Source: Nemertoderma westbladi (taxonomy: Eukaryota; Animalia; Xenacoelomorpha). From it: a stretch of 64,000 nucleotides of DNA. The position numbers were made by a program, and so were the translations under genes. Below are positions 1 to 64,000 of this stretch, in pieces. Location: contig JAUCBJ010008799.1 in assembly GCA_032718475.1 (NCBI GenBank), forward strand, positions 62,001 through 126,000. Direction: 5' to 3'. Within the stretch, counting starts at the first letter, position 1; each line of letters starts with the position of its first letter. The notes below the pieces were generated by a model. It was not told the DNA's origin, searched no databases, and worked only from the letters and a program-made list of their open reading frames with translations.

Positions 1-302
1 TATCTGGGTCTTTCCACAGCATGGGCGAACACCAATGTCCGTCTTTGAACGTGGCCTGATCAAGGACGTCAATACAATATTGATCTTCCTCAGACGGGTT
101 CTTGTCCTTTTAGCAAACTCTTGGGTCTCTAAGTTAAAGTACTTGGTCATTTCTTGCTGGGTTTTTTCAGTCTCTAGGAATAAATCCTCGTCCAGGTCCA
201 TTGCTGAACAATAACCCATGGATGTTGCATTCTCTTTAATCTGACATTTAGGAAGATATGTATAGGTGTCTGTAGTCTCCTCTTTGTGTATTCAGCTGAT
301 TG

Positions 303-2108
303 TCAGAACTGCACTCGGAGATCGGTGTGTACCAGGGCGTTCTTGATCGTCAGTTTGACCGTCTCGTAACCCTTCATAACTCCTTCCATCTTGAGTTGCA
401 CCTCCCCGGACTCTACTTCTCTATGGTCGGTGATAGTTTGTATGGGCCGTTTGCAAGGTTCGTATTCTAGGCCTAGTTGTTTGAGGAAATCCCGGTCGAT
501 GATGGTTCCGTCCGACCCGTTGTCAAGGAACGCGAGCGTTGTCAAGGATTTCCCGACCCCTTGAATTCTTACTGGAATTACTTTGGCAAAGACCATGTAA
601 CGGTGGTTTATAAGGTTGATCGTAGCCGAGATATTTCTCACATGTGATACATCGGTAGCGGTTTTAAACGGATTGGTTTCCCTCCGTTGAATCGTCCGGG
701 TACCCTTAGAGATGTGATTCGTTTCTCCTCTCCTTTTGGATTCGATCCAGAACGGTAGGGTGGAAAAGTCGAAGTTCGCAGGGATGTGGAGGAGTGTGTG
801 ATGGCGTAGGTCATTACAGACCGCGCAGCATGATGAGCAATCCCGAACATAGTGACCTGTTCCGAGACAACGGAAGCATCCTCGGTGTTTCATTATCGCC
901 TCGAAGCGTTGAACGAGTTCGGCGAACTGGAACTTTCTGCAGAATTCCACCATGTGTTTCTCTCCACAGAAAAGACATAGAAGGGAGGTTGTGGTGCCTT
1001 CCCTTTCGGGTGCCCAATTCGCTAGATAACACGCCCATTCCTCGGCTGATGTCGGTTCCTCGTAGGCCTCATCGTCGGAATCCTCAGCCATAGTGGTGGC
1101 CATTGTACTCACTGGAGGGGGACGATCGGTTTTGGAGTGGGTGCCCTGCTACTGGAGTTGTTCTCTACCCCGTCTAACTTGGAGAGACTTTGTTTTTGTG
1201 AACAAGAATCGCTTGGGCCTCGGCACTTCGTTTACGCATTTCGGCCTTTGTTTTCATGTCTCGGCCTGTTGTTCGGCCTCTATTTTACGCATTTCGGCCT
1301 CTTGTTTTCATGTCTCGGCCTGTTGTTCAGCCTCTATTTTACGCATTTCGGCCTCTTGTTTTCGTGTCTCGGCCTGTTGTTCGGCCTCTATTTTACACAT
1401 TTCGGCCTCTTGTTTTCGTGTCTTGGCCTGTTGTTCGGCCTCTATTTTACGCATTTCGGCCTCCTGTTTATGTCTCTCCTCAGCTAATACATCCTGTTCA
1501 ATCTGTAGTTGGACGTATTCGTCTTCCATTCGGGCTTTAAGGGCCAGTGCCCTCTGTTCTCGTAGCTGATCTCGTAGTGGTTGACCCCCAAGAGAACTGT
1601 GCGCTGAACCAGATATCTCGCTCCTAGCGCTGGAGTGCTGGTGCCTCGAGGACCCAGTTCTTTTTCGCTGAACCATGGTCCTGGTTCCAGAGGTCCGTAC
1701 CGATTCTGCGTCCGCCCTTTCGGTTTATTTATAATACTGTTCTTCGTAGCCTCTTACGAGGCTGAGGGTCCTCCGATGTTGTTTGGGGAACTCGTCCAAA
1801 TGTGCGACGTGTTCTTCGAGTCTGGGGTAGTTTCCCAGATCGGTGGCGGGGATGAGTTCTTGATATGCCTGTATCATCCTCTCATATCGTTGTAAGATAC
1901 TTCGGATATTCTGTAATTGAGTCTGTATATCGCTGAGTGGGGTCTCGGCTCCTTTTAGTTGTTTCTCGATGTGATGATATGCTCGAGTCACCCCGCCTTT
2001 GAGAGCTCCTAGTCGACGAGCCATGTTCTTCACATTCAGTACCTCGTCGGCTTCCGAGTCTGTGTGGGGGTCCATTTCATCAGTATCGGAGATGTTGTTC
2101 GTCGTCAT
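303..2108 (-). pseudogene. Disrupted Bel/Pao gag-protease reading frame
   Basis: ORFs 1725..2108, 1308..1676 and 303..1112 are consecutive pieces. The stop at 1308 is a CGA>TGA change visible by comparing the 54-bp repeat units. Contains coiled coil, 3 zinc knuckles and a D-[ST/N]-G-S protease motif. Confidence 0.8.
1234..1465. repeat. 54-bp coding tandem repeat (about 4.5 copies) encoding KQEAEMRKIEAEQQAETR coiled coil on the minus strand
   Basis: Unit cgcatttcggcctcttgttttcrtgtctcggcctgttgttcggcctctattttac recurs at 54-bp spacing. Confidence 0.9.
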
Positions 2109-2507
2109 TCCAGCGCCTCGTTGATCGCCAGATATGCGATATCATAAAATAGTTCTTCGTAGGTCTCGTATTCGGCTTGGACTACCCGAACTGTAATCCT
2201 GAATCGTCCGACGTTCGTTCCCTATACTTCAACTTCGACGTGTCAGATTCCTGGCTCAACTTGGATTATATCAATAGGTGTGATCGATACTTCCATTCCC
2301 TGTTAGCGACTCTCTGTATATGATCTGCCGACTACGAGTTTTTAGTTCGAGTTTGTAGATTGATTGAACCACGGCTTTGTCTTAAATCAAATACCAGAGT
2401 TTCCTCATAGTGGGTGCTGGTTAAGCACGGAGAGAGTTTGAAGAGTTCTGTAGGATTCCCAACTTCCCCCAGTTGAAGTTGGCCGCGTCTTATTCTCAAT
2501 TTTGTTG

Positions 2508-2525
2508 CCGTTATTCCCGACACCA
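2508..2525 (-). promoter_or_regulatory. tRNA primer-binding site (TGGTGTCGGGAATAACGG)
   Basis: Starts with TGG (complement of tRNA CCA) immediately after the LTR terminal CA. TGGTGTC resembles tRNA-Leu-type PBSs (tRNA identity tentative). Confidence 0.65.
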
Positions 2526-4056
2526 TGGGGGAAAACGCCGATGCTGGAGGCGGAACTTTTTGACCACGGAATTCCGGCCAGTCACCGGATATTGGTAGTG
2601 GAGAAGGAATACGTTCTTAAATGCAAGATTGCAGTTGAGAAAAGTTTCATTGGTTGGATATAATCTTTAATGTAACTTCCCTACGGTTGAATCTTGATTG
2701 AGAATAAGTTGGGCTTCCCCAAACCAATATACACCAAATATTCACAATAATATAACACGACAATATAAATCCCTACAGTACATTATTTAATTACCCACTG
2801 TTCGCTCAGATTTTAACCTAACTAATGTTCCCCAATTTTCCCTCAGTCCTAGTCTTGGTACCATAGTGTCGGTGTCGGTCGACCCTGTTGAGTGTCTGTC
2901 CCACCCTTCCCGAACCCCGAAGGGATCGGTCATCAGGAAAGCGGTACAGCTTGGCTAAGGGTCGGTCAAGTCGGTAGACCTGGTTGCGTGTCCGTCCCAC
3001 ACTTCCCGAACCCCGAAGGGATCGGTCATCAGGAAAGCGGTACGGCTTGGCTAGGGGTCCGTCGGTTCATCGCAAGGACCCAACCACCTAGGCTTTCTGA
3101 GTCCTTATTCAGGCTCATAGTCGCTTCGGTAGCCGAGAAACTGCTCCGAACAGTCGGTAGGCCAGTAGAGTCCAGTCCTTTGTCTTTCAACCCCGTTGCG
3201 TGTCCGTCCCACCCTTCCCTAACCCCAGGGGATCGGTCATCAGGAAAGCAGTACGGCTTGGCAAGGGGTCTGTCAGCCCGTCGTGAGCCCCAATGGTTGG
3301 TAGTTTTCCGAGTCCTTATTCAGGCTCATACTAACGCCCGTTGTGGAACCCACTCCAGGAAGGCAGTCCTCGTCGAACCCTTCCTCCGTTAGTCGGTCGA
3401 CCCGTCGCCAGTCCATGGGGTATGTCGGCAGGCTTTCCGAGTCCTTATTCAGGCTCGTACTAACTGCCGGCGACCAGGGACCGCTAAAGGTCTGTCTATT
3501 GGTTCCCGTCGCAAATCCCTGACACAAGCAGCAGACTTTCCGAGTCCTTATTCAGGCTCATACTAACGCCCGTTGTGGAACCCACTCCAGGAAGGCAGTC
3601 CTCGTCGAACCCTTCCTCCGTTAGTCGGTCGACCCGTCGCCAGTCCATGGGGTATGTCGGCAGGCTTTCCGAGTCCTTATTCAGGCTCGTACTAACTGCC
3701 GGCGACCAGGGACCGCTAAAGGTCTGTCTATCGGTTCCCGTCGCAAATCCCTGACACAAGCAGCAGACTTTCCGAGTCCTTATTCAGGCTCGTAATAACT
3801 GCTGTTGGCCAGGGACCGCTAAGGGCAGTCCTTGTCCTTTAGACCTAGCGAGTTACCAAATCCACCTCTACAGGCAGCAGGAAGTTGGCTAGGCCTAATA
3901 GTAATCAGGCAAACCTGAATACTGCTTAACTTTGCCTCCCACCCCTGGCCCTTAAATACATGAAATGAGTCCCGTACCCCGTAAGTCGCCCCAATATTCG
4001 CCCATAAATCGCCCCCAGTCCATTGAATGTGCCCAAATCCCATGTTCCCGCACCCA
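2526..4056 (-). repeat. Putative 5' LTR (about 1.53 kb) with internal repeats
   Basis: Bounded by TGGG (2526) and CCCA (4056), abuts the PBS, and composition changes abruptly to AT-rich after 4056. The partner LTR is outside the window, so it is unverified. Confidence 0.65.
3305..3768. repeat. 232-bp near-perfect tandem duplication inside the LTR
   Basis: tttccgagtccttattcaggctc starts at 3305, 3537 and 3769. ORFs 3273..3527 and 3496..3759 are near-identical. Confidence 0.9.
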
Positions 4057-4538
4057 GTAGTGATATCGGAATATTCATTTAAAATAAATCCAAAAAATAT
4101 TCAAATCGCGTTAAGAAAAGTTGAAATACCGCGAACAATAACTTTATTGGTGTATTAGTGAGGTACATAGGGAAACTAGTTGATATCAGAAATAATATAC
4201 ATCGCAAGTCACAAAACTAATCTTATTCTTTATTCATGACACTTCCTCTGGGGTCCATCCATCCACATCGCTTGACTGGTTCATCCAAAAGCAGGTTCCC
4301 TGGCCAGACTCCGGGTGATTGTGAAATATGTGAGGTCGATATTCAACTAGAGATACACTCAGGCATCGGATTATTACAATTTCGAACCCTCACCATTGAC
4401 GAAATCTACTAACAGTCCATGACCCAGAATGTCAATACTAAACATTATACAAAAAACAACATATTAAAATCTAACAAAATACAATTAATAAAAAAGTTTA
4501 TAATAATAAACCAACATCAGACCTATTGTATCCAACAT

Positions 4539-7500
4539 TTATTTACTAGGATTCTTAGCTATAAAATGTAAAAAACTGTTCTTGTTTTCAATTAATCGTT
4601 TTGGTTCATCAAATTCCACAATTTCTCCTTCACTCATAACTATTATGCGATTGCTGTTTAAGATGGTATTTATCCTATGAGCAATTGTCAAAACTGTTGC
4701 ATTGTGGAAATTCTTTCTGATTGCTGTCTGTATAATTTTATCTGTAAACTGATCGATAGAAGATGTTGCTTCATCAATTAGAACAACCTTCGATTTTTTT
4801 AACATTGCTCTTCCTAAACATACCAATTGTTTCTCGCCAACACTTAGGTTACCTCCACGATTTTCAATTCCAAAATTCAAAATATCAATTTGTCTCTCAT
4901 GGGGTATAAGTGAACCATATCCAAAACATGTACCACCAACCCTTTTAAAAACAAATTTCATTTCCAATGAAGTTCTCAATTGCACACTTTCCAAAGCCTT
5001 AATTATCTCTATACTATCAAACTCATTAAATGGATCTAAATTAAATCGCAAAGTCCCTTCAAAAAGAAAGGGATCTTGGGGAATAACTGCAATGGACTTC
5101 CGTAAATCATGTAAACCAATTTCAGTTATATCAACACCATCTATGGTGATTGTTCCTTGAGGTTCAACAAGACGAAGTAACACTGTAAATAAGGAAGATT
5201 TTCATGCTCCTGTGCGCCCAACTATTCCTATTTTCTCAGATGGTCTCGTTTGAAGATTTATTTTATGTAGGACCTCATTGTCTCCATAATTAAGTTTCAC
5301 ATTATTGAAGGAGATAATTCCAGCTTTTGGCCAATTGTTTGGAATTTGAGTTCCAGTACTGAGAAAAGGAGCCTCTTGATCTAGTTTGGAGTAATCAAAA
5401 ACACGTTCAACCGATGTTAAATCAATTTCTAGCTGAACTGATACCATCATCAAGTATATTATCATGTTTACTATGCCAAACACATATATTACTGCAACAC
5501 ATAATATCTCTGTTGAAACAAGGGTGTCCATGTACAAAGAAATCAGAAGAACAAACATGCTGAAAATGGCATAAGGAATATATACAGTTATAGTAACTAA
5601 GGCACTCATTACTTTAACCATAAACAATGATTCAGTGTGTTTATCTAAGTGGCTGAAGAAACATTTTACATAAAATGGTTGGACACCAAATGCTTTTATA
5701 ACATCATGGCCTTCTATGGTATCAGATGCATGTTGAAATATTGGATTTCTTGTTGATCCTTCAATAAACTTCACTTGTTTAAGATATTTCATAATATACC
5801 AACGTATTTTGAAAATTATGACAAGTAGAGGAATAGCTAACAGTAAAGTCCATGGATTAGCTATTCCCGCAACTAAGATCGCAAGAATACATTGACCAAA
5901 AGAATGTGTCATAACAGCAACCATTTCTGCTAATTTGTTATCTAATATTCCTAAGTCCTTAGAGAAACGGTTCAGTACGCCACCTACAGGATTCTGCTCA
6001 AAGAATTTCATTGTTGCGTGTGAAACTTTATGGAAGATTTCACAATGTAATTTGTCAGATGCTCTTAGTATAATGAAATATATCGAAAATATACTAAAAG
6101 CACCACCAAATATATAGGAAAAAACCAGATATGCATATACAAGAACAATATCTTTCCACTGGCTTTCATTGATGAATTCGTTAAGTAAATTAACATCAAG
6201 TGAATTATATTTTAGTGAATCATTAAATGATGCTTGCATTGCCCAAGCTACCAAAAAATAATCCGACAATGATAAATAAATATATGACAAAGTTAATGAT
6301 GATATGAAGACTAAAATACTAGGTACATTCATACCACCTTTAATAAAAGCAATAAATTTTGCAAATGATGACTTCTATGAATGTATCAGATATAATGCCA
6401 TTATTAGCAGCATGATCATCTCCTATCATTATTTCATCTTCAGACATTTTAGTAAACCTAACTTGATTATATTTCAATGTTTCTGTTGAATATTTATTCA
6501 GTGTTTCGGATATATCATTGTCATAAAGAGAAACTATTTTGGAATTTGCCGGTATAATTTGTAAAAGGTGAGTGACCAATATCACAATTCCTCTTGATTG
6601 ACAGTGTTTTAAACAGTTGTCTACTAAGGTTTGGGCCACTCGTCTGTCTACAGCCGACAGAGGATCATCCATGAGGTATATATTCGCCCTAGAGTAAACT
6701 GCTCTTGCTAAGGCTATACGAGCTTTTTGTCCTCCAGATAATGATATTCCCTTTTCACCAACTAATGTCATATCTCCATCTTCAAATTGTAATAAATCCA
6801 CTGTTAAACAACTTAGTTCAATAACTTCATTGTACCAATCTCGCTCAAATATTTGTCCCAACAATATATTTTCCCTTATAGTTCCTGAGAAAATGAATGG
6901 CGTTTGAGATACAAAAGCCATATTTCCATTTTTCTCAATTGAACCACTTTCAGTTGGCAACTCACCTAGTATCGCCTGCAATAGACTTGACTTCCCAGAA
7001 CCCACTGGACCTATGATGTATACGATTTCACCGAAAACCGCTTTGAATGTTATGTTTTGAATGACTGATCCGTTGTTGACAGACCATCGTCCTGATCCTG
7101 AAATATCTTTTACATTTAGAAAAATATCTTTAGGACCAAACATATTTCTACATTTTCCTACTTCTTCGAATTCCTCAACAGCAAATAGATTACAACTGAA
7201 ACCAATAAATGTATTAATTCGTTGGAAAACACATTGAAGTTCTCCTAATTCACGTAAGGCTGCACCAAACATGGATAATGCTGGAATTAAATTTGACAAT
7301 ATAATGTTTGCACTGAGTACTGTGTTAATATTTAATCGAAATCCAAGAGCAGTGTAGAGTACGTAGACACAAAAGTAAACAACATTGATATAGGCAAATG
7401 TAATGAGAGAGTTGAATGAGTTGCAATACATGATTTTACATATCTGCGAGAATTCTTTACTACGGGCCTTGTTTACAGCTTCTTCAAAGAGTTCTTCTAA

Positions 7501-9702
7501 GCCATAAACTTTGATAGCCTTCATACCAAATAATATTTCACTCATCAATGTTATTCTTCTATCAGTTAACACAGCAGCTTTACCTCTTACACTTGAAAAG
7601 TACTTTGCAAATCCCAGACTCAATGGGATAACCAAGATTAGAAGAAACATCCCAAATAATCCAGACCATCCCAGATAGAAGAACATTAAGGGAAACACTA
7701 TAATTATCATAATAGGAGTTACCATTAGATAATTCCCCAAAACTGCAAAATGTCAAATCTTCCTACATCTGTAGATAACAGGTTGGTAATCTGTCCAGTT
7801 GTTATATTTTGGATATTGAAAGAATTTAATGTCATTATTTTTCTAAAAATCAGGGTACTGCAACAAACTTGAATCTTTATCCACAATAGTTTAGAATATA
7901 ATGTAGAATTAGTAGATGCGACTACAGATATAAATGAAGCTACTCCAATTATTAAACAATCAACTAATGCTCTTTGTCTCGAAACATTTCTATCAATTTT
8001 TAAATAGTATTCAATCAAACTGTGTAGATATATAACTTTAACTATCAGGCAAACTTCGTGAATGATTCTTATGCAACAACAAATAAGATATTCTTTCCAA
8101 TATATTCTTATTAATGTGCGCACAATATCCAATTGTTCCTGACTCTTCCTTCCCTCTACATCCACAATCTACAAATGAAAAATAATTATTGAAAGCAGTG
8201 TAAAATATATTAAAGAGGATAAGTTTAATTATATTACAGTATAACACTGTGGCAACACTGCTCCTTACATTATGGGGCGAGCCACGAAATCTAGGTTGGC
8301 CTTTGCATAGCGATATAATTAGTACCTTTATATAATATATTTAGATATAATTAGTAAAATTGTGTAACTTCGCCGTCATTTGAAATGTTTGAACGCTAAT
8401 AAGTCGGTCAATCATTGATGAAAGGAACCAAACTTGGTAAATATGTGGCGGACAACAATTTAGAAATTCTACAGAAGTTATAGAAGTTCTATATTATAGA
8501 AATTCTACAGTTTTTCTGTCGGACGCTAGGGGAGTGACCAGGTCCACTAACTCGTGTGTACTTATGCTGTAGTGGTTGGCTGATATTTCATAGGTGGACA
8601 TACAAAATTTTACCTCATTAGCAATGAACTTGATGTGCTCATCTTCAATGGAAAAACAGCAGTAAAGTATAGCATGCAGTGAATTTAACGGTCTGAAGTT
8701 TCTCACAATCACAAGTTCTCAAACGTTTTCAAGTTCACAAAGGTTCTCAAGTTCTCAAAGGTTCTCAAGTTCTGAAAGGTTCTCTAGTTATCAAAGGTTC
8801 TCAAGTTCACAACTGTTCTCAAGTTCACAAAGGTTCTCAAGTTCACGAATGTTCTCAAGTTCTGAAAGGTTCTCAAACTATAAAGTTATCAAACTCCCAG
8901 CTTCTATCAGAGGTGAAGGAAAACTAACGATATGTATTAACTTTATGATTTAATTGTGGTGCAATTATTTACTACTGTAGGTTATTTTTTTCGATGCTTT
9001 CCCGACTCTCAACGTTTAGTCTTATCTTTTCCTTCTTTGTCGGTGGTCTCTATTTCAACATGAATCGGTCTCGGGGGCCGATGACTTGGTAGGGCAGGGA
9101 CTCTCTCTTGGGGCATTTTGAGCTTGCAAGAAGATTTATCGCCACGCGACGCCTGAGGGTGAGAAGGTACTTGAACGAAGTAAAACAACTAACCTCATGT
9201 GAGTGCGGTGAAGAATTTATTCGAAAGGTGGATGGAATGAATTTCATGGAACCGAATACATAACCTGTTCTATTGACTTTAGTTTATTGTTTTGTTAGAA
9301 TAAAGTGCCACTGCACTGTAACCTGCTCCTTTCCCTAAATTGAAAATTTAACATTGAGGCGCGATATTAATTTACCGAGATGAGATTTGCATCCTGCCCC
9401 CCCCCCCCCCCCCCGCCTACCCTGTCTCTAAAAATTAAAAGCGGGGGGGGGGGGGGTTTGTGGGTCTTGCCCAATATTAAATTACATAAATACACACATA
9501 CAGTATTACAAAGGCTCACCTTGCCATTGCTGTGGACGTATTTAAGAAATTTGTTGAACTGGCAATCTGCAGTTAAATTGTCTGGAAGGGGTCTAAAGAA
9601 ATCATCGCCCCTAATTCTCCTGTATGATTGAATTCTTAGAAACGGGAAAATGAAGAAGTAGAACCAAGGCAAAAAAGGATTGGTGTTAAAATAAGTATTC
9701 AT
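4539..9702 (-). pseudogene. ABCC4/MRP4-like ABC transporter pseudogene; exon 1 9702-9520, exon 2 8168-4539
   Basis: Close paralogue of the 29393-41000 gene. AAG|GTGAG donor at 9520/9519 and TTTGTAG|ATT acceptor at 8169/8168. Lesions: 1-nt frameshift near 7745, 11-nt deletion near 6372, and GGA>TGA nonsense in the NBD2 Walker A (GRTGA*KSS, about 5203). Confidence 0.9.
8713..8878. repeat. About 19-bp minisatellite (aaaggttctcaagttcac-like) in the intron
   Basis: Repeated gttctcaagttc units. Confidence 0.8.
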
Positions 9703-10813
9703 TGTTCCGAGTTCTGATAGATACAATGGTTTAATAGAAAACGTAGTTTATGTACCACAAAGTCCTATCTACCGCGGTGTCCGCTCTCACTACGAATGCT
9801 GGACACTGAAATTAAACTAAAATGTCGGTTTCAGTTTGCTACCTAATTCGGCTACAGTTACCATATGATACACATAATGTTAAGTTGTGTGTGGATTTCA
9901 GTTGATTACATACAATATAATTTTATACAATACTGAACAACAGTATACGGTATCATTGTTGTATTAATATTGTTCTATCACTGTTAGACAATAGTTAGTA
10001 TTACAACTGTATGAATAGTTGATGTAAGCGGATAGTACAGAGAATACACGGAATGTACAACCCATATTGGCCGTAGGACGATTTATGTACTACAGTATCA
10101 ATAAGATGGAATAGAGTATCTAAAAACGACTTGAAAATAGTGTAGCAACGTGTTAATGTTTAATGTTTCGAATAAAATGCATCACAAACAATTCGATTTT
10201 GTGTTTAAAAGTATAAAACTGATTTGAATTGATTTTATTTATCTATCAGTGATACCACATATGTTGATGTAATAATTATACTCAATTACAGCAATTACTA
10301 ATGTATTATTGTAATACAAAAGACATAGTTTAAGGATAATAATACTGTAGATCATTGATTTACATAGGCCTACAATTTGCATAACATAAAAGTTGTAAAA
10401 TGTAAATTTATATTCAATAGATGGAGAACAAAGCTATCTCAACGAGAACATCAAAAAATATTTTTTGATTATCTATTTATTTAATTTATTCTAAACTTAC
10501 ATACCCTTTGTACACGTTCGTGGGGGCCTTCACGCAACCCGATACTCAGTTATGAAACAAATTAGAATTGGGTGATTTTATCAGAAAATTGATTTAAGTA
10601 ATTTAACCAAACCTCAAATAAATCCAAGGAGAGGGGACAGTTCTTCCCCTTTAATCCGGCTTTTAATCTGTACCCCAACACAAAAGCGCATGGATTCCAG
10701 TCCATAAGATCAATGACAGGTATTGACAGAGAATTGGTTTTTTAAAATTAATATATTTTAGTCGTGGCATCGGCCCAAATTGTAATTAATATCAAAACTT
10801 ACCTTATGCCGAT

Positions 10814-10992
10814 GGAAGCAGGACAATTCGGTCCGGACAATTCGGTCCTAGGACAATTCGGTCCCGGACAATTCGGTCCCGGACAATTCGGTCCCATTTA
10901 TTTAGTGTTTTGGGACCGAATTGTCCGGGACCGAATTGTCCGGACCGAATTGTCCGGGACCGAATTGTCCGGGACCGAATTGTCCTACATCC
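10814..10992. mobile_element. Foldback MITE: 5+5 inverted copies of a ~15-bp unit (ggacaattcggtccc), GG...CC termini, flanked by a 21-bp direct repeat
   Basis: TIRs GGAAGCAGGACAATTCGG / GGATGTAGGACAATTCGG. caaaacttaccttatgccgat occurs at 10793-10813 and 10993-11013. Confidence 0.9.
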
Positions 10993-12389
10993 CAAAACTT
11001 ACCTTATGCCGATATAGTGATGTTACTAAAACATTAAATTACATTAATTTACCATGTCAATGCCTCAACGACATAATATAGCAAATTCTAAAGGCTCCCC
11101 ACTCACTAAACACAAGCGAAATTAATTTCAAAATAATACAATCTTTGAAAAATTTATACAATACCCAAGGCAATATTTTTGCGAACTAAACTATTATGAA
11201 TCTTTTCCTACGATTGAATAATCAAGCTGACATCAGTCTGACACCTCTCGGTTCACGCAGAAAATGCTGTTTTTTATACTGCAATGAACATAATTAACGA
11301 ATTAACTGCTTTTATCTTAGCTTTTCGAAGGCCATACGTAAATGTTACTTGGAAAATTTCTAAACTTTTGCCAGACTACATATGTTATCTGAATCTGGTT
11401 AGATTTCATCGAGGATTGGTCTAGTTAACCTTTAACTATTGGGATCTCCAGATCGACTGACACACAGGTTGTGATTGTGGTGCCCGTAAGCTAAGTTTGC
11501 ATTATATCGCGGCTCGCCCCACTGAAGCATTGTTATTCGGTATCAAGTTTGTAGCTAGATTGTAGAGAAGGTCAATCCGAGTAGAACAACTTGAAGGTTC
11601 GCGAATAATTTATCTGCGGTTCGGGTTATTTCGATATTTTATTAGCACCTTTTTATAGATTGCATTATATTATTCGAAGTATAAAATTAACGTGCTGGTC
11701 TTCATTTCTATACGTACTGTGTATTGCGCATAGACCCCATACATACATCTTTTTTATATTTCGAAAAATAGCCCCACACCACGAAAATTGCCATAGACCA
11801 ACAAGCACTGGGCCGTTTTTTAGGTTGGTAATAATGAGGATATGCATGTGCCTACATAGCCTGCATGATTCGAGTCTGCTTATAATTTTCAGTCAACCGA
11901 TTCCTCATTGGGTAATTCTATCCACCTCAATCTCAGAAATCCATTTATCAGCCGGCAGTATCCTGCCCTGCAGTAGTTCGTGTGAATAATAAGAGATGCT
12001 TCAGGTTAGGACGTTAGGTAGGCCTACTTCTACCTTTCAACTTTTGATGTTGATCGCCTAAGTTTGCTTAGTTTCTTGGCTCACCCCACAACCACATACA
12101 CCGATTAGATCTCTTGTGTTTTCTTTACTTATCAAAGCAATTTCCTTGGTAAAATAGGAAAACAGCTCGAGTTGCGCACCCTGCGAAATGGTGCAAATAT
12201 AAAATAGACGAGTATGCCTACTAGTATCCTATACTACTACTACTACTATTACTATCGGCATGTTGCATTGCAGCCGCATTGTATATACAATATTATTATT
12301 ATATTATATTATTATTATTATATATATTGCATTACTTATATTTTAGGAATGCTCCACCCCTTTGTCGACAAAATTGCGGCAAAACTAGT

Positions 12390-12655
12390 CTAGCCTTTCA
12401 GTGGTTTGAAATGTAAAGAAATCACTCGGTAACCCCATAATACACCAATTCCTTTTGTTAGAGTATTTATTTCAGTGTAAACTTCGTCGTAAGTAGAATG
12501 GTGTTTGTGTCGTGAAAGACCAAGACGATTAATAATTATCCTTAATGTTCTCTGACTTATTTGAATATCATAGCAATTTATCAACAGAGTAGTGATTTCT
12601 TTATATTTTAAACTACTGAAGAAGTATTTCTTAATTAAAATAGAAACATCATCAT
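12390..12655 (-). pseudogene. N-terminal fragment of an IS3EU-like (Clr5-like HTH) DNA transposase
   Basis: Reads LIKKYFFSSLKYKEITTLLINCYDIQISQRTLRIIINRLGLSR...GIGVLWGYR, matching the recalled pattern of metazoan integrase-core transposases. Confidence 0.5.
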
Positions 12656-13039
12656 TATAGTTATCGGGATAGGGGGTTGGTAATCAATGACAGAAACAAC
12701 AAGTGACATGAAAATAAAGAGATAAACCATATTCTAGTACCTGTATTCACAATTCAGATTACGAGAAATTGGAATAGAAAACAAAAATTACAGTATTATT
12801 TTAGTAGCTGCAAGGTAGACACCGGTACCGGTAATTACCTATATACAATACAGCAATATAAAACCAATACAGGTACTGCAATATCAACAATAGGTCGATA
12901 GAATTTCACTAAATTTCAAATTTCCCCCTACTACTAACAATATAACAATGTCAAAATCGAACCAATGAATGGTTGGCCTCTTTGGAGCACTTAGTGCAGG
13001 GGTGTGTGTGTGTGGTTGACCAGTAAACAACTGGAAAAC

Positions 13040-14075
13040 CAAACTCCAGTGATCACCGCCTTATTGTGGCCAAGGTAAGACTTAGTCTGCGCGCTAGCAG
13101 AACAACGAAATCTGCCTTGCCGCGGTATGACTGGTCCTCTCTGTTGCAACACCCAAGTGTGAGATCCATCTTCACACTACAGCGGAGTAACAGGTATGAG
13201 GTTCTTGCCTCTGAGGTGGTAGATCACTGCGAGGGCTATACTGCCATCACAGAAGCAGTTAAGTTACCAGTTCCTGTATAAGTTCCACATAAGTACTAGT
13301 TCCTAAGTTTCTGTATACCCTCGAAACAGGAGAATGACCCCCTGGACTGACCACAAAATTCAGAAGTGCCGAAATGAGATCTATAAGGCGCAGCAAGAGT
13401 CCAGACTCAAACAGACTACAGTGGCCATGAATGCAGTTAAGGCTGCATCTAGGTCCCTGAACATGCAGTACTCTGTTAATCTACAGGAGCTAATAAACCA
13501 ACAGGTTGATGCCATCAATGATGCTGACGACAGCAGGCAATCATTACAGGAATGGAAATCGACCAACCACCAAGGTTAAGGCAGAATCACCAGCCGATCG
13601 CATCAATGGTTGGAAGGCCCACTTTGAAAAGCTCCTCAATAATGACAAGGTATTGCCTGATAACTTTATAGAAGTAAAAATGTCCGAGTCTGTACTCCCA
13701 GATATTCCCATTGTTGATTGGTGATACCATTGGTGAAGGGCTGCTGCAAAGAGCATTAAGACCAATCGTGCCAGTGGAGTAGATGGTGTTCCCCCTGAGG
13801 TCTTTAAAATACCTGAGTGTTTAAAGCTCATCTATCCCATCATAGTAGACATGTACAGAACAACAAGAGTCCCACAAAAAATTAAAATAAATAAGTTGGT
13901 GCCAGTTTCCAAGAATCGCAACCTAACACTATGGTTCTATTCGGGGAGTTTCATTGATCTTTACTGCTGCAAAGCTATACAATAGAATTCTATTAAATCG
14001 CATCAGGGATTCCATTGAGAGACTGCTTAATGGAAATCAGAATGGGTTCCATAAAGGTCATGAGACCATGAAGCC
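13040..14075 (+). mobile_element. Degenerate RTE-clade LINE, left half (end of APE and start of RT)
   Basis: SDHRLIVAKVRLSLRA, ASGVDGVPPEVFK, KLYNRILLNRI...NQNGF motifs; multiple stops and frameshifts. Confidence 0.8.
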
Positions 14076-15874
14076 CAGCAACTAGTGACAACGTTATTAA
14101 AACTCCTCAAAGTGTCTACAAAATTGATCGTGTCTTTCGGGGCTAATGACTCCAGTTTGTCCAAATTTTTTAAAAGATGACGAGAGCTGTTTCCAGAAAA
14201 GCTACCACCATGGAAAGCTTCACGCTCAACGTGGCACTCTTTGAGCCACTGGTCACATTCTGGCCATTTCTTTTGTAGTGCACAATATATAGTGTTAACG
14301 GGGCCAATAAGAAGATGCAGTTCAGGAGGTGGCACGATATGTAAAACTGGCGTTAAAATGTTATTATTTCCTTGTATTATGGGCATATTGACAACGTTAT
14401 CATATTCCTTCGCCATGCAACGCTGTCTGCCAGCATCAAAATATTCCCAAAACGAATCGATCAAAGATTTTAAAGTTCGTTGCTCTCCCTTCTCATGCAG
14501 ACTATTGTGATTAATATTGCACCAGCAGCATGGATGAGAGCTGCCGTGAGACATTATCCCAAGAAGCAGATTGCAAACCTTGAGATCTGTTGCTACAGTA
14601 AATTTTCGCCCAAACATGTTCAGGCGAAGCTTCACCCATAAAGATAAGAGATTTTCGTAATTCTCCTGAACATTCGGTACTATGCCCAATATAAACAGTT
14701 TTTTCACTCCAGAAGACTTAAACTTCTTTGCAGAAATGCCGTCCTCATATTTGCTCCTGGAAATAGAAACAGGCTCTGAGCAATCCTCAGGAACTATTAC
14801 AGAGAGACAAAGCTTAAGAAAGCCCCTACCTCCATCAAGCCCAAACTTAATAAGAATGTCTTCTTGATCTGTTATGGACCGGGCTTCAAATACATAGGAG
14901 ATGAATCCTTCTACGTCGGAACACAAAACAGTGGGACGGCTAAAACGTTCTAATACCACATTTTTTTGCTTAACGATGTAATTAATCTGGCAGAGAACAA
15001 AAAATTGATCACATTTGTGATCCATTTCATGAAGCTTACTTTTTAGTCCACTTTCAATGGATTTCCTTGAACCAATTGTGCTCCGGATATCCTGGGCTAA
15101 TTTATGTGTTTCTCTGCTACTGAGATTAAGATCCTTCTGGATAGAAGATATGTTACTGGCGCTAAACAATGACACGGGTTTCGAGGAAGAAACTGTTGTT
15201 AATTTTAGTAAATGCCGACAAGAGGATGTACTCAATTCAGTTTGTCTGCCAGAGTCTGCCAATTTTGGCCTTATAATTGCTGCTGACAATTTTTCTGGGG
15301 CAGTTGGCGAGCAACCTTCTACCAGATCGGTCATATTCGAAATCCGGCTAGTTTTATTGCACTGGTGACTGAGACCGGGACTGAGTTTCATGAAACAAAA
15401 TGAGCAAATTTTAATTACATCGGGTTTTCTTTTCGTTTCTCCAAGAGTAGGCCTTCCCCGTGGTCGTTTCCGAACACCCACTATACCCACACCGCCTATA
15501 AGAGAACCACCTCATCCTGCACCGACAGTTTGTGCAATTTCGCAAACAGTGCAGTAGCCGGCAGCACACGATGTAGCACCATCTTCACGATGTATAGACG
15601 TCGATCTTGTGTTAGCACGTTTTGGAATCAGGGAGTGGTCATAAATTACAATTTCCTTGTTGAAGTTGCCTTTGCTGTATTGCTGGAGGATCAGCCGACA
15701 GGATCCGCAGATCGAAACTGGTAATCGACAATCATTTGGATCTTAACCAGAAATACAGTATTCTTGTATCGATGTATGCATTTCTAGGGAGAGTTTTCGC
15801 ATATCTCAGGCTTTGTTCATACATAATAAACAGACCAAAGTCCGGTTTTCCTCGTGAGACCGCGGTTTTGGCAT
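14076..15874 (-). pseudogene. Chapaev-type transposase pseudogene
   Basis: ATG at 15874: MPKPRSHEENRTLVCLLC...LPVSICGSC (Chapa-like zinc finger, two in-frame stops). Core has GLDGGRG, TDLKVCNLLLG...HPCCWC, PPELHLLIG and FSGNSSRHLL, RAG1/Transib-like motifs. Confidence 0.8.
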
Positions 15875-16253
15875 ACCAGTATTTAATGAATGAAATCCAG
15901 TTGCCGGCGGTAGCCGTACCGGTACCAGTCGAAATATTACTAATAAAAATGAGCTGAAGATAATGACTCTCATTAATTAAAGAGGTCGAATTAAACAAAA
16001 CCAAAATAAATAATAGTTTTTTTACAGATTTTACATTCAGCAGTAACTTACTATTAATTCCACGGCACAACACCAGGACTGGGAGCGCACAAAATTTCTA
16101 AGGATAAAAATGTACCAACAAACACTGTTTAAATTTCCCTCCTAAAATCGTTTCGCCTGTTTCAAGCCAATTATTCAAAGGGTTGCAGATTTTGCGACAA
16201 ATAACTGTAATATTATTTGATGGCTTCCACAAACACACTAATTCATTTTAATT

Positions 16254-19055
16254 TTTCTCGCCGGTATGAACCGATCCGCGGTACGAATGGTGACAGACCG
16301 GGACCATGGGGGGGTCCTTGACCCTAACGCACAAGCGGAGGGCCAGCCACCCGGTGTCACTGTCCGTGACGTCCTCGAGGCTAAACATCCGCCACAGATG
16401 GACGTGCCATCGGATGCCCTCGAACCTTGTGCAGACCTTCCACCCCTGGAAGATGTAGAGATCACCAGGCTGATGGTCCTCAAGGCCGCTAGGATGCTTC
16501 GCGGTAGCGCTGGACCGGTTGGAGGAGACGGCAAACTCTGGAGTGCGCTACTGACACGCCACGAGGCGCACAGCGCCCGTCTGCATGAGGCTGTAGCCAG
16601 TTTGGCCCATCGACTTGCCAACTCTTTGGTACCGTGGGGTGAGATTTGGGCGCTGCGAGCATGTCGGCTCATTGCGCTCGATAAGAAGCCTGGAGTCCGC
16701 CCAATTGGTATAGGGGAGGTCCTGTATCGTGTCCTGGCGAACTGTCTCACCTCGGAGACGAAGGCTGACCTCGTTCAGCAGTGTGGGGCCGATCAGCTGT
16801 GTGCTGGCGTCAAGGCTGGAATTGAAGGCGCTGTCCACGCAATGAACGCCATCTACGAGGAAGAAGAGACTGAGGCGATGCTCCTCGTAGATGCGAAGAA
16901 CGCCTTCAACTCAGTTAGTCGCCCCGTGTCCCTCTGGAACTGCCGAGTCCTATGGCATTGTGCCTCCTGGTTCCTTTTTAATTCATATAACGGTCACGCG
17001 GCCCTCTACGTCCACGGCAGTGATGACCCGATATGGAGCCAGGAGGGTTGGACGCAGGGGGACCCCGCAGCTATGCTGGGCTACGGTTGCGCGACCCTGC
17101 CCATGGTGTGCCAGTTGCGGCAGGTCGATCCGCTATTTTCGCCAAACAACGCCACTGCTGTTGCTGACTCGGATTTTGGAACGCCACCGAGCTCCCCATC
17201 ACTGTTCGACGATACTGTCATCCCCGACATGATATGTGACTCATCTACTAGTCCACGACTCCTAGATCCCCAACCTCACATTGGCCGCCAGCGTCAGTGC
17301 TGGTACGCAGATGACTCGGCCTCTGCCGGTAAACTCGCCAAAATACGCCTGTTGATGCTACGAGTTGATGGGGGTCGGTAGATAGGCTACACTCCGGAGC
17401 CGACCAAGAGCGTCCTCGTCGTGAAACCAGGTTATGAGGCTGAGGCGAGGGAGTTGTTCGGTGACACGGGTGTCCAGATCGTGAGTGGCCACCGGTTCCT
17501 TGGGGGCTTCATCGGGGAGCCCACAGACTGTAAGGCTTTTGTGGGGGAGAAGGTAGCTGGCTGGGTGGACAGTATCAAGAAGCTCTCGACGGTCTCCAGT
17601 GAATATCCCCAGTCCGCCCACACAGGGGTCACCTTGTGTGTCCAAGCTGAGTGGGACTACCTACTGCGCGTGGTACCGACTGCCGATGAGGAAATCACGC
17701 CCATCCGTTCCGTTCTCCTCCAAGATTTTGTACCCGCAATCTTCGGGACTCCAGTAGGCGCTGCCGACGAGGACCTCATCCTGCTCCCCGCCCGTCACGG
17801 AGGGGTCGGCTTCCGCGACCCTCTGTTGCGCCGCAACCCAGCCAGGGCTGCCTCCACTGAGGGGACGTCCCTGGTAACTGAGGCCCTACGTTCCGGCACG
17901 CCGCTCCTTGTGCCCGAGCACGTCCACCAACTCAACCAGGCCCTCAAGCAATCGAGGGAAGAACAAGAAGCCACGTTTCTCGAGAAAAGGGATACTGCCC
18001 TGCAAAGCCTCCCTGCCCACCGACGCAGAACTGTCGAGCGGGCGGTTAATAATAAGACCGGTGGTTGGCTGACCGCCCAGCCGTCAGTACTGGACGGTAC
18101 AGATCTTAGTGCAGAGGAGTTCCGTGATAACCTCGCGCTCCGGTATGGCCTGGTCCCTCCCGGTTTGCCAGCTACGTGTGAGGGTTGTGGGGGCGAGTTC
18201 TCCACCACCCACGCACTAAGCTGCAAGTCGGGGGGACTGGTCGTTAAAAGGCACGACGAGGTCCGGGACGTCTTCGGAGACCTTCTATCCTCCGTTGTCG
18301 GACCTTCGAGTGTGGAGCGGGAGGTGACCCTGTCTCGGGGTCACCTGGACAGCGCCGGTTTTGTGGTCGGTGGCGTCCGGGCCGACTTGGTTGCACGTGG
18401 GGTCTGGGCTTCTCAACGGGTGGCGTCGTTCGACATTCCAGTATTAAATGCTGACGCCACCTCTTATGCCCAGGCCAACCGTTCAACCGAGTCGTTGATA
18501 GACGAGCGCTGCCGCTATAAGACACGCCACTACCGCGCCGTATGCGAGGACCGGATAATGTCGTTTACCCCCCTGGTCGGAACAACAGATGGTGTCTGGT
18601 GCCGAGAGGCCCAGATACTGTTAAAACACATCGCCGAGGCTCTCGTTTCTAAACACCAAGGGATGAGGGAAAGGGGCCTCGCGTGTGTTTTGGGGGGTGT
18701 CCGGCGGCGCCTTCAATTCGCCCTCCTCTGGTACAGTTCCCTCTGCCTCCGTGGCGGACAACGATCATGGCGCGGTTTGGGGTTCGGGGATGGTGCGGGT
18801 CTGCGAGGTCACGACATCCCCGCGCAGTATTGACCGGCTGCTTCGGCACTTCATCAACAAAGCATCGGCTCTTAAGTTCAACAAACAACTGGACGCGCTC
18901 TACACAACTGTATAAATAAATATTACTATTACTCTATAAATATTAACTCAACATCAATTTGCAATATTTATTGTTAACTATTATTGGTATTGGCATTGCA
19001 TTGTATAGATTGTATTAATTATACTAAATTACTTCACTTATCACACTGAAAAAAA
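16254..19055 (+). mobile_element. 5'-truncated CRE-like non-LTR retrotransposon (RT + CCHC + restriction-like endonuclease)
   Basis: GVRPIGIGE, LLVDAKNAFN, QGDP, YADD; CEGC..H...C, RHDEVRD, RADL, FDI. Frameshift near 17360. A-tail 19049-19057 and 14-bp TSD aattcattttaatt at 16240-16253 and 19056-19069. Confidence 0.88.
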
Positions 19056-19421
19056 AATTCATTTTAATTATTAAAATAATAATGATTAGGATTGATACAT
19101 GACTTAGATACGGTACATAGAAACTTGATACTACAGTGGATACATTAATTGAAATAATTTGTACTGTACAGTACATACATATAGAAACAATGTCAACATT
19201 TGCGATCAATCAATATTCCATATATCGTGAAATTTAGGAGTAAAAGTGTTTTTTTTTTAAACTTTTCAAACATTTTAAAAAATTCAAATAAAAACGCATA
19301 CCCTCGGTAAAATATTTTCATTTTGTACTTTTTTAGTTCATATCAACCCATCCATCGTAAATAATGTCGAATTTTCGGTGGAGAATTTTTTTCATGTAAA
19401 AGTGTATTCAGGCACACTGTG

Positions 19422-20600
19422 ATCTTGGCACTTAGAAGGATAATTGAAGAGTTATTAAAAAAGAAAGACAGGCATCTGGCTGTTATCTTTGTTGACTTCT
19501 TCAAGGCCTTTGATTCAGTCTCACTCACATATGTATGTTAAGCATACTTTCATTATATGGGATTCCTGATGAAATTATTGCAGCTATCAGATCATATGAT
19601 GGTTTGACAACATTTGTGTCTACTGTTGATGGTGACACAGAACCATTTGAAGTATTATGGGGAGTCCTACAAGGAGATACACTTGCACCATTCTTGTTCA
19701 TAATTGTGATTGACTATGTTCTACACATGTCCTTAGATCATGATAATGATGATGGGGTGATGGTAACTCCACCTACTGGCTCCAGAAGTCTAGGAAATCC
19801 TGCCAAGTACCTAACTGATCTAGACTTTGCTGATGACTTAGAAGTACTCTCAGAATTACTAGAGAGAGCCCAACGGCTCCTCAGCTCATTAGAACATGCT
19901 GCTTCTAGTGTTGGTCTTTTTATTAATTCCAAAAAGTCAAAATTTTGACAGTTAACTTTGAAAGTCCTCAGCAAGTCTCTGCCTGGATGTGCACAAGCTC
20001 AAAGGATAGTATGCTTGAGCATGTGGACGACTTCTGTTACCTGGGATCATGTATCTGGAAGTCAGGTGAGGACCTTCGAATACGTACTAAGGTAAAGGCA
20101 TGGGCAGCCTTGAATAGACTTTCCAGGATTACGAAGTCATAGAGAATTAATCAGAAACTTAAGGTCTCATTAAGTAGAGCAGCAGTAGTTCCAGTACTCC
20201 TCTCTGGGAGTCCATGCTGGGCTCTAACTGCAGGAGACCAAATCTCTGGATGGCACATTCATAAGAATCCTACGCCGGGTTCATTGTGTCAAGTACAATA
20301 CACACATCTCCAACTGGACACTATATATCATTGGATGTCTCATTGGTTCCCCCAAGCTTGACACTAGAACAAAGTTGCCTCCACTTTGCAGGACATTGCT
20401 TTCACCGTGAGGACCAGCCAGTGCATAATCTTGTGCTTTGGTAGCCTCATGGAGTGAATAAGCATGGTGGACAGCCCATGACTTTCTTGAGACGCATCTT
20501 AAAGGACACTGACCTTGAAAATGCAGATGATCTAGCAAATGTCATGGGTGATACGGAGTTGAGGCAGCGCAATTTTGTCAACAAGCCAGTACAGCATTCT
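19422..20600 (+). mobile_element. Degenerate RTE-clade LINE, right half (RT)
   Basis: FVDFFKAFDS, GVLQGDTLAPFLF, DFADD, YLGS motifs. Confidence 0.85.
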
Positions 20601-21010
20601 TAAAAATGCAGCTATGCAATGCAGCATACTGATCCTAGTAGTAGTAGTAGTATAAACAATATTTGTATTAAATATTATGGACATAGACGTCATCGACAGA
20701 TGATATAGTATTAGTATGTAGTATAGGATATAGTATGTATTATGAAGATGAATTATTACAATAGGAATAAAGTAAATACTGATAAGACAAATATTCATGA
20801 ATTACTTAGCTCCAATCTCTAATTCCCTTCAAGATTTGTTTATTCGACTAATGAGTAACCATGATGACTGGAAATTTCTCATGTGTCCTATCCAAATTCG
20901 ATTAGCAGCTGCTCATTCATCACATTGGTTGGCTGAGTAGATGAGGATTGGATGGCAGTGACTGGTTCCCGATCTGTCTCAGGAGCTGCCTCACCCGCTT
21001 CCAGAATAGA

Positions 21011-21230
21011 TTGGCTGCCCAAATCCATCGTAGCTCGGCTGCCTGAATCCGTCATAGCTCGGATGCCTGAGTCCATAGTAGTTTGGCTTCCCGAGTCCAT
21101 CGTAGCTTGGCTGCCCGAATCCGTCATAGCTGTGGTGCCCAAATCCGTCATAGCTTGGATGCCTGAGTCCGTCGTAGCTCGGCTGCCTAAATCCGTCATA
21201 GCTCGGCTGCCCGAATCCACCATAACTCAG
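21011..21230. repeat. 24-bp tandem repeat (about 9 copies; TDSGSRAM-like on the minus strand)
   Basis: gaatccgtcatagctcggctgcct-like units, open in both orientations. Confidence 0.8.
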
Positions 21231-24200
21231 CCAGTGAGTAGAAGGTTAGGAGAATTTTGGGTAGGATTTCTGATAAATTTTGCAATTGGGTTTGGCTGCA
21301 AGTGGGCTAAAGTAGTCGCAGAACCCAACTGTACATTGATATGCATCGTGTCTCGATGAAATTGTCAATATCGTTTGTGACTGACACAACAATTTTCTTA
21401 CCATTGTTGCCGCAGATCCAATGTGGATGACAGTTTACGTGATCCAAACAGGTACTGCGCAGTAATACACATGTTTCGTCGTGTTAGACACTCTGACAAG
21501 TAGACGTTGCCACAGAAGTGCTCTTAACTAGTTTGGCTAGCATTATCCATACCATTATGGATTTTCTCTGCGGAGAGCTTCTTTTTACGAGTGATGAAAT
21601 CATAACGCGACAGACACGTTATAAACGAAACGACTAGGGTTCCAGGGTTTTTCGAATTGACTCGGGATATATCATTTGATAAATCCAACAGCAGCTAATC
21701 CGATACTGTTGAAAATCCAAATGCAGCTACAGTTATTTGGGCTCAAATAGCACATATAACCCTGCTAAAATATATACCGGTAATGATTGCAGAAAACACC
21801 CGTTACAAAGGGAAATCTAAATATTTTAATTGATAATTTTCTACAACTTTCTGGCAATAATGCGAGATACCCACTCGCTTAAATAATTTATTTTACAACA
21901 ACCCAGTGATCCAGTTGGAATCCCGACTCGACCTGATCTGCACTGTAATACAAATAGTGGCGAGGTCCAAAACAATATTATGTAATTTTATTTGAAAATA
22001 TTCTAGAATGAAACCGTTTTAGTTTTGCAATGTAAGAGGTATGTTTCTAGTAAGGGGGTTTTGGCATAGATAGATCAAAAATAATGGTTATCACCCTTTG
22101 GCTTTTATTAAATAAATATTTCATACATAAAGGTATTTTAATTTTAAAGAAATATTAGTTTGTTTGAAATAATATACAAAATGTTCCAATTACTGATTGA
22201 TTGATTAGGATCGAACCCTTAACCTTAACATTTGTGAACCGACGCACTAATGAGTGAGCTAATATCCTGTTAGACAAAGCTTGAAAATATAATATGTTAT
22301 TACCCATTCAGTTATAATTATCACAAACAGAGAACTGTTTGTAAAATAATCAGGGTTGCTATGCAACATGTCAACATCAGTTCCTAAGAACTTCCCATGC
22401 TGTAAACTACAGCATCACTAAAAATGAGTTCAAAATTACATACAAATTAAACTTTCTTTCAACATTTTTCAATATTTACTATTCTTTAATCAAATCTACG
22501 TATGTAATAAATCAAATATATAAGGATTTTTAAATCCAAACACTGCTCTGATATAAAAAATTAATTTACATCAATTTACATATTCTTCACAGCTTACAAA
22601 TATAATTCTTTCATTACTACAACTCAAATTAAACTCTCAATTTGGTTTAATCAAACATAAATTAAATAGAAACAAATAAATCCACCCCACCACTGCGCAT
22701 TCTAGAGCGAATCTAGAACCGCCTTCAGGTTTTGGGCAAAACCAGGATTCATTGCATTTCAGATCTCAGTTACGTCGATAGTTTACCACGGCCCATTCCC
22801 TTTCCTTGCAAAATGCGCCTCGCCCAAAACCTGGCCCCAAAGGTTGTCGCGACGCATTGGTCGCCCTCCTTGCTTCACATTCTCGCGGCATCTTTGCTGC
22901 GGACGTTTCCATGGGTCCTTGTGGTCGCAGCAAAAAGGAACCTTTTATATTTCTTCCTCGGTGACTTCCGACTCCTCTTCCATGCCATGGTGTCTCAACC
23001 CCAAGTGTCAGCAATGAAACAGGTTGTTGTCGCGCTGTTTAGGAACGTTCTCGCAGGGACACTGTTTTTGGGCCCATACATCTAGGGAGGAAGCACCGCG
23101 TCCATGCAAACTGCACGCAGCCTGCTGGCGATCTTCGTTGGCGATCTGCGTTGGTCGACAGATTAGGTTCGACCTGAATACACAACCACTGAGTGTTATT
23201 GCCATTTATTAACTATTATTTAACTCAAAATTAAATTAAATTGGACCTATCTAGTAGAAAGGAAGTACCCTCCCAAATATATATATAACGCCTAAAATGA
23301 ATGAAGGTGAAGCGGGCAATAATGAAATATGACACAAACGATTTCGGAAAACCGGACGCTGTCAATCCCAAGTCAATGCATACGTGACGTGAAGCCAAAC
23401 ATCCAAAACTGATCGCACTATCAAGTAAACTATGTCTCTTGAACCCAATGGTAATTCTGAGTTTTGTAATGATGACTTTGATGTTATCGCTGTTACATTT
23501 TATCTCGTATTTATGTAATTTACTCCTTTTACTTATTTTCCTTTTGGAAATAAAACAATTTTCAATAAAACTAAAATTAAAATAAAATTTTCTCGATAAA
23601 TAATTTAAAATAATTGTTTTCACCAAATCTGTAAGTGTAATTCCTGAACTCATAGAGCATACCACAACCTGTAATTCACGAAAGTCGAGACGACAATTTA
23701 TGATATTAAAAATTGTAACTATGTAAGGTTATACTTACGCGCAAATACATTATGTAGGAAATTTATTAATTGCACTAACACCATAAAATTTACTCTTTTT
23801 AGGTCATATATCACGCCTCTTTATTGTAACGCATTATGGTCCACTCAGAATTATTCTGAATATGTTTTCTACAGCGGTATTGCATGGTCGTGAGCTGACC
23901 CGCAGATATTTGGAAATAATTAGTGTTACTTGTTCAGTTACCTGATGATGAGCGATCTCATTTACGAGGCGAGAACTTGGGCCCGCCATCGTGTTGCTTT
24001 GTTCTGTGTCATCATTTATTACCACCTCCGGTACTGGTTGCACATCTGTTATGAGTACCGATGTAGGGTGATTGACAGGATATGTTTTGGGTTGGAGTCT
24101 GTATCAGATTGTGTTCCAGTATTCGGTTTTTTAGAGACTTGTGTTGATTGGGGTGAAGGGTCACTCAGGTTAGAGTGGTTCCGTTTTTTCCTTCATTGAG

Positions 24201-24262
24201 TTGAGCTTCTTGTTCTTGCCATGATTAATGTGAAGCAATGGGTGGACATAGAACGAGGTTAA

Positions 24263-24985
24263 GGGGGTGCACCATTTTCGGACAACTCTTCGATTTATCA
24301 CTCTCAGCGTTTCAAAATTTTTGTTTTTGGCTATAATTTGGAATATAGGTGCCTAAGATGCTATTCTACATGATAGGTTAGAAATTTTTTTTTTCGCTAT
24401 TTAATATTAGTTAATACTAGTTAAGAATAAAAAACTTGGTTGCGCTTAAAACCCTAAGGCTTTTACAGTTTTGAATCTAATCACATGAAAGTTTTTTTAT
24501 ATGATAGATCAAAGATGGGGCAACATAACTATCAGGCGAAATTTTGTGAAAATAATTCTGCACCGCTATGTGGCGCTGCAAATTTAAGCTAAATTTTTAG
24601 GTTTGTTATAAATAGTATTCAATTTTATTAACAAATAATTTCGAAAAGTTGTCTGATTCTTTTATGCAGGGTCGCTATGTAGTCACCCACAGAAAGTTTC
24701 AGACAAATTGCTCAAAAATTATAGAAGTAGTAGGGTTTTGAAGTTGACAATTTCATAAAAAAAATATTTGGAGATAATCGACCTTTCATTATACATAGTA
24801 ATAGTAATTTCAATAGGAATCCATAAATGGAAATTGTTATAACTTGAAAACTAAAAGAGCTATTAAATAGCGGTTTTCAGATTTGGAAACACCATTCAAT
24901 GGTGCATTATAATAGACCATAAAAAAATTCGACATATTTTTGACCAAAATGGTGTACCCCCCCCCCCCCCCCCCCCCCCCCCCCC
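24263..24985. mobile_element. Non-autonomous DNA transposon with TTAA TSD and GG termini (Kolobok-like MITE)
   Basis: TTAA|GGGGGTGCACCATTTT ... AAAATGGTGTACCCC|TTAA. Confidence 0.75.
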
Positions 24986-25086
24986 TTAATGAGTTTATAA
25001 GGTGCAAGGCATACTAGGCAGTTCGGCAGGAGGCTAATTACCAGTACCAATTGCAGCATACATTTTGTGATGTCGTTATTGTTACA

Positions 25087-25118
<32 letters not shown>

Positions 25119-25965
25119 CAAAGATGACTCCCGTTCGCCTTGTATTCCCGTGAATCTTTCCTATTATAGGAATAATTCCTTGGTCTCATTGTCGCAGACG
25201 ATGTTATTACGATGTCACTATTACATTTTTATATTGTCGGTATTATTAATATGTCTTGTGACATATTCTCAGTATTACCTTGGTCCTACTATACTTTTAG
25301 GCTCTATAAATTAACCTAAATTACTACGTATAGTAGGGGATGTCGATATAACAGTAAATCATAAATCTGTTAAAATATTTTAACCAACTGAAAATCTAGT
25401 CAATTAAGATATCATGGCACCTACTAATACACTTGAAAGACAAATTTTCTAGAATTAGTGGTTAACGTCCCCAGACATATTCTGGAATAAATGGGTGCAG
25501 AGAATAAGAATAATAACAAAAGTTCATAGGGAATATTTGGAGAACAAAACGTTGCGAATATTCATTTGACTTCTTATACGCTTAATAGCTGCAGAGATAC
25601 ATCTGATGTACTAACTTGGGTTGTTTGGAAGGAACTTCAACCCAATATGGTAAACACTTCTGGAATTCCTCCCAAACTCAACTTTTGTTCATCTGTCTAC
25701 AAACATGACACCTCCAATTATCCCTTTAATAACAACATGTAATACTGCCAGAATGCTTCACTTTCTTTCGCTATATTTCGTATAGTGTTCTAGATCACCC
25801 CCAACTTCACTTGTTTGGGAGAGGCACAAGTGTGGGGTGATGCCGCATCCCAAATATTATTCTCTCTCTCTCTCGCTCTCTCTCTCTCTCTCGTCTCATC
25901 TCTTGTATTGAAATTCTTGCTACTGATTTTGATTCTGAGAATTGAGAACACGCAGATAAAGGCTA

Positions 25966-26650
25966 GAGTTCTGTATACAACTGCATTTTTAAAACATATG
26001 CCCTTGTTACTATGGCAACATTGAAGAGTTCTAGAACAATAGAAAAGTATTATATACTATTCTAGAACATAAATAAAATAAAAAATATAATGTTCTAGAA
26101 TATATAGCTAGTTTTTTTTTAATTTTAAAATAGCTAGTAAATTAAAAAAAAAACATCCAATTTGGTAGATAAATTTTCTAATAAATAAATAATATAAATA
26201 AATAAATTTTTTTTGTATTACTAGCTATATTAAATTTGAAAAATAACTAACTATATGTTCTAGAACATTATATTATTTGTATTATTTATGCTCTAGAATA
26301 GTTTATAATACATAAAAAATTACATAAATAAAATAAAAAATAATAATGTTCTAAAACATATCGCTGGTTTTTTTTAATTTTAAAATAGCTAGTAAATTTA
26401 ACAAATAATACAATTTGGTACCGGTAGATAAATTTTTGAATAATAATATAAATAAATAAATTTTTTTTTATTACTAGCTATTTTAAATTTAAAAAATTAC
26501 TAGCTATATCGGTATGTTCTAGAACAATAATTTTTTTATTTTATTTTTGTTCTAGAATAGTGTAGATTATATATTTTTTGTTTTAGAACTCTTCACTGTT
26601 GCCATGGTAACAATGATTTATGTTATAAAAATGCAGTTCTATACGGAACG
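25966..26650. mobile_element. AT-rich foldback/MITE, a long imperfect palindrome with nested inverted repeats
   Basis: gttctgtatacaactgcatttttaaaacata...ggcaacattgaagagttcta is mirrored by tagaactcttcactgttgcc...aaaaatgcagttctatacggaac. Confidence 0.75.
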
Positions 26651-26729
26651 GTTACCCAGATAAATATTCAGAAACCGGAGAACGACGTGTGGAATCGACC
26701 ATAACTAAAATCTATATAGACGACTATTA

Positions 26730-27792
26730 GTCGAGTCAATCTAGCAAAAAACCCATAAGTATTTCGCAATCAATCCGAACCACACATTTTGGATTCTATA
26801 TCACCTCGTTAATGGCCAAAAAAAATCTACAAAATTTTATTTTGAGGATCATATGTTTATTCATGGAAATTCTGCGTAAATTTGCATAACACAAGCCAAA
26901 CAAAAGGAACAGTAGGGGAGAGTAAGTAGCAAATTAGTAATGTTCCCAGTAGTTAATTTCACAATAAGCTGTGATTCAATGGGAAATTAGTAATATTTAT
27001 ACTGGCGTGTTACACATTAATTGCTATACCGTATCTCGGAAACTAGAAGTCGCTTCAAATTTTTAAATATTATATCAAAAACTTCACGATATATTTAGCT
27101 AACTGTTGTAAAAAAATTATACAATTCCACTCACTGTAAGGAAATCTCATAATTTCCATTAATGTTAGTGAAGATTTTTCACATACTTAAATTATGATTG
27201 CTCTATTGATTTTAGGTGTAATTTATTTATTTGTTTTAGTTTAGAAACAACAATAGTACATCATATAACAAATAAATTTTTTGGGGATAAGGGTTTTTGA
27301 GGTCGATAAATCCGATGGGCGAGGTTACATCCACCTGTTTAGTAGATAAGTTTTGTAAATAAGCTCCCTGTATTGTACCAGCAAAATTGTTATTAAAAAT
27401 GGTGAAATTATTAGACAAATTTCCGTTGCTCTGGAAACTAAATTGGTATCTATCTAGAAGTGCATACTTCCGTCAATTATTCAATTAATTCTATCTAGAA
27501 ATTTTATAATATAGTCTATGAATTAAATTTCTAGCTTCCGTCAATCGATAGTCATTAGAGTAAAGTTTGTCTGTACCAAATTTGGAGAAAACCCACCAAT
27601 AGACCCCTTGTTGCTATGTAAAATCCATGTTGCTAAGGAAATAAACAGGAAATTGAAGGTGATCCGCATAATATATTTTTATAGACATTTTTGGGGGTAT
27701 TAACAAAGGTAATGTAGAATAAAAAAAATTGGTTTGGGTAAATTGCGAATTTGTTATGGGTTGACCCCCTTTTTCGGCTAGATTGACTCGCC
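26730..27792. mobile_element. TA-flanked non-autonomous DNA transposon (MITE)
   Basis: TA|GTCGAGTCAATCTAGC ... GCTAGATTGACTCGCC|TA. Confidence 0.7.
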
Positions 27793-28708
27793 TATATATG
27801 TATTACTTTGAAATAAACTGAAAAATGATTTTAAATATTAAGAACTAAAAATTATTCCAGAATATTTTGTTTCCCTAGTGCAACATCATTATTAATAACG
27901 TTTTGATAAAAGAGAAGATTAATTATAAATTATTAATTATTAATTATAATATAAATTATATTAGGAATATAATTTGGTGTTATATTCTGCATAATTCGTG
28001 CTACATCATCATCATATCCAACCAACCACATGATTATCTGTGTACTGACTGGAGTTTGAGACCAATAATTAAATTGAATTGATTGCTTGAAACAGATGGA
28101 TAAATGCAGGAAAGGAAACCAACTGAATAAAATAAAAGGACCTAGTGATAGGGTATCTTGTATCCCAGTATTACCAAGTTTTTCCAACCAAACAAGAACA
28201 GGTTCCGACTAGTTTTTGATAGCTATGTTATATATTTTGGAACTTCTTTGAATTCCCATTTACTAATGGACCAGATAACAACAATCCTTCCATATCCGAT
28301 TCCGAGAAGGCACAGTGGGGTTTATTGCAGAGTCCGTTTATTGCAGAGTATGTAGAGTCCATGTTCCATTCCTTCTATATACATCCCACAGATAGAGACT
28401 TGCTGTGTTTCTTCTCGTTCAAGGATAATGACCCTACTAAACAGAAGTAGGGTTCACCTGTTTGGAAACCGTCCAAGCCCACCAATCTCCACCATTTGCC
28501 TGAGAACTGGAGCAGAATTAATGTGATGAATGAAACCCATTACGCAATTACATCTTGGAATATGATAATTGAAAGTACCGACATACTGACTAATGGGGGC
28601 TTGGTATATAAATATAATAAATGGGTAAACACTAAAGTCTTACATCCCTTAAAATATTTGGCATATGAATATATATACATAATATACATATGGCATATGC
28701 AAATCCAT

Positions 28709-29059
28709 GGGGCTCGAACCCGGTACGTAGGTTTCAAACTTCCAGTTATCATCAATCTGGTGTGTGTACTGAGCTGCCAGATCGGATGAAGATTTCGCTA
28801 TAGAGTGGGATATCATATTTAGGCCAACTAATCACTCAAAGGAAAGTACAACATTATTCCCATGCTCTGCCAGAAATGGCAAACATTCCTCAAAGAATAA
28901 CTATTATACAGTTTCCTTTGTGTGATTAGTTGGTTGATTCCATTCCATAGCGAAATCTGGTAGCTCAGTACACACACCCAGCTGATGATAACCGGAAGTT
29001 TGAAACCTAGGTGCCGGGTTCGAGCCCCAATAGGGCCGGTTGATATTTTTCGCTATGGA
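28709..29059. repeat. Divergent inverted pair of tRNA-derived SINE-like units (28709-28810 minus, about 28944-29059 plus)
   Basis: A-box-like TAGCTCAGT and B-box GGTTCGAGCCC in both copies; no intact cloverleaf. Confidence 0.7.
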
Positions 29060-29392
29060 GAGCATTATCATATTGTCCTATTTAGTTGTCCTATTTATTA
29101 TATTATATATTTAAATTATCCATCACTCAGCCCACAACAATTCACTAATTATTATCAATCTACAAATTATTGGCGCCCATTGCAATCAGTACTGACTGTG
29201 AGCTTCTAAGCAAAAAATTATATATCTGTGTGTAAAAATAAGAGGTTTACCTAAATAATACAATAATATTCAAACCCATTCCATAAACATAAAATAACCC
29301 ATTACTAATCCAACTTCAATTAAAAGCTTATTGATTAAAGAAAGAATCATTATAACTAAATCAATATAAAACAAATCTAATGTGTCACATAT

Positions 29393-32300
29393 TTATTTAG
29401 TTGTTTTCTTAGCTGTGAAATGTAAAAAGCTGTTCTCATTTTCAAGTAAACGTTTTGGTTCGTCAAATTCCACAATTTCTCCTTCACTCATTACAATGAC
29501 GCGATCACAGGTTAAGATGGTATCTATCCTATGAGCAATTGTCAAAACTGTTGCATTGCGGAAATTCCTTCTGATTGCTGTCTGTATAATTTCATCTGTA
29601 AACTGATCGATAGAAGATGTAGCTTCATCAATTAGAACAACCCTTGATTTTTTTAACATTGCTCTTGCTAAACATACCAATTGTTTCTCACCAATACTTA
29701 GGTTACCTCCACGTCTTTCAATTCCAAATTTCAAAATATCCATTCGTCTCTCAGTGGGAATAAGCGAACCATATTCAAAACATGTGCCACCAACCCATTT
29801 GGAATCAAGTCTCATTTCCAATGAAATTTTCAATTGCACAATTTCTAAAGCCTTAATGATCTCAACAGTATCAAACTCATTAAAAGGATCTAAGTTATAT
29901 CGCAAAGTCCCTTCAAATAGAAAGGGATCCTGTGGAATAACTGCTATGGAGTTCCGCAAATCATGTAAACCAATTTTAGTTATATCAACACCATCAATGG
30001 TGATTATTCCTTGAGGTTCAACAAGACGAAGTAACACTGTAAATAAGGAAGATTTTCCTGCTCCAGTGCGCCCAACTATTCCTATTTTCTCTGATGGTCT
30101 CGTTTTAAGATTTATTCCATGTAGGACCTCTCTGTCTCCATAAGTAAGTTTCACATTTTTGAAGGTGATAATGCCTTCATTTTGCCAATTGTTTGTTATT
30201 TGAATACCAGGAATGAGAAATGGAGCCTCTTGATCGAGTTTAGAGTAATCAAGAACACGTTCAACGGATGTTAAATCAATTTCTAGCTGAGCAGATGTCT
30301 GTATCAAAAAAATTATCATATTCACTATGCCAAACACATATATTACTGCCATACATAATATATCTTTCGATACCAAGTTATCCATATAGAAAGAAATCAA
30401 TAAAACAAATATGCTGAAAACAGCATATGGGGTAGACACAGTTATGGTAAGTAAGGAATTCATTACATTAACCATAAACAATGATTCAGTATGTTTATCT
30501 AAGTGGGTGTAGAAACATTTTACATAAAATGGTTGGACACCAAATGCTTTTATAACATCACGGCCTTCTATGGTATTAGAAGCATGTTGAAATATTGGAT
30601 TTCTTGCTGATCCTTCAATAAACTTCACTTGTTTAAAACTTTTCATAATAGACCGACGAATTCGGAAAATTATGACTAGTAGAGGAATAGCTAACAATAA
30701 AGTCCACGGATTAGCTATTCCAGCAACTAAGATCGCAAGAATACAATGACCAAAAGAAAGCATCATATCACTAACCAATTCTGCTATTCTGTTATCTAAT
30801 ATACCTATGTCTTTAGAGAAACGGTTTAGTATTCCACCTGCAGGATTCTGCTCAAAGAATTTCATTGGTGCATGTGAGACCTTTTTAAATGTGGCACAGT
30901 GTAATTTATCAGATGCACGTAGTATAATGAAATACATCGAAAATATACTGAGAGCACCATATAACAAATATGAAAAAACCAGATATGCATACAAAAGAAC
31001 AATATCTTTCCATTGGCTTTTATTGATAAATTTGTTAATTAAGTTACCATCAAGGGCATCATATTTATCTTTATCATTAAATGATGATTGCATAGCCCAA
31101 GCTACCAACCAATAATTAGACAATGACAAACAAATATATGTTAAACTTAATGTTGATATGAAGAATGAAACAAGTGGTACATTTAAACCACCTTTAATAA
31201 AGATAATAAATTTAGCAAATGATGACTCAACTCTTTGTTCCATGAATATTTCAGATATAATGCCACTATTAAGACCAGGATTACCTCCTTTACCTTCTGA
31301 CATTTGGTTAAAAGTGTCTTCATTATTTTGCAACATTTCCGGTGAATATATAGTAAGTGTTTCAGCAATTTCAATGCCATAAAGTGAAACTATTTTGGAA
31401 TTTGCAGGTATCATTTTTAATAGGTGAGTGACCATTATGACAATTCCTCTGGATCGACAGTGTTCTATACAGTTGTCTACTAAGGTTTGGGCCACTCGTC
31501 TGTCTACAGCTGAGAGAGGATCATCCATGAGGTATATATTTGCCCTTGAATAAACTGCTCTTGCTAAGGCTATACGAGCTTTTTGGCCTCCAGATAATGA
31601 TATTCCTTTTTCACCAACTAATGTCATATCTCCATCTTCAAATTGTAATAAATCCACTGTCAAACAACTTAGTTCAATAACTTCATTGTACCAATCTCGC
31701 TCAAATGTTTGTCCCAACAATATGTTTTCCCTTATTGTACCTGAGAAAATGAATGGTGTTTGAGATACATAAGCCATATTTCCATTTTTCTCAATTGAAC
31801 CACTTTCAGTAGGCAACTCACCTAGTATCGCCTGCAATAGACTGGACTTCCCAGAACCCACTGGACCTACAATGTACACGATTTCACCAAAAACCGCATT
31901 GAATGATATATTTTGAATGACCAATCCATTGTTGACAAACCATCGTCCTGAAATATTCTTTACTTTTAAATAAATTTCTTTGGGGTCAAATACATTTTTA
32001 TGTTTTCCCACTTCTAATTCCTCAACAGCAAATAGATTACAACCGAAACCAATAAATGTATTAATTCGTTGGAAAACACATTGAAGTTCTCCTAATTCAC
32101 GTAAGGCTGCACCAAAAACTGATAAACTTGTAATTAAATTTGACAATATAATGTTCGCACTAAGTACTGCGATTATATTTAAACGAAATCCAAGGGCAGT
32201 ATAAAGAAAAAATACCCAAAATGTAACAATATTGGTATAGGCAAATTTAATGAGAGAGTGGAATGAGTTGCAATACATGATTTTACATATCTGCAAGAAT

Positions 32301-33013
32301 TCTTTACTACGGGCCCTATTTACTGCTTCTTCAAATAATTCTTCCCAGCCATAAACTTTGATAGCTTTCATACCAAATAATATTTCACTCATCATTGTTA
32401 TTCTTCGATCAGTTAACACAGCAGCTTTACCTCTTACAATTGAAAAGTACTTTGCAAATCGCAGACTCAATGGGATAACCAAGATTACCAGAAACATTCC
32501 AAATATTCCAGACCATCCCAGATAGAAAAACATTATTGGAAACGCAAGAATTATCATAATAGGAGTTGAAATCAGACTATTCCCCAAAACTGCAAATATC
32601 TCAAATCTGCCTACATCTGTAGATAACAGGTTGGTAATCTGTCCAATTGTTGTATTTTGGATATTGAAAGAATCTAATTCCATTATTTTTCTGTAAATCA
32701 GGGCACTGCAACCAACCTTAATCTTTATCCACAATAGTTTAGAATAATATGAAGAATTCGTAGATGCAATTATTGATATAAACGAAGCAACTCCAATTAT
32801 CAAGCAATCGATTAATGCTCTTTCTCTGGAAACATTTCTATCAATTTTTAAATAGTATTCAATCAAGCTGTGTAGATATATAACTTTAACTATCAGGCAA
32901 ACTTCGTGAATGGCTTTTAAGATAGAACAAATAAAGAATTCTTTCCAATATATTCGTATTAATATGTCTTTAATATCCCTCTTTTCTCGTCTCTTTCCAT
33001 CTACATTCATAGT
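29393..33013 (-). CDS. ABCC4/MRP4-like ABC transporter, exon 2 (TMD1-NBD1-TMD2-NBD2)
   Basis: 1205-aa uninterrupted ORF. Walker A GPVGSGKS and GRTGAGKS, signature LSGGQ and LSIGEKQ, Walker B YLMDD and LIDE. Acceptor TTTGTAG|ACT at 33014/33013. Confidence 0.93.
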   Translation of the reverse strand, partial: TMNVDGKRREKRDIKDILIRIYWKEFFICSILKAIHEVCLIVKVIYLHSLIEYYLKIDRNVSRERALIDCLIIGVASFISIIASTNSSYYSKLLWIKIKVGCSALIYRKIMELDSFNIQNTTIGQITNLLSTDVGRFEIFAVLGNSLISTPIMIILAFPIMFFYLGWSGIFGMFLVILVIPLSLRFAKYFSIVRGKAAVLTDRRITMMSEILFGMKAIKVYGWEELFEEAVNRARSKEFLQICKIMYCNSFHSLIKFAYTNIVTFWVFFLYTALGFRLNIIAVLSANIILSNLITSLSVFGAALRELGELQCVFQRINTFIGFGCNLFAVEELEVGKHKNVFDPKEIYLKVKNISGRWFVNNGLVIQNISFNAVFGEIVYIVGPVGSGKSSLLQAILGELPTESGSIEKNGNMAYVSQTPFIFSGTIRENILLGQTFERDWYNEVIELSCLTVDLLQFEDGDMTLVGEKGISLSGGQKARIALARAVYSRANIYLMDDPLSAVDRRVAQTLVDNCIEHCRSRGIVIMVTHLLKMIPANSKIVSLYGIEIAETLTIYSPEMLQNNEDTFNQMSEGKGGNPGLNSGIISEIFMEQRVESSFAKFIIFIKGGLNVPLVSFFISTLSLTYICLSLSNYWLVAWAMQSSFNDKDKYDALDGNLINKFINKSQWKDIVLLYAYLVFSYLLYGALSIFSMYFIILRASDKLHCATFKKVSHAPMKFFEQNPAGGILNRFSKDIGILDNRIAELVSDMMLSFGHCILAILVAGIANPWTLLLAIPLLVIIFRIRRSIMKSFKQVKFIEGSARNPIFQHASNTIEGRDVIKAFGVQPFYVKCFYTHLDKHTESLFMVNVMNSLLTITVSTPYAVFSIFVLLISFYMDNLVSKDILCMAVIYVFGIVNMIIFLIQTSAQLEIDLTSVERVLDYSKLDQEAPFLIPGIQITNNWQNEGIITFKNVKLTYGDREVLHGINLKTRPSEKIGIVGRTGAGKSSLFTVLLRLVEPQGIITIDGVDITKIGLHDLRNSIAVIPQDPFLFEGTLRYNLDPFNEFDTVEIIKALEIVQLKISLEMRLDSKWVGGTCFEYGSLIPTERRMDILKFGIERRGGNLSIGEKQLVCLARAMLKKSRVVLIDEATSSIDQFTDEIIQTAIRRNFRNATVLTIAHRIDTILTCDRVIVMSEGEIVEFDEPKRLLENENSFLHFTAKKTTK

Positions 33014-34685
33014 CTACAAAAGAAAAAATGTATATTGTATGATTTAATTCCATGTTGGAGTGCTAAATTAACTTGATTTGGCTAAAAAATACTTGGATTG
33101 GCTAATATAAAATAAGCTATTCTTTTTTTCATTTCATTGATAAACCCAATCGATGCTCGTATTATATTAAAAAAAAACACAGTAAAAGAAGCACGAGCAT
33201 AATAAAATGGTAGTGCGCTATGATAAAATATGATGAAATTGGCACGAATGATCTGGTTGTATTAGTGCAACAATAGAGGAAGAAAATATGTAATATGTAA
33301 GCAATAAGAGCCACACCCACACCAAGCCCTTATTATATACCATAAAATTGCAGTACCCTAGAATGTTTCGAATTCCTCGGAAGATTAAGATTGCTTTAAT
33401 TTTATCTCCCCCCCCCCCCCCCCCCCCTAACGACCACAGATCACTTATATGTTAGGAAAAATTCTTATTTGAGTTACTTTCAATTACATTACCAAACTTC
33501 AGGAATATCTGTATTGTCAGGTAGTAATGAGGAGATGGCATATGAAGGTGTTTGGCATATGAAAATTATTTGGTGTATTTAACATGTTGATATTGGATGT
33601 GGAATTTCATTCTTGAGTGTAGTTCTACATCAAATATCACCTAGTACCTTTATTGATATTTGTTACTTTTTTGTTTATTGGTGTAAACATTGTCCATAAC
33701 GTACTTGCGACAACACTATTGCATTGGTGAGATAGTACAGATGAGAGTTGATATCAGAACAACATACACTGACAATTAAACAACTATTCTTATTCATGAC
33801 ACTTGCTCTGGGGTCTAAGCGAATCGCTATAGCAAAAAATATAGCAAAAGCAATATCTGACAGCAGGTTCCCTGTACGAGTTCAAAGGTCTAGTGAGAAA
33901 GGAGGGTAGATATATAACTAGAACACTCAGGAATTCCAAAAAGCGACTTTCGACATTCTCACCACTGTCGAAAGTCTGCTTATGAAAAGCACTTTAGTAT
34001 GATAATCTCCACCACCTTGGCAAATAAACACACTGTTGCTATTGGTCGGTATGATGAAGATTGTGAGTGATTACGTTGTTTTCCTTTATATACACTCACC
34101 AAAAGAGGAAGGCACCTCCCCAATAGCAATACAGGCAATAATAAGAGGGCAAATTAAACAGCAATAAGAGGCATTTTAATGTGGTTCATATGCTATTATT
34201 ATAAGAGGGATTTAGGATTGACAAGGATACTAGGGCGAAGGATAAGAAGACCTACAAGAGGGCAGTGGGAAAGTTGCCTTCTGGAAGAATTGCACTTAGG
34301 TTAATGAGTCGTCCAATAAATTGGACTGAGGGGGGTGAAAATGAGGGCAATACACCCTTCCCACAAAAATAAACATAAAATAAAAATATAATTACATATG
34401 ATGGATGAGTACAAACGTACTAATGTATACATGTACATCTGATGAGTACAACTGTATAAACGTACATAATATTTAGGAATAGATGGACATATTTATGTAC
34501 GCTTGATGAGTACAAATGTGCTAACGTACATAATTACATACGCACTAATGCCAGGTCAATGGGACCAATGATAGTACATAATACGTACTATTTTTTAGGA
34601 TTAGAAGGATACATAGTACCACATTTAGGATTAGATGAGTACACAGAGAACTGTTACTGACTCTTAATCACAGCAGGCAGGTAAT

Positions 34686-35816
34686 ATGGGCGAATCCCAA
34701 AGAAGTTCCGGTACTACAATCTCGGAGCTTAAAGCGATGTCAAAGACCAAGATTCGAGCTTTCTCGAAAGATTCAATAATTTATATATTTGTCTCTGATG
34801 ACAGCGCTCCGGTTACGTCCGTGGAAGTTAAAGAGATTTTAAAGGACAACAATATGGCTATAGTCGCTGCGGTAAAGGCGGAAATAATGTCTGATGTGGC
34901 GGATATTGTGGACGTTGCAAAAGACGAACTTCGAGCCGAATTCGAATATAAACTGAACGATGCAGTTAAAGGTGGATCGATCAACGATAAACCAGTGGTA
35001 GTGGCGTACGGGGTCATTCGCAAGGATGGGGAAAACCTCATGTCTTTGGCGCGGGATATCTTAGAAGTAATTAATTGTGGGGATATAATAATCCTGAAAT
35101 CTGAGCATATTGGCTCGGCTGGAAAGTCTCCGCCACTTCGTATTGAGCTCTCGCGCATTGAAGATAAGGTTAAGGTTCTCAAATCGAAAGTGGGTTTACG
35201 GGGATTGCGTTTCAAGTCGGTCTATTTATCTCCTGAAAAATCAGAAGAAAGGCGCATGATGGATGCAAACTTTAGAAGAATCCTACGATCTGAGGAGTTT
35301 TGCGGTAGCGATCTGATAATAACCTAATCTGGCCGTGTGGTAAAGAAAATGGCACCCAGAGCGGGTGGGAACCCAGGGGAGAATGGTTCAGATGAAGCTG
35401 GACATCAGACCGCAGGCGAGCACTAGGACTTTAGCCCCCAGCCCTGGCAGCATTTAAAGTCTGTGTCGCTTGGATGCTGGAATGTAAATGGCTGGACTCA
35501 ATCTAACTGTGAATTGCAACAGGCTGTTATTTTAGGTGAGGACCTTGACATAGTTATTATTTGTGAAACATTTATTGATGACAACACAGATCTCTCATTT
35601 ACTAATTATAAGTGGATTAGTAAGGCTCACTCTACAATATATAAGAAGGCTAAGAGGTTATCTGGGGGTGTAGGTATTTTCATAAAGAAGTCAATTTTGA
35701 ACGATTTTAAGGCGTTTCCGGCTTGTTTCATGTCGTTTCAGCTCGTTGGGCCTTTTAGGATGTACTGTGATGAGTATGTACCCTGGGTGGTTATAGCCTA
35801 TTCTACAATGTTGTAA
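34686..35816 (+). mobile_element. CR1/L2-group LINE 5' fragment (ORF1 plus start of APE endonuclease) in the ABCC intron
   Basis: ORF1-like RRM region (PPLRIEL...VYLSPE), then LGCWNVNG, IICETF, GGVGIFIK. Confidence 0.75.
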
Positions 35817-36719
35817 TGTAATATAATATTGCGACAAAGCAATGGATTTATTGTAGCACGGTAAGGGCGCTGGTGTAATGGGAATTGTATGCTTTAAATA
35901 CTTGAACACTTACTTGACCGGCAGTCACATGTATAGGCTACAGTAACTGAGAGCTGACTGTAGGCTGACTGGCCTAATCCTGCCTAAATACTGAAATGTC
36001 ACAAGTTGTAACTGGTACCGGTACCGGTACGGCCAGTATGAGTCAATCTGGCCGAGGAAAGCGGAATAGCGTAGTCTTTTCATCTTTTGATACTGTTAGA
36101 ACTCTTACTGCAGCACAAGTTACCGCCAACTGGGGATACTTGAATCCACTTTCAAACTTCTCATGGCCACTTCTAAATTTATAAAGTTATTGTTGTGCGC
36201 ATCAGACCTATCAGAATGCATACTTTATTAGTTTGCTTGTGTTAACCTTCTGTTTTCAGAAGGTTAACACGTTTTTAAAAAAAAACCGATATGGCCCAAG
36301 TATCCTTGACATGGGGATACTTGTGCCATCTGGTATAAAAGCTGTTAATTTTACTATTAATCTACTGTAACTGGCTACAAAACCCTTAACCCTATTAAAC
36401 CCGGGGGGGGGGGGGGGGGTCAATATGACCCCCCCCCGTGGTTTTTTTATTATAATTCTGAAACAAACGCAGTTGGGAATCTGAAATTTTATGACTTTTC
36501 CTAAAAATCTATTGTCTTCCTAATAGTGAAAACCGTTTTCAAAAATATTTGGTAGTTTTCGAGTTATAGCACCATTTTTTAACCCTACTTTTGGCACTTT
36601 TTTTGAGACGTTTTTTGAAAATTACATTTCATTAAATATGAATTGTAACATCTCTATTTTTGATTTACACCGGTTTTTTGGTGTTAGAAATTGGATGGAA
36701 TTCATATAAATTTATTTAG

Positions 36720-37430
36720 AAATTTCAAACTTGTTTTTTTCGGCGGGTGCCAATTTTTGGTGCCAGCACCAAATTTTGAAATATGTCAATTTTGTAAATT
36801 GATTGTGTGAAACTTGTTTTTTACGCAATTGGGGTTTTTTGGGGTTCTGGTTTCGATGAAATATATACGAGTTGCACCAAGCGTATCAATCTTGTATTTT
36901 TCGGTGGTGGGTGCAAATTTTGGTGCTAGCACGAAATTTTGAAAATCCATTCAATTGATAAAATTGCTTGTGACAATTTATTTCTTGCGTTTTAGATGTT
37001 TATGGCTATTCTGAATTGAATGGAATATATAATTTTCGAACTAGGCATCTCAAACTTGTATTTTTCGGAAGTGGGTGCAAAATGTGGTGCTAGCACCAAA
37101 TTTTGAATACCATCATAATTTGATTGTGTCACCTTGTTTCTTGCGTTATACGGGTTTGTGAGGGTTCTGAATTCAATGGAATCAGTAAAAATTTCATAAG
37201 AGTTTTCAAACTTGTATTTTTCACCGGTGGGTGAAAATTGTTGTGCCAGCACCAAATTTTGGAAAATAAGCAAATTGATCAGTAGATAGTATCATCTTGT
37301 TTATTGCGTTATACGGGTTTATGAGGGTCCTGAATCCGATGGAATCAATAAAAACAGCACTGGACATCGCAAATTTGTACTTTTTGGTGATGGGTACGAA
37401 ATTTGGTCCTAGCACCAAAATTTGCCAAAT
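36720..37430. repeat. About 160-bp tandem repeat (about 5 copies) with tttggtgctagcaccaaa palindrome, inside a piggyBac-like (TTAA|CCCT, about 36390) non-autonomous element
   Basis: caaacttgtatttttc...ggtgctagcaccaaattttg recurs at about 160-bp spacing. Confidence 0.7.
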
Positions 37431-37949
37431 TACGCCGAAAAATACAAGTAGCAATGATGGGGCATTTTAGAAATGTATTCCATTAGAATCAGCGCCCTAG
37501 AAAACCTGAAAATGTGAATTTATAGCATCGTATAAGTGAATAAAAAATTTTGTGTTCTAACTGAAAAGTGCTGGTTACTTCTTTTTTTCATTTTTTTCCT
37601 ACGCAGAGAGGACTAAACAGCCATTTATAGTAATCATATTATTTTTAAATATTTTCCAATGTATTTTGCGCCCCAGAAAACCTGTATTAAAAACAATTAG
37701 ACAAAAAATGTAACTTTCAAATTTTCTGAAAATTGTGCACTATTTGTAATTTTGGTGCTGCAATATAACCATCCCAGTACATTTTTTCGAAAATTTTTTT
37801 TTTCGGTCGGCTATAACTACTATGCTAAAATCAGCACTACTGGTTAGATATAGGAGGGGACCCTCCTGAATGCTTTCTGCATTTTTCTGCTCTTTTATTT
37901 TTATAAAATAATTTGTTGTACTTCCTCTACAGATATTGATCGCCCAGCG

Positions 37950-39293
37950 GGGATGTCGATTTTCTTGCCCCTTTTCTTGTGAGTTTGGATATCTTCTTCA
38001 CGATCACGACCAGTCAGCCAGTCACTCTCTTTAATAGGTGAATGAGGGCAGAATCGACTTCACTCCCTGGACTATTGGTAGCATCAGGTACTGGAACTTC
38101 GGAAGGGAGAATTGAGAGAAGCTTCTGACGATTGACTAGATATAGTCCGGTTTTAACCAGAGAACCAGAGATAACCAGAGACCAGATTCTGGTTAGGTCC
38201 TGAGCCACCATCATTTACAGCATCCATCAGTTTGGACAACAGAGATGGAAATACACTCTTTGGGAGCAAGTCTAGTTTCGGGTGTTTTGTTTTAAAGTCA
38301 TGTAGTATGTTTCTCCAACGTTTTTTTAATGGACCAAAAAAGGCCACATCTTGCGGTTGCAATTTATCTGTGGAATTTGCAGGAAGGCAAATAAATTGTA
38401 TATTGTGCAACTCACAAAGCCGAAGCACTTCCATCGACAAATGCGTAGAGAGATTATCACCAATGGTAATCTTCTTAGTTTCGTTACCATTTGCTTTTAG
38501 GACAGGTAATAGTATAGAAATGAACCACTCTTCAAAACCCTTAGTTTCAAACCATCCCGATGGCGAACACGAATATCTACTTCCTTGTGGGCCCCCAAGT
38601 GTTTATGATGTATAGACTGACCCAGCCTTATAAACTACGAATGGGGGTAGCAATTTTCCTGCGGCCGATTTGCCTTTGAGTGATCCCTAACCCTTTCAGG
38701 GTATTTGGTGATCATAAGAACTTTTTTTTTGCCAGGGTCATCAGACAAGTTGCTTTCGCATAGTTAAATAAACAGTCCGATGTAACTCCTTCAGCCTCTT
38801 TTTCGAACCGATCAAAAAATTCATTCACAACTGTAGCATCTACTTGGGCACGTTTACGTTTGATATTATTTCCTGCTATTCGAGTAGTTAAGAGTTCATG
38901 CCTTCCCAAAGACGAATAAACGAATTCATTACTTGGGAGATTATCCTTAAAAACCTTGCTTCTAACTCCTTTGGTGTCTAAAATAGTCTTAACCAAAATG
39001 CGAAGATCAAACGAATCAATTGGAAATCCCCAATCACACATCAGTTGAATGTGATTTACCAATACATTCTCTTGTTCAGTTGTTAAAACGGGAGGTTTTC
39101 CTGGGGGGTTTGGTTTAAGTTTTTTTAATCGACATTGCAAAGTTGCTCGTGAAATTTGAAATTGTTTCTCTGCTTCACGCTGACTCATGCCTTTCTTTAT
39201 AGCATCTAGTGCCTTATCCACATCCTCTGAGGTATAATTTAAGTAATTTCGAGCACCTAATCGCTTTTTGTGTGCTCTTGGCATGGTAGTCAA
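37950..39293 (-). pseudogene. pogo/Tigger-like DDE_1 transposase pseudogene
   Basis: HTH-psq plus CENP-B HTH (YTSEDVDKAL...MSQREAEKQFQISRATL; LTTEQENVLV..WGFP) and DDE_1 motif CLPANSTDKLQPQDVAFFGPLK; frameshifted. Confidence 0.85.
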
Positions 39294-39935
39294 ATATATA
39301 GTTATAAGTTAGTTAATAGTTATATATAAGTTAAATATATATTTCGTGTGTTTGTTATTTAATCACCAGTAGCAGTAAGCCTACCCCTGCCTACACAACA
39401 ATGTCATATGCCATGTGGCTAAAGTTAAAGTTAACTACTGTACTTCATGAACACAAAACTGGTTAGATGGCCAGACTCAGAATATAAAATAGATGACTTA
39501 TGACTGATTATCATTACATGTACAGGTACATGTACTTTGTTTACAAGTAGGCCTACTGGTATACAACTGTACAATCTGTAGAGGTACATATTGAATTTCC
39601 CACTCTTTTAGAAGCGATGCCTATTTAAAAATTGCCTAGTCTGCACTGGATGTAGTATTTTAAAGAAGCAACCTGTACAATTTTCATGATATTAAATTTG
39701 GTGGCCAGAGAATCCCCATGAAAAAGAAGTGGCTCAAGTTACCACATTTACCAATTATTACTTGTTGTCTAATATAAAGACAAATAAACCATTTTCAAAG
39801 TGCTAAGCATACAAAATTAAGTGTTTAAATCAATTCATTAGTGTCTATATTCATTAACAAACATTTGAAAGTACTTTTTGAAAGTTTTTTCAAACCCCCA
39901 CGGATATTTATGTAAAATGATGAAAAGTCAGGATA

Positions 39936-40545
39936 GTGAACTCCCATTTACACAGGTTTTTGAGTTATGTAGGCAAGCAAACACACCCGGATAATAGTAA
40001 CCGGTTACTAATGGAAGCAAATAGTTGGCAACAAAATGTATACAAACTTGTTGAGATACGTAATAGGATAAATAGCAAGTCTGGCTCTGCAACCAAGTTT
40101 GTTACTTATCGAACTGAGATGAATAAAGAATTACTACTTCACCCTGTATACCATAATTTGAAGCCATTTGTACCAGATTACATACGTGTATGGTTTACGA
40201 GAATTAGGGTCATCTCCCATAACCTAAGAATAGAGACGGGCAGGTGGTCAAGGACCCCTAGTGATCGAAGAGTCTGTGGTTGCAACAATAAATCGATACA
40301 AACAGAAGTACATGTGTTGCTAGAATGTCCGATCTCATTTGAGTTACGGGAGAGTCAATTTTTTCAAAGTAAATTAAATTTCTGCTCGCTAAACAGTTTA
40401 TTCTCTTGTGACGATTATTATGTGTTGTGTAATCATTGATTTATTTTGGACGCTAAGTGTATAATACAAAGTTATAGTTGTGTATTTTACAAACTTAATT
40501 ATCTGTGCCATTTAATGAAACTTAGAGTCAATAAACAAATAAACA
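39936..40545 (+). mobile_element. 3' end of a CR1/L2-group LINE
   Basis: HNLRIETGRW...RRVC.C...EVHVLLECP C-terminal motif and aataaacaaataaac tail. Confidence 0.75.
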
Positions 40546-40817
40546 TATATATATAATATAAAAATTTATTACGTTTACTATATTGGAATCCCTGTATTAT
40601 TTCTTTGTGTTACAACATTTTGGTACACGAATGAGCTAAATTGTGTCAAAGCACAGTGCAGTGGTGTTTAAACATAACATGTCAAACATCAAGGGTAACA
40701 ATGAAGTTGTAATCAATCATACTGTAGAACGAAAACCTAAGTAGTTCCGACCGATTAGGCAGCGATTAAAATTACTAAAACCTACAGATGATACAAACAT
40801 CCTGTACATACACTCAC

Positions 40818-41000
40818 CTTCCCCTTGTTGTGTGCGCATTTGAGAATATTCGTGTATTGGTAATCTGCAGTTAAATTCTCGTGAAGAGGTCTAAAGAAAT
40901 CATCGCCCCTAATTCTCCTGTATGATTGAATTCTTAGAAATGGGAAAATGAAGAAGTAGAACCAAGGCAAAAAAGGATTGGTGTTAAAATAAGTATTCAT
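40818..41000 (-). CDS. ABCC4-like transporter exon 1 (61 codons, lasso motif)
   Basis: MNTYFNTNPFLPWFYFFIFPFLRIQSYRRIRGDDFF resembles the ABCC lasso. AAG|GTGAGT phase-0 donor; near-identical exon in the paralogue at 9702-9520. Confidence 0.85.
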
Positions 41001-41153
41001 TGTTCCGAGTTCTGAAAGATACAATGGTTTAATAGATAACGTAGTTAATGTACCACAAAGTCCTATCTACCGCGGTGTTCGCTCTCACTACGAATGCTGG
41101 ACACTGAAATTAAACTAAAATGTCGGTTTCAGTTTGCCACTTAATTCAGTGAC

Positions 41154-41701
41154 TGTGACAGGATCCAGGAAGGATCCCGGTTTATCCGGTTGTTTAGTTC
41201 ACGCATCCCCGCCGTGTCTATGAAAGGTAAAAAGAGTTCGTGTCGTTCGTCGTATATAATGATCGGTTGTTCGGGTATATAGATATGAGTATAGATATAT
41301 AGATAATATTGTCGTATACAGAAGGCGGGATACGGTAATTAAAGTCCCGGTCCTTCCCTAGCTAAACTAACTAACCTAACTAGCACCAATATGATACTGA
41401 GATAACTGAACTGAAATTATTACTGCCAATTGGCTATATTGCACGGTTGGCCTTGTTACTCTACCTAATCGATGCCTTTCCCCCCTCTGATTGGTTGATA
41501 CCCTTGTTGGCGCCCTTTGGAGTGTTTCCGTTCACTCCACCTGTTCTCTCTGGGTTAGGGGTTTGGCCCCTGACCCTCATTGTGTTTCTCCTTCCCATTT
41601 TGTTGGGGTGACACGAGTTGGTGATTACCCAATCTCGTGGCCCCCAATATTGCTTATCGGCTTAACTTTATGGGGTGTTAGCGGGATTGAATAAGCTAAC
41701 A
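41154..41701 (-). repeat. 3' LTR (548 bp)
   Basis: Near-identical to 52224-52771; preceded on the minus strand by the PPT. Confidence 0.95.
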
Positions 41702-41723
41702 CTCCCCCCCATGCTATCTTCCC
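41702..41723 (-). promoter_or_regulatory. Polypurine tract (GGGAAGATAGCATGGGGGGGAG-like) abutting the 3' LTR
   Basis: G-rich run ending GAG directly before TGTTAG. Confidence 0.8.
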
Positions 41724-42417
41724 GGTGAGAAGATAGCATCCACCTTAAGTGCGCTATAATCCCGCTGGATCCCGATCTAGTATCGGGTGTGGGGTGGAAT
41801 TATTTTCTCTCGGAGCCGGCTTTCCAGGCCGCTCCCTATGGGTATGATAACGCTACCCTGCATGCCTGGCGTCTCATGTCGGGCCGATCGCGCTCACCTC
41901 TCACGCGACTTTTGTTTCCCCAACACTTTCGCCCTATCTCTTCTCCACTCTCACCCTAACTCTCTCATACCCTCGGACCTCCTCGTCCCTCACTCAGCCT
42001 CTTATTCTCCCCCCCCCCCCCCATACACTAGAATTGCGTCCGCACTCTCTCCGCACTTCGCACTATTACTCCGTCCCTCAACCCCACTTTGACTACCTCA
42101 TCCCTTCTGACGAATCTCCCCCCCTCTTGTGCCGTCGCACTCAAGAAGTGTGAAGTTGTCTGGTGTCTCGTCCATAGTGCCATAGTCAGTTATCCCCCCA
42201 GTCCCAGTAGCTAATTGAGAAAGGTTGTATGACTATAGTACTTACTCCGAACGATATGTATTTGTAGATTACTAATTACTACGTACGTACATACAAATTG
42301 CACTTATATGATTATTTGCATTAATTAAATTTGTACTTAATAGTTCGTACGTCCCACGCGGCGCCTTCCAGGCGTACCACGTCCAAGTCTCAGTTTCTCT
42401 CCCTCGGCCCTGGGAAC

Positions 42418-44964
42418 CTATCTGTTCCTCTGGGGATAGTTCCCCCTGGCGTCCTCTTCCCTGGGTCGTTTCTTGGTTACCACCGCTCCTCTGGGGTCCG
42501 CTTTCTGCTTTCGGACATTCGCCGCCACCTCCCTGCTGATTCCGGTTGTTGGCTCCTTGGGCGCTGGTGTTATTAGTGCCCGATATCGCTTCGCCGGTGG
42601 CCCCTCAGAGTGGCCCTGTTGTCTCCCTCTGGTGGCGTCCCATAGGATCATCTTCATTGCTCGCGGTACGTGCTCCGCCAAGAAATCCCTAAACTCCCCT
42701 CGGTTCTGTGGCGTCCACCTGTCCAAATATCTTTGTGTGTTCATCACTCCGGCATACGACGCCGCCGTTGCTACCTCTTGATAGGTAAACGGTAGCCTCC
42801 GCTTTATGATTTCCATGTGAGCCTCCTGATTGATAAGGAAGAAACCCCACTTGAACTCCTGGGCCTTCATGCGCTGGCGCGTCATGGCCCCGACGTCGGC
42901 CCACTCCTCGAATCTCCTGAACTTCTCTTCGTCGTCCATCCAGTCGCACTGGCGTCCGTAGTGTCCCCGAAAGTTGCACTTTGGACATCGGTTATGCAAC
43001 CGTGGACACGCCCCCATCCTGTGGCTCGGCTCTCGGCAGTAGAGACAAAAGGTTCCCTTTTGGAACCGGTACAAGCAGCTCCTTTCCTGGTGGGTCTGTC
43101 TCCCACAGTAGTCGCAGCCGAGTACCAATGTCTCCCGCCCCACGTCGTCTTTCGTCCCAAGCGATCTCCGCGGTCTGTGGAGTCGCTGGTAGGCGAACTT
43201 CTCCACGTTGGTGTCTCTGTCTACGTCGATCTCTCCGCCCCTCTCGGGCATCGTCTCCCCGAATACTATCCGTGGTGCCGTCCCCGGTTGCTCGCCCAAC
43301 CTGATAGTGCTCCCCGCGAAATCCATCGCCGGCTCCTCGTGCACCCAGGTCCGCTTGCCGGATCTGTTCCAGAAGGCCCTCGCCCCACTGGCCGTCACCA
43401 CCCTTCCGCCAACCCAGTCCGTGTCCGAGTGGCCTATCCTCTCGATGGGCGGCATCTCTCCGAACTCGTCGTCGTCGTCCTCCTCCTCTGGCAGTGGCTC
43501 CAACCCCGGTATCCCGATGGATCCACTATGTCCCTTCCCGCCTTGGCTCTCGCCCGTAGCTCTCCATCCCTCTAGCTCCCTTAACTTCCTTGGCGGTTGG
43601 TCGCCTTCGGCGCCCGCTGGTATGGGCATCGCTTGCAACCCCGACGTCGACTGTTTCGGTGATCCCACCGTCCATCCCAGTTCTCGCCCTAGAGACTCCC
43701 CCGAACTCCCTGACGAAGTCCAATGAAGCTCGTCTAAGCCTGCCTGTTCCTCGAAGCCGTAACTCTGTGTCCTGGCCTCCTCTTCCCTCTCCTCTGCTTC
43801 TATCCTCTCCCGTCTAGCGACTTCTTCCAGTCGCTTTGCTTCTCGTCTATCCGTTTCTAGCTGCTCCCATCTCTGATACGGCGTATCTGTCTCCCCGTCT
43901 ACCAGATGTCGGCTGTTGTAGTACACCGACTCGCCCTTCAGCCCCGGGTGGTCTACCAGACCGTCGAAGGCCATTTTAAAGGCTCTCCTGTAGCTTAGGG
44001 GTGATCCCGATAACAGAAATGCCGCTGGTTCCCTCTCGATAACCACGGTCATAAATAAGTTAAGCAAACTTATCATCATCCAATCTTCCTGCAGGATATA
44101 TCGCTTCTGATATACCTTTATCGCTCCTCTGCGGAATTGATATACCTCTTGCTTTCCCGGTCTCGCTCCCCACTTTAGCGAGTTCGCTAGTTCTGCTCCG
44201 TATTCTTCCCTGAACTTCCCCCAGTCCATCGGTTTGTGGCACACGAGCCCCAATAATTGGCCCATTGCCACCGCCCCGCATTGGCCTGTGTTTTCGACTA
44301 CCCCCAACCCATCCGGTGCCGTCATAGCCATAAAGACCTTCTGCATATCCAGGAGGTTGGTGGCGTCCGGACCGATGATTCTCTCCGCATCCTCGCGAAT
44401 CGCCGATCCTACTTTCGTCGTCGACTTCTCTCTTACCAAGACTTGTACCGCTTTCGGTAACCGGTTTAATTTCGGCCCGTCCTTCTTCCCATACGTTCCT
44501 AGATCGAATAAGAAGATGTCCCCATTTGGCGCGGCCAAATGTAGGAGTATGGTCCTGGCCGACCCCGCCGATCCTCGTCTCGAACCCGCCTCGTCTTCCA
44601 CGGTTCCCTCGTCGTCTAGGATCATATATCCTCCCCTGTTGACGGACTCTATGAATCTCTTCCAGTCCTTCCTCGGTGATTCCCTCGGGTACTTCGGAAT
44701 CCCGAACTTCGCCTCGTCCCCTTTCACCACGTAGTGGAAGTGTTGGAAGATCGCGTTGTCCAGCGACGGCGTCCCGTAGGTCCCGACCAGCCGCTGTTCG
44801 TGCATCTCCCGGAAGTGATCCTGCAGCGCTCGTGCCGCGTGACCCCTTTCCAACCTCTCGTAGTATCCTCTCGTCTTCTCTTCCGGATGCCTCTCGGTGA
44901 AATCCACCAGTATCTCCTTTCCTCCTGACTCCGCCTTTCTCTTTCTGATCAATTTGCTCGCCAT
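42418..44964 (-). CDS. Accessory ORF: DEDDy-like (WRN/EXD/Mut-7/RNase D fold) 3'-5' exonuclease, acidic disordered linker and three CCHC zinc knuckles (848 aa from ATG)
   Basis: ExoI YMILDDEG, then LLHLAAPNGDIFLFDL, LPKAVQVLV, ExoII KVGSAIREDAERI, LLDM, ExoIII QKRYILQED. Knuckles CDYCGRQTHQERSC, CLYCREPSHRMGAC, CPKCNFRGHYGRQC. No stops or frameshifts. Confidence 0.8.
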   Translation of the reverse strand: MASKLIRKRKAESGGKEILVDFTERHPEEKTRGYYERLERGHAARALQDHFREMHEQRLVGTYGTPSLDNAIFQHFHYVVKGDEAKFGIPKYPRESPRKDWKRFIESVNRGGYMILDDEGTVEDEAGSRRGSAGSARTILLHLAAPNGDIFLFDLGTYGKKDGPKLNRLPKAVQVLVREKSTTKVGSAIREDAERIIGPDATNLLDMQKVFMAMTAPDGLGVVENTGQCGAVAMGQLLGLVCHKPMDWGKFREEYGAELANSLKWGARPGKQEVYQFRRGAIKVYQKRYILQEDWMMISLLNLFMTVVIEREPAAFLLSGSPLSYRRAFKMAFDGLVDHPGLKGESVYYNSRHLVDGETDTPYQRWEQLETDRREAKRLEEVARRERIEAEEREEEARTQSYGFEEQAGLDELHWTSSGSSGESLGRELGWTVGSPKQSTSGLQAMPIPAGAEGDQPPRKLRELEGWRATGESQGGKGHSGSIGIPGLEPLPEEEDDDDEFGEMPPIERIGHSDTDWVGGRVVTASGARAFWNRSGKRTWVHEEPAMDFAGSTIRLGEQPGTAPRIVFGETMPERGGEIDVDRDTNVEKFAYQRLHRPRRSLGTKDDVGRETLVLGCDYCGRQTHQERSCLYRFQKGTFCLYCREPSHRMGACPRLHNRCPKCNFRGHYGRQCDWMDDEEKFRRFEEWADVGAMTRQRMKAQEFKWGFFLINQEAHMEIIKRRLPFTYQEVATAASYAGVMNTQRYLDRWTPQNRGEFRDFLAEHVPRAMKMILWDATRGRQQGHSEGPPAKRYRALITPAPKEPTTGISREVAANVRKQKADPRGAVVTKKRPREEDARGNYPQRNR

Positions 44965-45444
44965 TCCGAACACTCACTCGCTCACCTGCAAGGTGGTGCC
45001 TTACCAAGGCGCAATACAGATGAGTGATGTATCTAGGATGTTCTGTACGGTCCGATAATGGCCTATTCCTTACTTAACTGCGCCTTTTAGCCTAAATTAT
45101 TACTAATTAATTCTGAAGCTAGTAAATACACCCTAATTTCGATTTCTGTCCGTTACTTTTATTATGTTCCAGAATAACTTTCCTAGTGTTGCCATAATTT
45201 GTAACTTTCAGCCCTATTCTATTTATTTTTAGTTATTTTAATTCTACTGTCCTACTACTTACTATTGCCTATGGATTATTCTATTCTCTAATCCACATTC
45301 TGGCCTACTCTGTGGGCCTGTGCAGTACAGCAGTATGCGTCGTGTGGCCACACGATTTACCCAGCTGTACTCATATGCCCCCCTCTCGCTACTAACTGCT
45401 AACTAATATCTATATCTTATATACCCTTTTACCTCTTACTCTCT

Positions 45445-46120
45445 CTCTAACTAACGGTACTACGTACCCTCTAACTCTTTCTCTAACTAACGGTACTACG
45501 TACCCTCTAACTCTCTAACTAACTAACGGTACTACGTACCCTCTAACTCTTCTCTAACTAACGGTACTACGTACCCTCTAACTCTCTAACTAACTAACGG
45601 TACTACGTACCCTCTAACTCTTCTCTAACTAACGGTACTACGTACCCTCTAACTCTCTAACTAACTAACGGTACTACGTACCCTCTAACTCTCTCTAACT
45701 AACTAACGGTACTACGTACCCTCTAACTCTCTAACTAACTAACGGTACTACGTACCCTCTAACTCTTCTCTAACTAGCTAATGGTACTACGTACCCTCTA
45801 ACTCTCTAACTAACTAACGGTACTACGTACCCTCTAACTCTTCTCTAACTAACGGTACTACGTACCCTCTAACTCTCTAACTAACTAACGGTACTACGTA
45901 CCCTCTAACTCTTCTCTAACTAGCTACGGTACTACGTACCCTCTAACTCTCTAACTAACTAACGGTACTACGTACCCTCTAACTCTCTACTAACTAACGG
46001 TACTACGTACCCTCTAACTCTCTAACTAACTAGCGCTACTACGTACCCTCTTAACTAACTAACTAACGCTAGGTACTACCGTACCTCTTAACTAACTAAC
46101 TCTAGGTACTACGTACCTTC
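45445..46120. repeat. Tandem array of about 19 copies of a 35-39 bp unit containing the GGTAC-TAC-GTACC mini-hairpin
   Basis: ctaactaacGGTACTACGTACCctctaactct repeated; counted by eye. Confidence 0.9.
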
Positions 46121-46318
46121 TTACTGACTAACTTCTGCCTACTAACTGCGTACCTACTATGTACTATTATTTTATTTTTATTTTTATTTTTTATGTGTGG
46201 GAAGGGCGTCTCGCCCTCAATCCCACCCCCCTCAGTCCAAACTTGGACGACTAAACTCATGACTAACTCCACTAAGGTGCCCCTTCTAACAGACAGGTAA
46301 CACCTCTGCCCGCACCTT

Positions 46319-48952
46319 TTACGGATCTAACTCTTCCATCCCAGTCCAACCTATTGGACAACTCAGCGACCCAAGGGGTGATTCCTCCAGCAGGCAACTC
46401 TCCCACTGCCACCCTATAGGTCCTCTAATTCTTCGCTCCGCTCTCCTTGTCAATTCTGGTGGTCTTTTCTCCTGTCTTTGGAAATGCTGTCTGTTATTTA
46501 TGTTTCTGATCTCGTGGTCGTCCCTTGGCGGCAAAGTGCCACCCTTCAACGTGTCACCCGGCGGTATAATGCCGCCCCTGTTCTTCTCCTTAATCTTAGA
46601 TGCCACCTCTGCTGGCCTCCCCCTTAATATGTGTGCTGGCATTAAAGGCCTCGACGACCCCCGTTCGTCCTTCGGTATACACGATCTCTGCCCATGTAAT
46701 GCCCCTTCGCACTCTGTCAGTCCCGCGTGCGTCTGCAGCACGCCTCCTACTTTCCCGGCTCCTTTGTCCATCACACGCCCACCCACGGGCTTCTCAGCCC
46801 CTGGTCTGGTCGTCTCAAGTCTTCTCCCTTTCCATTTAGTCCTCCTGCTCGGCCTCCCCCTTGTCGGCATGCCTCCCAACCGGACCGGCATCTCTTCCGG
46901 ACACTCCTCCGGCCTGTCCCCCGGACATTTTGCCGTCCGCTCCTCTCCATCTCCATACCGATGCTTGCTGGGACTCTTGTTCCAACCCATCGTCTCTAGA
47001 TCTTCTGCATCCATGCCATTCTCCTCCGCCCACTCTCTTGGTGTTGCTTCCACTTCTAGCTGTCTACCACTATTGCCCATCTCTGGCCTCTCCTCTATCT
47101 CGTCGACAGTTCCTGGCACCATGCATCCTGAACTCTCAGACACATGGAATGGTATATTACTCTTAATTGGGCCTGTCAGTGTCCACCCGAATGGTGTTAA
47201 TATCGCCACCGGGTCACACTGCTTGTCTTCGCCGAAGACCGTTTGCATTCTTTCGTGGGCCGTTGGGCAGTCCATTCCTACTATGATGGATACCTTCCTA
47301 ACGTCCACGTCTGGGATTGAGAAGTCAATGTCGTCCAGGAATTTATATTGCTCGACCTCGATGTTGGTTGGCCGCCTGGCATTGATATTAATTGACTCTA
47401 TCACTTGGATGGGGTCGATGGTTGCCCCATAGTCGCATCCCGGTGCCACTGCTGCAATTGCGCACCGTCCTGTTCTCATCTCCAGGATCTCATCTTTGCT
47501 AGAGATGGTTGTTACCGCCATTCTGCTTGGCCTCGTTCTCAATCCTATCTCTTCGGCCACCCATTCCTCGACTAATGTGAAGGCAGCTCCACTATCAACC
47601 AGCATTAGTGTTGTTACTGATCGATTGCCTTCCCCAATCACTCGCACGGGTACTACTCCAAGTAACACCGTTCCTCTCTTCTTCGCCCCTACTGTGCTCG
47701 TTGCCATCGTTTGGCCTCTCCTTTGACCAAACTTGACCGGCTTCTCCTTGCATTCCCTTGCTCTATGTCCACTCATCACACATCGCGAGCAGATTTTATT
47801 GCTCAACGCATAATCTATCTGATCTTGCCTAGGTAGCGCCTGCCAGTACCTGCAGTTCATGGTTTGATGAAGCGCATTTGCGTGTAGCTGGCATTTGCTC
47901 TTTGGGTCGTAGCCCTCCTTATACAGCGCATTGCGTATCGCAGCTGCGTTTGTACCAAAGTCCCTACTATTCTTATTGTTTGGATTCGGCCTACTGGACG
48001 TACTGGGGTTATATTTATTCGTGTTGTTATTGTTCCCCTGTCCGTTCCATGGTGTTGTCTTATCTTCGGCTAGCTGTGGACTTGCAGTCCCCTGCGTCGC
48101 TGCATATGGCAATGATTGCCTGAGCCTCGGTAATGCGTTTGATGTATTGTGCTCTGGTTTCGGTCTATGGTAATCCGTCTTCGGTCCCTTTCCCAGGCTA
48201 TCTTCGCTATAGACTGGGTCAGTTATTAGTTCAGCCTCGTAGTTTAAGAAGTTTGACATTTCTTCTAAACCCGGTTCCGCACCCTTCTTGTCTCGAGTGG
48301 AGAAAGCGATCTTCCTCCACTTGTTGCGCAGCCAGTTCGGTAGTGCCTGCGCTATCGTGGTGATGTTATTGGACGCGTTGAGCTCGTATGGCGCGTCTAG
48401 CGTCTTCAGCACGATTAGCGCCTTTTCGACTTTGTTAGCGAACGTCTTAATGCTAACGGGATTATCCTGTAGGCCACCCGATGTTATGCCTCTCAGTGTC
48501 TGTCTGATGATCTTGGCCGGGTGCCCGTATTCCCTGTCCAGTGCCCGCCATGCTGTCGTGAAGCCGCCCTCTATTCCTTGATATTGCCTCACGATATCGT
48601 ATGCTGGGCCTCCCGTGTATACTTGCAGATACTTTAGGCACTCCGCCTGCGTCAAGTTTTTTGTTAGTATTTCGTTACTATACATGCGCCGAAACTGTAG
48701 ATATTCTTCCGGCCTACTCCCATCGAATTTGAATGGTTCCACGGGTGGTAACTCGATCCTCGTTTTCAACGCATCGATCAACGTGGCCATCCCCATCGCC
48801 TGCGCTTCCAATGGATTCGATGGGTGCTGTATAGTTTCTCCTGTCTGGTGCGGTTCGTCCGTCCTATTTCTTGATTTTCTTTGACTTGGGTATGTCATCG
48901 GGGGTAGCGGCCCCCTCCATATCTCTGTGTCACACGACCTATTTTCATCCAA
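46319..48952 (-). CDS. Bel/Pao gag core, zinc knuckles, aspartic protease and eroded pol remnant
   Basis: ELPPVEPFKFDG...YLQF (DUF1759-like), LPNWLRNKW, CSRCVMSGHRAREC, MLVDSGAAFTLV, PVAILTPFGWTLTGP. The tail has only traces of the integrase C-terminus (PLMPAHILRG, CLLEE). Confidence 0.85.
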   Translation of the reverse strand: MDENRSCDTEIWRGPLPPMTYPSQRKSRNRTDEPHQTGETIQHPSNPLEAQAMGMATLIDALKTRIELPPVEPFKFDGSRPEEYLQFRRMYSNEILTKNLTQAECLKYLQVYTGGPAYDIVRQYQGIEGGFTTAWRALDREYGHPAKIIRQTLRGITSGGLQDNPVSIKTFANKVEKALIVLKTLDAPYELNASNNITTIAQALPNWLRNKWRKIAFSTRDKKGAEPGLEEMSNFLNYEAELITDPVYSEDSLGKGPKTDYHRPKPEHNTSNALPRLRQSLPYAATQGTASPQLAEDKTTPWNGQGNNNNTNKYNPSTSSRPNPNNKNSRDFGTNAAAIRNALYKEGYDPKSKCQLHANALHQTMNCRYWQALPRQDQIDYALSNKICSRCVMSGHRARECKEKPVKFGQRRGQTMATSTVGAKKRGTVLLGVVPVRVIGEGNRSVTTLMLVDSGAAFTLVEEWVAEEIGLRTRPSRMAVTTISSKDEILEMRTGRCAIAAVAPGCDYGATIDPIQVIESININARRPTNIEVEQYKFLDDIDFSIPDVDVRKVSIIVGMDCPTAHERMQTVFGEDKQCDPVAILTPFGWTLTGPIKSNIPFHVSESSGCMVPGTVDEIEERPEMGNSGRQLEVEATPREWAEENGMDAEDLETMGWNKSPSKHRYGDGEERTAKCPGDRPEECPEEMPVRLGGMPTRGRPSRRTKWKGRRLETTRPGAEKPVGGRVMDKGAGKVGGVLQTHAGLTECEGALHGQRSCIPKDERGSSRPLMPAHILRGRPAEVASKIKEKNRGGIIPPGDTLKGGTLPPRDDHEIRNINNRQHFQRQEKRPPELTRRAERRIRGPIGWQWESCLLEESPLGSLSCPIGWTGMEELDP

Positions 48953-51900
48953 GGGTCTCGTTGTTCTTGCTCCTATCGGGGTATATTGTTGATATTGTGA
49001 TGGGGGAATGTCACCCTGTCCCCCCCCCCACCGGTATGTTTGGTACTGGGGTTGATGTTAATATATTGGGGCCCATACACCTATCCGCAATAATTCCCCC
49101 CTCCCCTGGGTATATGTTATGTCCCTGCATGCTGTAGTCATACTGCTGTACTGGTACCGGTATAGGCCTATCAGCTTCTGGCCTACTCGCCGGTATGTAT
49201 TCCGCGACTTCCGGGTTTAATCCCGTTGTCCGCGCTATCCTATCGCCTACATTGCCTCTCTCAGTATGGCCTATGGTATGTGCAGTAAGGCCTACAGTAT
49301 GTCCTACAGTCTGCATGTGTCGCTCGGGATCGAAGTTTATTCTTCTCGAATAGTCCTCCCCGTGGCTACCGTATTCTCGATCGGTAGGTACATTCCGTCG
49401 GAAAGTTTCTCTTCGACCCCCCTCTCTACTGTTCTCGTCTTCGTACCGGTACATCGCGTACCCCTCCATCGGCGCGTAATGCACCTCACCAGGTCGCATC
49501 TCTCCGGGGTGACGGCAATCTCCCGGAGTCCGACCCTACTGACTCTCCGTTCTCATCTCGACTACCGACGGCTCGCTATCCGTCCTCGCTCTTCTATCGT
49601 TCGCGGCGATACTTTTACTACTGTCTTCTCTTCTTCTCCTTTCAGTGTAGTATTCCCGCTCGTGAGATCTCTCGTCGACCTCCTGGTTAAACCCCACTGT
49701 TCTTCTTCCCTCTTCTGATCGGGCTCGACGCTTCGTCCGCCCTCTCACGACGTCAACCTGTCTCTCTCTGCTCGGTCGCACGCCGCTGGGGATACTCCCA
49801 ATCCCCCTATTACTCTCCGTTGCCGGGTGTTGCGGTTTACCTATTTCGGCCCGCGCATTATCCGCTGACGGCTGTGGAGCACTCTCTGCCCCCCCCTTTC
49901 GCCGCTAACTCGCTGTTGTGGGGCTCTTTTAGCCCCCCCCCCACTCGCCACATCTAACTTCGCTATCTCTCACCCCGCTACTATATCCCTCTCTCATCGA
50001 CACATCAACCCTACCGCGGTCGGGTCTATTCACCCCCGCCTCTCCCTCTGCTATTGCGTGGCCTACCAGGCCCTCTACCTCCTGCCTACCAACTATGTGG
50101 CCTACCAGGCCCTCGCTGGGTCTACCCGACCCAGCCACTCCCTGCCTACCAACTACGTGGCCTACCAGGCCCTCTCTGGGTTGGCTCAATCCCGCCACTT
50201 CCGGCCTACCAATTGTACGGCCTACCAGGCCCCCGTCTGCCTGGCCATACACGCCCGACGTGTTTACGTTAATAGCACCCATATTGGAAACGGAATTAAT
50301 TTGTTCGTTTGAAACAAAATCATTTGAATTATTTTGTAAATTCGGGCTTGGATCATTATTTAAATTATTTGAATTATTTTGCACGTTCAAATTGAAATTA
50401 TTATTTGTACTTAAATTTAAATTACTGCTACTAGGTAAAGTATTATTTGCTGCAATAAAAGGATTAGGGTTGTCCAATACGGTACTATTAATATTAATGA
50501 CGTCTACTATAGCATTATTATTACCCCACCCCCCCCCCCCCCCCCCGCCCATACGGTCACACCAGTCTTGGGTCTGTCGTGCGGTCCCTGTAAGTGGGGT
50601 ATTAATAAATGTATCCACGGCCCCTGGCTCCTCGAAAATACTCGAGCTAGCCCCACTCTCAGACGCCCCTACTCGCGCCAATTCCCGTTCGCGCGTATGT
50701 ATAGCTTTGTATCCTGTAAGCTCACCTTGACGTCTTTCTAGTTCCTTTTGCTCACACTCCTTCCTTGCCATTCTCTCCTTACACTCCCGTGCGTCCCGTT
50801 CGGCCAATTCCAACTCTCTTCTAGCCCCCTCCCTTCATCTCGCCTCACGCTCTCTGCGTTCGTTTTCCTCTCTCGCCTCGCGTTCTTTGCACTCGTTTTC
50901 CTCTCTCGCCTCGCGTTCTCTGCACTCGTTTTCCTCTTTCGCCTCACGTTCCCTATGTTCCGCCTCACGCTCCTTGCGCTCAATTTTCTCTCTCGCTACA
51001 CATTCCCTACGTTCCGCCTCACGCTCTTTGCGCTCATTTTTCTCTCTCGCCTCGCGCCCTTCTTGTTCCTTCCTCCCTACTTCCTCACACTCCCTAAGGC
51101 TTCTCGCGGCCCTTTCGGCCCTCTCTCCGGTTTCCTTAATCAACGCCATTTCCCTCTCTAGCAGCACTCTCCCCTCCTCTAACCGTCTACCTACTTCCCT
51201 TTGACCTTGCTCTATTAAATCGAGACGGTACGTGGCATTTATCTCTCTCACCCGTCTTTCTTTCACGGAGGATGTAGCAGACTTATCGGTTGTAACGGAT
51301 TCCCTCCGCCTCCCCGTCCTACTAACTTTCCCCCGCCTCCCGGAACTTCCTCCGACCGACGAGGCCGAATCCTCGGGGTTAACCTCGGATTCGCCCTCCT
51401 CGGGTCTCTCCCAACCCACTAATTTTACTCCCTGGGCATCGACTAAGTATGGCCCTACGTACACTATGCTAGGTTCCATACCCCTACACCGCCATAGGTC
51501 ATACAGTTCCTCGGCAACCCCTCTCGCTCTCTCCTTGGCCAGTTCTCTTTGCCCGAAGCGCATTAGATAATAAAAGTGTCTATTCGACTCACGTAGTCCT
51601 TTCTTTAGTTTTACCTTGTCTATCTTCGCCCCTCCTCTGGCCTCCTCTAATAGTCTCCGGGTCGCGTTGTAGGCCCGTCGAAGTCGATCAGAAACCCCGA
51701 CGTCCTCGTCGCCGACCTCCCTTCCGTCTCTCCGGGTCCGGCGTCGTACCGTCGGCCCCACCGTCGCCGTTTCGGTGGGCCGCTCGTCGCCCTCGGCCTG
51801 TGGCTGGCCGGCGACGTCGGTACTGACATCTCCTCCATCTCTTCGGGTCCGGCGTCGTACCGTCGGCCCCACCGTCGCCGTTTCGGTGGGCCGCTCGTCG

Positions 51901-52160
51901 CCCTCGGCCTGTGGCTGGCCGGCGACATCAGTACGTCGACCCACGTCTCGTGTCGACTCGTCTCCTTCTCCCTCCATCTCGCTCTCTCCTTCTCTCGGCT
52001 CGACCTCGGGTTCCAGGCGGCCCCCCTCATCCTGAGCTGCCGGATGACCCGTTACCGATGGGTCCGGCATTGTGGGCCTGTACCGCCTGGTTGCGGCCTC
52101 GCGGATCGTTAACTCTTCGTCCGGGGTCCGCGTCGGCGTTGTCTCTCCCGACTGACTCAT
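48953..52160 (-). pseudogene. N-terminal gag extension (low complexity, E/R coiled coil) broken by in-frame stops and G-homopolymer frameshifts
   Basis: ORFs 50835..52160 and 49929..50813 share a frame (single TGA), as do 49536..49781 and 49011..49499 (single TAG). Other breaks coincide with poly-G runs, so some may be sequencing errors. Confidence 0.7.
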
Positions 52161-52223
52161 CTCGCTTGGTGATTGGTGGCTGGTAGTTTAGCTAGCTAGG
52201 GCGGCAGCTCTGAGTTTAATTAC

Positions 52224-52771
52224 TGTGACGGGATCCAGGAAGGATCCCGGTTTATCCGGTTGTTTAGTTCACGCGTCCCCGCCGTGTGTATGAAAGGTAA
52301 AAAGAGTTCGTGTCGTTCGTCGTATATAATGATCGGTTGTTCGGGTATATAGATATGAGTATAGATATATAGATAATATTGTCGTATACAGAAGGCGGGA
52401 TACGGTAATTAAAGTCCCGGTCCTTCCCTAGCTAAACTAACTAACCTAACTAGCACCAATATGATACTGAGATAACTGAACTGAAATGATTACTGCCAAT
52501 TGGCTATATTGCACGGTTGGCCTTGTTACTCTACCTAATCGATGCCTTTCCCCCCTCTGATTGGTTGATACCCTTGTTGGCGCCCTTTGGAGTGTTTCCG
52601 TTCACTCCACCTGTTCTCTCTGGGTTAGGGGTTTGGCCCCTGACCCTCATTGTGTTTCTCCTTCCCATTTTGTTGGGGTGACACGAGTTGGTGATTACCC
52701 AATCTCGTGGCCCCCAATATTGCTTATCGGCTTAACTTTATGGGGTGTTAGCGGGATTGAATAAGCTAACA
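52224..52771 (-). repeat. 5' LTR (548 bp) with clustered TCAGT initiator-like motifs near 52466-52484
   Basis: Near-identical to 41154-41701; gag ATG lies 63 nt downstream. Confidence 0.95.
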
Positions 52772-53138
52772 GTGACAATTACCATATGATACACTTACTG
52801 TATAGTTGTGTGTGGATTTCAGTTGATTCTATTCAATATAAGTTATACAATACTGAACAACAGTATACGGTATCATTGTTGTATTAATATTGTTCTATCA
52901 GTATAAATTAACATACGATAATCATAATGAAAATTATTTAATAATTCCAGTTTTTAATTTCATTTTCAATTAGATAACAAATTTAGTAATATATTATTTC
53001 AGTTTTGGGTACACTGTTAGACAAAAGTTAGTAGGCCTACTACTGTACAACTGTATGAATAGTTGATGTTAGCGGACAGTAGGGTGTGTGAGGGAGACTT
53101 GAGTTAAGGGGAGACTTGATATTTTTGAATAACTCAAA

Positions 53139-55670
53139 CTACTACTACTAGGTCGAGCGAACTCGGACAGTGGAAATGAGATCCTTCCAGGCTTCCCGAT
53201 TCTCCATAGTTGTCGCAATGTCGTTTCTCCCAAGTTCAGTATCCCTTTCAAGTTGATCTATATATGTTATGGCAGGTCGTCCACGACTACGCTTTCCATG
53301 AGTTGGTTGCCAGAGAAGTAGATCTGGTATGACCTCGTCTTTACTTCGCCAGCAGTGCCCACTGAATCTTAATCTGCGTTCACGGAGGGTGGTTGATACA
53401 GGTGGTATTGTACCATAAAGCTCGGCGTTTGTCATGTGTTGTCTCCAGCTGATGTTTAGGGCTGCCCTTAGTAGTCTTGTGTAGCAACCATCAATTCGTT
53501 GTTCAAGTGATTTAGTCCAGGTCTCACCCCCGTATAAAAATACACTTTCCACTGTGGCTCGAAAGAACTTAGTCTTCAGGTGCCTGGAGAGATCTGATTT
53601 CCAGATGGTATCCATTTTTGATAGAGCTACCCAAGCCTTTGCTTTCCTAACTTCTATGTCCTTTTTGCTACTCTCTATCCATGATCCAAGGTACTGGAAG
53701 TCATCGACCTTCCTTAGTTGATTATTATCAATGGTTGTCAAGTTTCCATCAACATTAAAGGTCATGAATTCGGTCTTGGTAGCATTTATATGCAATCCAA
53801 CCTCCTTAGCAGCCCTCTCCACTTTATTTAGTAGTAGCTGTGCATCTGCTAGCGTATTAGAGAGCAGGGCGATGTCATCCGCAAAGTCGGTGTCTGTGAC
53901 TGTAGTTGCCGGATATCTACTACTTCTGCGTTCTTGAAGTGTGAATCCCAGATCTTCACCCTTTGTGGCCGTCCTCATTGCGTAATCCAGCACAATTACA
54001 AATAGTAATGGTGCTAATGTGTCACCTTGCAGTACGCCAGCCAGGATTGAGTAAAACTCAGTTTCACCATCTGGTGAGAGTACCTGCGCTTCTGTGTCAC
54101 AATATAACAATCCAATGCCAGCAACAATTACTTCTGGTATTCCATAAGCTCTTAGGATTTCAAGCATTTTACCTCTATGGATGGAGTCGAATGCCTTCTT
54201 GAAGTCCACAAAGGTCATGACTGCGGGAGGATTCTTTGACTTAATTCCTTCAATCAGTCTCCGTAGTGCAAGTATCTGAGCTATTGTTGATCTACTTGGT
54301 CGAAATCCGTTTTGGCTCTTACGCAGTAGTTTCTCTATGTGAGGCCTAATCCTATAAAGAATCATTTTATTGTATATTTTGGCAGCTACCACAAGCAGAC
54401 AGATCCCACGATAGTTTGTTGGTATGCCGAGGTCTCCTTTCTTGGGGAGAGGCTTTAGTTGACCTTTAGTCCAAATTTGTGGTGGCTTTTCCCCTTTTAA
54501 CATCCGGTTGCAAACAATCAATAATGGTCTATTTAGCACTCCGGTTTTCCATACCTCCGCTGGGATTTCATCTAATCCACTCGCTTTATTATTGGACATG
54601 CTTTTAATGCTTCTTTGGAGTTCGGCAGGTGTGAAGTCCCCTGTTTCTATAAGTAGTGTCTTGTCATATATTTTCCTTGTAGGGCTGACCTCGATGTTTG
54701 GTGGCTGCCCAAGCAAGTTGCTGAAGTGATTTTTCCACTTCCCAACACGTTCTTCAGGACTATCGGCTTTGAGGCGCCCCTTTGCACAACTTTTCCGACC
54801 AGATACCTCATTTACAGTTTGCCAGGTAAGTCTTGATTGTTGCTGTATGTGAGCAGTTGTAATTGCTTCGATTTTATCCTGTATGTACTTTTCCTGGCTG
54901 ATGTTGTAGGCCAATTTAAGATCGTCCTTAGCTTTCTCACACCTTGTTAATGTTTTCGGTTGTTGGTTGTTCGGTTTTAACTTTGTAGGCTATCTTAAGA
55001 TCTTCTCTCTTACAAGTAACCTCAGAGTTTTGCCATGGCACATACTGTTTTCGTTTAGGTTTCTGGGGGATATGCCTCTTAGCTGATTCCTTGTGGGCTG
55101 TTATTATATTCTGGTATATTGAATCGGTGGATTGGTCTTCATCCATTGACTGAAGTGCTTCAAAGCGGTTTTGAACTTCTACTGTATAAGCATCCTTTAC
55201 AGCATTGTCAGTTCTGAGTTTCTCCCAGTCATAGTTGATTTGCTTGCTTGTCCTGGGTTTGCTGGCTCTCAAACTGAGTCTGATCTCTGCAGTCACAATT
55301 CTGTGGTCCGAACCAATTAGGTTGAACGAGCTGTATGCCTCGCAGTTGATCATGCTATTTCTCCACCTTTTGTTTATAAGGATGTAATCCAGTTGTGCTT
55401 TGGTTCCATTAGGGTATTGAAAGGTCCATAGCTTCCCCTTACTCTTTTCGAATGTGTTGTTTGTTGGTATCAATTCACATTCTTCCATTAGGTCTAAAAG
55501 TAAGTACCCATTTCTGTTAGAACTGGTGTTATAGGTGTAACCCTTGATGTCTTCTGGGCCAATTTGCGCATTCAGGTCACCAGCAATGACTTTAACATTG
55601 TGTTTCGGGATGTCCTTAATAAGTCCAGTCAGTTCTTCATAAAACTTGACTGCTTGTTCTGGCTCTGATA
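53139..55670 (-). mobile_element. 5'-truncated RTE-clade LINE (APE-RT), young, one frameshift
   Basis: AGDLNA, QLDYIL, SDH; FVDFKKAFDS, QGDTLAP, FADD, YLGS. (TAG)4 tail and 14-bp TSD ttgaataactcaaa at 53125-53138 and 55671-55684. Confidence 0.92.
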
Positions 55671-56804
55671 TTGAATAACTCAAAAACTATTGTAAATTAT
55701 TTCACAATAACACACCATAATGTTCAAAATACTTGTAGGCTACACCCACGCAACAGTGTTGTATTACCTTTTGGTTATTTTTTGTTTTATTGCCAATAAA
55801 CGTTTTATGGGTTCAAAAGTAAATTGTTAACCTTTACAACGAATGAAAATGCGCACCCTTTTCAAATTATATCATTTAATATAAAAAAAAGGGGTGCGGG
55901 TCGATTCGCCCCTTGACCTATTCGCACCAAGTCTATTCGCCCCAGTAATATAATATACAGTATGTAATATAATAATGAATAGGGTCTATACTATAACTAA
56001 CTATCACTTTTCAAATATTTTTATCTTATCTAGGTATCATTTTTTATCATTCTAATTCAAAAAATCGAATTATAAAGGGAAAAGGTACACATGTTGGTCT
56101 AGTGCGATAATTTACCAATTACAATTACTATACGTGTTCTGTACAGCTGTGTAGTATATTGCATACATAGTATGACATTAGCCTAGACATGCTAGAAAAA
56201 TATTTAAAACAATAAACATGTCAGCATGTAGCCAGCCTGCTCATAAGTCATAATTCATTCTACATCTTGCTGTTCTGTAATTATGCCCAACAATTTATTG
56301 TTGCACCATCAATACACAACAATTGAATCATCAAATGAGACAGGGGGGGCAGTGCCGGATTAACCTTAAGGCATATAAGGCACGTGCCTTTGGGCCAGCC
56401 GAAAATACGGGCCATTTTTTATCAACGAGTCATTCCTATGAAAAAAATATTTTCTAAAATTTGTAGAAAGCAGAGCAAGAAAGTGCATCTTTCGACTACA
56501 TTCGATCCCTAAATTTGTGATAGAAAGTGAAAATTCTAGCTCAGTCGAGGAGTCAGGTGCTGTGTTATTAGTTCGAGACCTGATGGCAGGGAAATAATAA
56601 TACATTGGTAGTAAAACTTTAAAGAGCTAATTATGAACAATGGAGAATTTAATTGAATTTTTTTCAATTTAATTTTAATTATTTGTCGTCAATAACATAA
56701 TATTGCTGATATTTATGACTCTCTGTATAAAAGAGCTTCCGGTAATTCTGTCGGGAATCGAAAACGTAAACTCGCCGAACGGTTCTAAAAAGGTAGTAAC
56801 AAAA

Positions 56805-58229
56805 ATGACACACTCAGCAAAAAAAAATAAGCAGAAAAATAAAAGTGAAAAGGAAACTAAAGGCGGCAGTGGCCCTTTGGGTGCCTTCTTCCTCCCTTCC
56901 CATCCGACAACGAATGCGAGTGACACGGAACAAGAAGTCTCCGAGCCACAACTCAAAAACGATAGCGTCGAGGGAATCTCCACCCCGTTAGCGAATGTCG
57001 AGCACAATAAGGTCTTTGGAGAGGATGCGATTTCCCCCCCCGACAGTGCCGATGGGCTGAGCGAGCCTATAAACCCCCCCTATACAAACCCCGCTAGTCT
57101 CGACAAACAACTATCGAGCGAGGAATCTCTTGAATCTCTAATTAGGAATTTGGGTACCCAAATGAACACCCAGACGAACACGCTTCGAGGTGACATGAAA
57201 CTTCAGGCTTCCGAAATTAAGGAACAGATAGTGACCCTAAAAAAGGAATTTCGAAAAGAAATCAATGAGGTTATAGAGTCTGTCGACTTCAACAGCAATT
57301 CAATTCAGGAGACAAACGAAGCACTCGCTTCCTCAATTCAACACAATCAAGCCGAGAATCGGGAAACTAGAAGACAAATTCTATCCAACGAGGTTAGGTT
57401 CTGTAAATGGAACTTAATAATATTCGGAGTCGAAGGAAACCAAAGAGAAAGTCACGAAAAATCAAAAGCGTCACTCGCGCGTTTAGCTGAAAGACTCGAA
57501 CTTCCTCTTCCCATTGTCGCCAACTGTCACAGAATTTCCGGAAAGATAAACGCCCCACTATTCGTTCGTTTCATCCAGTTGGATGAGGTAATGGCGTGGT
57601 CACAAGCAATTGGTAATAAGAAAATCTCTCTGATTAATAACACACAAGTTACAGCAACCCGTGATCTCCCCAAGTGCCTCCTTCCTCTACGAAAGGAACT
57701 AGTACAAATGCGAAAAAATTTGGATCCGGATCAACGCAAAGAAACAAAAATTCACATCAACGAGAACTTTTACCCTTTTGTTTTCCTAAAAAAATCGGAT
57801 GGCTCAATGCTCTCTCCACAGATGGATCCCAAGCTTCCAACAATCCCTGCAGCCATAAAGATACCGCATCAAATAAGTAATGAACGCATGGAATGGCTCA
57901 ACATCCCAAAATCCAACGAGGTAGATCAATCGGTTCGACAAAAGGTTCCACAGATCCCGAGCTCAGTACCACATGAAGGCGACGACATTCACGGAGAAAG
58001 TGAAGGTTTCGCAGGGAGTCGAGAAAGACAACGGGGTCTCGGCCGTTCCCGTGATGGCTCCCAAAGCCAATATCAGAGACAGCACGCACCGCGCGGACGA
58101 GGGTTACAATCCTCTGATTGGGGATACAATCCTCACGATGGTAATAGATACTATCGAGGTGGTTATAGTAGCGACCATAACGGATGCATGAATGGAAGGG
58201 ATGGTGGCTACTACAGTAGTTTATATTAA
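56805..58229 (+). CDS. L1/Tx1 ORF1p (coiled coil, RRM-like domain, G/R/Y-rich tail)
   Basis: Coiled coil then NLIIFGVEG, CHRI, PLFVRF, RDLP motifs; likely start MTHSAKK. Confidence 0.8.
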   Translation: MTHSAKKNKQKNKSEKETKGGSGPLGAFFLPSHPTTNASDTEQEVSEPQLKNDSVEGISTPLANVEHNKVFGEDAISPPDSADGLSEPINPPYTNPASLDKQLSSEESLESLIRNLGTQMNTQTNTLRGDMKLQASEIKEQIVTLKKEFRKEINEVIESVDFNSNSIQETNEALASSIQHNQAENRETRRQILSNEVRFCKWNLIIFGVEGNQRESHEKSKASLARLAERLELPLPIVANCHRISGKINAPLFVRFIQLDEVMAWSQAIGNKKISLINNTQVTATRDLPKCLLPLRKELVQMRKNLDPDQRKETKIHINENFYPFVFLKKSDGSMLSPQMDPKLPTIPAAIKIPHQISNERMEWLNIPKSNEVDQSVRQKVPQIPSSVPHEGDDIHGESEGFAGSRERQRGLGRSRDGSQSQYQRQHAPRGRGLQSSDWGYNPHDGNRYYRGGYSSDHNGCMNGRDGGYYSSLY

Positions 58230-59071
58230 ATTCGAGTAGGTCAACCCCTTGATACTCATTTAAGAATATTCCCATTTAGATTGGTCTAAATTACCGAATT
58301 TACAAATACTTTTGAAATAGGTTAATGGACTAATCTCATTGTTAGATTTAGCAGCCGAAGGTAGAATACATAAATCTGATGCAGAATCCAAGTACGAACT
58401 GGCTTTTTATGCACTGGCAAATGGCAGGCCTCAGTTATTTTTCAGTTATTTTCTTTCCGTTTTTGTATTTAGTCAGAGTTGCTGTTTTTGTGATTTATTC
58501 CATTTTTGTTTTTTTTTGTTTCACATTGCGAAAGAATACTGTGCGACTGTTTGTGTGGAAATAATCCTGCCAAAGGCATTATTAATTTTGTCGGCAGCGA
58601 ACTGGTTGAACTCCATTATGATTATAGTGGACAAATACAGCTCGATTTCTGCATTTCCTCTTATTTTTTTATTGAACTTCCTTATTGTATTAGTATTAAA
58701 TTTAAATTTTTTTTTTTGCTATGCCATAAAAATACTCCTCCATCTCTCCACAATAATTGTTATATCGCTATACTCAAAAATCAATATGAATTTTCAGTAC
58801 AGCAGCAGCGCCATAAATGTTTTTGATGTGAAGTTTGCATTCGACCCAAGTGTCTACGTCCCTTTATTTGTACATGTACACTATTTTTTTATCCTTTTTT
58901 TCATGCAGGGTTTTAATATTAAACTATCAGCAATAGATTTCGAAACAGCAGAAAATGATGGCAATATTTTCCTACACCAGCAATTTAAGTATCGAAATGT
59001 TCAACGAATTACTCAAAGAATTATCCAATTTTTTTTTTCCTTTAAAAGATATGAACTAATACAAACTCATT

Positions 59072-62000
59072 ATGGCGAATACTCCTATTAATATTGTATC
59101 TCTAAATTGTAGAGGGTTACAAAAAAATATCAAAAGAAAGGTTGTCTTTGACAAACTGACTGCCAACAATTTTGATATCTGCCTGCTCCAAGAAACTCAC
59201 AGCTCCGACTCAGACTGCGAAGCCTGGTCGAAGCAGTGGAAGGGCCATACCGTTTTTACCAAAAAAAGTTCACAAAGTGTTGGGGTAGCGATCCTTTTTA
59301 ACGAAAATTTACAATATAAAATAATTAAAAAAATCGTTGACCCTTCAGGAAGATTCATTATTCTAGATGTCGATATAAATAGTACAATTCTGACCCTTGT
59401 AAATATTTATAACTTTAATATTGATTCTAGTGTTCTGATTAAACAAATAAAAAACGAAATGTTAAACTGTTTCGAAAGTGTAAACGTTATATGGGCGGGA
59501 GATTTCAACTGCGTCTTAGACATCACCAAGGACAAATTCGGTGGAGCTCCAAAGACAAATGAAAAAGTACGTTGTGAGGTCTTAGAAACTATGGAAAATA
59601 TTAATTTAATCGATATATATCGGTCACTGCACCCAAATGGTATTTCCTTTTCACATAGACAAAAAGTATTCCAAGGATGGGTACGTACACGAAAAGATTT
59701 TTTTCTCGTTTCAAGTTCGATTGCATCTGTCACTAGTAAATGCGGATCAGTATCCGGATTTTACAGTGACCATTCGGCGGTTTTTTTACAATTCGAAATA
59801 CCAAATAACTGGACAAACAGGAAAAAGGGACCCGGGTTCTGGAAACACAATAATTCTTTACTAACTGATGAAGATTACATATGCCTTGTCAAAACAACCA
59901 TCTCGGATACAGTGACCGAATATAAAGATAATATAAACCCACATTTAAGGTGGGAAATGATAAAGTTAAATGTTCGAACAAAGGCTATAAGCTATGGCAT
60001 TAACAAAAATAAGGAAAAGCACAAAAAACGAAATAGGTTAGAAATTGAGATCGAAAATTTTCACAGAAGAGAAAAATTTCTTTCAAACAGCGAAATGCAA
60101 TCATATCAAAATGCTCAAAATAACCTTATTAAATTAGAAGAAAACGAGGCCCAAGCCTCAATGTTTCGGGCAAAATTACAAAATTATAATGCTGGAGAAA
60201 AACCAACGAAATTTTTTCTCAATTTAGAAAAAAGTAAATCAAAAAATAATACTATTCATAGACTTAAAACGAAAAGGGGTGAAAGTGTAACATCTGACAA
60301 GGAAATTCTCAATGAAGCAGTACAATTTTATAGTGATTTATACCAGTCTAAAAAATTTAATCATTGTCCGATCCTCAGAGATGAACAATCGTCAGCATTT
60401 TTCACAAAATGTGCCAACTTACCAAAACTTGATGAAATGTCAAAAAATTTTCTAGACAAAAATATATCAGAGCTCGAATGTTTGACTGCCTTAAAGGAAA
60501 TGTCAAATGGGAAAAGTCCTGGTGGTGACGGGTTCCCTACAGAATTTTATAAATTTTTTTGGACAGACATAAAAAAATATGTATATGAAAGTTTCCTTTT
60601 CTCGTTTGAAGAACAATCTTTATCAGTATCACAGCGTCAAGGTATCATGTCCCTTTTCCCAAAAAAGGACAAAATACCATCTTTAATAGAAAATCGCAGA
60701 CCGATCACTCTACTAAATACCGACTATAAAATCTTGAGCAAAGCCCTAGCCTCTCGAATGAAAACCGTCTTGGTAGCGATAATAAATTCAGACCAAACGG
60801 GCTCTGTAAAAGGCCGTTACATTGGTGAAAATATAAGACGCATAATCGACACAATGGATATTCTTGATAATAGTGAACAATCCGGCCTAGTTGTGATGGC
60901 CGATTTTCAAAAAGCATTTGATTCTGTAGAATGGGATTTCTTGGAACAGGCATTGAAACATTTCAATTTTCCAGACTCTTTTCTCACTTGGTTTGGCATT
61001 TTATATAACAACAATTTTAAGTTAGTGATTCAAAATAACGGTTATTTATCAAAATCTTTTGTTGCTTCAAGAGGTGTTCGTCAAGGATGTCCGTTATCGG
61101 CATATTTGTTTGTATTAGCTGTTGAAATACTTGCTGGGGTAGTTAGGAATACACATGAAATTAAAGGACTGCAAATGGGGAACAGCAATAATATAATTTC
61201 ACAGTATGTGGATGATACCAATTTTTTCCTACAAGCATCTGCCGAATCGCTTATGGCTCTAATGGAGATCCTAGGGGTTTTCGGAAATATTTCTGGCTTA
61301 AAGCTAAACAAATCCAAAACAGAGGTAACTTGGATTGGCTCCATGAAAAACAGAGCCAGCAAGATCTGTCCACAGCTAAGGCTCAAGTGGTTAATTCCCG
61401 GAGAGCCTTTCAAAATCCTCGGGATTCTACTTTCTACAAATATTTCCTCCATTGAATGCTTAAATTTTCCTGACGCCTTGGAAAAGGCAAAAAAAATAGT
61501 AGAAATTTGGTCACGCCACAAACTCTCTTTATTGGGTCGGATATGCATCGCAAAAACTTTGGTGCTCTCAAAATTTACATATTTATTTGCATGTCTTGAA
61601 AACCCATCAGTGAACATGCAAAAAAATATCTCAGACCTATTAGACAAATTCATCTGGGCTGGAAAACCGCCAAAACTTAAAAAAGCAGTAATGATTAACT
61701 TATATGAAGTTGGTGGTGCACAAATCCCCGACTTAAGTACCTTCATAGAAAGTCAAAAAGTTAAATGGATTCAAAAACTCATAGAAAATAGTCATTCGGT
61801 GTGGAAAACACTCGCCTGCACGCAACTCGGGGATAGTGTTGCCAAAAATTTAAAATGGTTTGTAAATTTACTTCCAGATGATATAAAAAATATCAAGGTG
61901 TGTAAAGGTAATTTCTGGTGCAACGTCTTAACTGTCTGGTGCCGAATAAATTATGCAGTCAGAAACGGCATTGACAATGATGATTTTGTTAACTATCAAA

Positions 62001-62899
62001 CTATATGGTTAAACTCCAATATTAAAATTGATAGTAAACCACTTTTTCATCAACAATGGATTAATAAAGGTATTTTTTTTATCCATAACATCAGAAACCT
62101 CCAACAAAACAGATTTCTTTCCTTTATTGAATTACAAGAAAAATTCAATGTTTCCAAAAAAGACCATTTTTTCTACATGAGTGTAGTGGACGCCATTAAT
62201 ACTCAGTTAAGAACTGCGCTCAAAAAACAGGTACTTGGAGCTTCTGCGCCACTCTCTATGAACATAATTAACAAAGGTCGACGATCAACAAATACGGCAT
62301 ACAAATTATTTATAGATCAAATTGGTGAAACAAACACAGTAGCAAGTCAAAAATGGTGCTTAGAGTTACACACTGATGTAGATAAAATTTTGTGGAACAA
62401 ATTTTTTCAAATGGCCAAAACAAATTCACGTGAAGTGAAAATGTGGTCCTTTCAATTCAAGTTACTGCACCGTAGGTTACCCACAAATACTTTGCTATTT
62501 AAAATAGGCATTTCATCATCAAACCTTTGTTCTTTTTGTAAAACACTCGAGGAAACTTATTTACATCTTTTCTGGGAGTGTGAAACTGTGAAAAAATTAA
62601 TTGATGAATTTAAATTGTGGTGGTTAAAAAACACAAAACAGTCATTAATTCTTACAAAGCTTTCAATGTTGTTTGGGTACCACACAAAAGTGCCGCCAAT
62701 CATTAATTGCCTCCTACAGTTACTAAGATACTATATTTATTGCGAAAAATTCCAAAATACTCCGGCTCTACAAATGTCTGTTTTTCTACATCATGTTCGA
62801 AAAAATTTCCTTTATGAAAACTACATCGCAGTTCAGGAATCAAAAATTTACATTTTCGAGCAAAAATGGAAGCTAATCAATGATTACTTTTTAAGATAA
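59072..62899 (+). CDS. L1/Tx1 ORF2p: APE endonuclease, reverse transcriptase and C-terminal zinc finger (1275 aa)
   Basis: SLNCRGL, LQETH, GDFN, SDH; KSPGGDG, DFQKAFDSV, RQGCPLS, QYVDD; CSFC...HLFWEC. Confidence 0.95.
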   Translation: MANTPINIVSLNCRGLQKNIKRKVVFDKLTANNFDICLLQETHSSDSDCEAWSKQWKGHTVFTKKSSQSVGVAILFNENLQYKIIKKIVDPSGRFIILDVDINSTILTLVNIYNFNIDSSVLIKQIKNEMLNCFESVNVIWAGDFNCVLDITKDKFGGAPKTNEKVRCEVLETMENINLIDIYRSLHPNGISFSHRQKVFQGWVRTRKDFFLVSSSIASVTSKCGSVSGFYSDHSAVFLQFEIPNNWTNRKKGPGFWKHNNSLLTDEDYICLVKTTISDTVTEYKDNINPHLRWEMIKLNVRTKAISYGINKNKEKHKKRNRLEIEIENFHRREKFLSNSEMQSYQNAQNNLIKLEENEAQASMFRAKLQNYNAGEKPTKFFLNLEKSKSKNNTIHRLKTKRGESVTSDKEILNEAVQFYSDLYQSKKFNHCPILRDEQSSAFFTKCANLPKLDEMSKNFLDKNISELECLTALKEMSNGKSPGGDGFPTEFYKFFWTDIKKYVYESFLFSFEEQSLSVSQRQGIMSLFPKKDKIPSLIENRRPITLLNTDYKILSKALASRMKTVLVAIINSDQTGSVKGRYIGENIRRIIDTMDILDNSEQSGLVVMADFQKAFDSVEWDFLEQALKHFNFPDSFLTWFGILYNNNFKLVIQNNGYLSKSFVASRGVRQGCPLSAYLFVLAVEILAGVVRNTHEIKGLQMGNSNNIISQYVDDTNFFLQASAESLMALMEILGVFGNISGLKLNKSKTEVTWIGSMKNRASKICPQLRLKWLIPGEPFKILGILLSTNISSIECLNFPDALEKAKKIVEIWSRHKLSLLGRICIAKTLVLSKFTYLFACLENPSVNMQKNISDLLDKFIWAGKPPKLKKAVMINLYEVGGAQIPDLSTFIESQKVKWIQKLIENSHSVWKTLACTQLGDSVAKNLKWFVNLLPDDIKNIKVCKGNFWCNVLTVWCRINYAVRNGIDNDDFVNYQTIWLNSNIKIDSKPLFHQQWINKGIFFIHNIRNLQQNRFLSFIELQEKFNVSKKDHFFYMSVVDAINTQLRTALKKQVLGASAPLSMNIINKGRRSTNTAYKLFIDQIGETNTVASQKWCLELHTDVDKILWNKFFQMAKTNSREVKMWSFQFKLLHRRLPTNTLLFKIGISSSNLCSFCKTLEETYLHLFWECETVKKLIDEFKLWWLKNTKQSLILTKLSMLFGYHTKVPPIINCLLQLLRYYIYCEKFQNTPALQMSVFLHHVRKNFLYENYIAVQESKIYIFEQKWKLINDYFLR

Positions 62900-64000
62900 A
62901 ATCATCAAATCTATTGCTAGTATGTTTCGATTTGTAATAGTGCGGTTTTTTTTTTCCTTTATTTTTCTGGTTTTTCTATCCTGTTCTGCGGGATTCCGAG
63001 TCCCAATAATAGTGCATTATATTATATTATATGGTGAATTATTTTCCGTCATTATGTTTATCTTACCTGCGCTACTTAAGCATTCAATACGGTAGCTATT
63101 AAGAACCTATGATGTTCTGGTTTTGTTTTTTTTTTTATTTTTTTGTCATATCCATAAGGCGCTGCTGTAGGTTAAGTGCATTTATCCACACGGTAAAATA
63201 TTGAAAAAAGTCATACCGGTACTTTTTTGTTACTTTTTGTGTAATTGCTTGCTGATTGCTTGTTGTTTAAAAATTTGTTATCTGTCGATGCGAATTTGAA
63301 TTTAATTTGGACAATATATATGGACTGGAGAAGAAAAAAAAAAAATATATATATATTGCCCAGCAACTCATTTGTAGGGCGCGACTCTTCCCCAAGAGTT
63401 GCTGCGCAATCACCATTTTTTGAGATTCGCATATTTGTTTAAATTCCGCGCCATGCTTAGATTTTTTAGCTATTGGAGCATTGTATGGCGATTTCGGTGC
63501 TGGTCGACGAAAAACAACATCGCTCTCATCTCTCCAAATTTTGGAGCAACTACAGAACCGTACTTTTGTGTCCTTCGCTCTATTTCACCAGTCATTTCGA
63601 AAAGTTTATCACTTATCACTATTGAGAGATCGAATTTATCGTCACTTTCTTCGCGGCCTCCCTCACCGACCCCTGTCGCGTTGGGTGAACAACTGTATGT
63701 CTGTGCGTCCTGCTTTGTTGCGTAATTCAGAAAAATGTAGGTTCATTGAATAATTTCAGGTGTAATGTTCTGTTACCCTGTGTTTTTCTGAGCTTATCAG
63801 TATTTTGAATAACTATATTCAGTAACTATACCGATTCTGAAATAGTAAATAATTTTCGCTACAGTGTTGCAGCCGACATGTTAATTGAAAGATACAATGT
63901 TTAATAACAGTCTCTAATATTTATTTATAATAATTTAATTTAATAATATTCAGTATGCTGAATTCAGCATACAGCTACCGGTACTATACCGGACGCAATT

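What the first reader, a model, noticed from the sequence alone, without database searches (positions are those of the whole stretch)
42418..44973. Bel/Pao-derived LTR element carries an intact 3'-5' exonuclease plus triple zinc-knuckle gene in the env slot
Seen: between the gag-PR ORF and the PPT, on the element's own strand, is an uninterrupted ~850-aa ORF. Counting from the listed ORF start it has DEDDy-like motifs D120-x-E122, D195 in KVGSAIRED and Y292-ILQ-E296-D297, plus three CX2CX4HX4C knuckles (nt about 43115-42946). It is the only long coding region of the element that is neither broken nor eroded. A candidate splice acceptor (ccttgcag, about 44986) lies just upstream, as for env-type subgenomic RNAs. 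Known: this fold includes RNase D, WRN-exo, EXD1/2 and the small-RNA trimmers Mut-7/Nibbler. DEDDy cargo ORFs have been described in bdelloid rotifer retroelements, but I know of no exonuclease-knuckle fusion in Bel/Pao. Inference: an RNA-binding exonuclease that trims the element's own RNA (primer maturation) or counteracts piRNA/siRNA silencing.
Basis: partly seen in the sequence, partly recalled or inferred. Interest (0 to 1): 0.9.

Follow-up and report, generated by a model that had tools for sequence, protein, structure and literature searches.

The report
Bel/Pao retrotransposon exonuclease-knuckle third gene
A young jumping gene carries, where retroviruses keep their envelope gene, an intact gene whose product is predicted to fold like an RNA-trimming enzyme joined to three zinc knuckles; dozens of distant Bel/Pao relatives carry the same gene, and it likely binds and processes the element's own RNA.

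Summary
Confirmed, and wider than one window. The 851-codon ORF lies between the pol remnant and the PPT of a young, non-autonomous Bel/Pao element (548-bp LTRs, 99.3% identical, 5-bp TSD). Its N-terminal domain is predicted to have the DEDDy fold (Nibbler Z 15.0; family profile hits EXD2 at E 2e-12). The acidic set is D120, E122, D195, Y292, E296. Three CCHC knuckles and a helical domain follow. 14 of 15 displayed variants among copies are synonymous. In metagenomes, 39 of 44 loci with enough upstream DNA have Bel/Pao pol directly upstream, and pol and exonuclease trees agree (10 of 16 splits), so this is an old inherited third gene. In 9 of 35 relatives it continues in frame after a pol UGA, most with a covarying stem-loop, the signature of stop-codon readthrough. 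One large clade lost the catalytic residues yet stays under selection. Best reading: an RNA-binding 3'-end factor for the element's own RNA (0.5); rival, a silencing suppressor (0.25). DEDDy ORF3s are published for rotifer elements, and this scan noted Rrp6-type ones in Gypsy elements on other DNA. My literature searches found none for Bel/Pao. Activity, splicing and expression are untested.

The parts
52224..52771 (-). 5' LTR, 548 bp, TG...CA
   Evidence: 4 mismatches to the 3' LTR
52772..52776 (-). 5-bp target-site duplication, 5' copy
52215..52223 (-). primer-site position; not of the TGG tRNA type; 9 nt complementary to LTR positions 359-367
   Evidence: chance 0.003 in LTR shuffles; function untested
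49011..52187 (-). N-terminal gag region (coiled-coil, low complexity), broken in this copy by five in-frame stops and a frame change near 49.0 kb
   Evidence: no Pfam hit; assignment to gag inferred from position
46319..49057 (-). open frame with Bel/Pao gag core (DUF1759), knuckle and aspartyl protease, then eroded sequence; no RT, RNase H or integrase core
46273..46424 (-). remnant resembling the integrase C-terminal DUF5641 motif, in another frame
   Evidence: seen by eye in the translation (motif recalled); not detected by the profile
45405..46133 (.). tandem array of about 36-bp units in the 1.3-kb spacer; 50-57 stops in each frame of the spacer, so no readthrough in this element
42418..44973 (-). 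third gene: exonuclease-fold domain, disordered linker, three CCHC knuckles, helical domain; first ATG at 44964
43936..44787 (-). DEDDy-fold domain (about aa 63-346) with D120, E122, D195, Y292, E296
42946..43116 (-). three CX2CX4HX4C zinc knuckles
42634..42936 (-). conserved helical domain after the knuckles (about aa 680-780)
   Evidence: no clear structural match
41702..41710 (-). polypurine tract
41154..41701 (-). 3' LTR, 548 bp
41149..41153 (-). 5-bp target-site duplication, 3' copy

Best explanation
The ORF is an intact, selected third gene that a deep lineage of Bel/Pao LTR retrotransposons carries after pol; its product is predicted to combine a DEDDy 3'-5' exonuclease fold with three zinc knuckles, and it likely binds the element's own RNA and handles its 3' end. 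Shown: position, conservation, purifying selection, co-inheritance with pol, and in some relatives an open frame across the pol stop with a covarying stem-loop. Predicted: the fold. Inferred: the knuckles grip single-stranded RNA and feed its 3' end to the exonuclease pocket, as in trypanosome RNase D. Members with an intact site would trim (for example remove a decay-marking tail); dead members would only bind or shield. Readthrough in some relatives would append the protein to Gag-Pol and deliver it to the particle. In this element it would be made separately, from a spliced or internally started RNA.
For: Fold: AlphaFold model pLDDT 75.7; Nibbler EXO Z 15.0, rmsd 3.1, 204 aligned; WRN 13.8; TbRND 13.8; profile hit to EXD2 E 2e-12. 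Selection: 14 of 15 displayed variants synonymous against 0.33 expected; exo dN/dS 0.04-0.56 in 11 of 12 relative pairs, one saturated. Context: 39 of 44 loci have Bel/Pao pol upstream, 35 with Pfam DUF5641. Co-inheritance: 10 of 16 splits shared, against a mean of 0.17 under shuffling; rho 0.92; n=19. Particle link: open frame from the pol stop to the exo domain in 8 of 13 UGA-C loci against 1 of 22 others, control frames open in 1 of 53; a stem of 7 bp or more starting 10 nt after the stop in 10 of 14 against 1 of 21. This element lost RT, RNase H and integrase but kept gag-protease and this gene. In TbRND the knuckles supply RNA binding and enhance trimming (PMC7797062, section 13).
Against: No activity, binding, expression or splicing data. 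30 of 60 non-redundant exo domains lack at least one catalytic acid (some are truncated or misaligned), so trimming is not universal. This copy has Glu at the fourth acid, of unknown effect. 26 of 35 relatives, and this element, have no open frame across the pol stop, which fits a free protein equally well. The variants were laid at 80% likeness and may come partly from autonomous siblings, which weakens the argument from retention in a non-autonomous family. DEDDy folds act on DNA as well as RNA.
Confidence: 0.5

Rival explanations
1. It is a suppressor of small-RNA silencing: a free cytoplasmic protein that over-trims, degrades or sequesters piRNAs or siRNAs, or decoys host Nibbler/EXD1-type factors.
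For: The best structural match is Nibbler; EXD1 and Egalitarian are also matched. A dead but selected clade could act by sequestration. Most members have a separate ORF. The family appears highly repeated in its host.
Against: Z differences among DEDDy families are about 1-2 and do not assign function. Readthrough fusion would give little protein, tethered to Gag-Pol. A suppressor acting in trans is a shared good that a non-autonomous family would tend to lose (inference).
Confidence: 0.25
2. It is a DNA 3'-5' exonuclease that proofreads reverse transcription or polishes cDNA ends before strand transfer or integration.
For: The fold is shared with WRN, EXD2 and PolA proofreading domains. The gene is co-inherited with pol and fused in frame to it in 9 loci, two of them with all catalytic residues (L029, L076).
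Against: 11 of the 13 aligned readthrough-type members lack the catalytic residues. This element kept the gene while losing RT and integrase.
Confidence: 0.13
3. It matures the reverse-transcription primer, for example a self-primer.
For: This element lacks a TGG-type primer site, and the 9 nt after its LTR are complementary to an LTR-internal stretch (chance 0.003).
Against: By eye, 9 of the 11 relative junctions printed show a TGG-type primer site, so the need is not general. The pairing may be a leader stem-loop.
Confidence: 0.07
4. It is a passenger host gene captured once, with no role for the element.
For: One truncated relative lies in AT-rich DNA without pol (L008, L032 and L072 are one locus).
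Against: Purifying selection, tree congruence and the Bel/Pao context of 39 of 44 loci.
Confidence: 0.03

Closest known systems
DEDDy ORF3 of bdelloid rotifer LTR retrotransposons Juno1/2 and Vesta2/5, and of Athena/Terminons (Rodriguez, Kenefick, Arkhipova 2017, PMC5408684)
   Same: DEDDy/RNase D-like exonuclease as a separate ORF after pol, in the env position; function untested; RNA 3' processing and silencing roles proposed there.
   Different: Host element here is Bel/Pao (Peptidase_A17, DUF5641, DUF1759); the paper lists Juno, Vesta, TelKA and Mag only. It describes no knuckles on ORF3, reports a DEED motif and tested only env-like and GDSL ORF3s for variation (mostly neutral). Here there are three knuckles plus a helical domain, DEDD/DEDE/DEED/dead variants, purifying selection and readthrough-type fusion. 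Direct homology could not be tested.
Trypanosoma brucei RNase D (TbRND; PDB 7C42-7C4C; PMC7797062)
   Same: DEDDy domain followed by tandem CCHC knuckles; top Foldseek hit of the exo model and top, weak, hit of the knuckle model.
   Different: A cellular guide-RNA trimmer with four fingers and a short linker; 15-17% identity; here a linker of about 270 disordered residues and an extra helical domain. Likely convergent (inference).
Nibbler/Mut-7, EXD2, WRN-exo, EXD1, Egalitarian
   Same: Same fold (Z 12-15); family profile closest to EXD2.
   Different: Cellular genes with other accessory domains; 11-15% identity; the source family cannot be named.
Type II stop-codon readthrough signals of alphaviruses and furoviruses (Firth et al. 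2011, PMC3159437)
   Same: UGA-CGG context with a stem 7-12 nt downstream; the CAR-YYA context also occurs (L031, L034).
   Different: Here it follows pol of a retrotransposon and has an invariant UCGG at +19/+20; seen in relatives, not in this element.
Rrp6-like exonuclease-HRDC-knuckle ORF3 of Gypsy elements
   Same: DEDDy plus zinc knuckle in the ORF3 slot.
   Different: Other superfamily; no HRDC hit in 40 of 79 family proteins scanned.

Membership tests
Bel/Pao LTR retrotransposon | LTRs with TG...CA ends, short TSD, PPT | tested here: met
Bel/Pao LTR retrotransposon | Bel/Pao-type gag (DUF1759) and aspartyl protease | tested here: met
   (E 6e-11, 2e-5); profile of relatives' gag-pol hits gag and protease
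Bel/Pao LTR retrotransposon | RT, Pao-type RNase H and integrase in pol | tested here: not met
   deleted in this element, so it is a non-autonomous derivative; present in relatives
Bel/Pao LTR retrotransposon | tRNA primer-binding site | tested here: inconclusive
   no TGG-type site here; host tRNA set not available; relatives have one
DEDDy 3'-5' exonuclease | DnaQ/RNase D fold | tested here: met
   predicted model
DEDDy 3'-5' exonuclease | ExoI D-x-E, ExoII D, ExoIII Y-x3-D | tested here: inconclusive
   D120, E122, D195, Y292 in register; fourth acid is E296, shared by a five-member clade
DEDDy 3'-5' exonuclease | metal-dependent 3'-5' nuclease activity | not testable with these tools
   needs a bench assay
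Rotifer DEDDy ORF3 (Juno/Vesta/Terminon pool) | sequence kinship with those ORFs | not testable with these tools
Rrp6/RNase D with HRDC | HRDC domain after the exonuclease | tested here: inconclusive
   no Pfam HRDC hit; helical C-terminal domain has no match above Z 3.8
env gene | membrane fusion glycoprotein | tested here: not met
   the folded parts are an exonuclease-like domain and knuckles; no env family hit

The most novel reading that the evidence does not exclude
A widespread Bel/Pao lineage encodes its own RNA 3'-end counter-defence enzyme, a TbRND-like de-tailing or small-RNA-trimming nuclease with a new knuckle-helical RNA-binding module, and some branches load it into the particle by programmed UGA readthrough of gag-pol, while one branch has turned it into a pure RNA-binding pseudonuclease.
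Probability: 0.3. Interest if true: 0.85.

Novelty: new variant of a known kind. Interest (0 to 1): 0.7.

Why it matters
Why retroelements keep DEDDy exonuclease genes has been open since the rotifer report. This family makes it testable: dozens of divergent members come with natural contrasts (active against dead site; separate ORF against readthrough-type fusion) inside one superfamily. It extends the arrangement to Bel/Pao and suggests repeated, independent recruitment of exonuclease plus knuckle. It also offers a candidate recoding signal after pol, and a candidate for an element-encoded counter-defence in animals.

Tried and rejected
Single-sequence Pfam and PDB searches did not detect the exonuclease. 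Word-based homologue searches found nothing. Locus searches with single proteins or a small alignment found nothing in metagenomes or viral contigs, nor did the motif in viral contigs. No whole genome is held, so copy number and autonomous siblings could not be examined directly. No RNA holder was listed; run X6 is only guessed to be RNA and showed no joint among the rows displayed, which is no evidence either way on splicing. The knuckle-helical model had no Foldseek match at E 0.001 and a best Z of 3.8; this does not show a new fold. The atlas search for that domain did not complete. No tRNA gene lies in the element. Self-priming as a family trait was dropped. Readthrough in this element was rejected. 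The DNA context of the four closest exo relatives (P0006, P0008, P0009, P0017) was not obtained. The host taxon was not determined.

Full report
The element. An 11,618-bp LTR element lies on the minus strand. Its LTRs are at 52771-52224 and 41701-41154, 548 bp each, TG...CA, with 4 mismatches, a 5-bp target-site duplication and a polypurine tract. It is inserted in a repeat that has another copy at 9490-9980. The N-terminal gag region is broken in this copy by five stops and a frame change. A 912-codon frame then holds DUF1759 (E 6e-11) and an aspartyl protease. A profile of 13 relatives' gag-pol proteins hits only gag and protease here, so RT, RNase H and integrase core are gone; a DUF5641-like remnant is visible by eye (motif recalled). 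The element is a young insertion of a non-autonomous Bel/Pao derivative. The host is likely an animal (inferred from the element types; not determined).

The ORF. It spans 44973-42418, 851 codons, first ATG at 44964. Pfam gave no hit. The 1.3-kb spacer before it has 50-57 stops in each frame, so here it needs its own RNA. The proposed acceptor is weak and nothing shows splicing.

Selection. Contigs of four runs laid at 80% likeness cover the whole element; in X1 and X3 summed depth over the ORF is in the tens of thousands, against about 100 in the left flank. That is no copy number but indicates many copies. The call displayed 40 of 1,806 differences, the best supported. 15 fall in the ORF and 14 are synonymous, against 0.33 expected for transitions (p 2e-6). 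The display is a selection, and some copies may be autonomous siblings.

Family and fold. HMMER over 1.84 billion representatives gave 79 hits at E 0.001, all through the knuckle region. An iterated local profile finds the N-terminal domain in 33 of the 39 hits of 440 aa or more. In Pfam, 2 of 40 scanned hits match DNA_pol_A_exo1 weakly. The family profile hits EXD2 at E 2e-12, and the atlas gives PF01612 clusters at 0.94. The AlphaFold model of aa 4-360 (31 rows, pLDDT 75.7) matches Nibbler EXO at Z 15.0 (rmsd 3.1, 204 aligned), and WRN and TbRND at 13.8; TbRND leads the Foldseek list. The catalytic register is D120, E122, D195, Y292, E296. The ORF falls in a five-member clade with Glu at the fourth acid. 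The knuckle-helical part folds confidently (pLDDT 83.9). The closest exo domains are only about 25% identical.

Context of relatives. A degenerate knuckle motif matched 120 listed metagenome stretches (about 300 estimated); 80 came with flanks, 67 of them from one accession series, so sampling is uneven. 78 of the 80 hit the family profiles. Of 44 with 700 nt or more upstream, 39 have Bel/Pao pol there. I scanned 56 of 67 upstream ORFs and 4 downstream ones in Pfam: 35 loci have DUF5641, many also Peptidase_A17, and no Gypsy- or Copia-specific family appeared at E 1e-5. The five exceptions are one truncated locus sampled three times (L008, L032, L072) and two fragmented loci (L012, L052). No two of the 35 are near-identical. 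For the 19 loci with long pol and an intact third gene, pol and exo-plus-knuckle trees share 10 of 16 splits (shuffle mean 0.17, maximum 3), pairwise identities correlate at 0.92, and one supported conflict remains. Median pol identity is 37%, so the gene has been inherited over a long span. The search started from this gene, so it does not say what share of Bel/Pao elements carry it, and knuckle invariance is partly by construction.

Active and dead forms. Of 60 non-redundant exo domains (72 aligned), 24 keep D-E-D-D, 6 have D-E-D-E and 30 lack at least one acid (some truncated or misaligned). One large clade has lost the site. dN/dS of the exo domain is 0.10-0.55 in five active pairs and 0.04-0.56 in six dead pairs; one pair is saturated. 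Both forms are kept by selection.

Readthrough signature. In 9 of 35 loci the frame stays open from the pol stop to the exo domain over 460-840 nt: 8 of 13 loci with UGA-C against 1 of 22 others (Fisher p 4e-4); control frames are open in 1 of 53. The other five UGA-C loci have a frame offset or one stop in the linker. In the group of 14, a helix of 7 bp or more starts 10 nt after the stop in 10, against 1 of 21 others; its pairs vary in compensating fashion, and UCGG stands at +19/+20 in 11. The group was defined after seeing the data and its members are related, so the p-values overstate. The layout matches type II readthrough signals: UGA-CGG with a stem 7-12 nt downstream (PMC3159437, passages). 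11 of the 13 aligned members are catalytically dead; L029 and L076 are intact. A Met at the start of the domain is conserved in these loci too, so separate initiation may coexist. Readthrough is inferred, not measured, and does not apply to the window's element.

Mechanism. The constant features are the exonuclease fold and the knuckles, not catalysis. In TbRND the knuckles supply RNA binding and raise trimming of U-rich ends (PMC7797062, passages and section 13). Fusion to Gag-Pol in some branches points to the particle, and this element kept the gene with gag-protease while losing RT and integrase. I therefore rank an RNA-binding 3'-end factor for the element's own RNA first (0.5), a silencing suppressor second (0.25), DNA proofreading or end polishing third (0.13) and primer maturation fourth (0.07). 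By eye, 9 of 11 relative junctions show a TGG-type primer site.

Prior knowledge. Rodriguez et al. 2017 (PMC5408684; main text read, parts 1-3 of 5; figures not seen) describe DEDDy ORF3s in rotifer Juno, Vesta and Terminon elements, with no knuckles mentioned on ORF3 and no Bel/Pao elements. Passages of PMC6431247 and PMC6338049 add nothing on Bel/Pao. Searches pairing Bel/Pao or Belpaoviridae with exonuclease, extra ORF or readthrough gave no listing that describes this gene (listings only). Subscription papers and Repbase entries were not searchable. This scan's notes report Rrp6-type exonuclease-knuckle ORF3s in Gypsy elements on other DNA (unchecked) and nothing for this sequence, place or Bel/Pao.

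Verdict. Real, selected and lineage-wide; a new variant of a known kind. Interest 0.7.

Noticed in passing
L007:1228-1311 (+), L031:6678-6761 (+), L066:3766-3849 (-) and 11 more loci: Pol ends in UGA (UGA-C in 13) followed after 9 nt by a covarying stem-loop, with UCGG in 11 of 14; candidate programmed readthrough into the third gene.
   Followed up: yes
window 52223-52215 and LTR positions 359-367: No TGG-type primer site; the 9 nt after the 5' LTR are complementary to an LTR-internal stretch (chance 0.003). Possible self-priming or leader stem.
   Followed up: partly
window 29393-33013 and 4539-8168 (-): Two ABC-transporter gene copies, 87% alike over 3.7 kb; one is an uninterrupted 1206-codon frame without introns, the other is in pieces.
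   Followed up: no
window 303-2141 (-): A second Bel/Pao-like gag-protease, running towards the window's left edge.
   Followed up: partly
window 34214-34398 (+): Fragment 77-78% similar to this element's pol remnant and spacer start; no exonuclease ORF follows in the window.
   Followed up: partly
L008:1481-3001 (-), same locus as L032 and L072: Truncated family member in AT-rich DNA with no pol upstream; a relic or a host-kept copy.
   Followed up: partly
L058, L022, L041, L003: A clade with the DEED-type motif (L022 DEKD), the variant reported for rotifer ORF3s; L058 and L022 have Bel/Pao pol upstream.
   Followed up: no
P0003: A relative with the knuckle-helical module duplicated.
   Followed up: no
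window 53148-55686 (-), 59060-62899 (+), 16242-18833 (+): LINE-type retrotransposon frames; 59060-62899 is an open 1279-codon endonuclease-RT frame; the last is assigned by eye only.
   Followed up: no
window 25968-26649 and 28708-29029: Long imperfect palindromes, likely MITE or foldback elements.
   Followed up: no

Follow-up and report, generated by a model that had tools for sequence, protein, structure and literature searches.

A BEL/Pao element of Nemertoderma westbladi that may prime reverse transcription with its own LTR RNA

Background

How does an LTR retrotransposon whose leader offers no tRNA-binding site start the synthesis of its first DNA strand? This question is raised by a BEL/Pao LTR element of 11.6 kbp, located on the minus strand at 52771-41154 of the window (the whole 64-kb stretch of Nemertoderma westbladi DNA analysed here), the leader in question being part of its 5' end. 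The reference description of BEL/Pao has these elements replicate by tRNA priming, in a process that is poorly understood (PMC8742986), and this ICTV profile, which gives an 18-nt tRNA-Arg or tRNA-Gly site, bears out the remark of the first-pass annotation that such elements are considered tRNA-primed. As far as the available sections of the sources go, the first 11 nt of the Tf1 RNA are cut off by RNase H and used as primer (PMC7175516), self-priming has been proposed for Tj1 of S. japonicus (PMC4600332), and Tcn1 and the TAR lineage of copia are predicted to use it as well (PMC6317226).

Results

Structure and insertion of the element

The following features were recognized in the element and at its borders.

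52772-52776 (right copy) and 41149-41153 (left copy), no strand assigned: target-site duplication of 5 nt
52224-52771, minus strand: 5' LTR, 548 nt, with TG...CA ends
52161-52223, minus strand: leader, 63 nt, without TGG
49929-52160, minus strand: gag N-terminal frame, with ATG at 52160; a stop near 50835 breaks the frame; no Pfam match
46319-49057, minus strand: Gag (DUF1759, E-value = 6e-11) and aspartyl protease frame
45405-46133, no strand assigned: tandem array of ~36-nt units, between the Gag-protease frame and the cargo
42418-44964, minus strand: cargo ORF, 851 codons, likely with a DEDDy (WRN-like) 3'-5' exonuclease domain and three CCHC knuckles
41702-41710, minus strand: polypurine tract, preceding the 3' LTR
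41154-41701, minus strand: 3' LTR, 548 nt, with four differences from the 5' LTR, none of them within the pairing blocks described below

The TG...CA LTRs, the short target duplication and the polypurine tract are those of a BEL/Pao element, as are the Gag and protease (DUF1759 match, and tblastn matches to RT-bearing relatives down to an E-value of 2e-27). The two LTRs are 99.3% identical and their ends are intact, which implies recent reverse transcription, and the flanking repeat has an empty-site copy at 9825-9880, which confirms the insertion point. The uninterrupted second copy of the repeat that hosts the insertion occupies 9490-9980 of the window. When the element was probed with the pol proteins of three relatives, no RT, RNase H or integrase was found inside it. 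The element is thus a recently inserted, non-autonomous BEL/Pao derivative, and we infer that its RT must have been borrowed. Just upstream of the tandem array, the stretch 46457-46158 has a 77-78% copy at 34214-34398 (plus strand) among LINE fragments.

Other features of the window

A second BEL/Pao element (303-2900, minus strand) has gag and protease and runs off the window. The TGG site ascribed to it earlier was recovered as a putative site at 2130, just upstream of gag; this primer site has a self-complement of only 8/12, and by eye it matches a listed Lys-CTT tRNA end at 11/12 positions. A decayed BEL/Pao RT remnant lies at 28182-28517 (plus strand). Two intron-less paralogs of an ABCC-type ABC transporter, 87% alike, are found on the minus strand at 4500-8182, where the gene is split into several frames, and at 29349-33027, where it forms one frame of 1206 amino acids. 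Long ORFs exist at 14027-15511 (minus), 16242-18833 (plus), 38712-39308 (minus) and 56679-59091 (plus), and a Pfam scan that covered the long ORFs apart from an HTH transposase-like fragment gave no match. By eye, we take the long ORFs to comprise a transposase-like frame, an RT-plus-endonuclease-like frame pair, the HTH transposase fragment and frames upstream of a LINE at 59060-62899. Tandem arrays of 24-nt and 18-nt units and nested inverted repeats occupy 20970-21257, 8673-8902 and 25968-26649.

A predicted primer site complementary to the LTR

Two short segments are central to the question.

52212-52223, minus strand: predicted primer-binding site, starting with GT immediately after the LTR end
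52405-52416, minus strand: LTR segment predicted to act as self-primer, which complements the site at 11/12 positions and ends in AC, 181 nt before the LTR end; the 3' LTR holds a second copy at 41335-41346

As previously noted, no TGG exists in the 63-nt leader; the sole TGG at most 50 nt from the LTR end, at 52237, lies within the LTR. This triplet was rejected as a tRNA site: it is two mismatches away from one listed tRNA end (by eye) and, being inside the LTR, cannot set the observed LTR end. In the available part of a published table (PMC13524379, supplement file 2, part 34), CCA closes every one of the 189 metazoan tRNA ends given, so no CCA-end site is possible in a leader without TGG. 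The element is therefore a BEL/Pao derivative that lacks the tRNA-Arg or tRNA-Gly site of its family. No tRNA genes were found in the 64-kb window, and Rfam gave 0 matches over 51900-52900.

The first 12 nt of the leader are complementary to LTR positions 52416-52405 at 11/12 positions, and the pairing ends at the LTR edge. Two further colinear blocks, of 12/12 (52428-52439 with 52184-52195) and of 7/7 (52454-52460 with 52172-52178), follow, so that all three blocks reported by the first-pass annotation were reproduced at the same coordinates. Its wording of the leader as an "inverted copy" of an LTR segment was overstated, the match being imperfect.

The strength of this complementarity was compared with several controls. 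A complement of at least 11/12 to the primer site occurred in three of 1000 shuffled LTRs; the 12-mer of the element has one mismatch, and its longest perfect run, 9 nt, was reached by 4/500 shuffles. The whole-leader local alignment score was matched by 27/2000 shuffles and the leader duplex energy by 4/300, but in raw duplex energy the leader was undercut by at least five of 166 internal 63-mers of the element, which are GC-richer. In a control with real sequences, none of 72 unrelated phage loci had a complement of at least 11/12 in the 548 nt upstream (these loci share the same 15-nt junction, and 72 of 75 had sufficient flank). The primer-site block is an AT-rich 12-mer, and the second block contains low-complexity TAG/TTAG repeats. 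Position-exact complementarity beyond both shuffles and real-sequence controls counts for self-priming.

Predicted folding and promoter motifs

Folding of the LTR-leader region was predicted with a z of -3.95, and the following features were recognized.

52422-52460, minus strand: LTR arm of the distal clamp, which contains both perfect blocks (12/12 and 7/7) and has leader positions 52204-52172 as its predicted partner (z -3.8, 0/200 shuffles)
52466-52484, minus strand: three TCAGT initiator-like motifs, at 52484, 52479 and 52470, as reported earlier upstream of the pairing region
52263-52272, minus strand: stretch that, in the fold predicted for uncut RNA, competes for pairing with the primer segment
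52205-52225, minus strand: competing small hairpin over the LTR/leader junction
52229-52249, minus strand: predicted U5 hairpin adjoining the LTR end (z -4.7)

The earlier proposal that the leader pairs with the LTR is upheld by the prediction for the distal blocks, in which many pairs have p > 0.9, but not for the primer block, which has p 0.002 in uncut RNA; forcing the primer duplex there is predicted to cost ~5 kcal/mol. When the RNA is cut after 52405, the predicted probability of the primer duplex becomes 0.45, 0.70 and 0.90 at 37, 25 and 15 C, respectively, and an isolated LTR fragment of 80 nt is predicted to pair fully with the leader (p 1.0). A further predicted helix joins 52477-52466 to 52155-52165 and takes in the start codon of gag. 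In the relatives introduced below, the predicted primer duplex had p of at least 0.7 in eight of 12, against p 0.002 in the window element.

Two candidate general features were rejected. The U5 hairpin went beyond z -2.2 in none of 14 relatives, and the distal clamp was seen in only one of 16, so that the long 63-nt clamp is family-specific; a long clamp between leader and LTR is present in the relative L121 (z -5.2).

An upstream start, at the TCAGT cluster, is favoured by CCAAT boxes at 52564 and 52503. Downstream of the primer, TATA-like (TA)n repeats at 52371-52328 (minus strand) and a TCATT at 52332 form a candidate rival promoter. No canonical poly(A) hexamer was found downstream of the primer in the window element, whereas 14 of 16 relatives have such hexamers 13-96 nt downstream of it.

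The signature in distant BEL/Pao relatives

By means of a BEL/Pao RT motif, at least 119 metagenome loci were retrieved; the window Gag-protease matches these loci down to an E-value of 2e-27 (tblastn). Of these 119 loci, the 39 in which a gag start could be called and DNA upstream of it was present were tested, the score being the longest perfect complement between the site 0-5 nt after ACA/ATA and the locus's own LTR, either unspliced or across consensus GT-AG junctions. A perfect match of at least 11 nt (11-14 nt) was found in 14 of the 39 loci, two of them from the same family, compared with 1/39 for reversed and 0/39 for complemented nulls. In 13 of the 14 the match exists only once a predicted GT-AG intron is removed, and in one it is unspliced; when the splice donor was slid by 1-3 nt, 1/78 remained. 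By the criteria that found the introns of the relatives, the window element has no LTR intron, and three relatives (L082, L089 and L152) are intron-less like it. The other 25 of the 39 lack a match of at least 11 nt, some of them because of short contigs, mis-called gag starts or ragged ends. A looser first pass gave 20/50 against 2/50 in the null; as it includes false positives (the best matches of L096, L105 and L122), 14/39 is the count used here.

Similar results were obtained when LTR ends were fixed blind by repeat divergence, in nine of the 23 loci with a repeat pair. Five of the nine matched over at least 10 nt, a length reached in 0-2 of 100 shuffles; these five are all those whose ends read ACA/ATA, and the four misses have ragged ends.

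In a swap test, the sites of 20 relatives, picked by their match (so that their own-LTR scores are selected), and of the window element were compared with the LTRs of all. All 21 12-mers differ, by a median of seven positions, and cross-family matches of at least 11/12 occurred in only 15 of 420 pairings, for the most part where the two sites are nearly identical. With its own LTR the window site reaches a score of 11, and with each of the 20 other LTRs at most 10. The primer site begins with GT in 20 of the 21, and the primer ends 57-360 nt before the LTR end. In six relatives (L104, L099, L107, L109, L137 and L082), 3-5 spacer nt lie between the LTR end and the primer site.

Among the 17 matching loci with readable RT, RT identity is 45-72%, one identical pair apart. 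The Gag-protease of the window element forms a long branch and reaches no more than 24% identity with these loci, so that common descent of the signature can only be conjectured. The tree was a quick one in which both window proteins form long branches, and placement in it was not used. Protein searches with the cargo and the Gag-protease revealed no close kin, nor did direct scans of viral or metagenome contigs for Gag-protease loci; RT-motif scans of viral contigs yielded 0 loci.

A likely cargo exonuclease

By language-model features, cargo residues 95-315 (approximately) resemble the PF01612 3'-5' exonucleases (score 0.94, 182 shared features, 30/30 named matches). Candidate acidic motifs were recognized by eye at residues 118, 192 and 292, the third with atypical spacing, and the three CCHC knuckles lie at 43116-42946. 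The exonuclease part had no Pfam, PDB or phmmer match, and a single-sequence fold model was uninformative (pLDDT 32). The cargo ORF is open whereas the gag frame is broken. None of the 119 relatives matched the cargo ORF, and in all eight measurable signature-bearing relatives only 94-233 nt (less than 300 nt) separate pol from the 3' LTR, leaving no room for a cargo.

The signature thus does not require the exonuclease, and the cargo is likely to be an accessory gene, judging from these comparisons. According to the available sections of PMC5408684, DEDDy ORFs are reported as accessory genes both in LTR elements of rotifers and in Penelope-like elements, and ORF3 of the bdelloid elements Juno and Vesta is, like the cargo, an extra 3' ORF resembling DEDDy 3'-5' exonucleases. 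Those sections report the Juno/Vesta exonuclease without a priming role (PMC5408684). By description, the cargo of the window element differs in that its putative exonuclease domain is joined to three CCHC knuckles and sits in a BEL/Pao element. An exonuclease may also occur in nematode BEL/Pao elements, a point that our literature check did not confirm.

Discussion

The primer site matches the element's own LTR and not a tRNA, as in distant relatives with other letters, and this makes self-priming likely. We assign a probability of roughly two in three to the reading that minus-strand DNA synthesis of the element is primed by a piece of its own RNA, derived from the LTR and ending at 52405. 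Transcription would start near 52484, and the first ~80 nt of the RNA would clamp onto the leader and hold the partners together. A cut just 3' of 52405, made most probably by the RNase H of a helper RT as in Tf1, would free a 3'-OH, from which the helper RT would copy 181 nt of the LTR and then jump to the 3' LTR, from which the part upstream would be restored. Most relatives would have to splice out an intron inside the LTR to assemble the same primer, while in the window element it would be ready-made. Of the earlier idea that tRNA-independent priming by LTR RNA is coupled to the cargo, the first half has gained support from the family-specific matches in distant relatives and the second has not.

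A variant of self-priming, which shares the probability given above, takes the 3'-OH not from a cut in the 5' copy but from 3'-5' trimming by a host nuclease of either a short LTR transcript or the 3' end of the genomic RNA. It is consistent with the full pairing predicted for a free LTR fragment of 80 nt, with the presence of the primer segment in the 3' LTR and with the poly(A) hexamers shortly after the primer in 14/16 relatives, and spliced RNA could supply the primer while unspliced RNA keeps the intron. However, if the 3' copy were trimmed, the acceptor for strand transfer would lose a part, and we hold this variant to be somewhat unlikely.

Alternatively, the pairing might be structural only (packaging, dimerisation, a translation switch at the gag start codon or 5'-3' cyclisation), with priming left to some host RNA such as a tRNA fragment. 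The best-predicted helices are indeed the distal ones, which cover the start codon, and the primer block is not predicted in uncut RNA. However, 21 different sites, all of them starting within 0-5 nt of the LTR end, each find their match in their own LTR, and such family-specific sequences would be hard to serve by conserved host RNAs; moreover, the edge duplex is common among the relatives and the distal clamp rare (1/16). A purely structural role is therefore unlikely in our estimation.

We consider it quite improbable that the match arose by chance, or by a local inversion in a decayed element that had lost its original primer site: the 12-mer is AT-rich, block 2 is of low complexity, the per-test p is only about 0.003-0.014 and the element is defective, but the 99.3% identity and the intact ends of the LTRs speak for recent reverse transcription, and the same geometry recurs in independent families. 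Least probable is the coupled system of the first-pass annotation, in which the element's own cargo exonuclease trims the primer, since the PF01612-like residues, acidic motifs, zinc knuckles and open ORF beside a broken gag are set against an atypically spaced third motif, no alignment-based match, an uninformative fold model, signature-bearing relatives with neither the cargo nor room for it, and DEDDy ORFs reported elsewhere as accessory genes.

If BEL/Pao elements self-prime, the reference description is wrong for many families, and annotation based on tRNA sites misses such elements. Silencing of the primer site by tRNA fragments would not reach them, and splicing of the LTR intron would be a control point for reverse transcription. 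In the openly available literature, our search found no paper on self-priming in BEL/Pao. In their available sections, three BEL/Pao surveys (PMC3118150, PMC554778 and PMC6238403) do not mention PBS or tRNA, a fourth (PMC8220671) has generic mentions of them only, and PMC3286476, PMC5443660, PMC3601003 and PMC13524379 contain nothing on BEL/Pao self-priming.

Comparison with known systems

With the Belpaoviridae of the ICTV, the element shares the LTRs, the 5-nt duplication, the purine tract, the DUF1759 Gag and the protease. However, the ICTV profile also lists the 18-nt tRNA-Arg/tRNA-Gly site, tRNA priming and pol (PMC8742986), and the element has neither the tRNA site nor pol. In this respect it resembles Tf1/Tf2 of S. 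pombe, Tj1 and the Tf1/sushi and Tcn1 groups of Ty3/gypsy, which, in the sections of the sources available, have no tRNA site and carry after the 5' LTR a site of ~11 nt complementary to their own LTR (PMC7175516, PMC4600332, PMC6317226). The primer of Tf1, as far as these sections describe it, is the very start of the RNA, whereas that of the element would be nt 69-80 counted from the first initiator-like motif, with a long clamp. Unlike Tf1, the element is a BEL/Pao without its own RT and RNase H, and most of its relatives would need splicing to build the primer. So, although the element would work like Tf1 in principle, it is not a Tf1/sushi member, its Gag being of the BEL/Pao type and not that of a Ty3/gypsy chromovirus.

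In the TAR lineage of plant Ty1/copia (Houba, Osr-1), which belongs to another superfamily, self-priming was predicted from an LTR complementarity of at least 10 nt at a site 0-5 nt after the LTR, and the available sections do not mention a splice-built primer (PMC6317226). With a perfect run of 9 nt and 11/12 overall, the element comes near to the rule as given there. The odds appear evenly balanced that a large branch of animal BEL/Pao elements has left tRNA priming for an internal self-primer. In most families the spliceosome would assemble this primer from two exons of the LTR, whereas intron-less ones such as the window element would have it ready-made and held by a duplex of 60 nt; self-priming would then have arisen independently a third time, and for the first time with a spliceosome-built primer.
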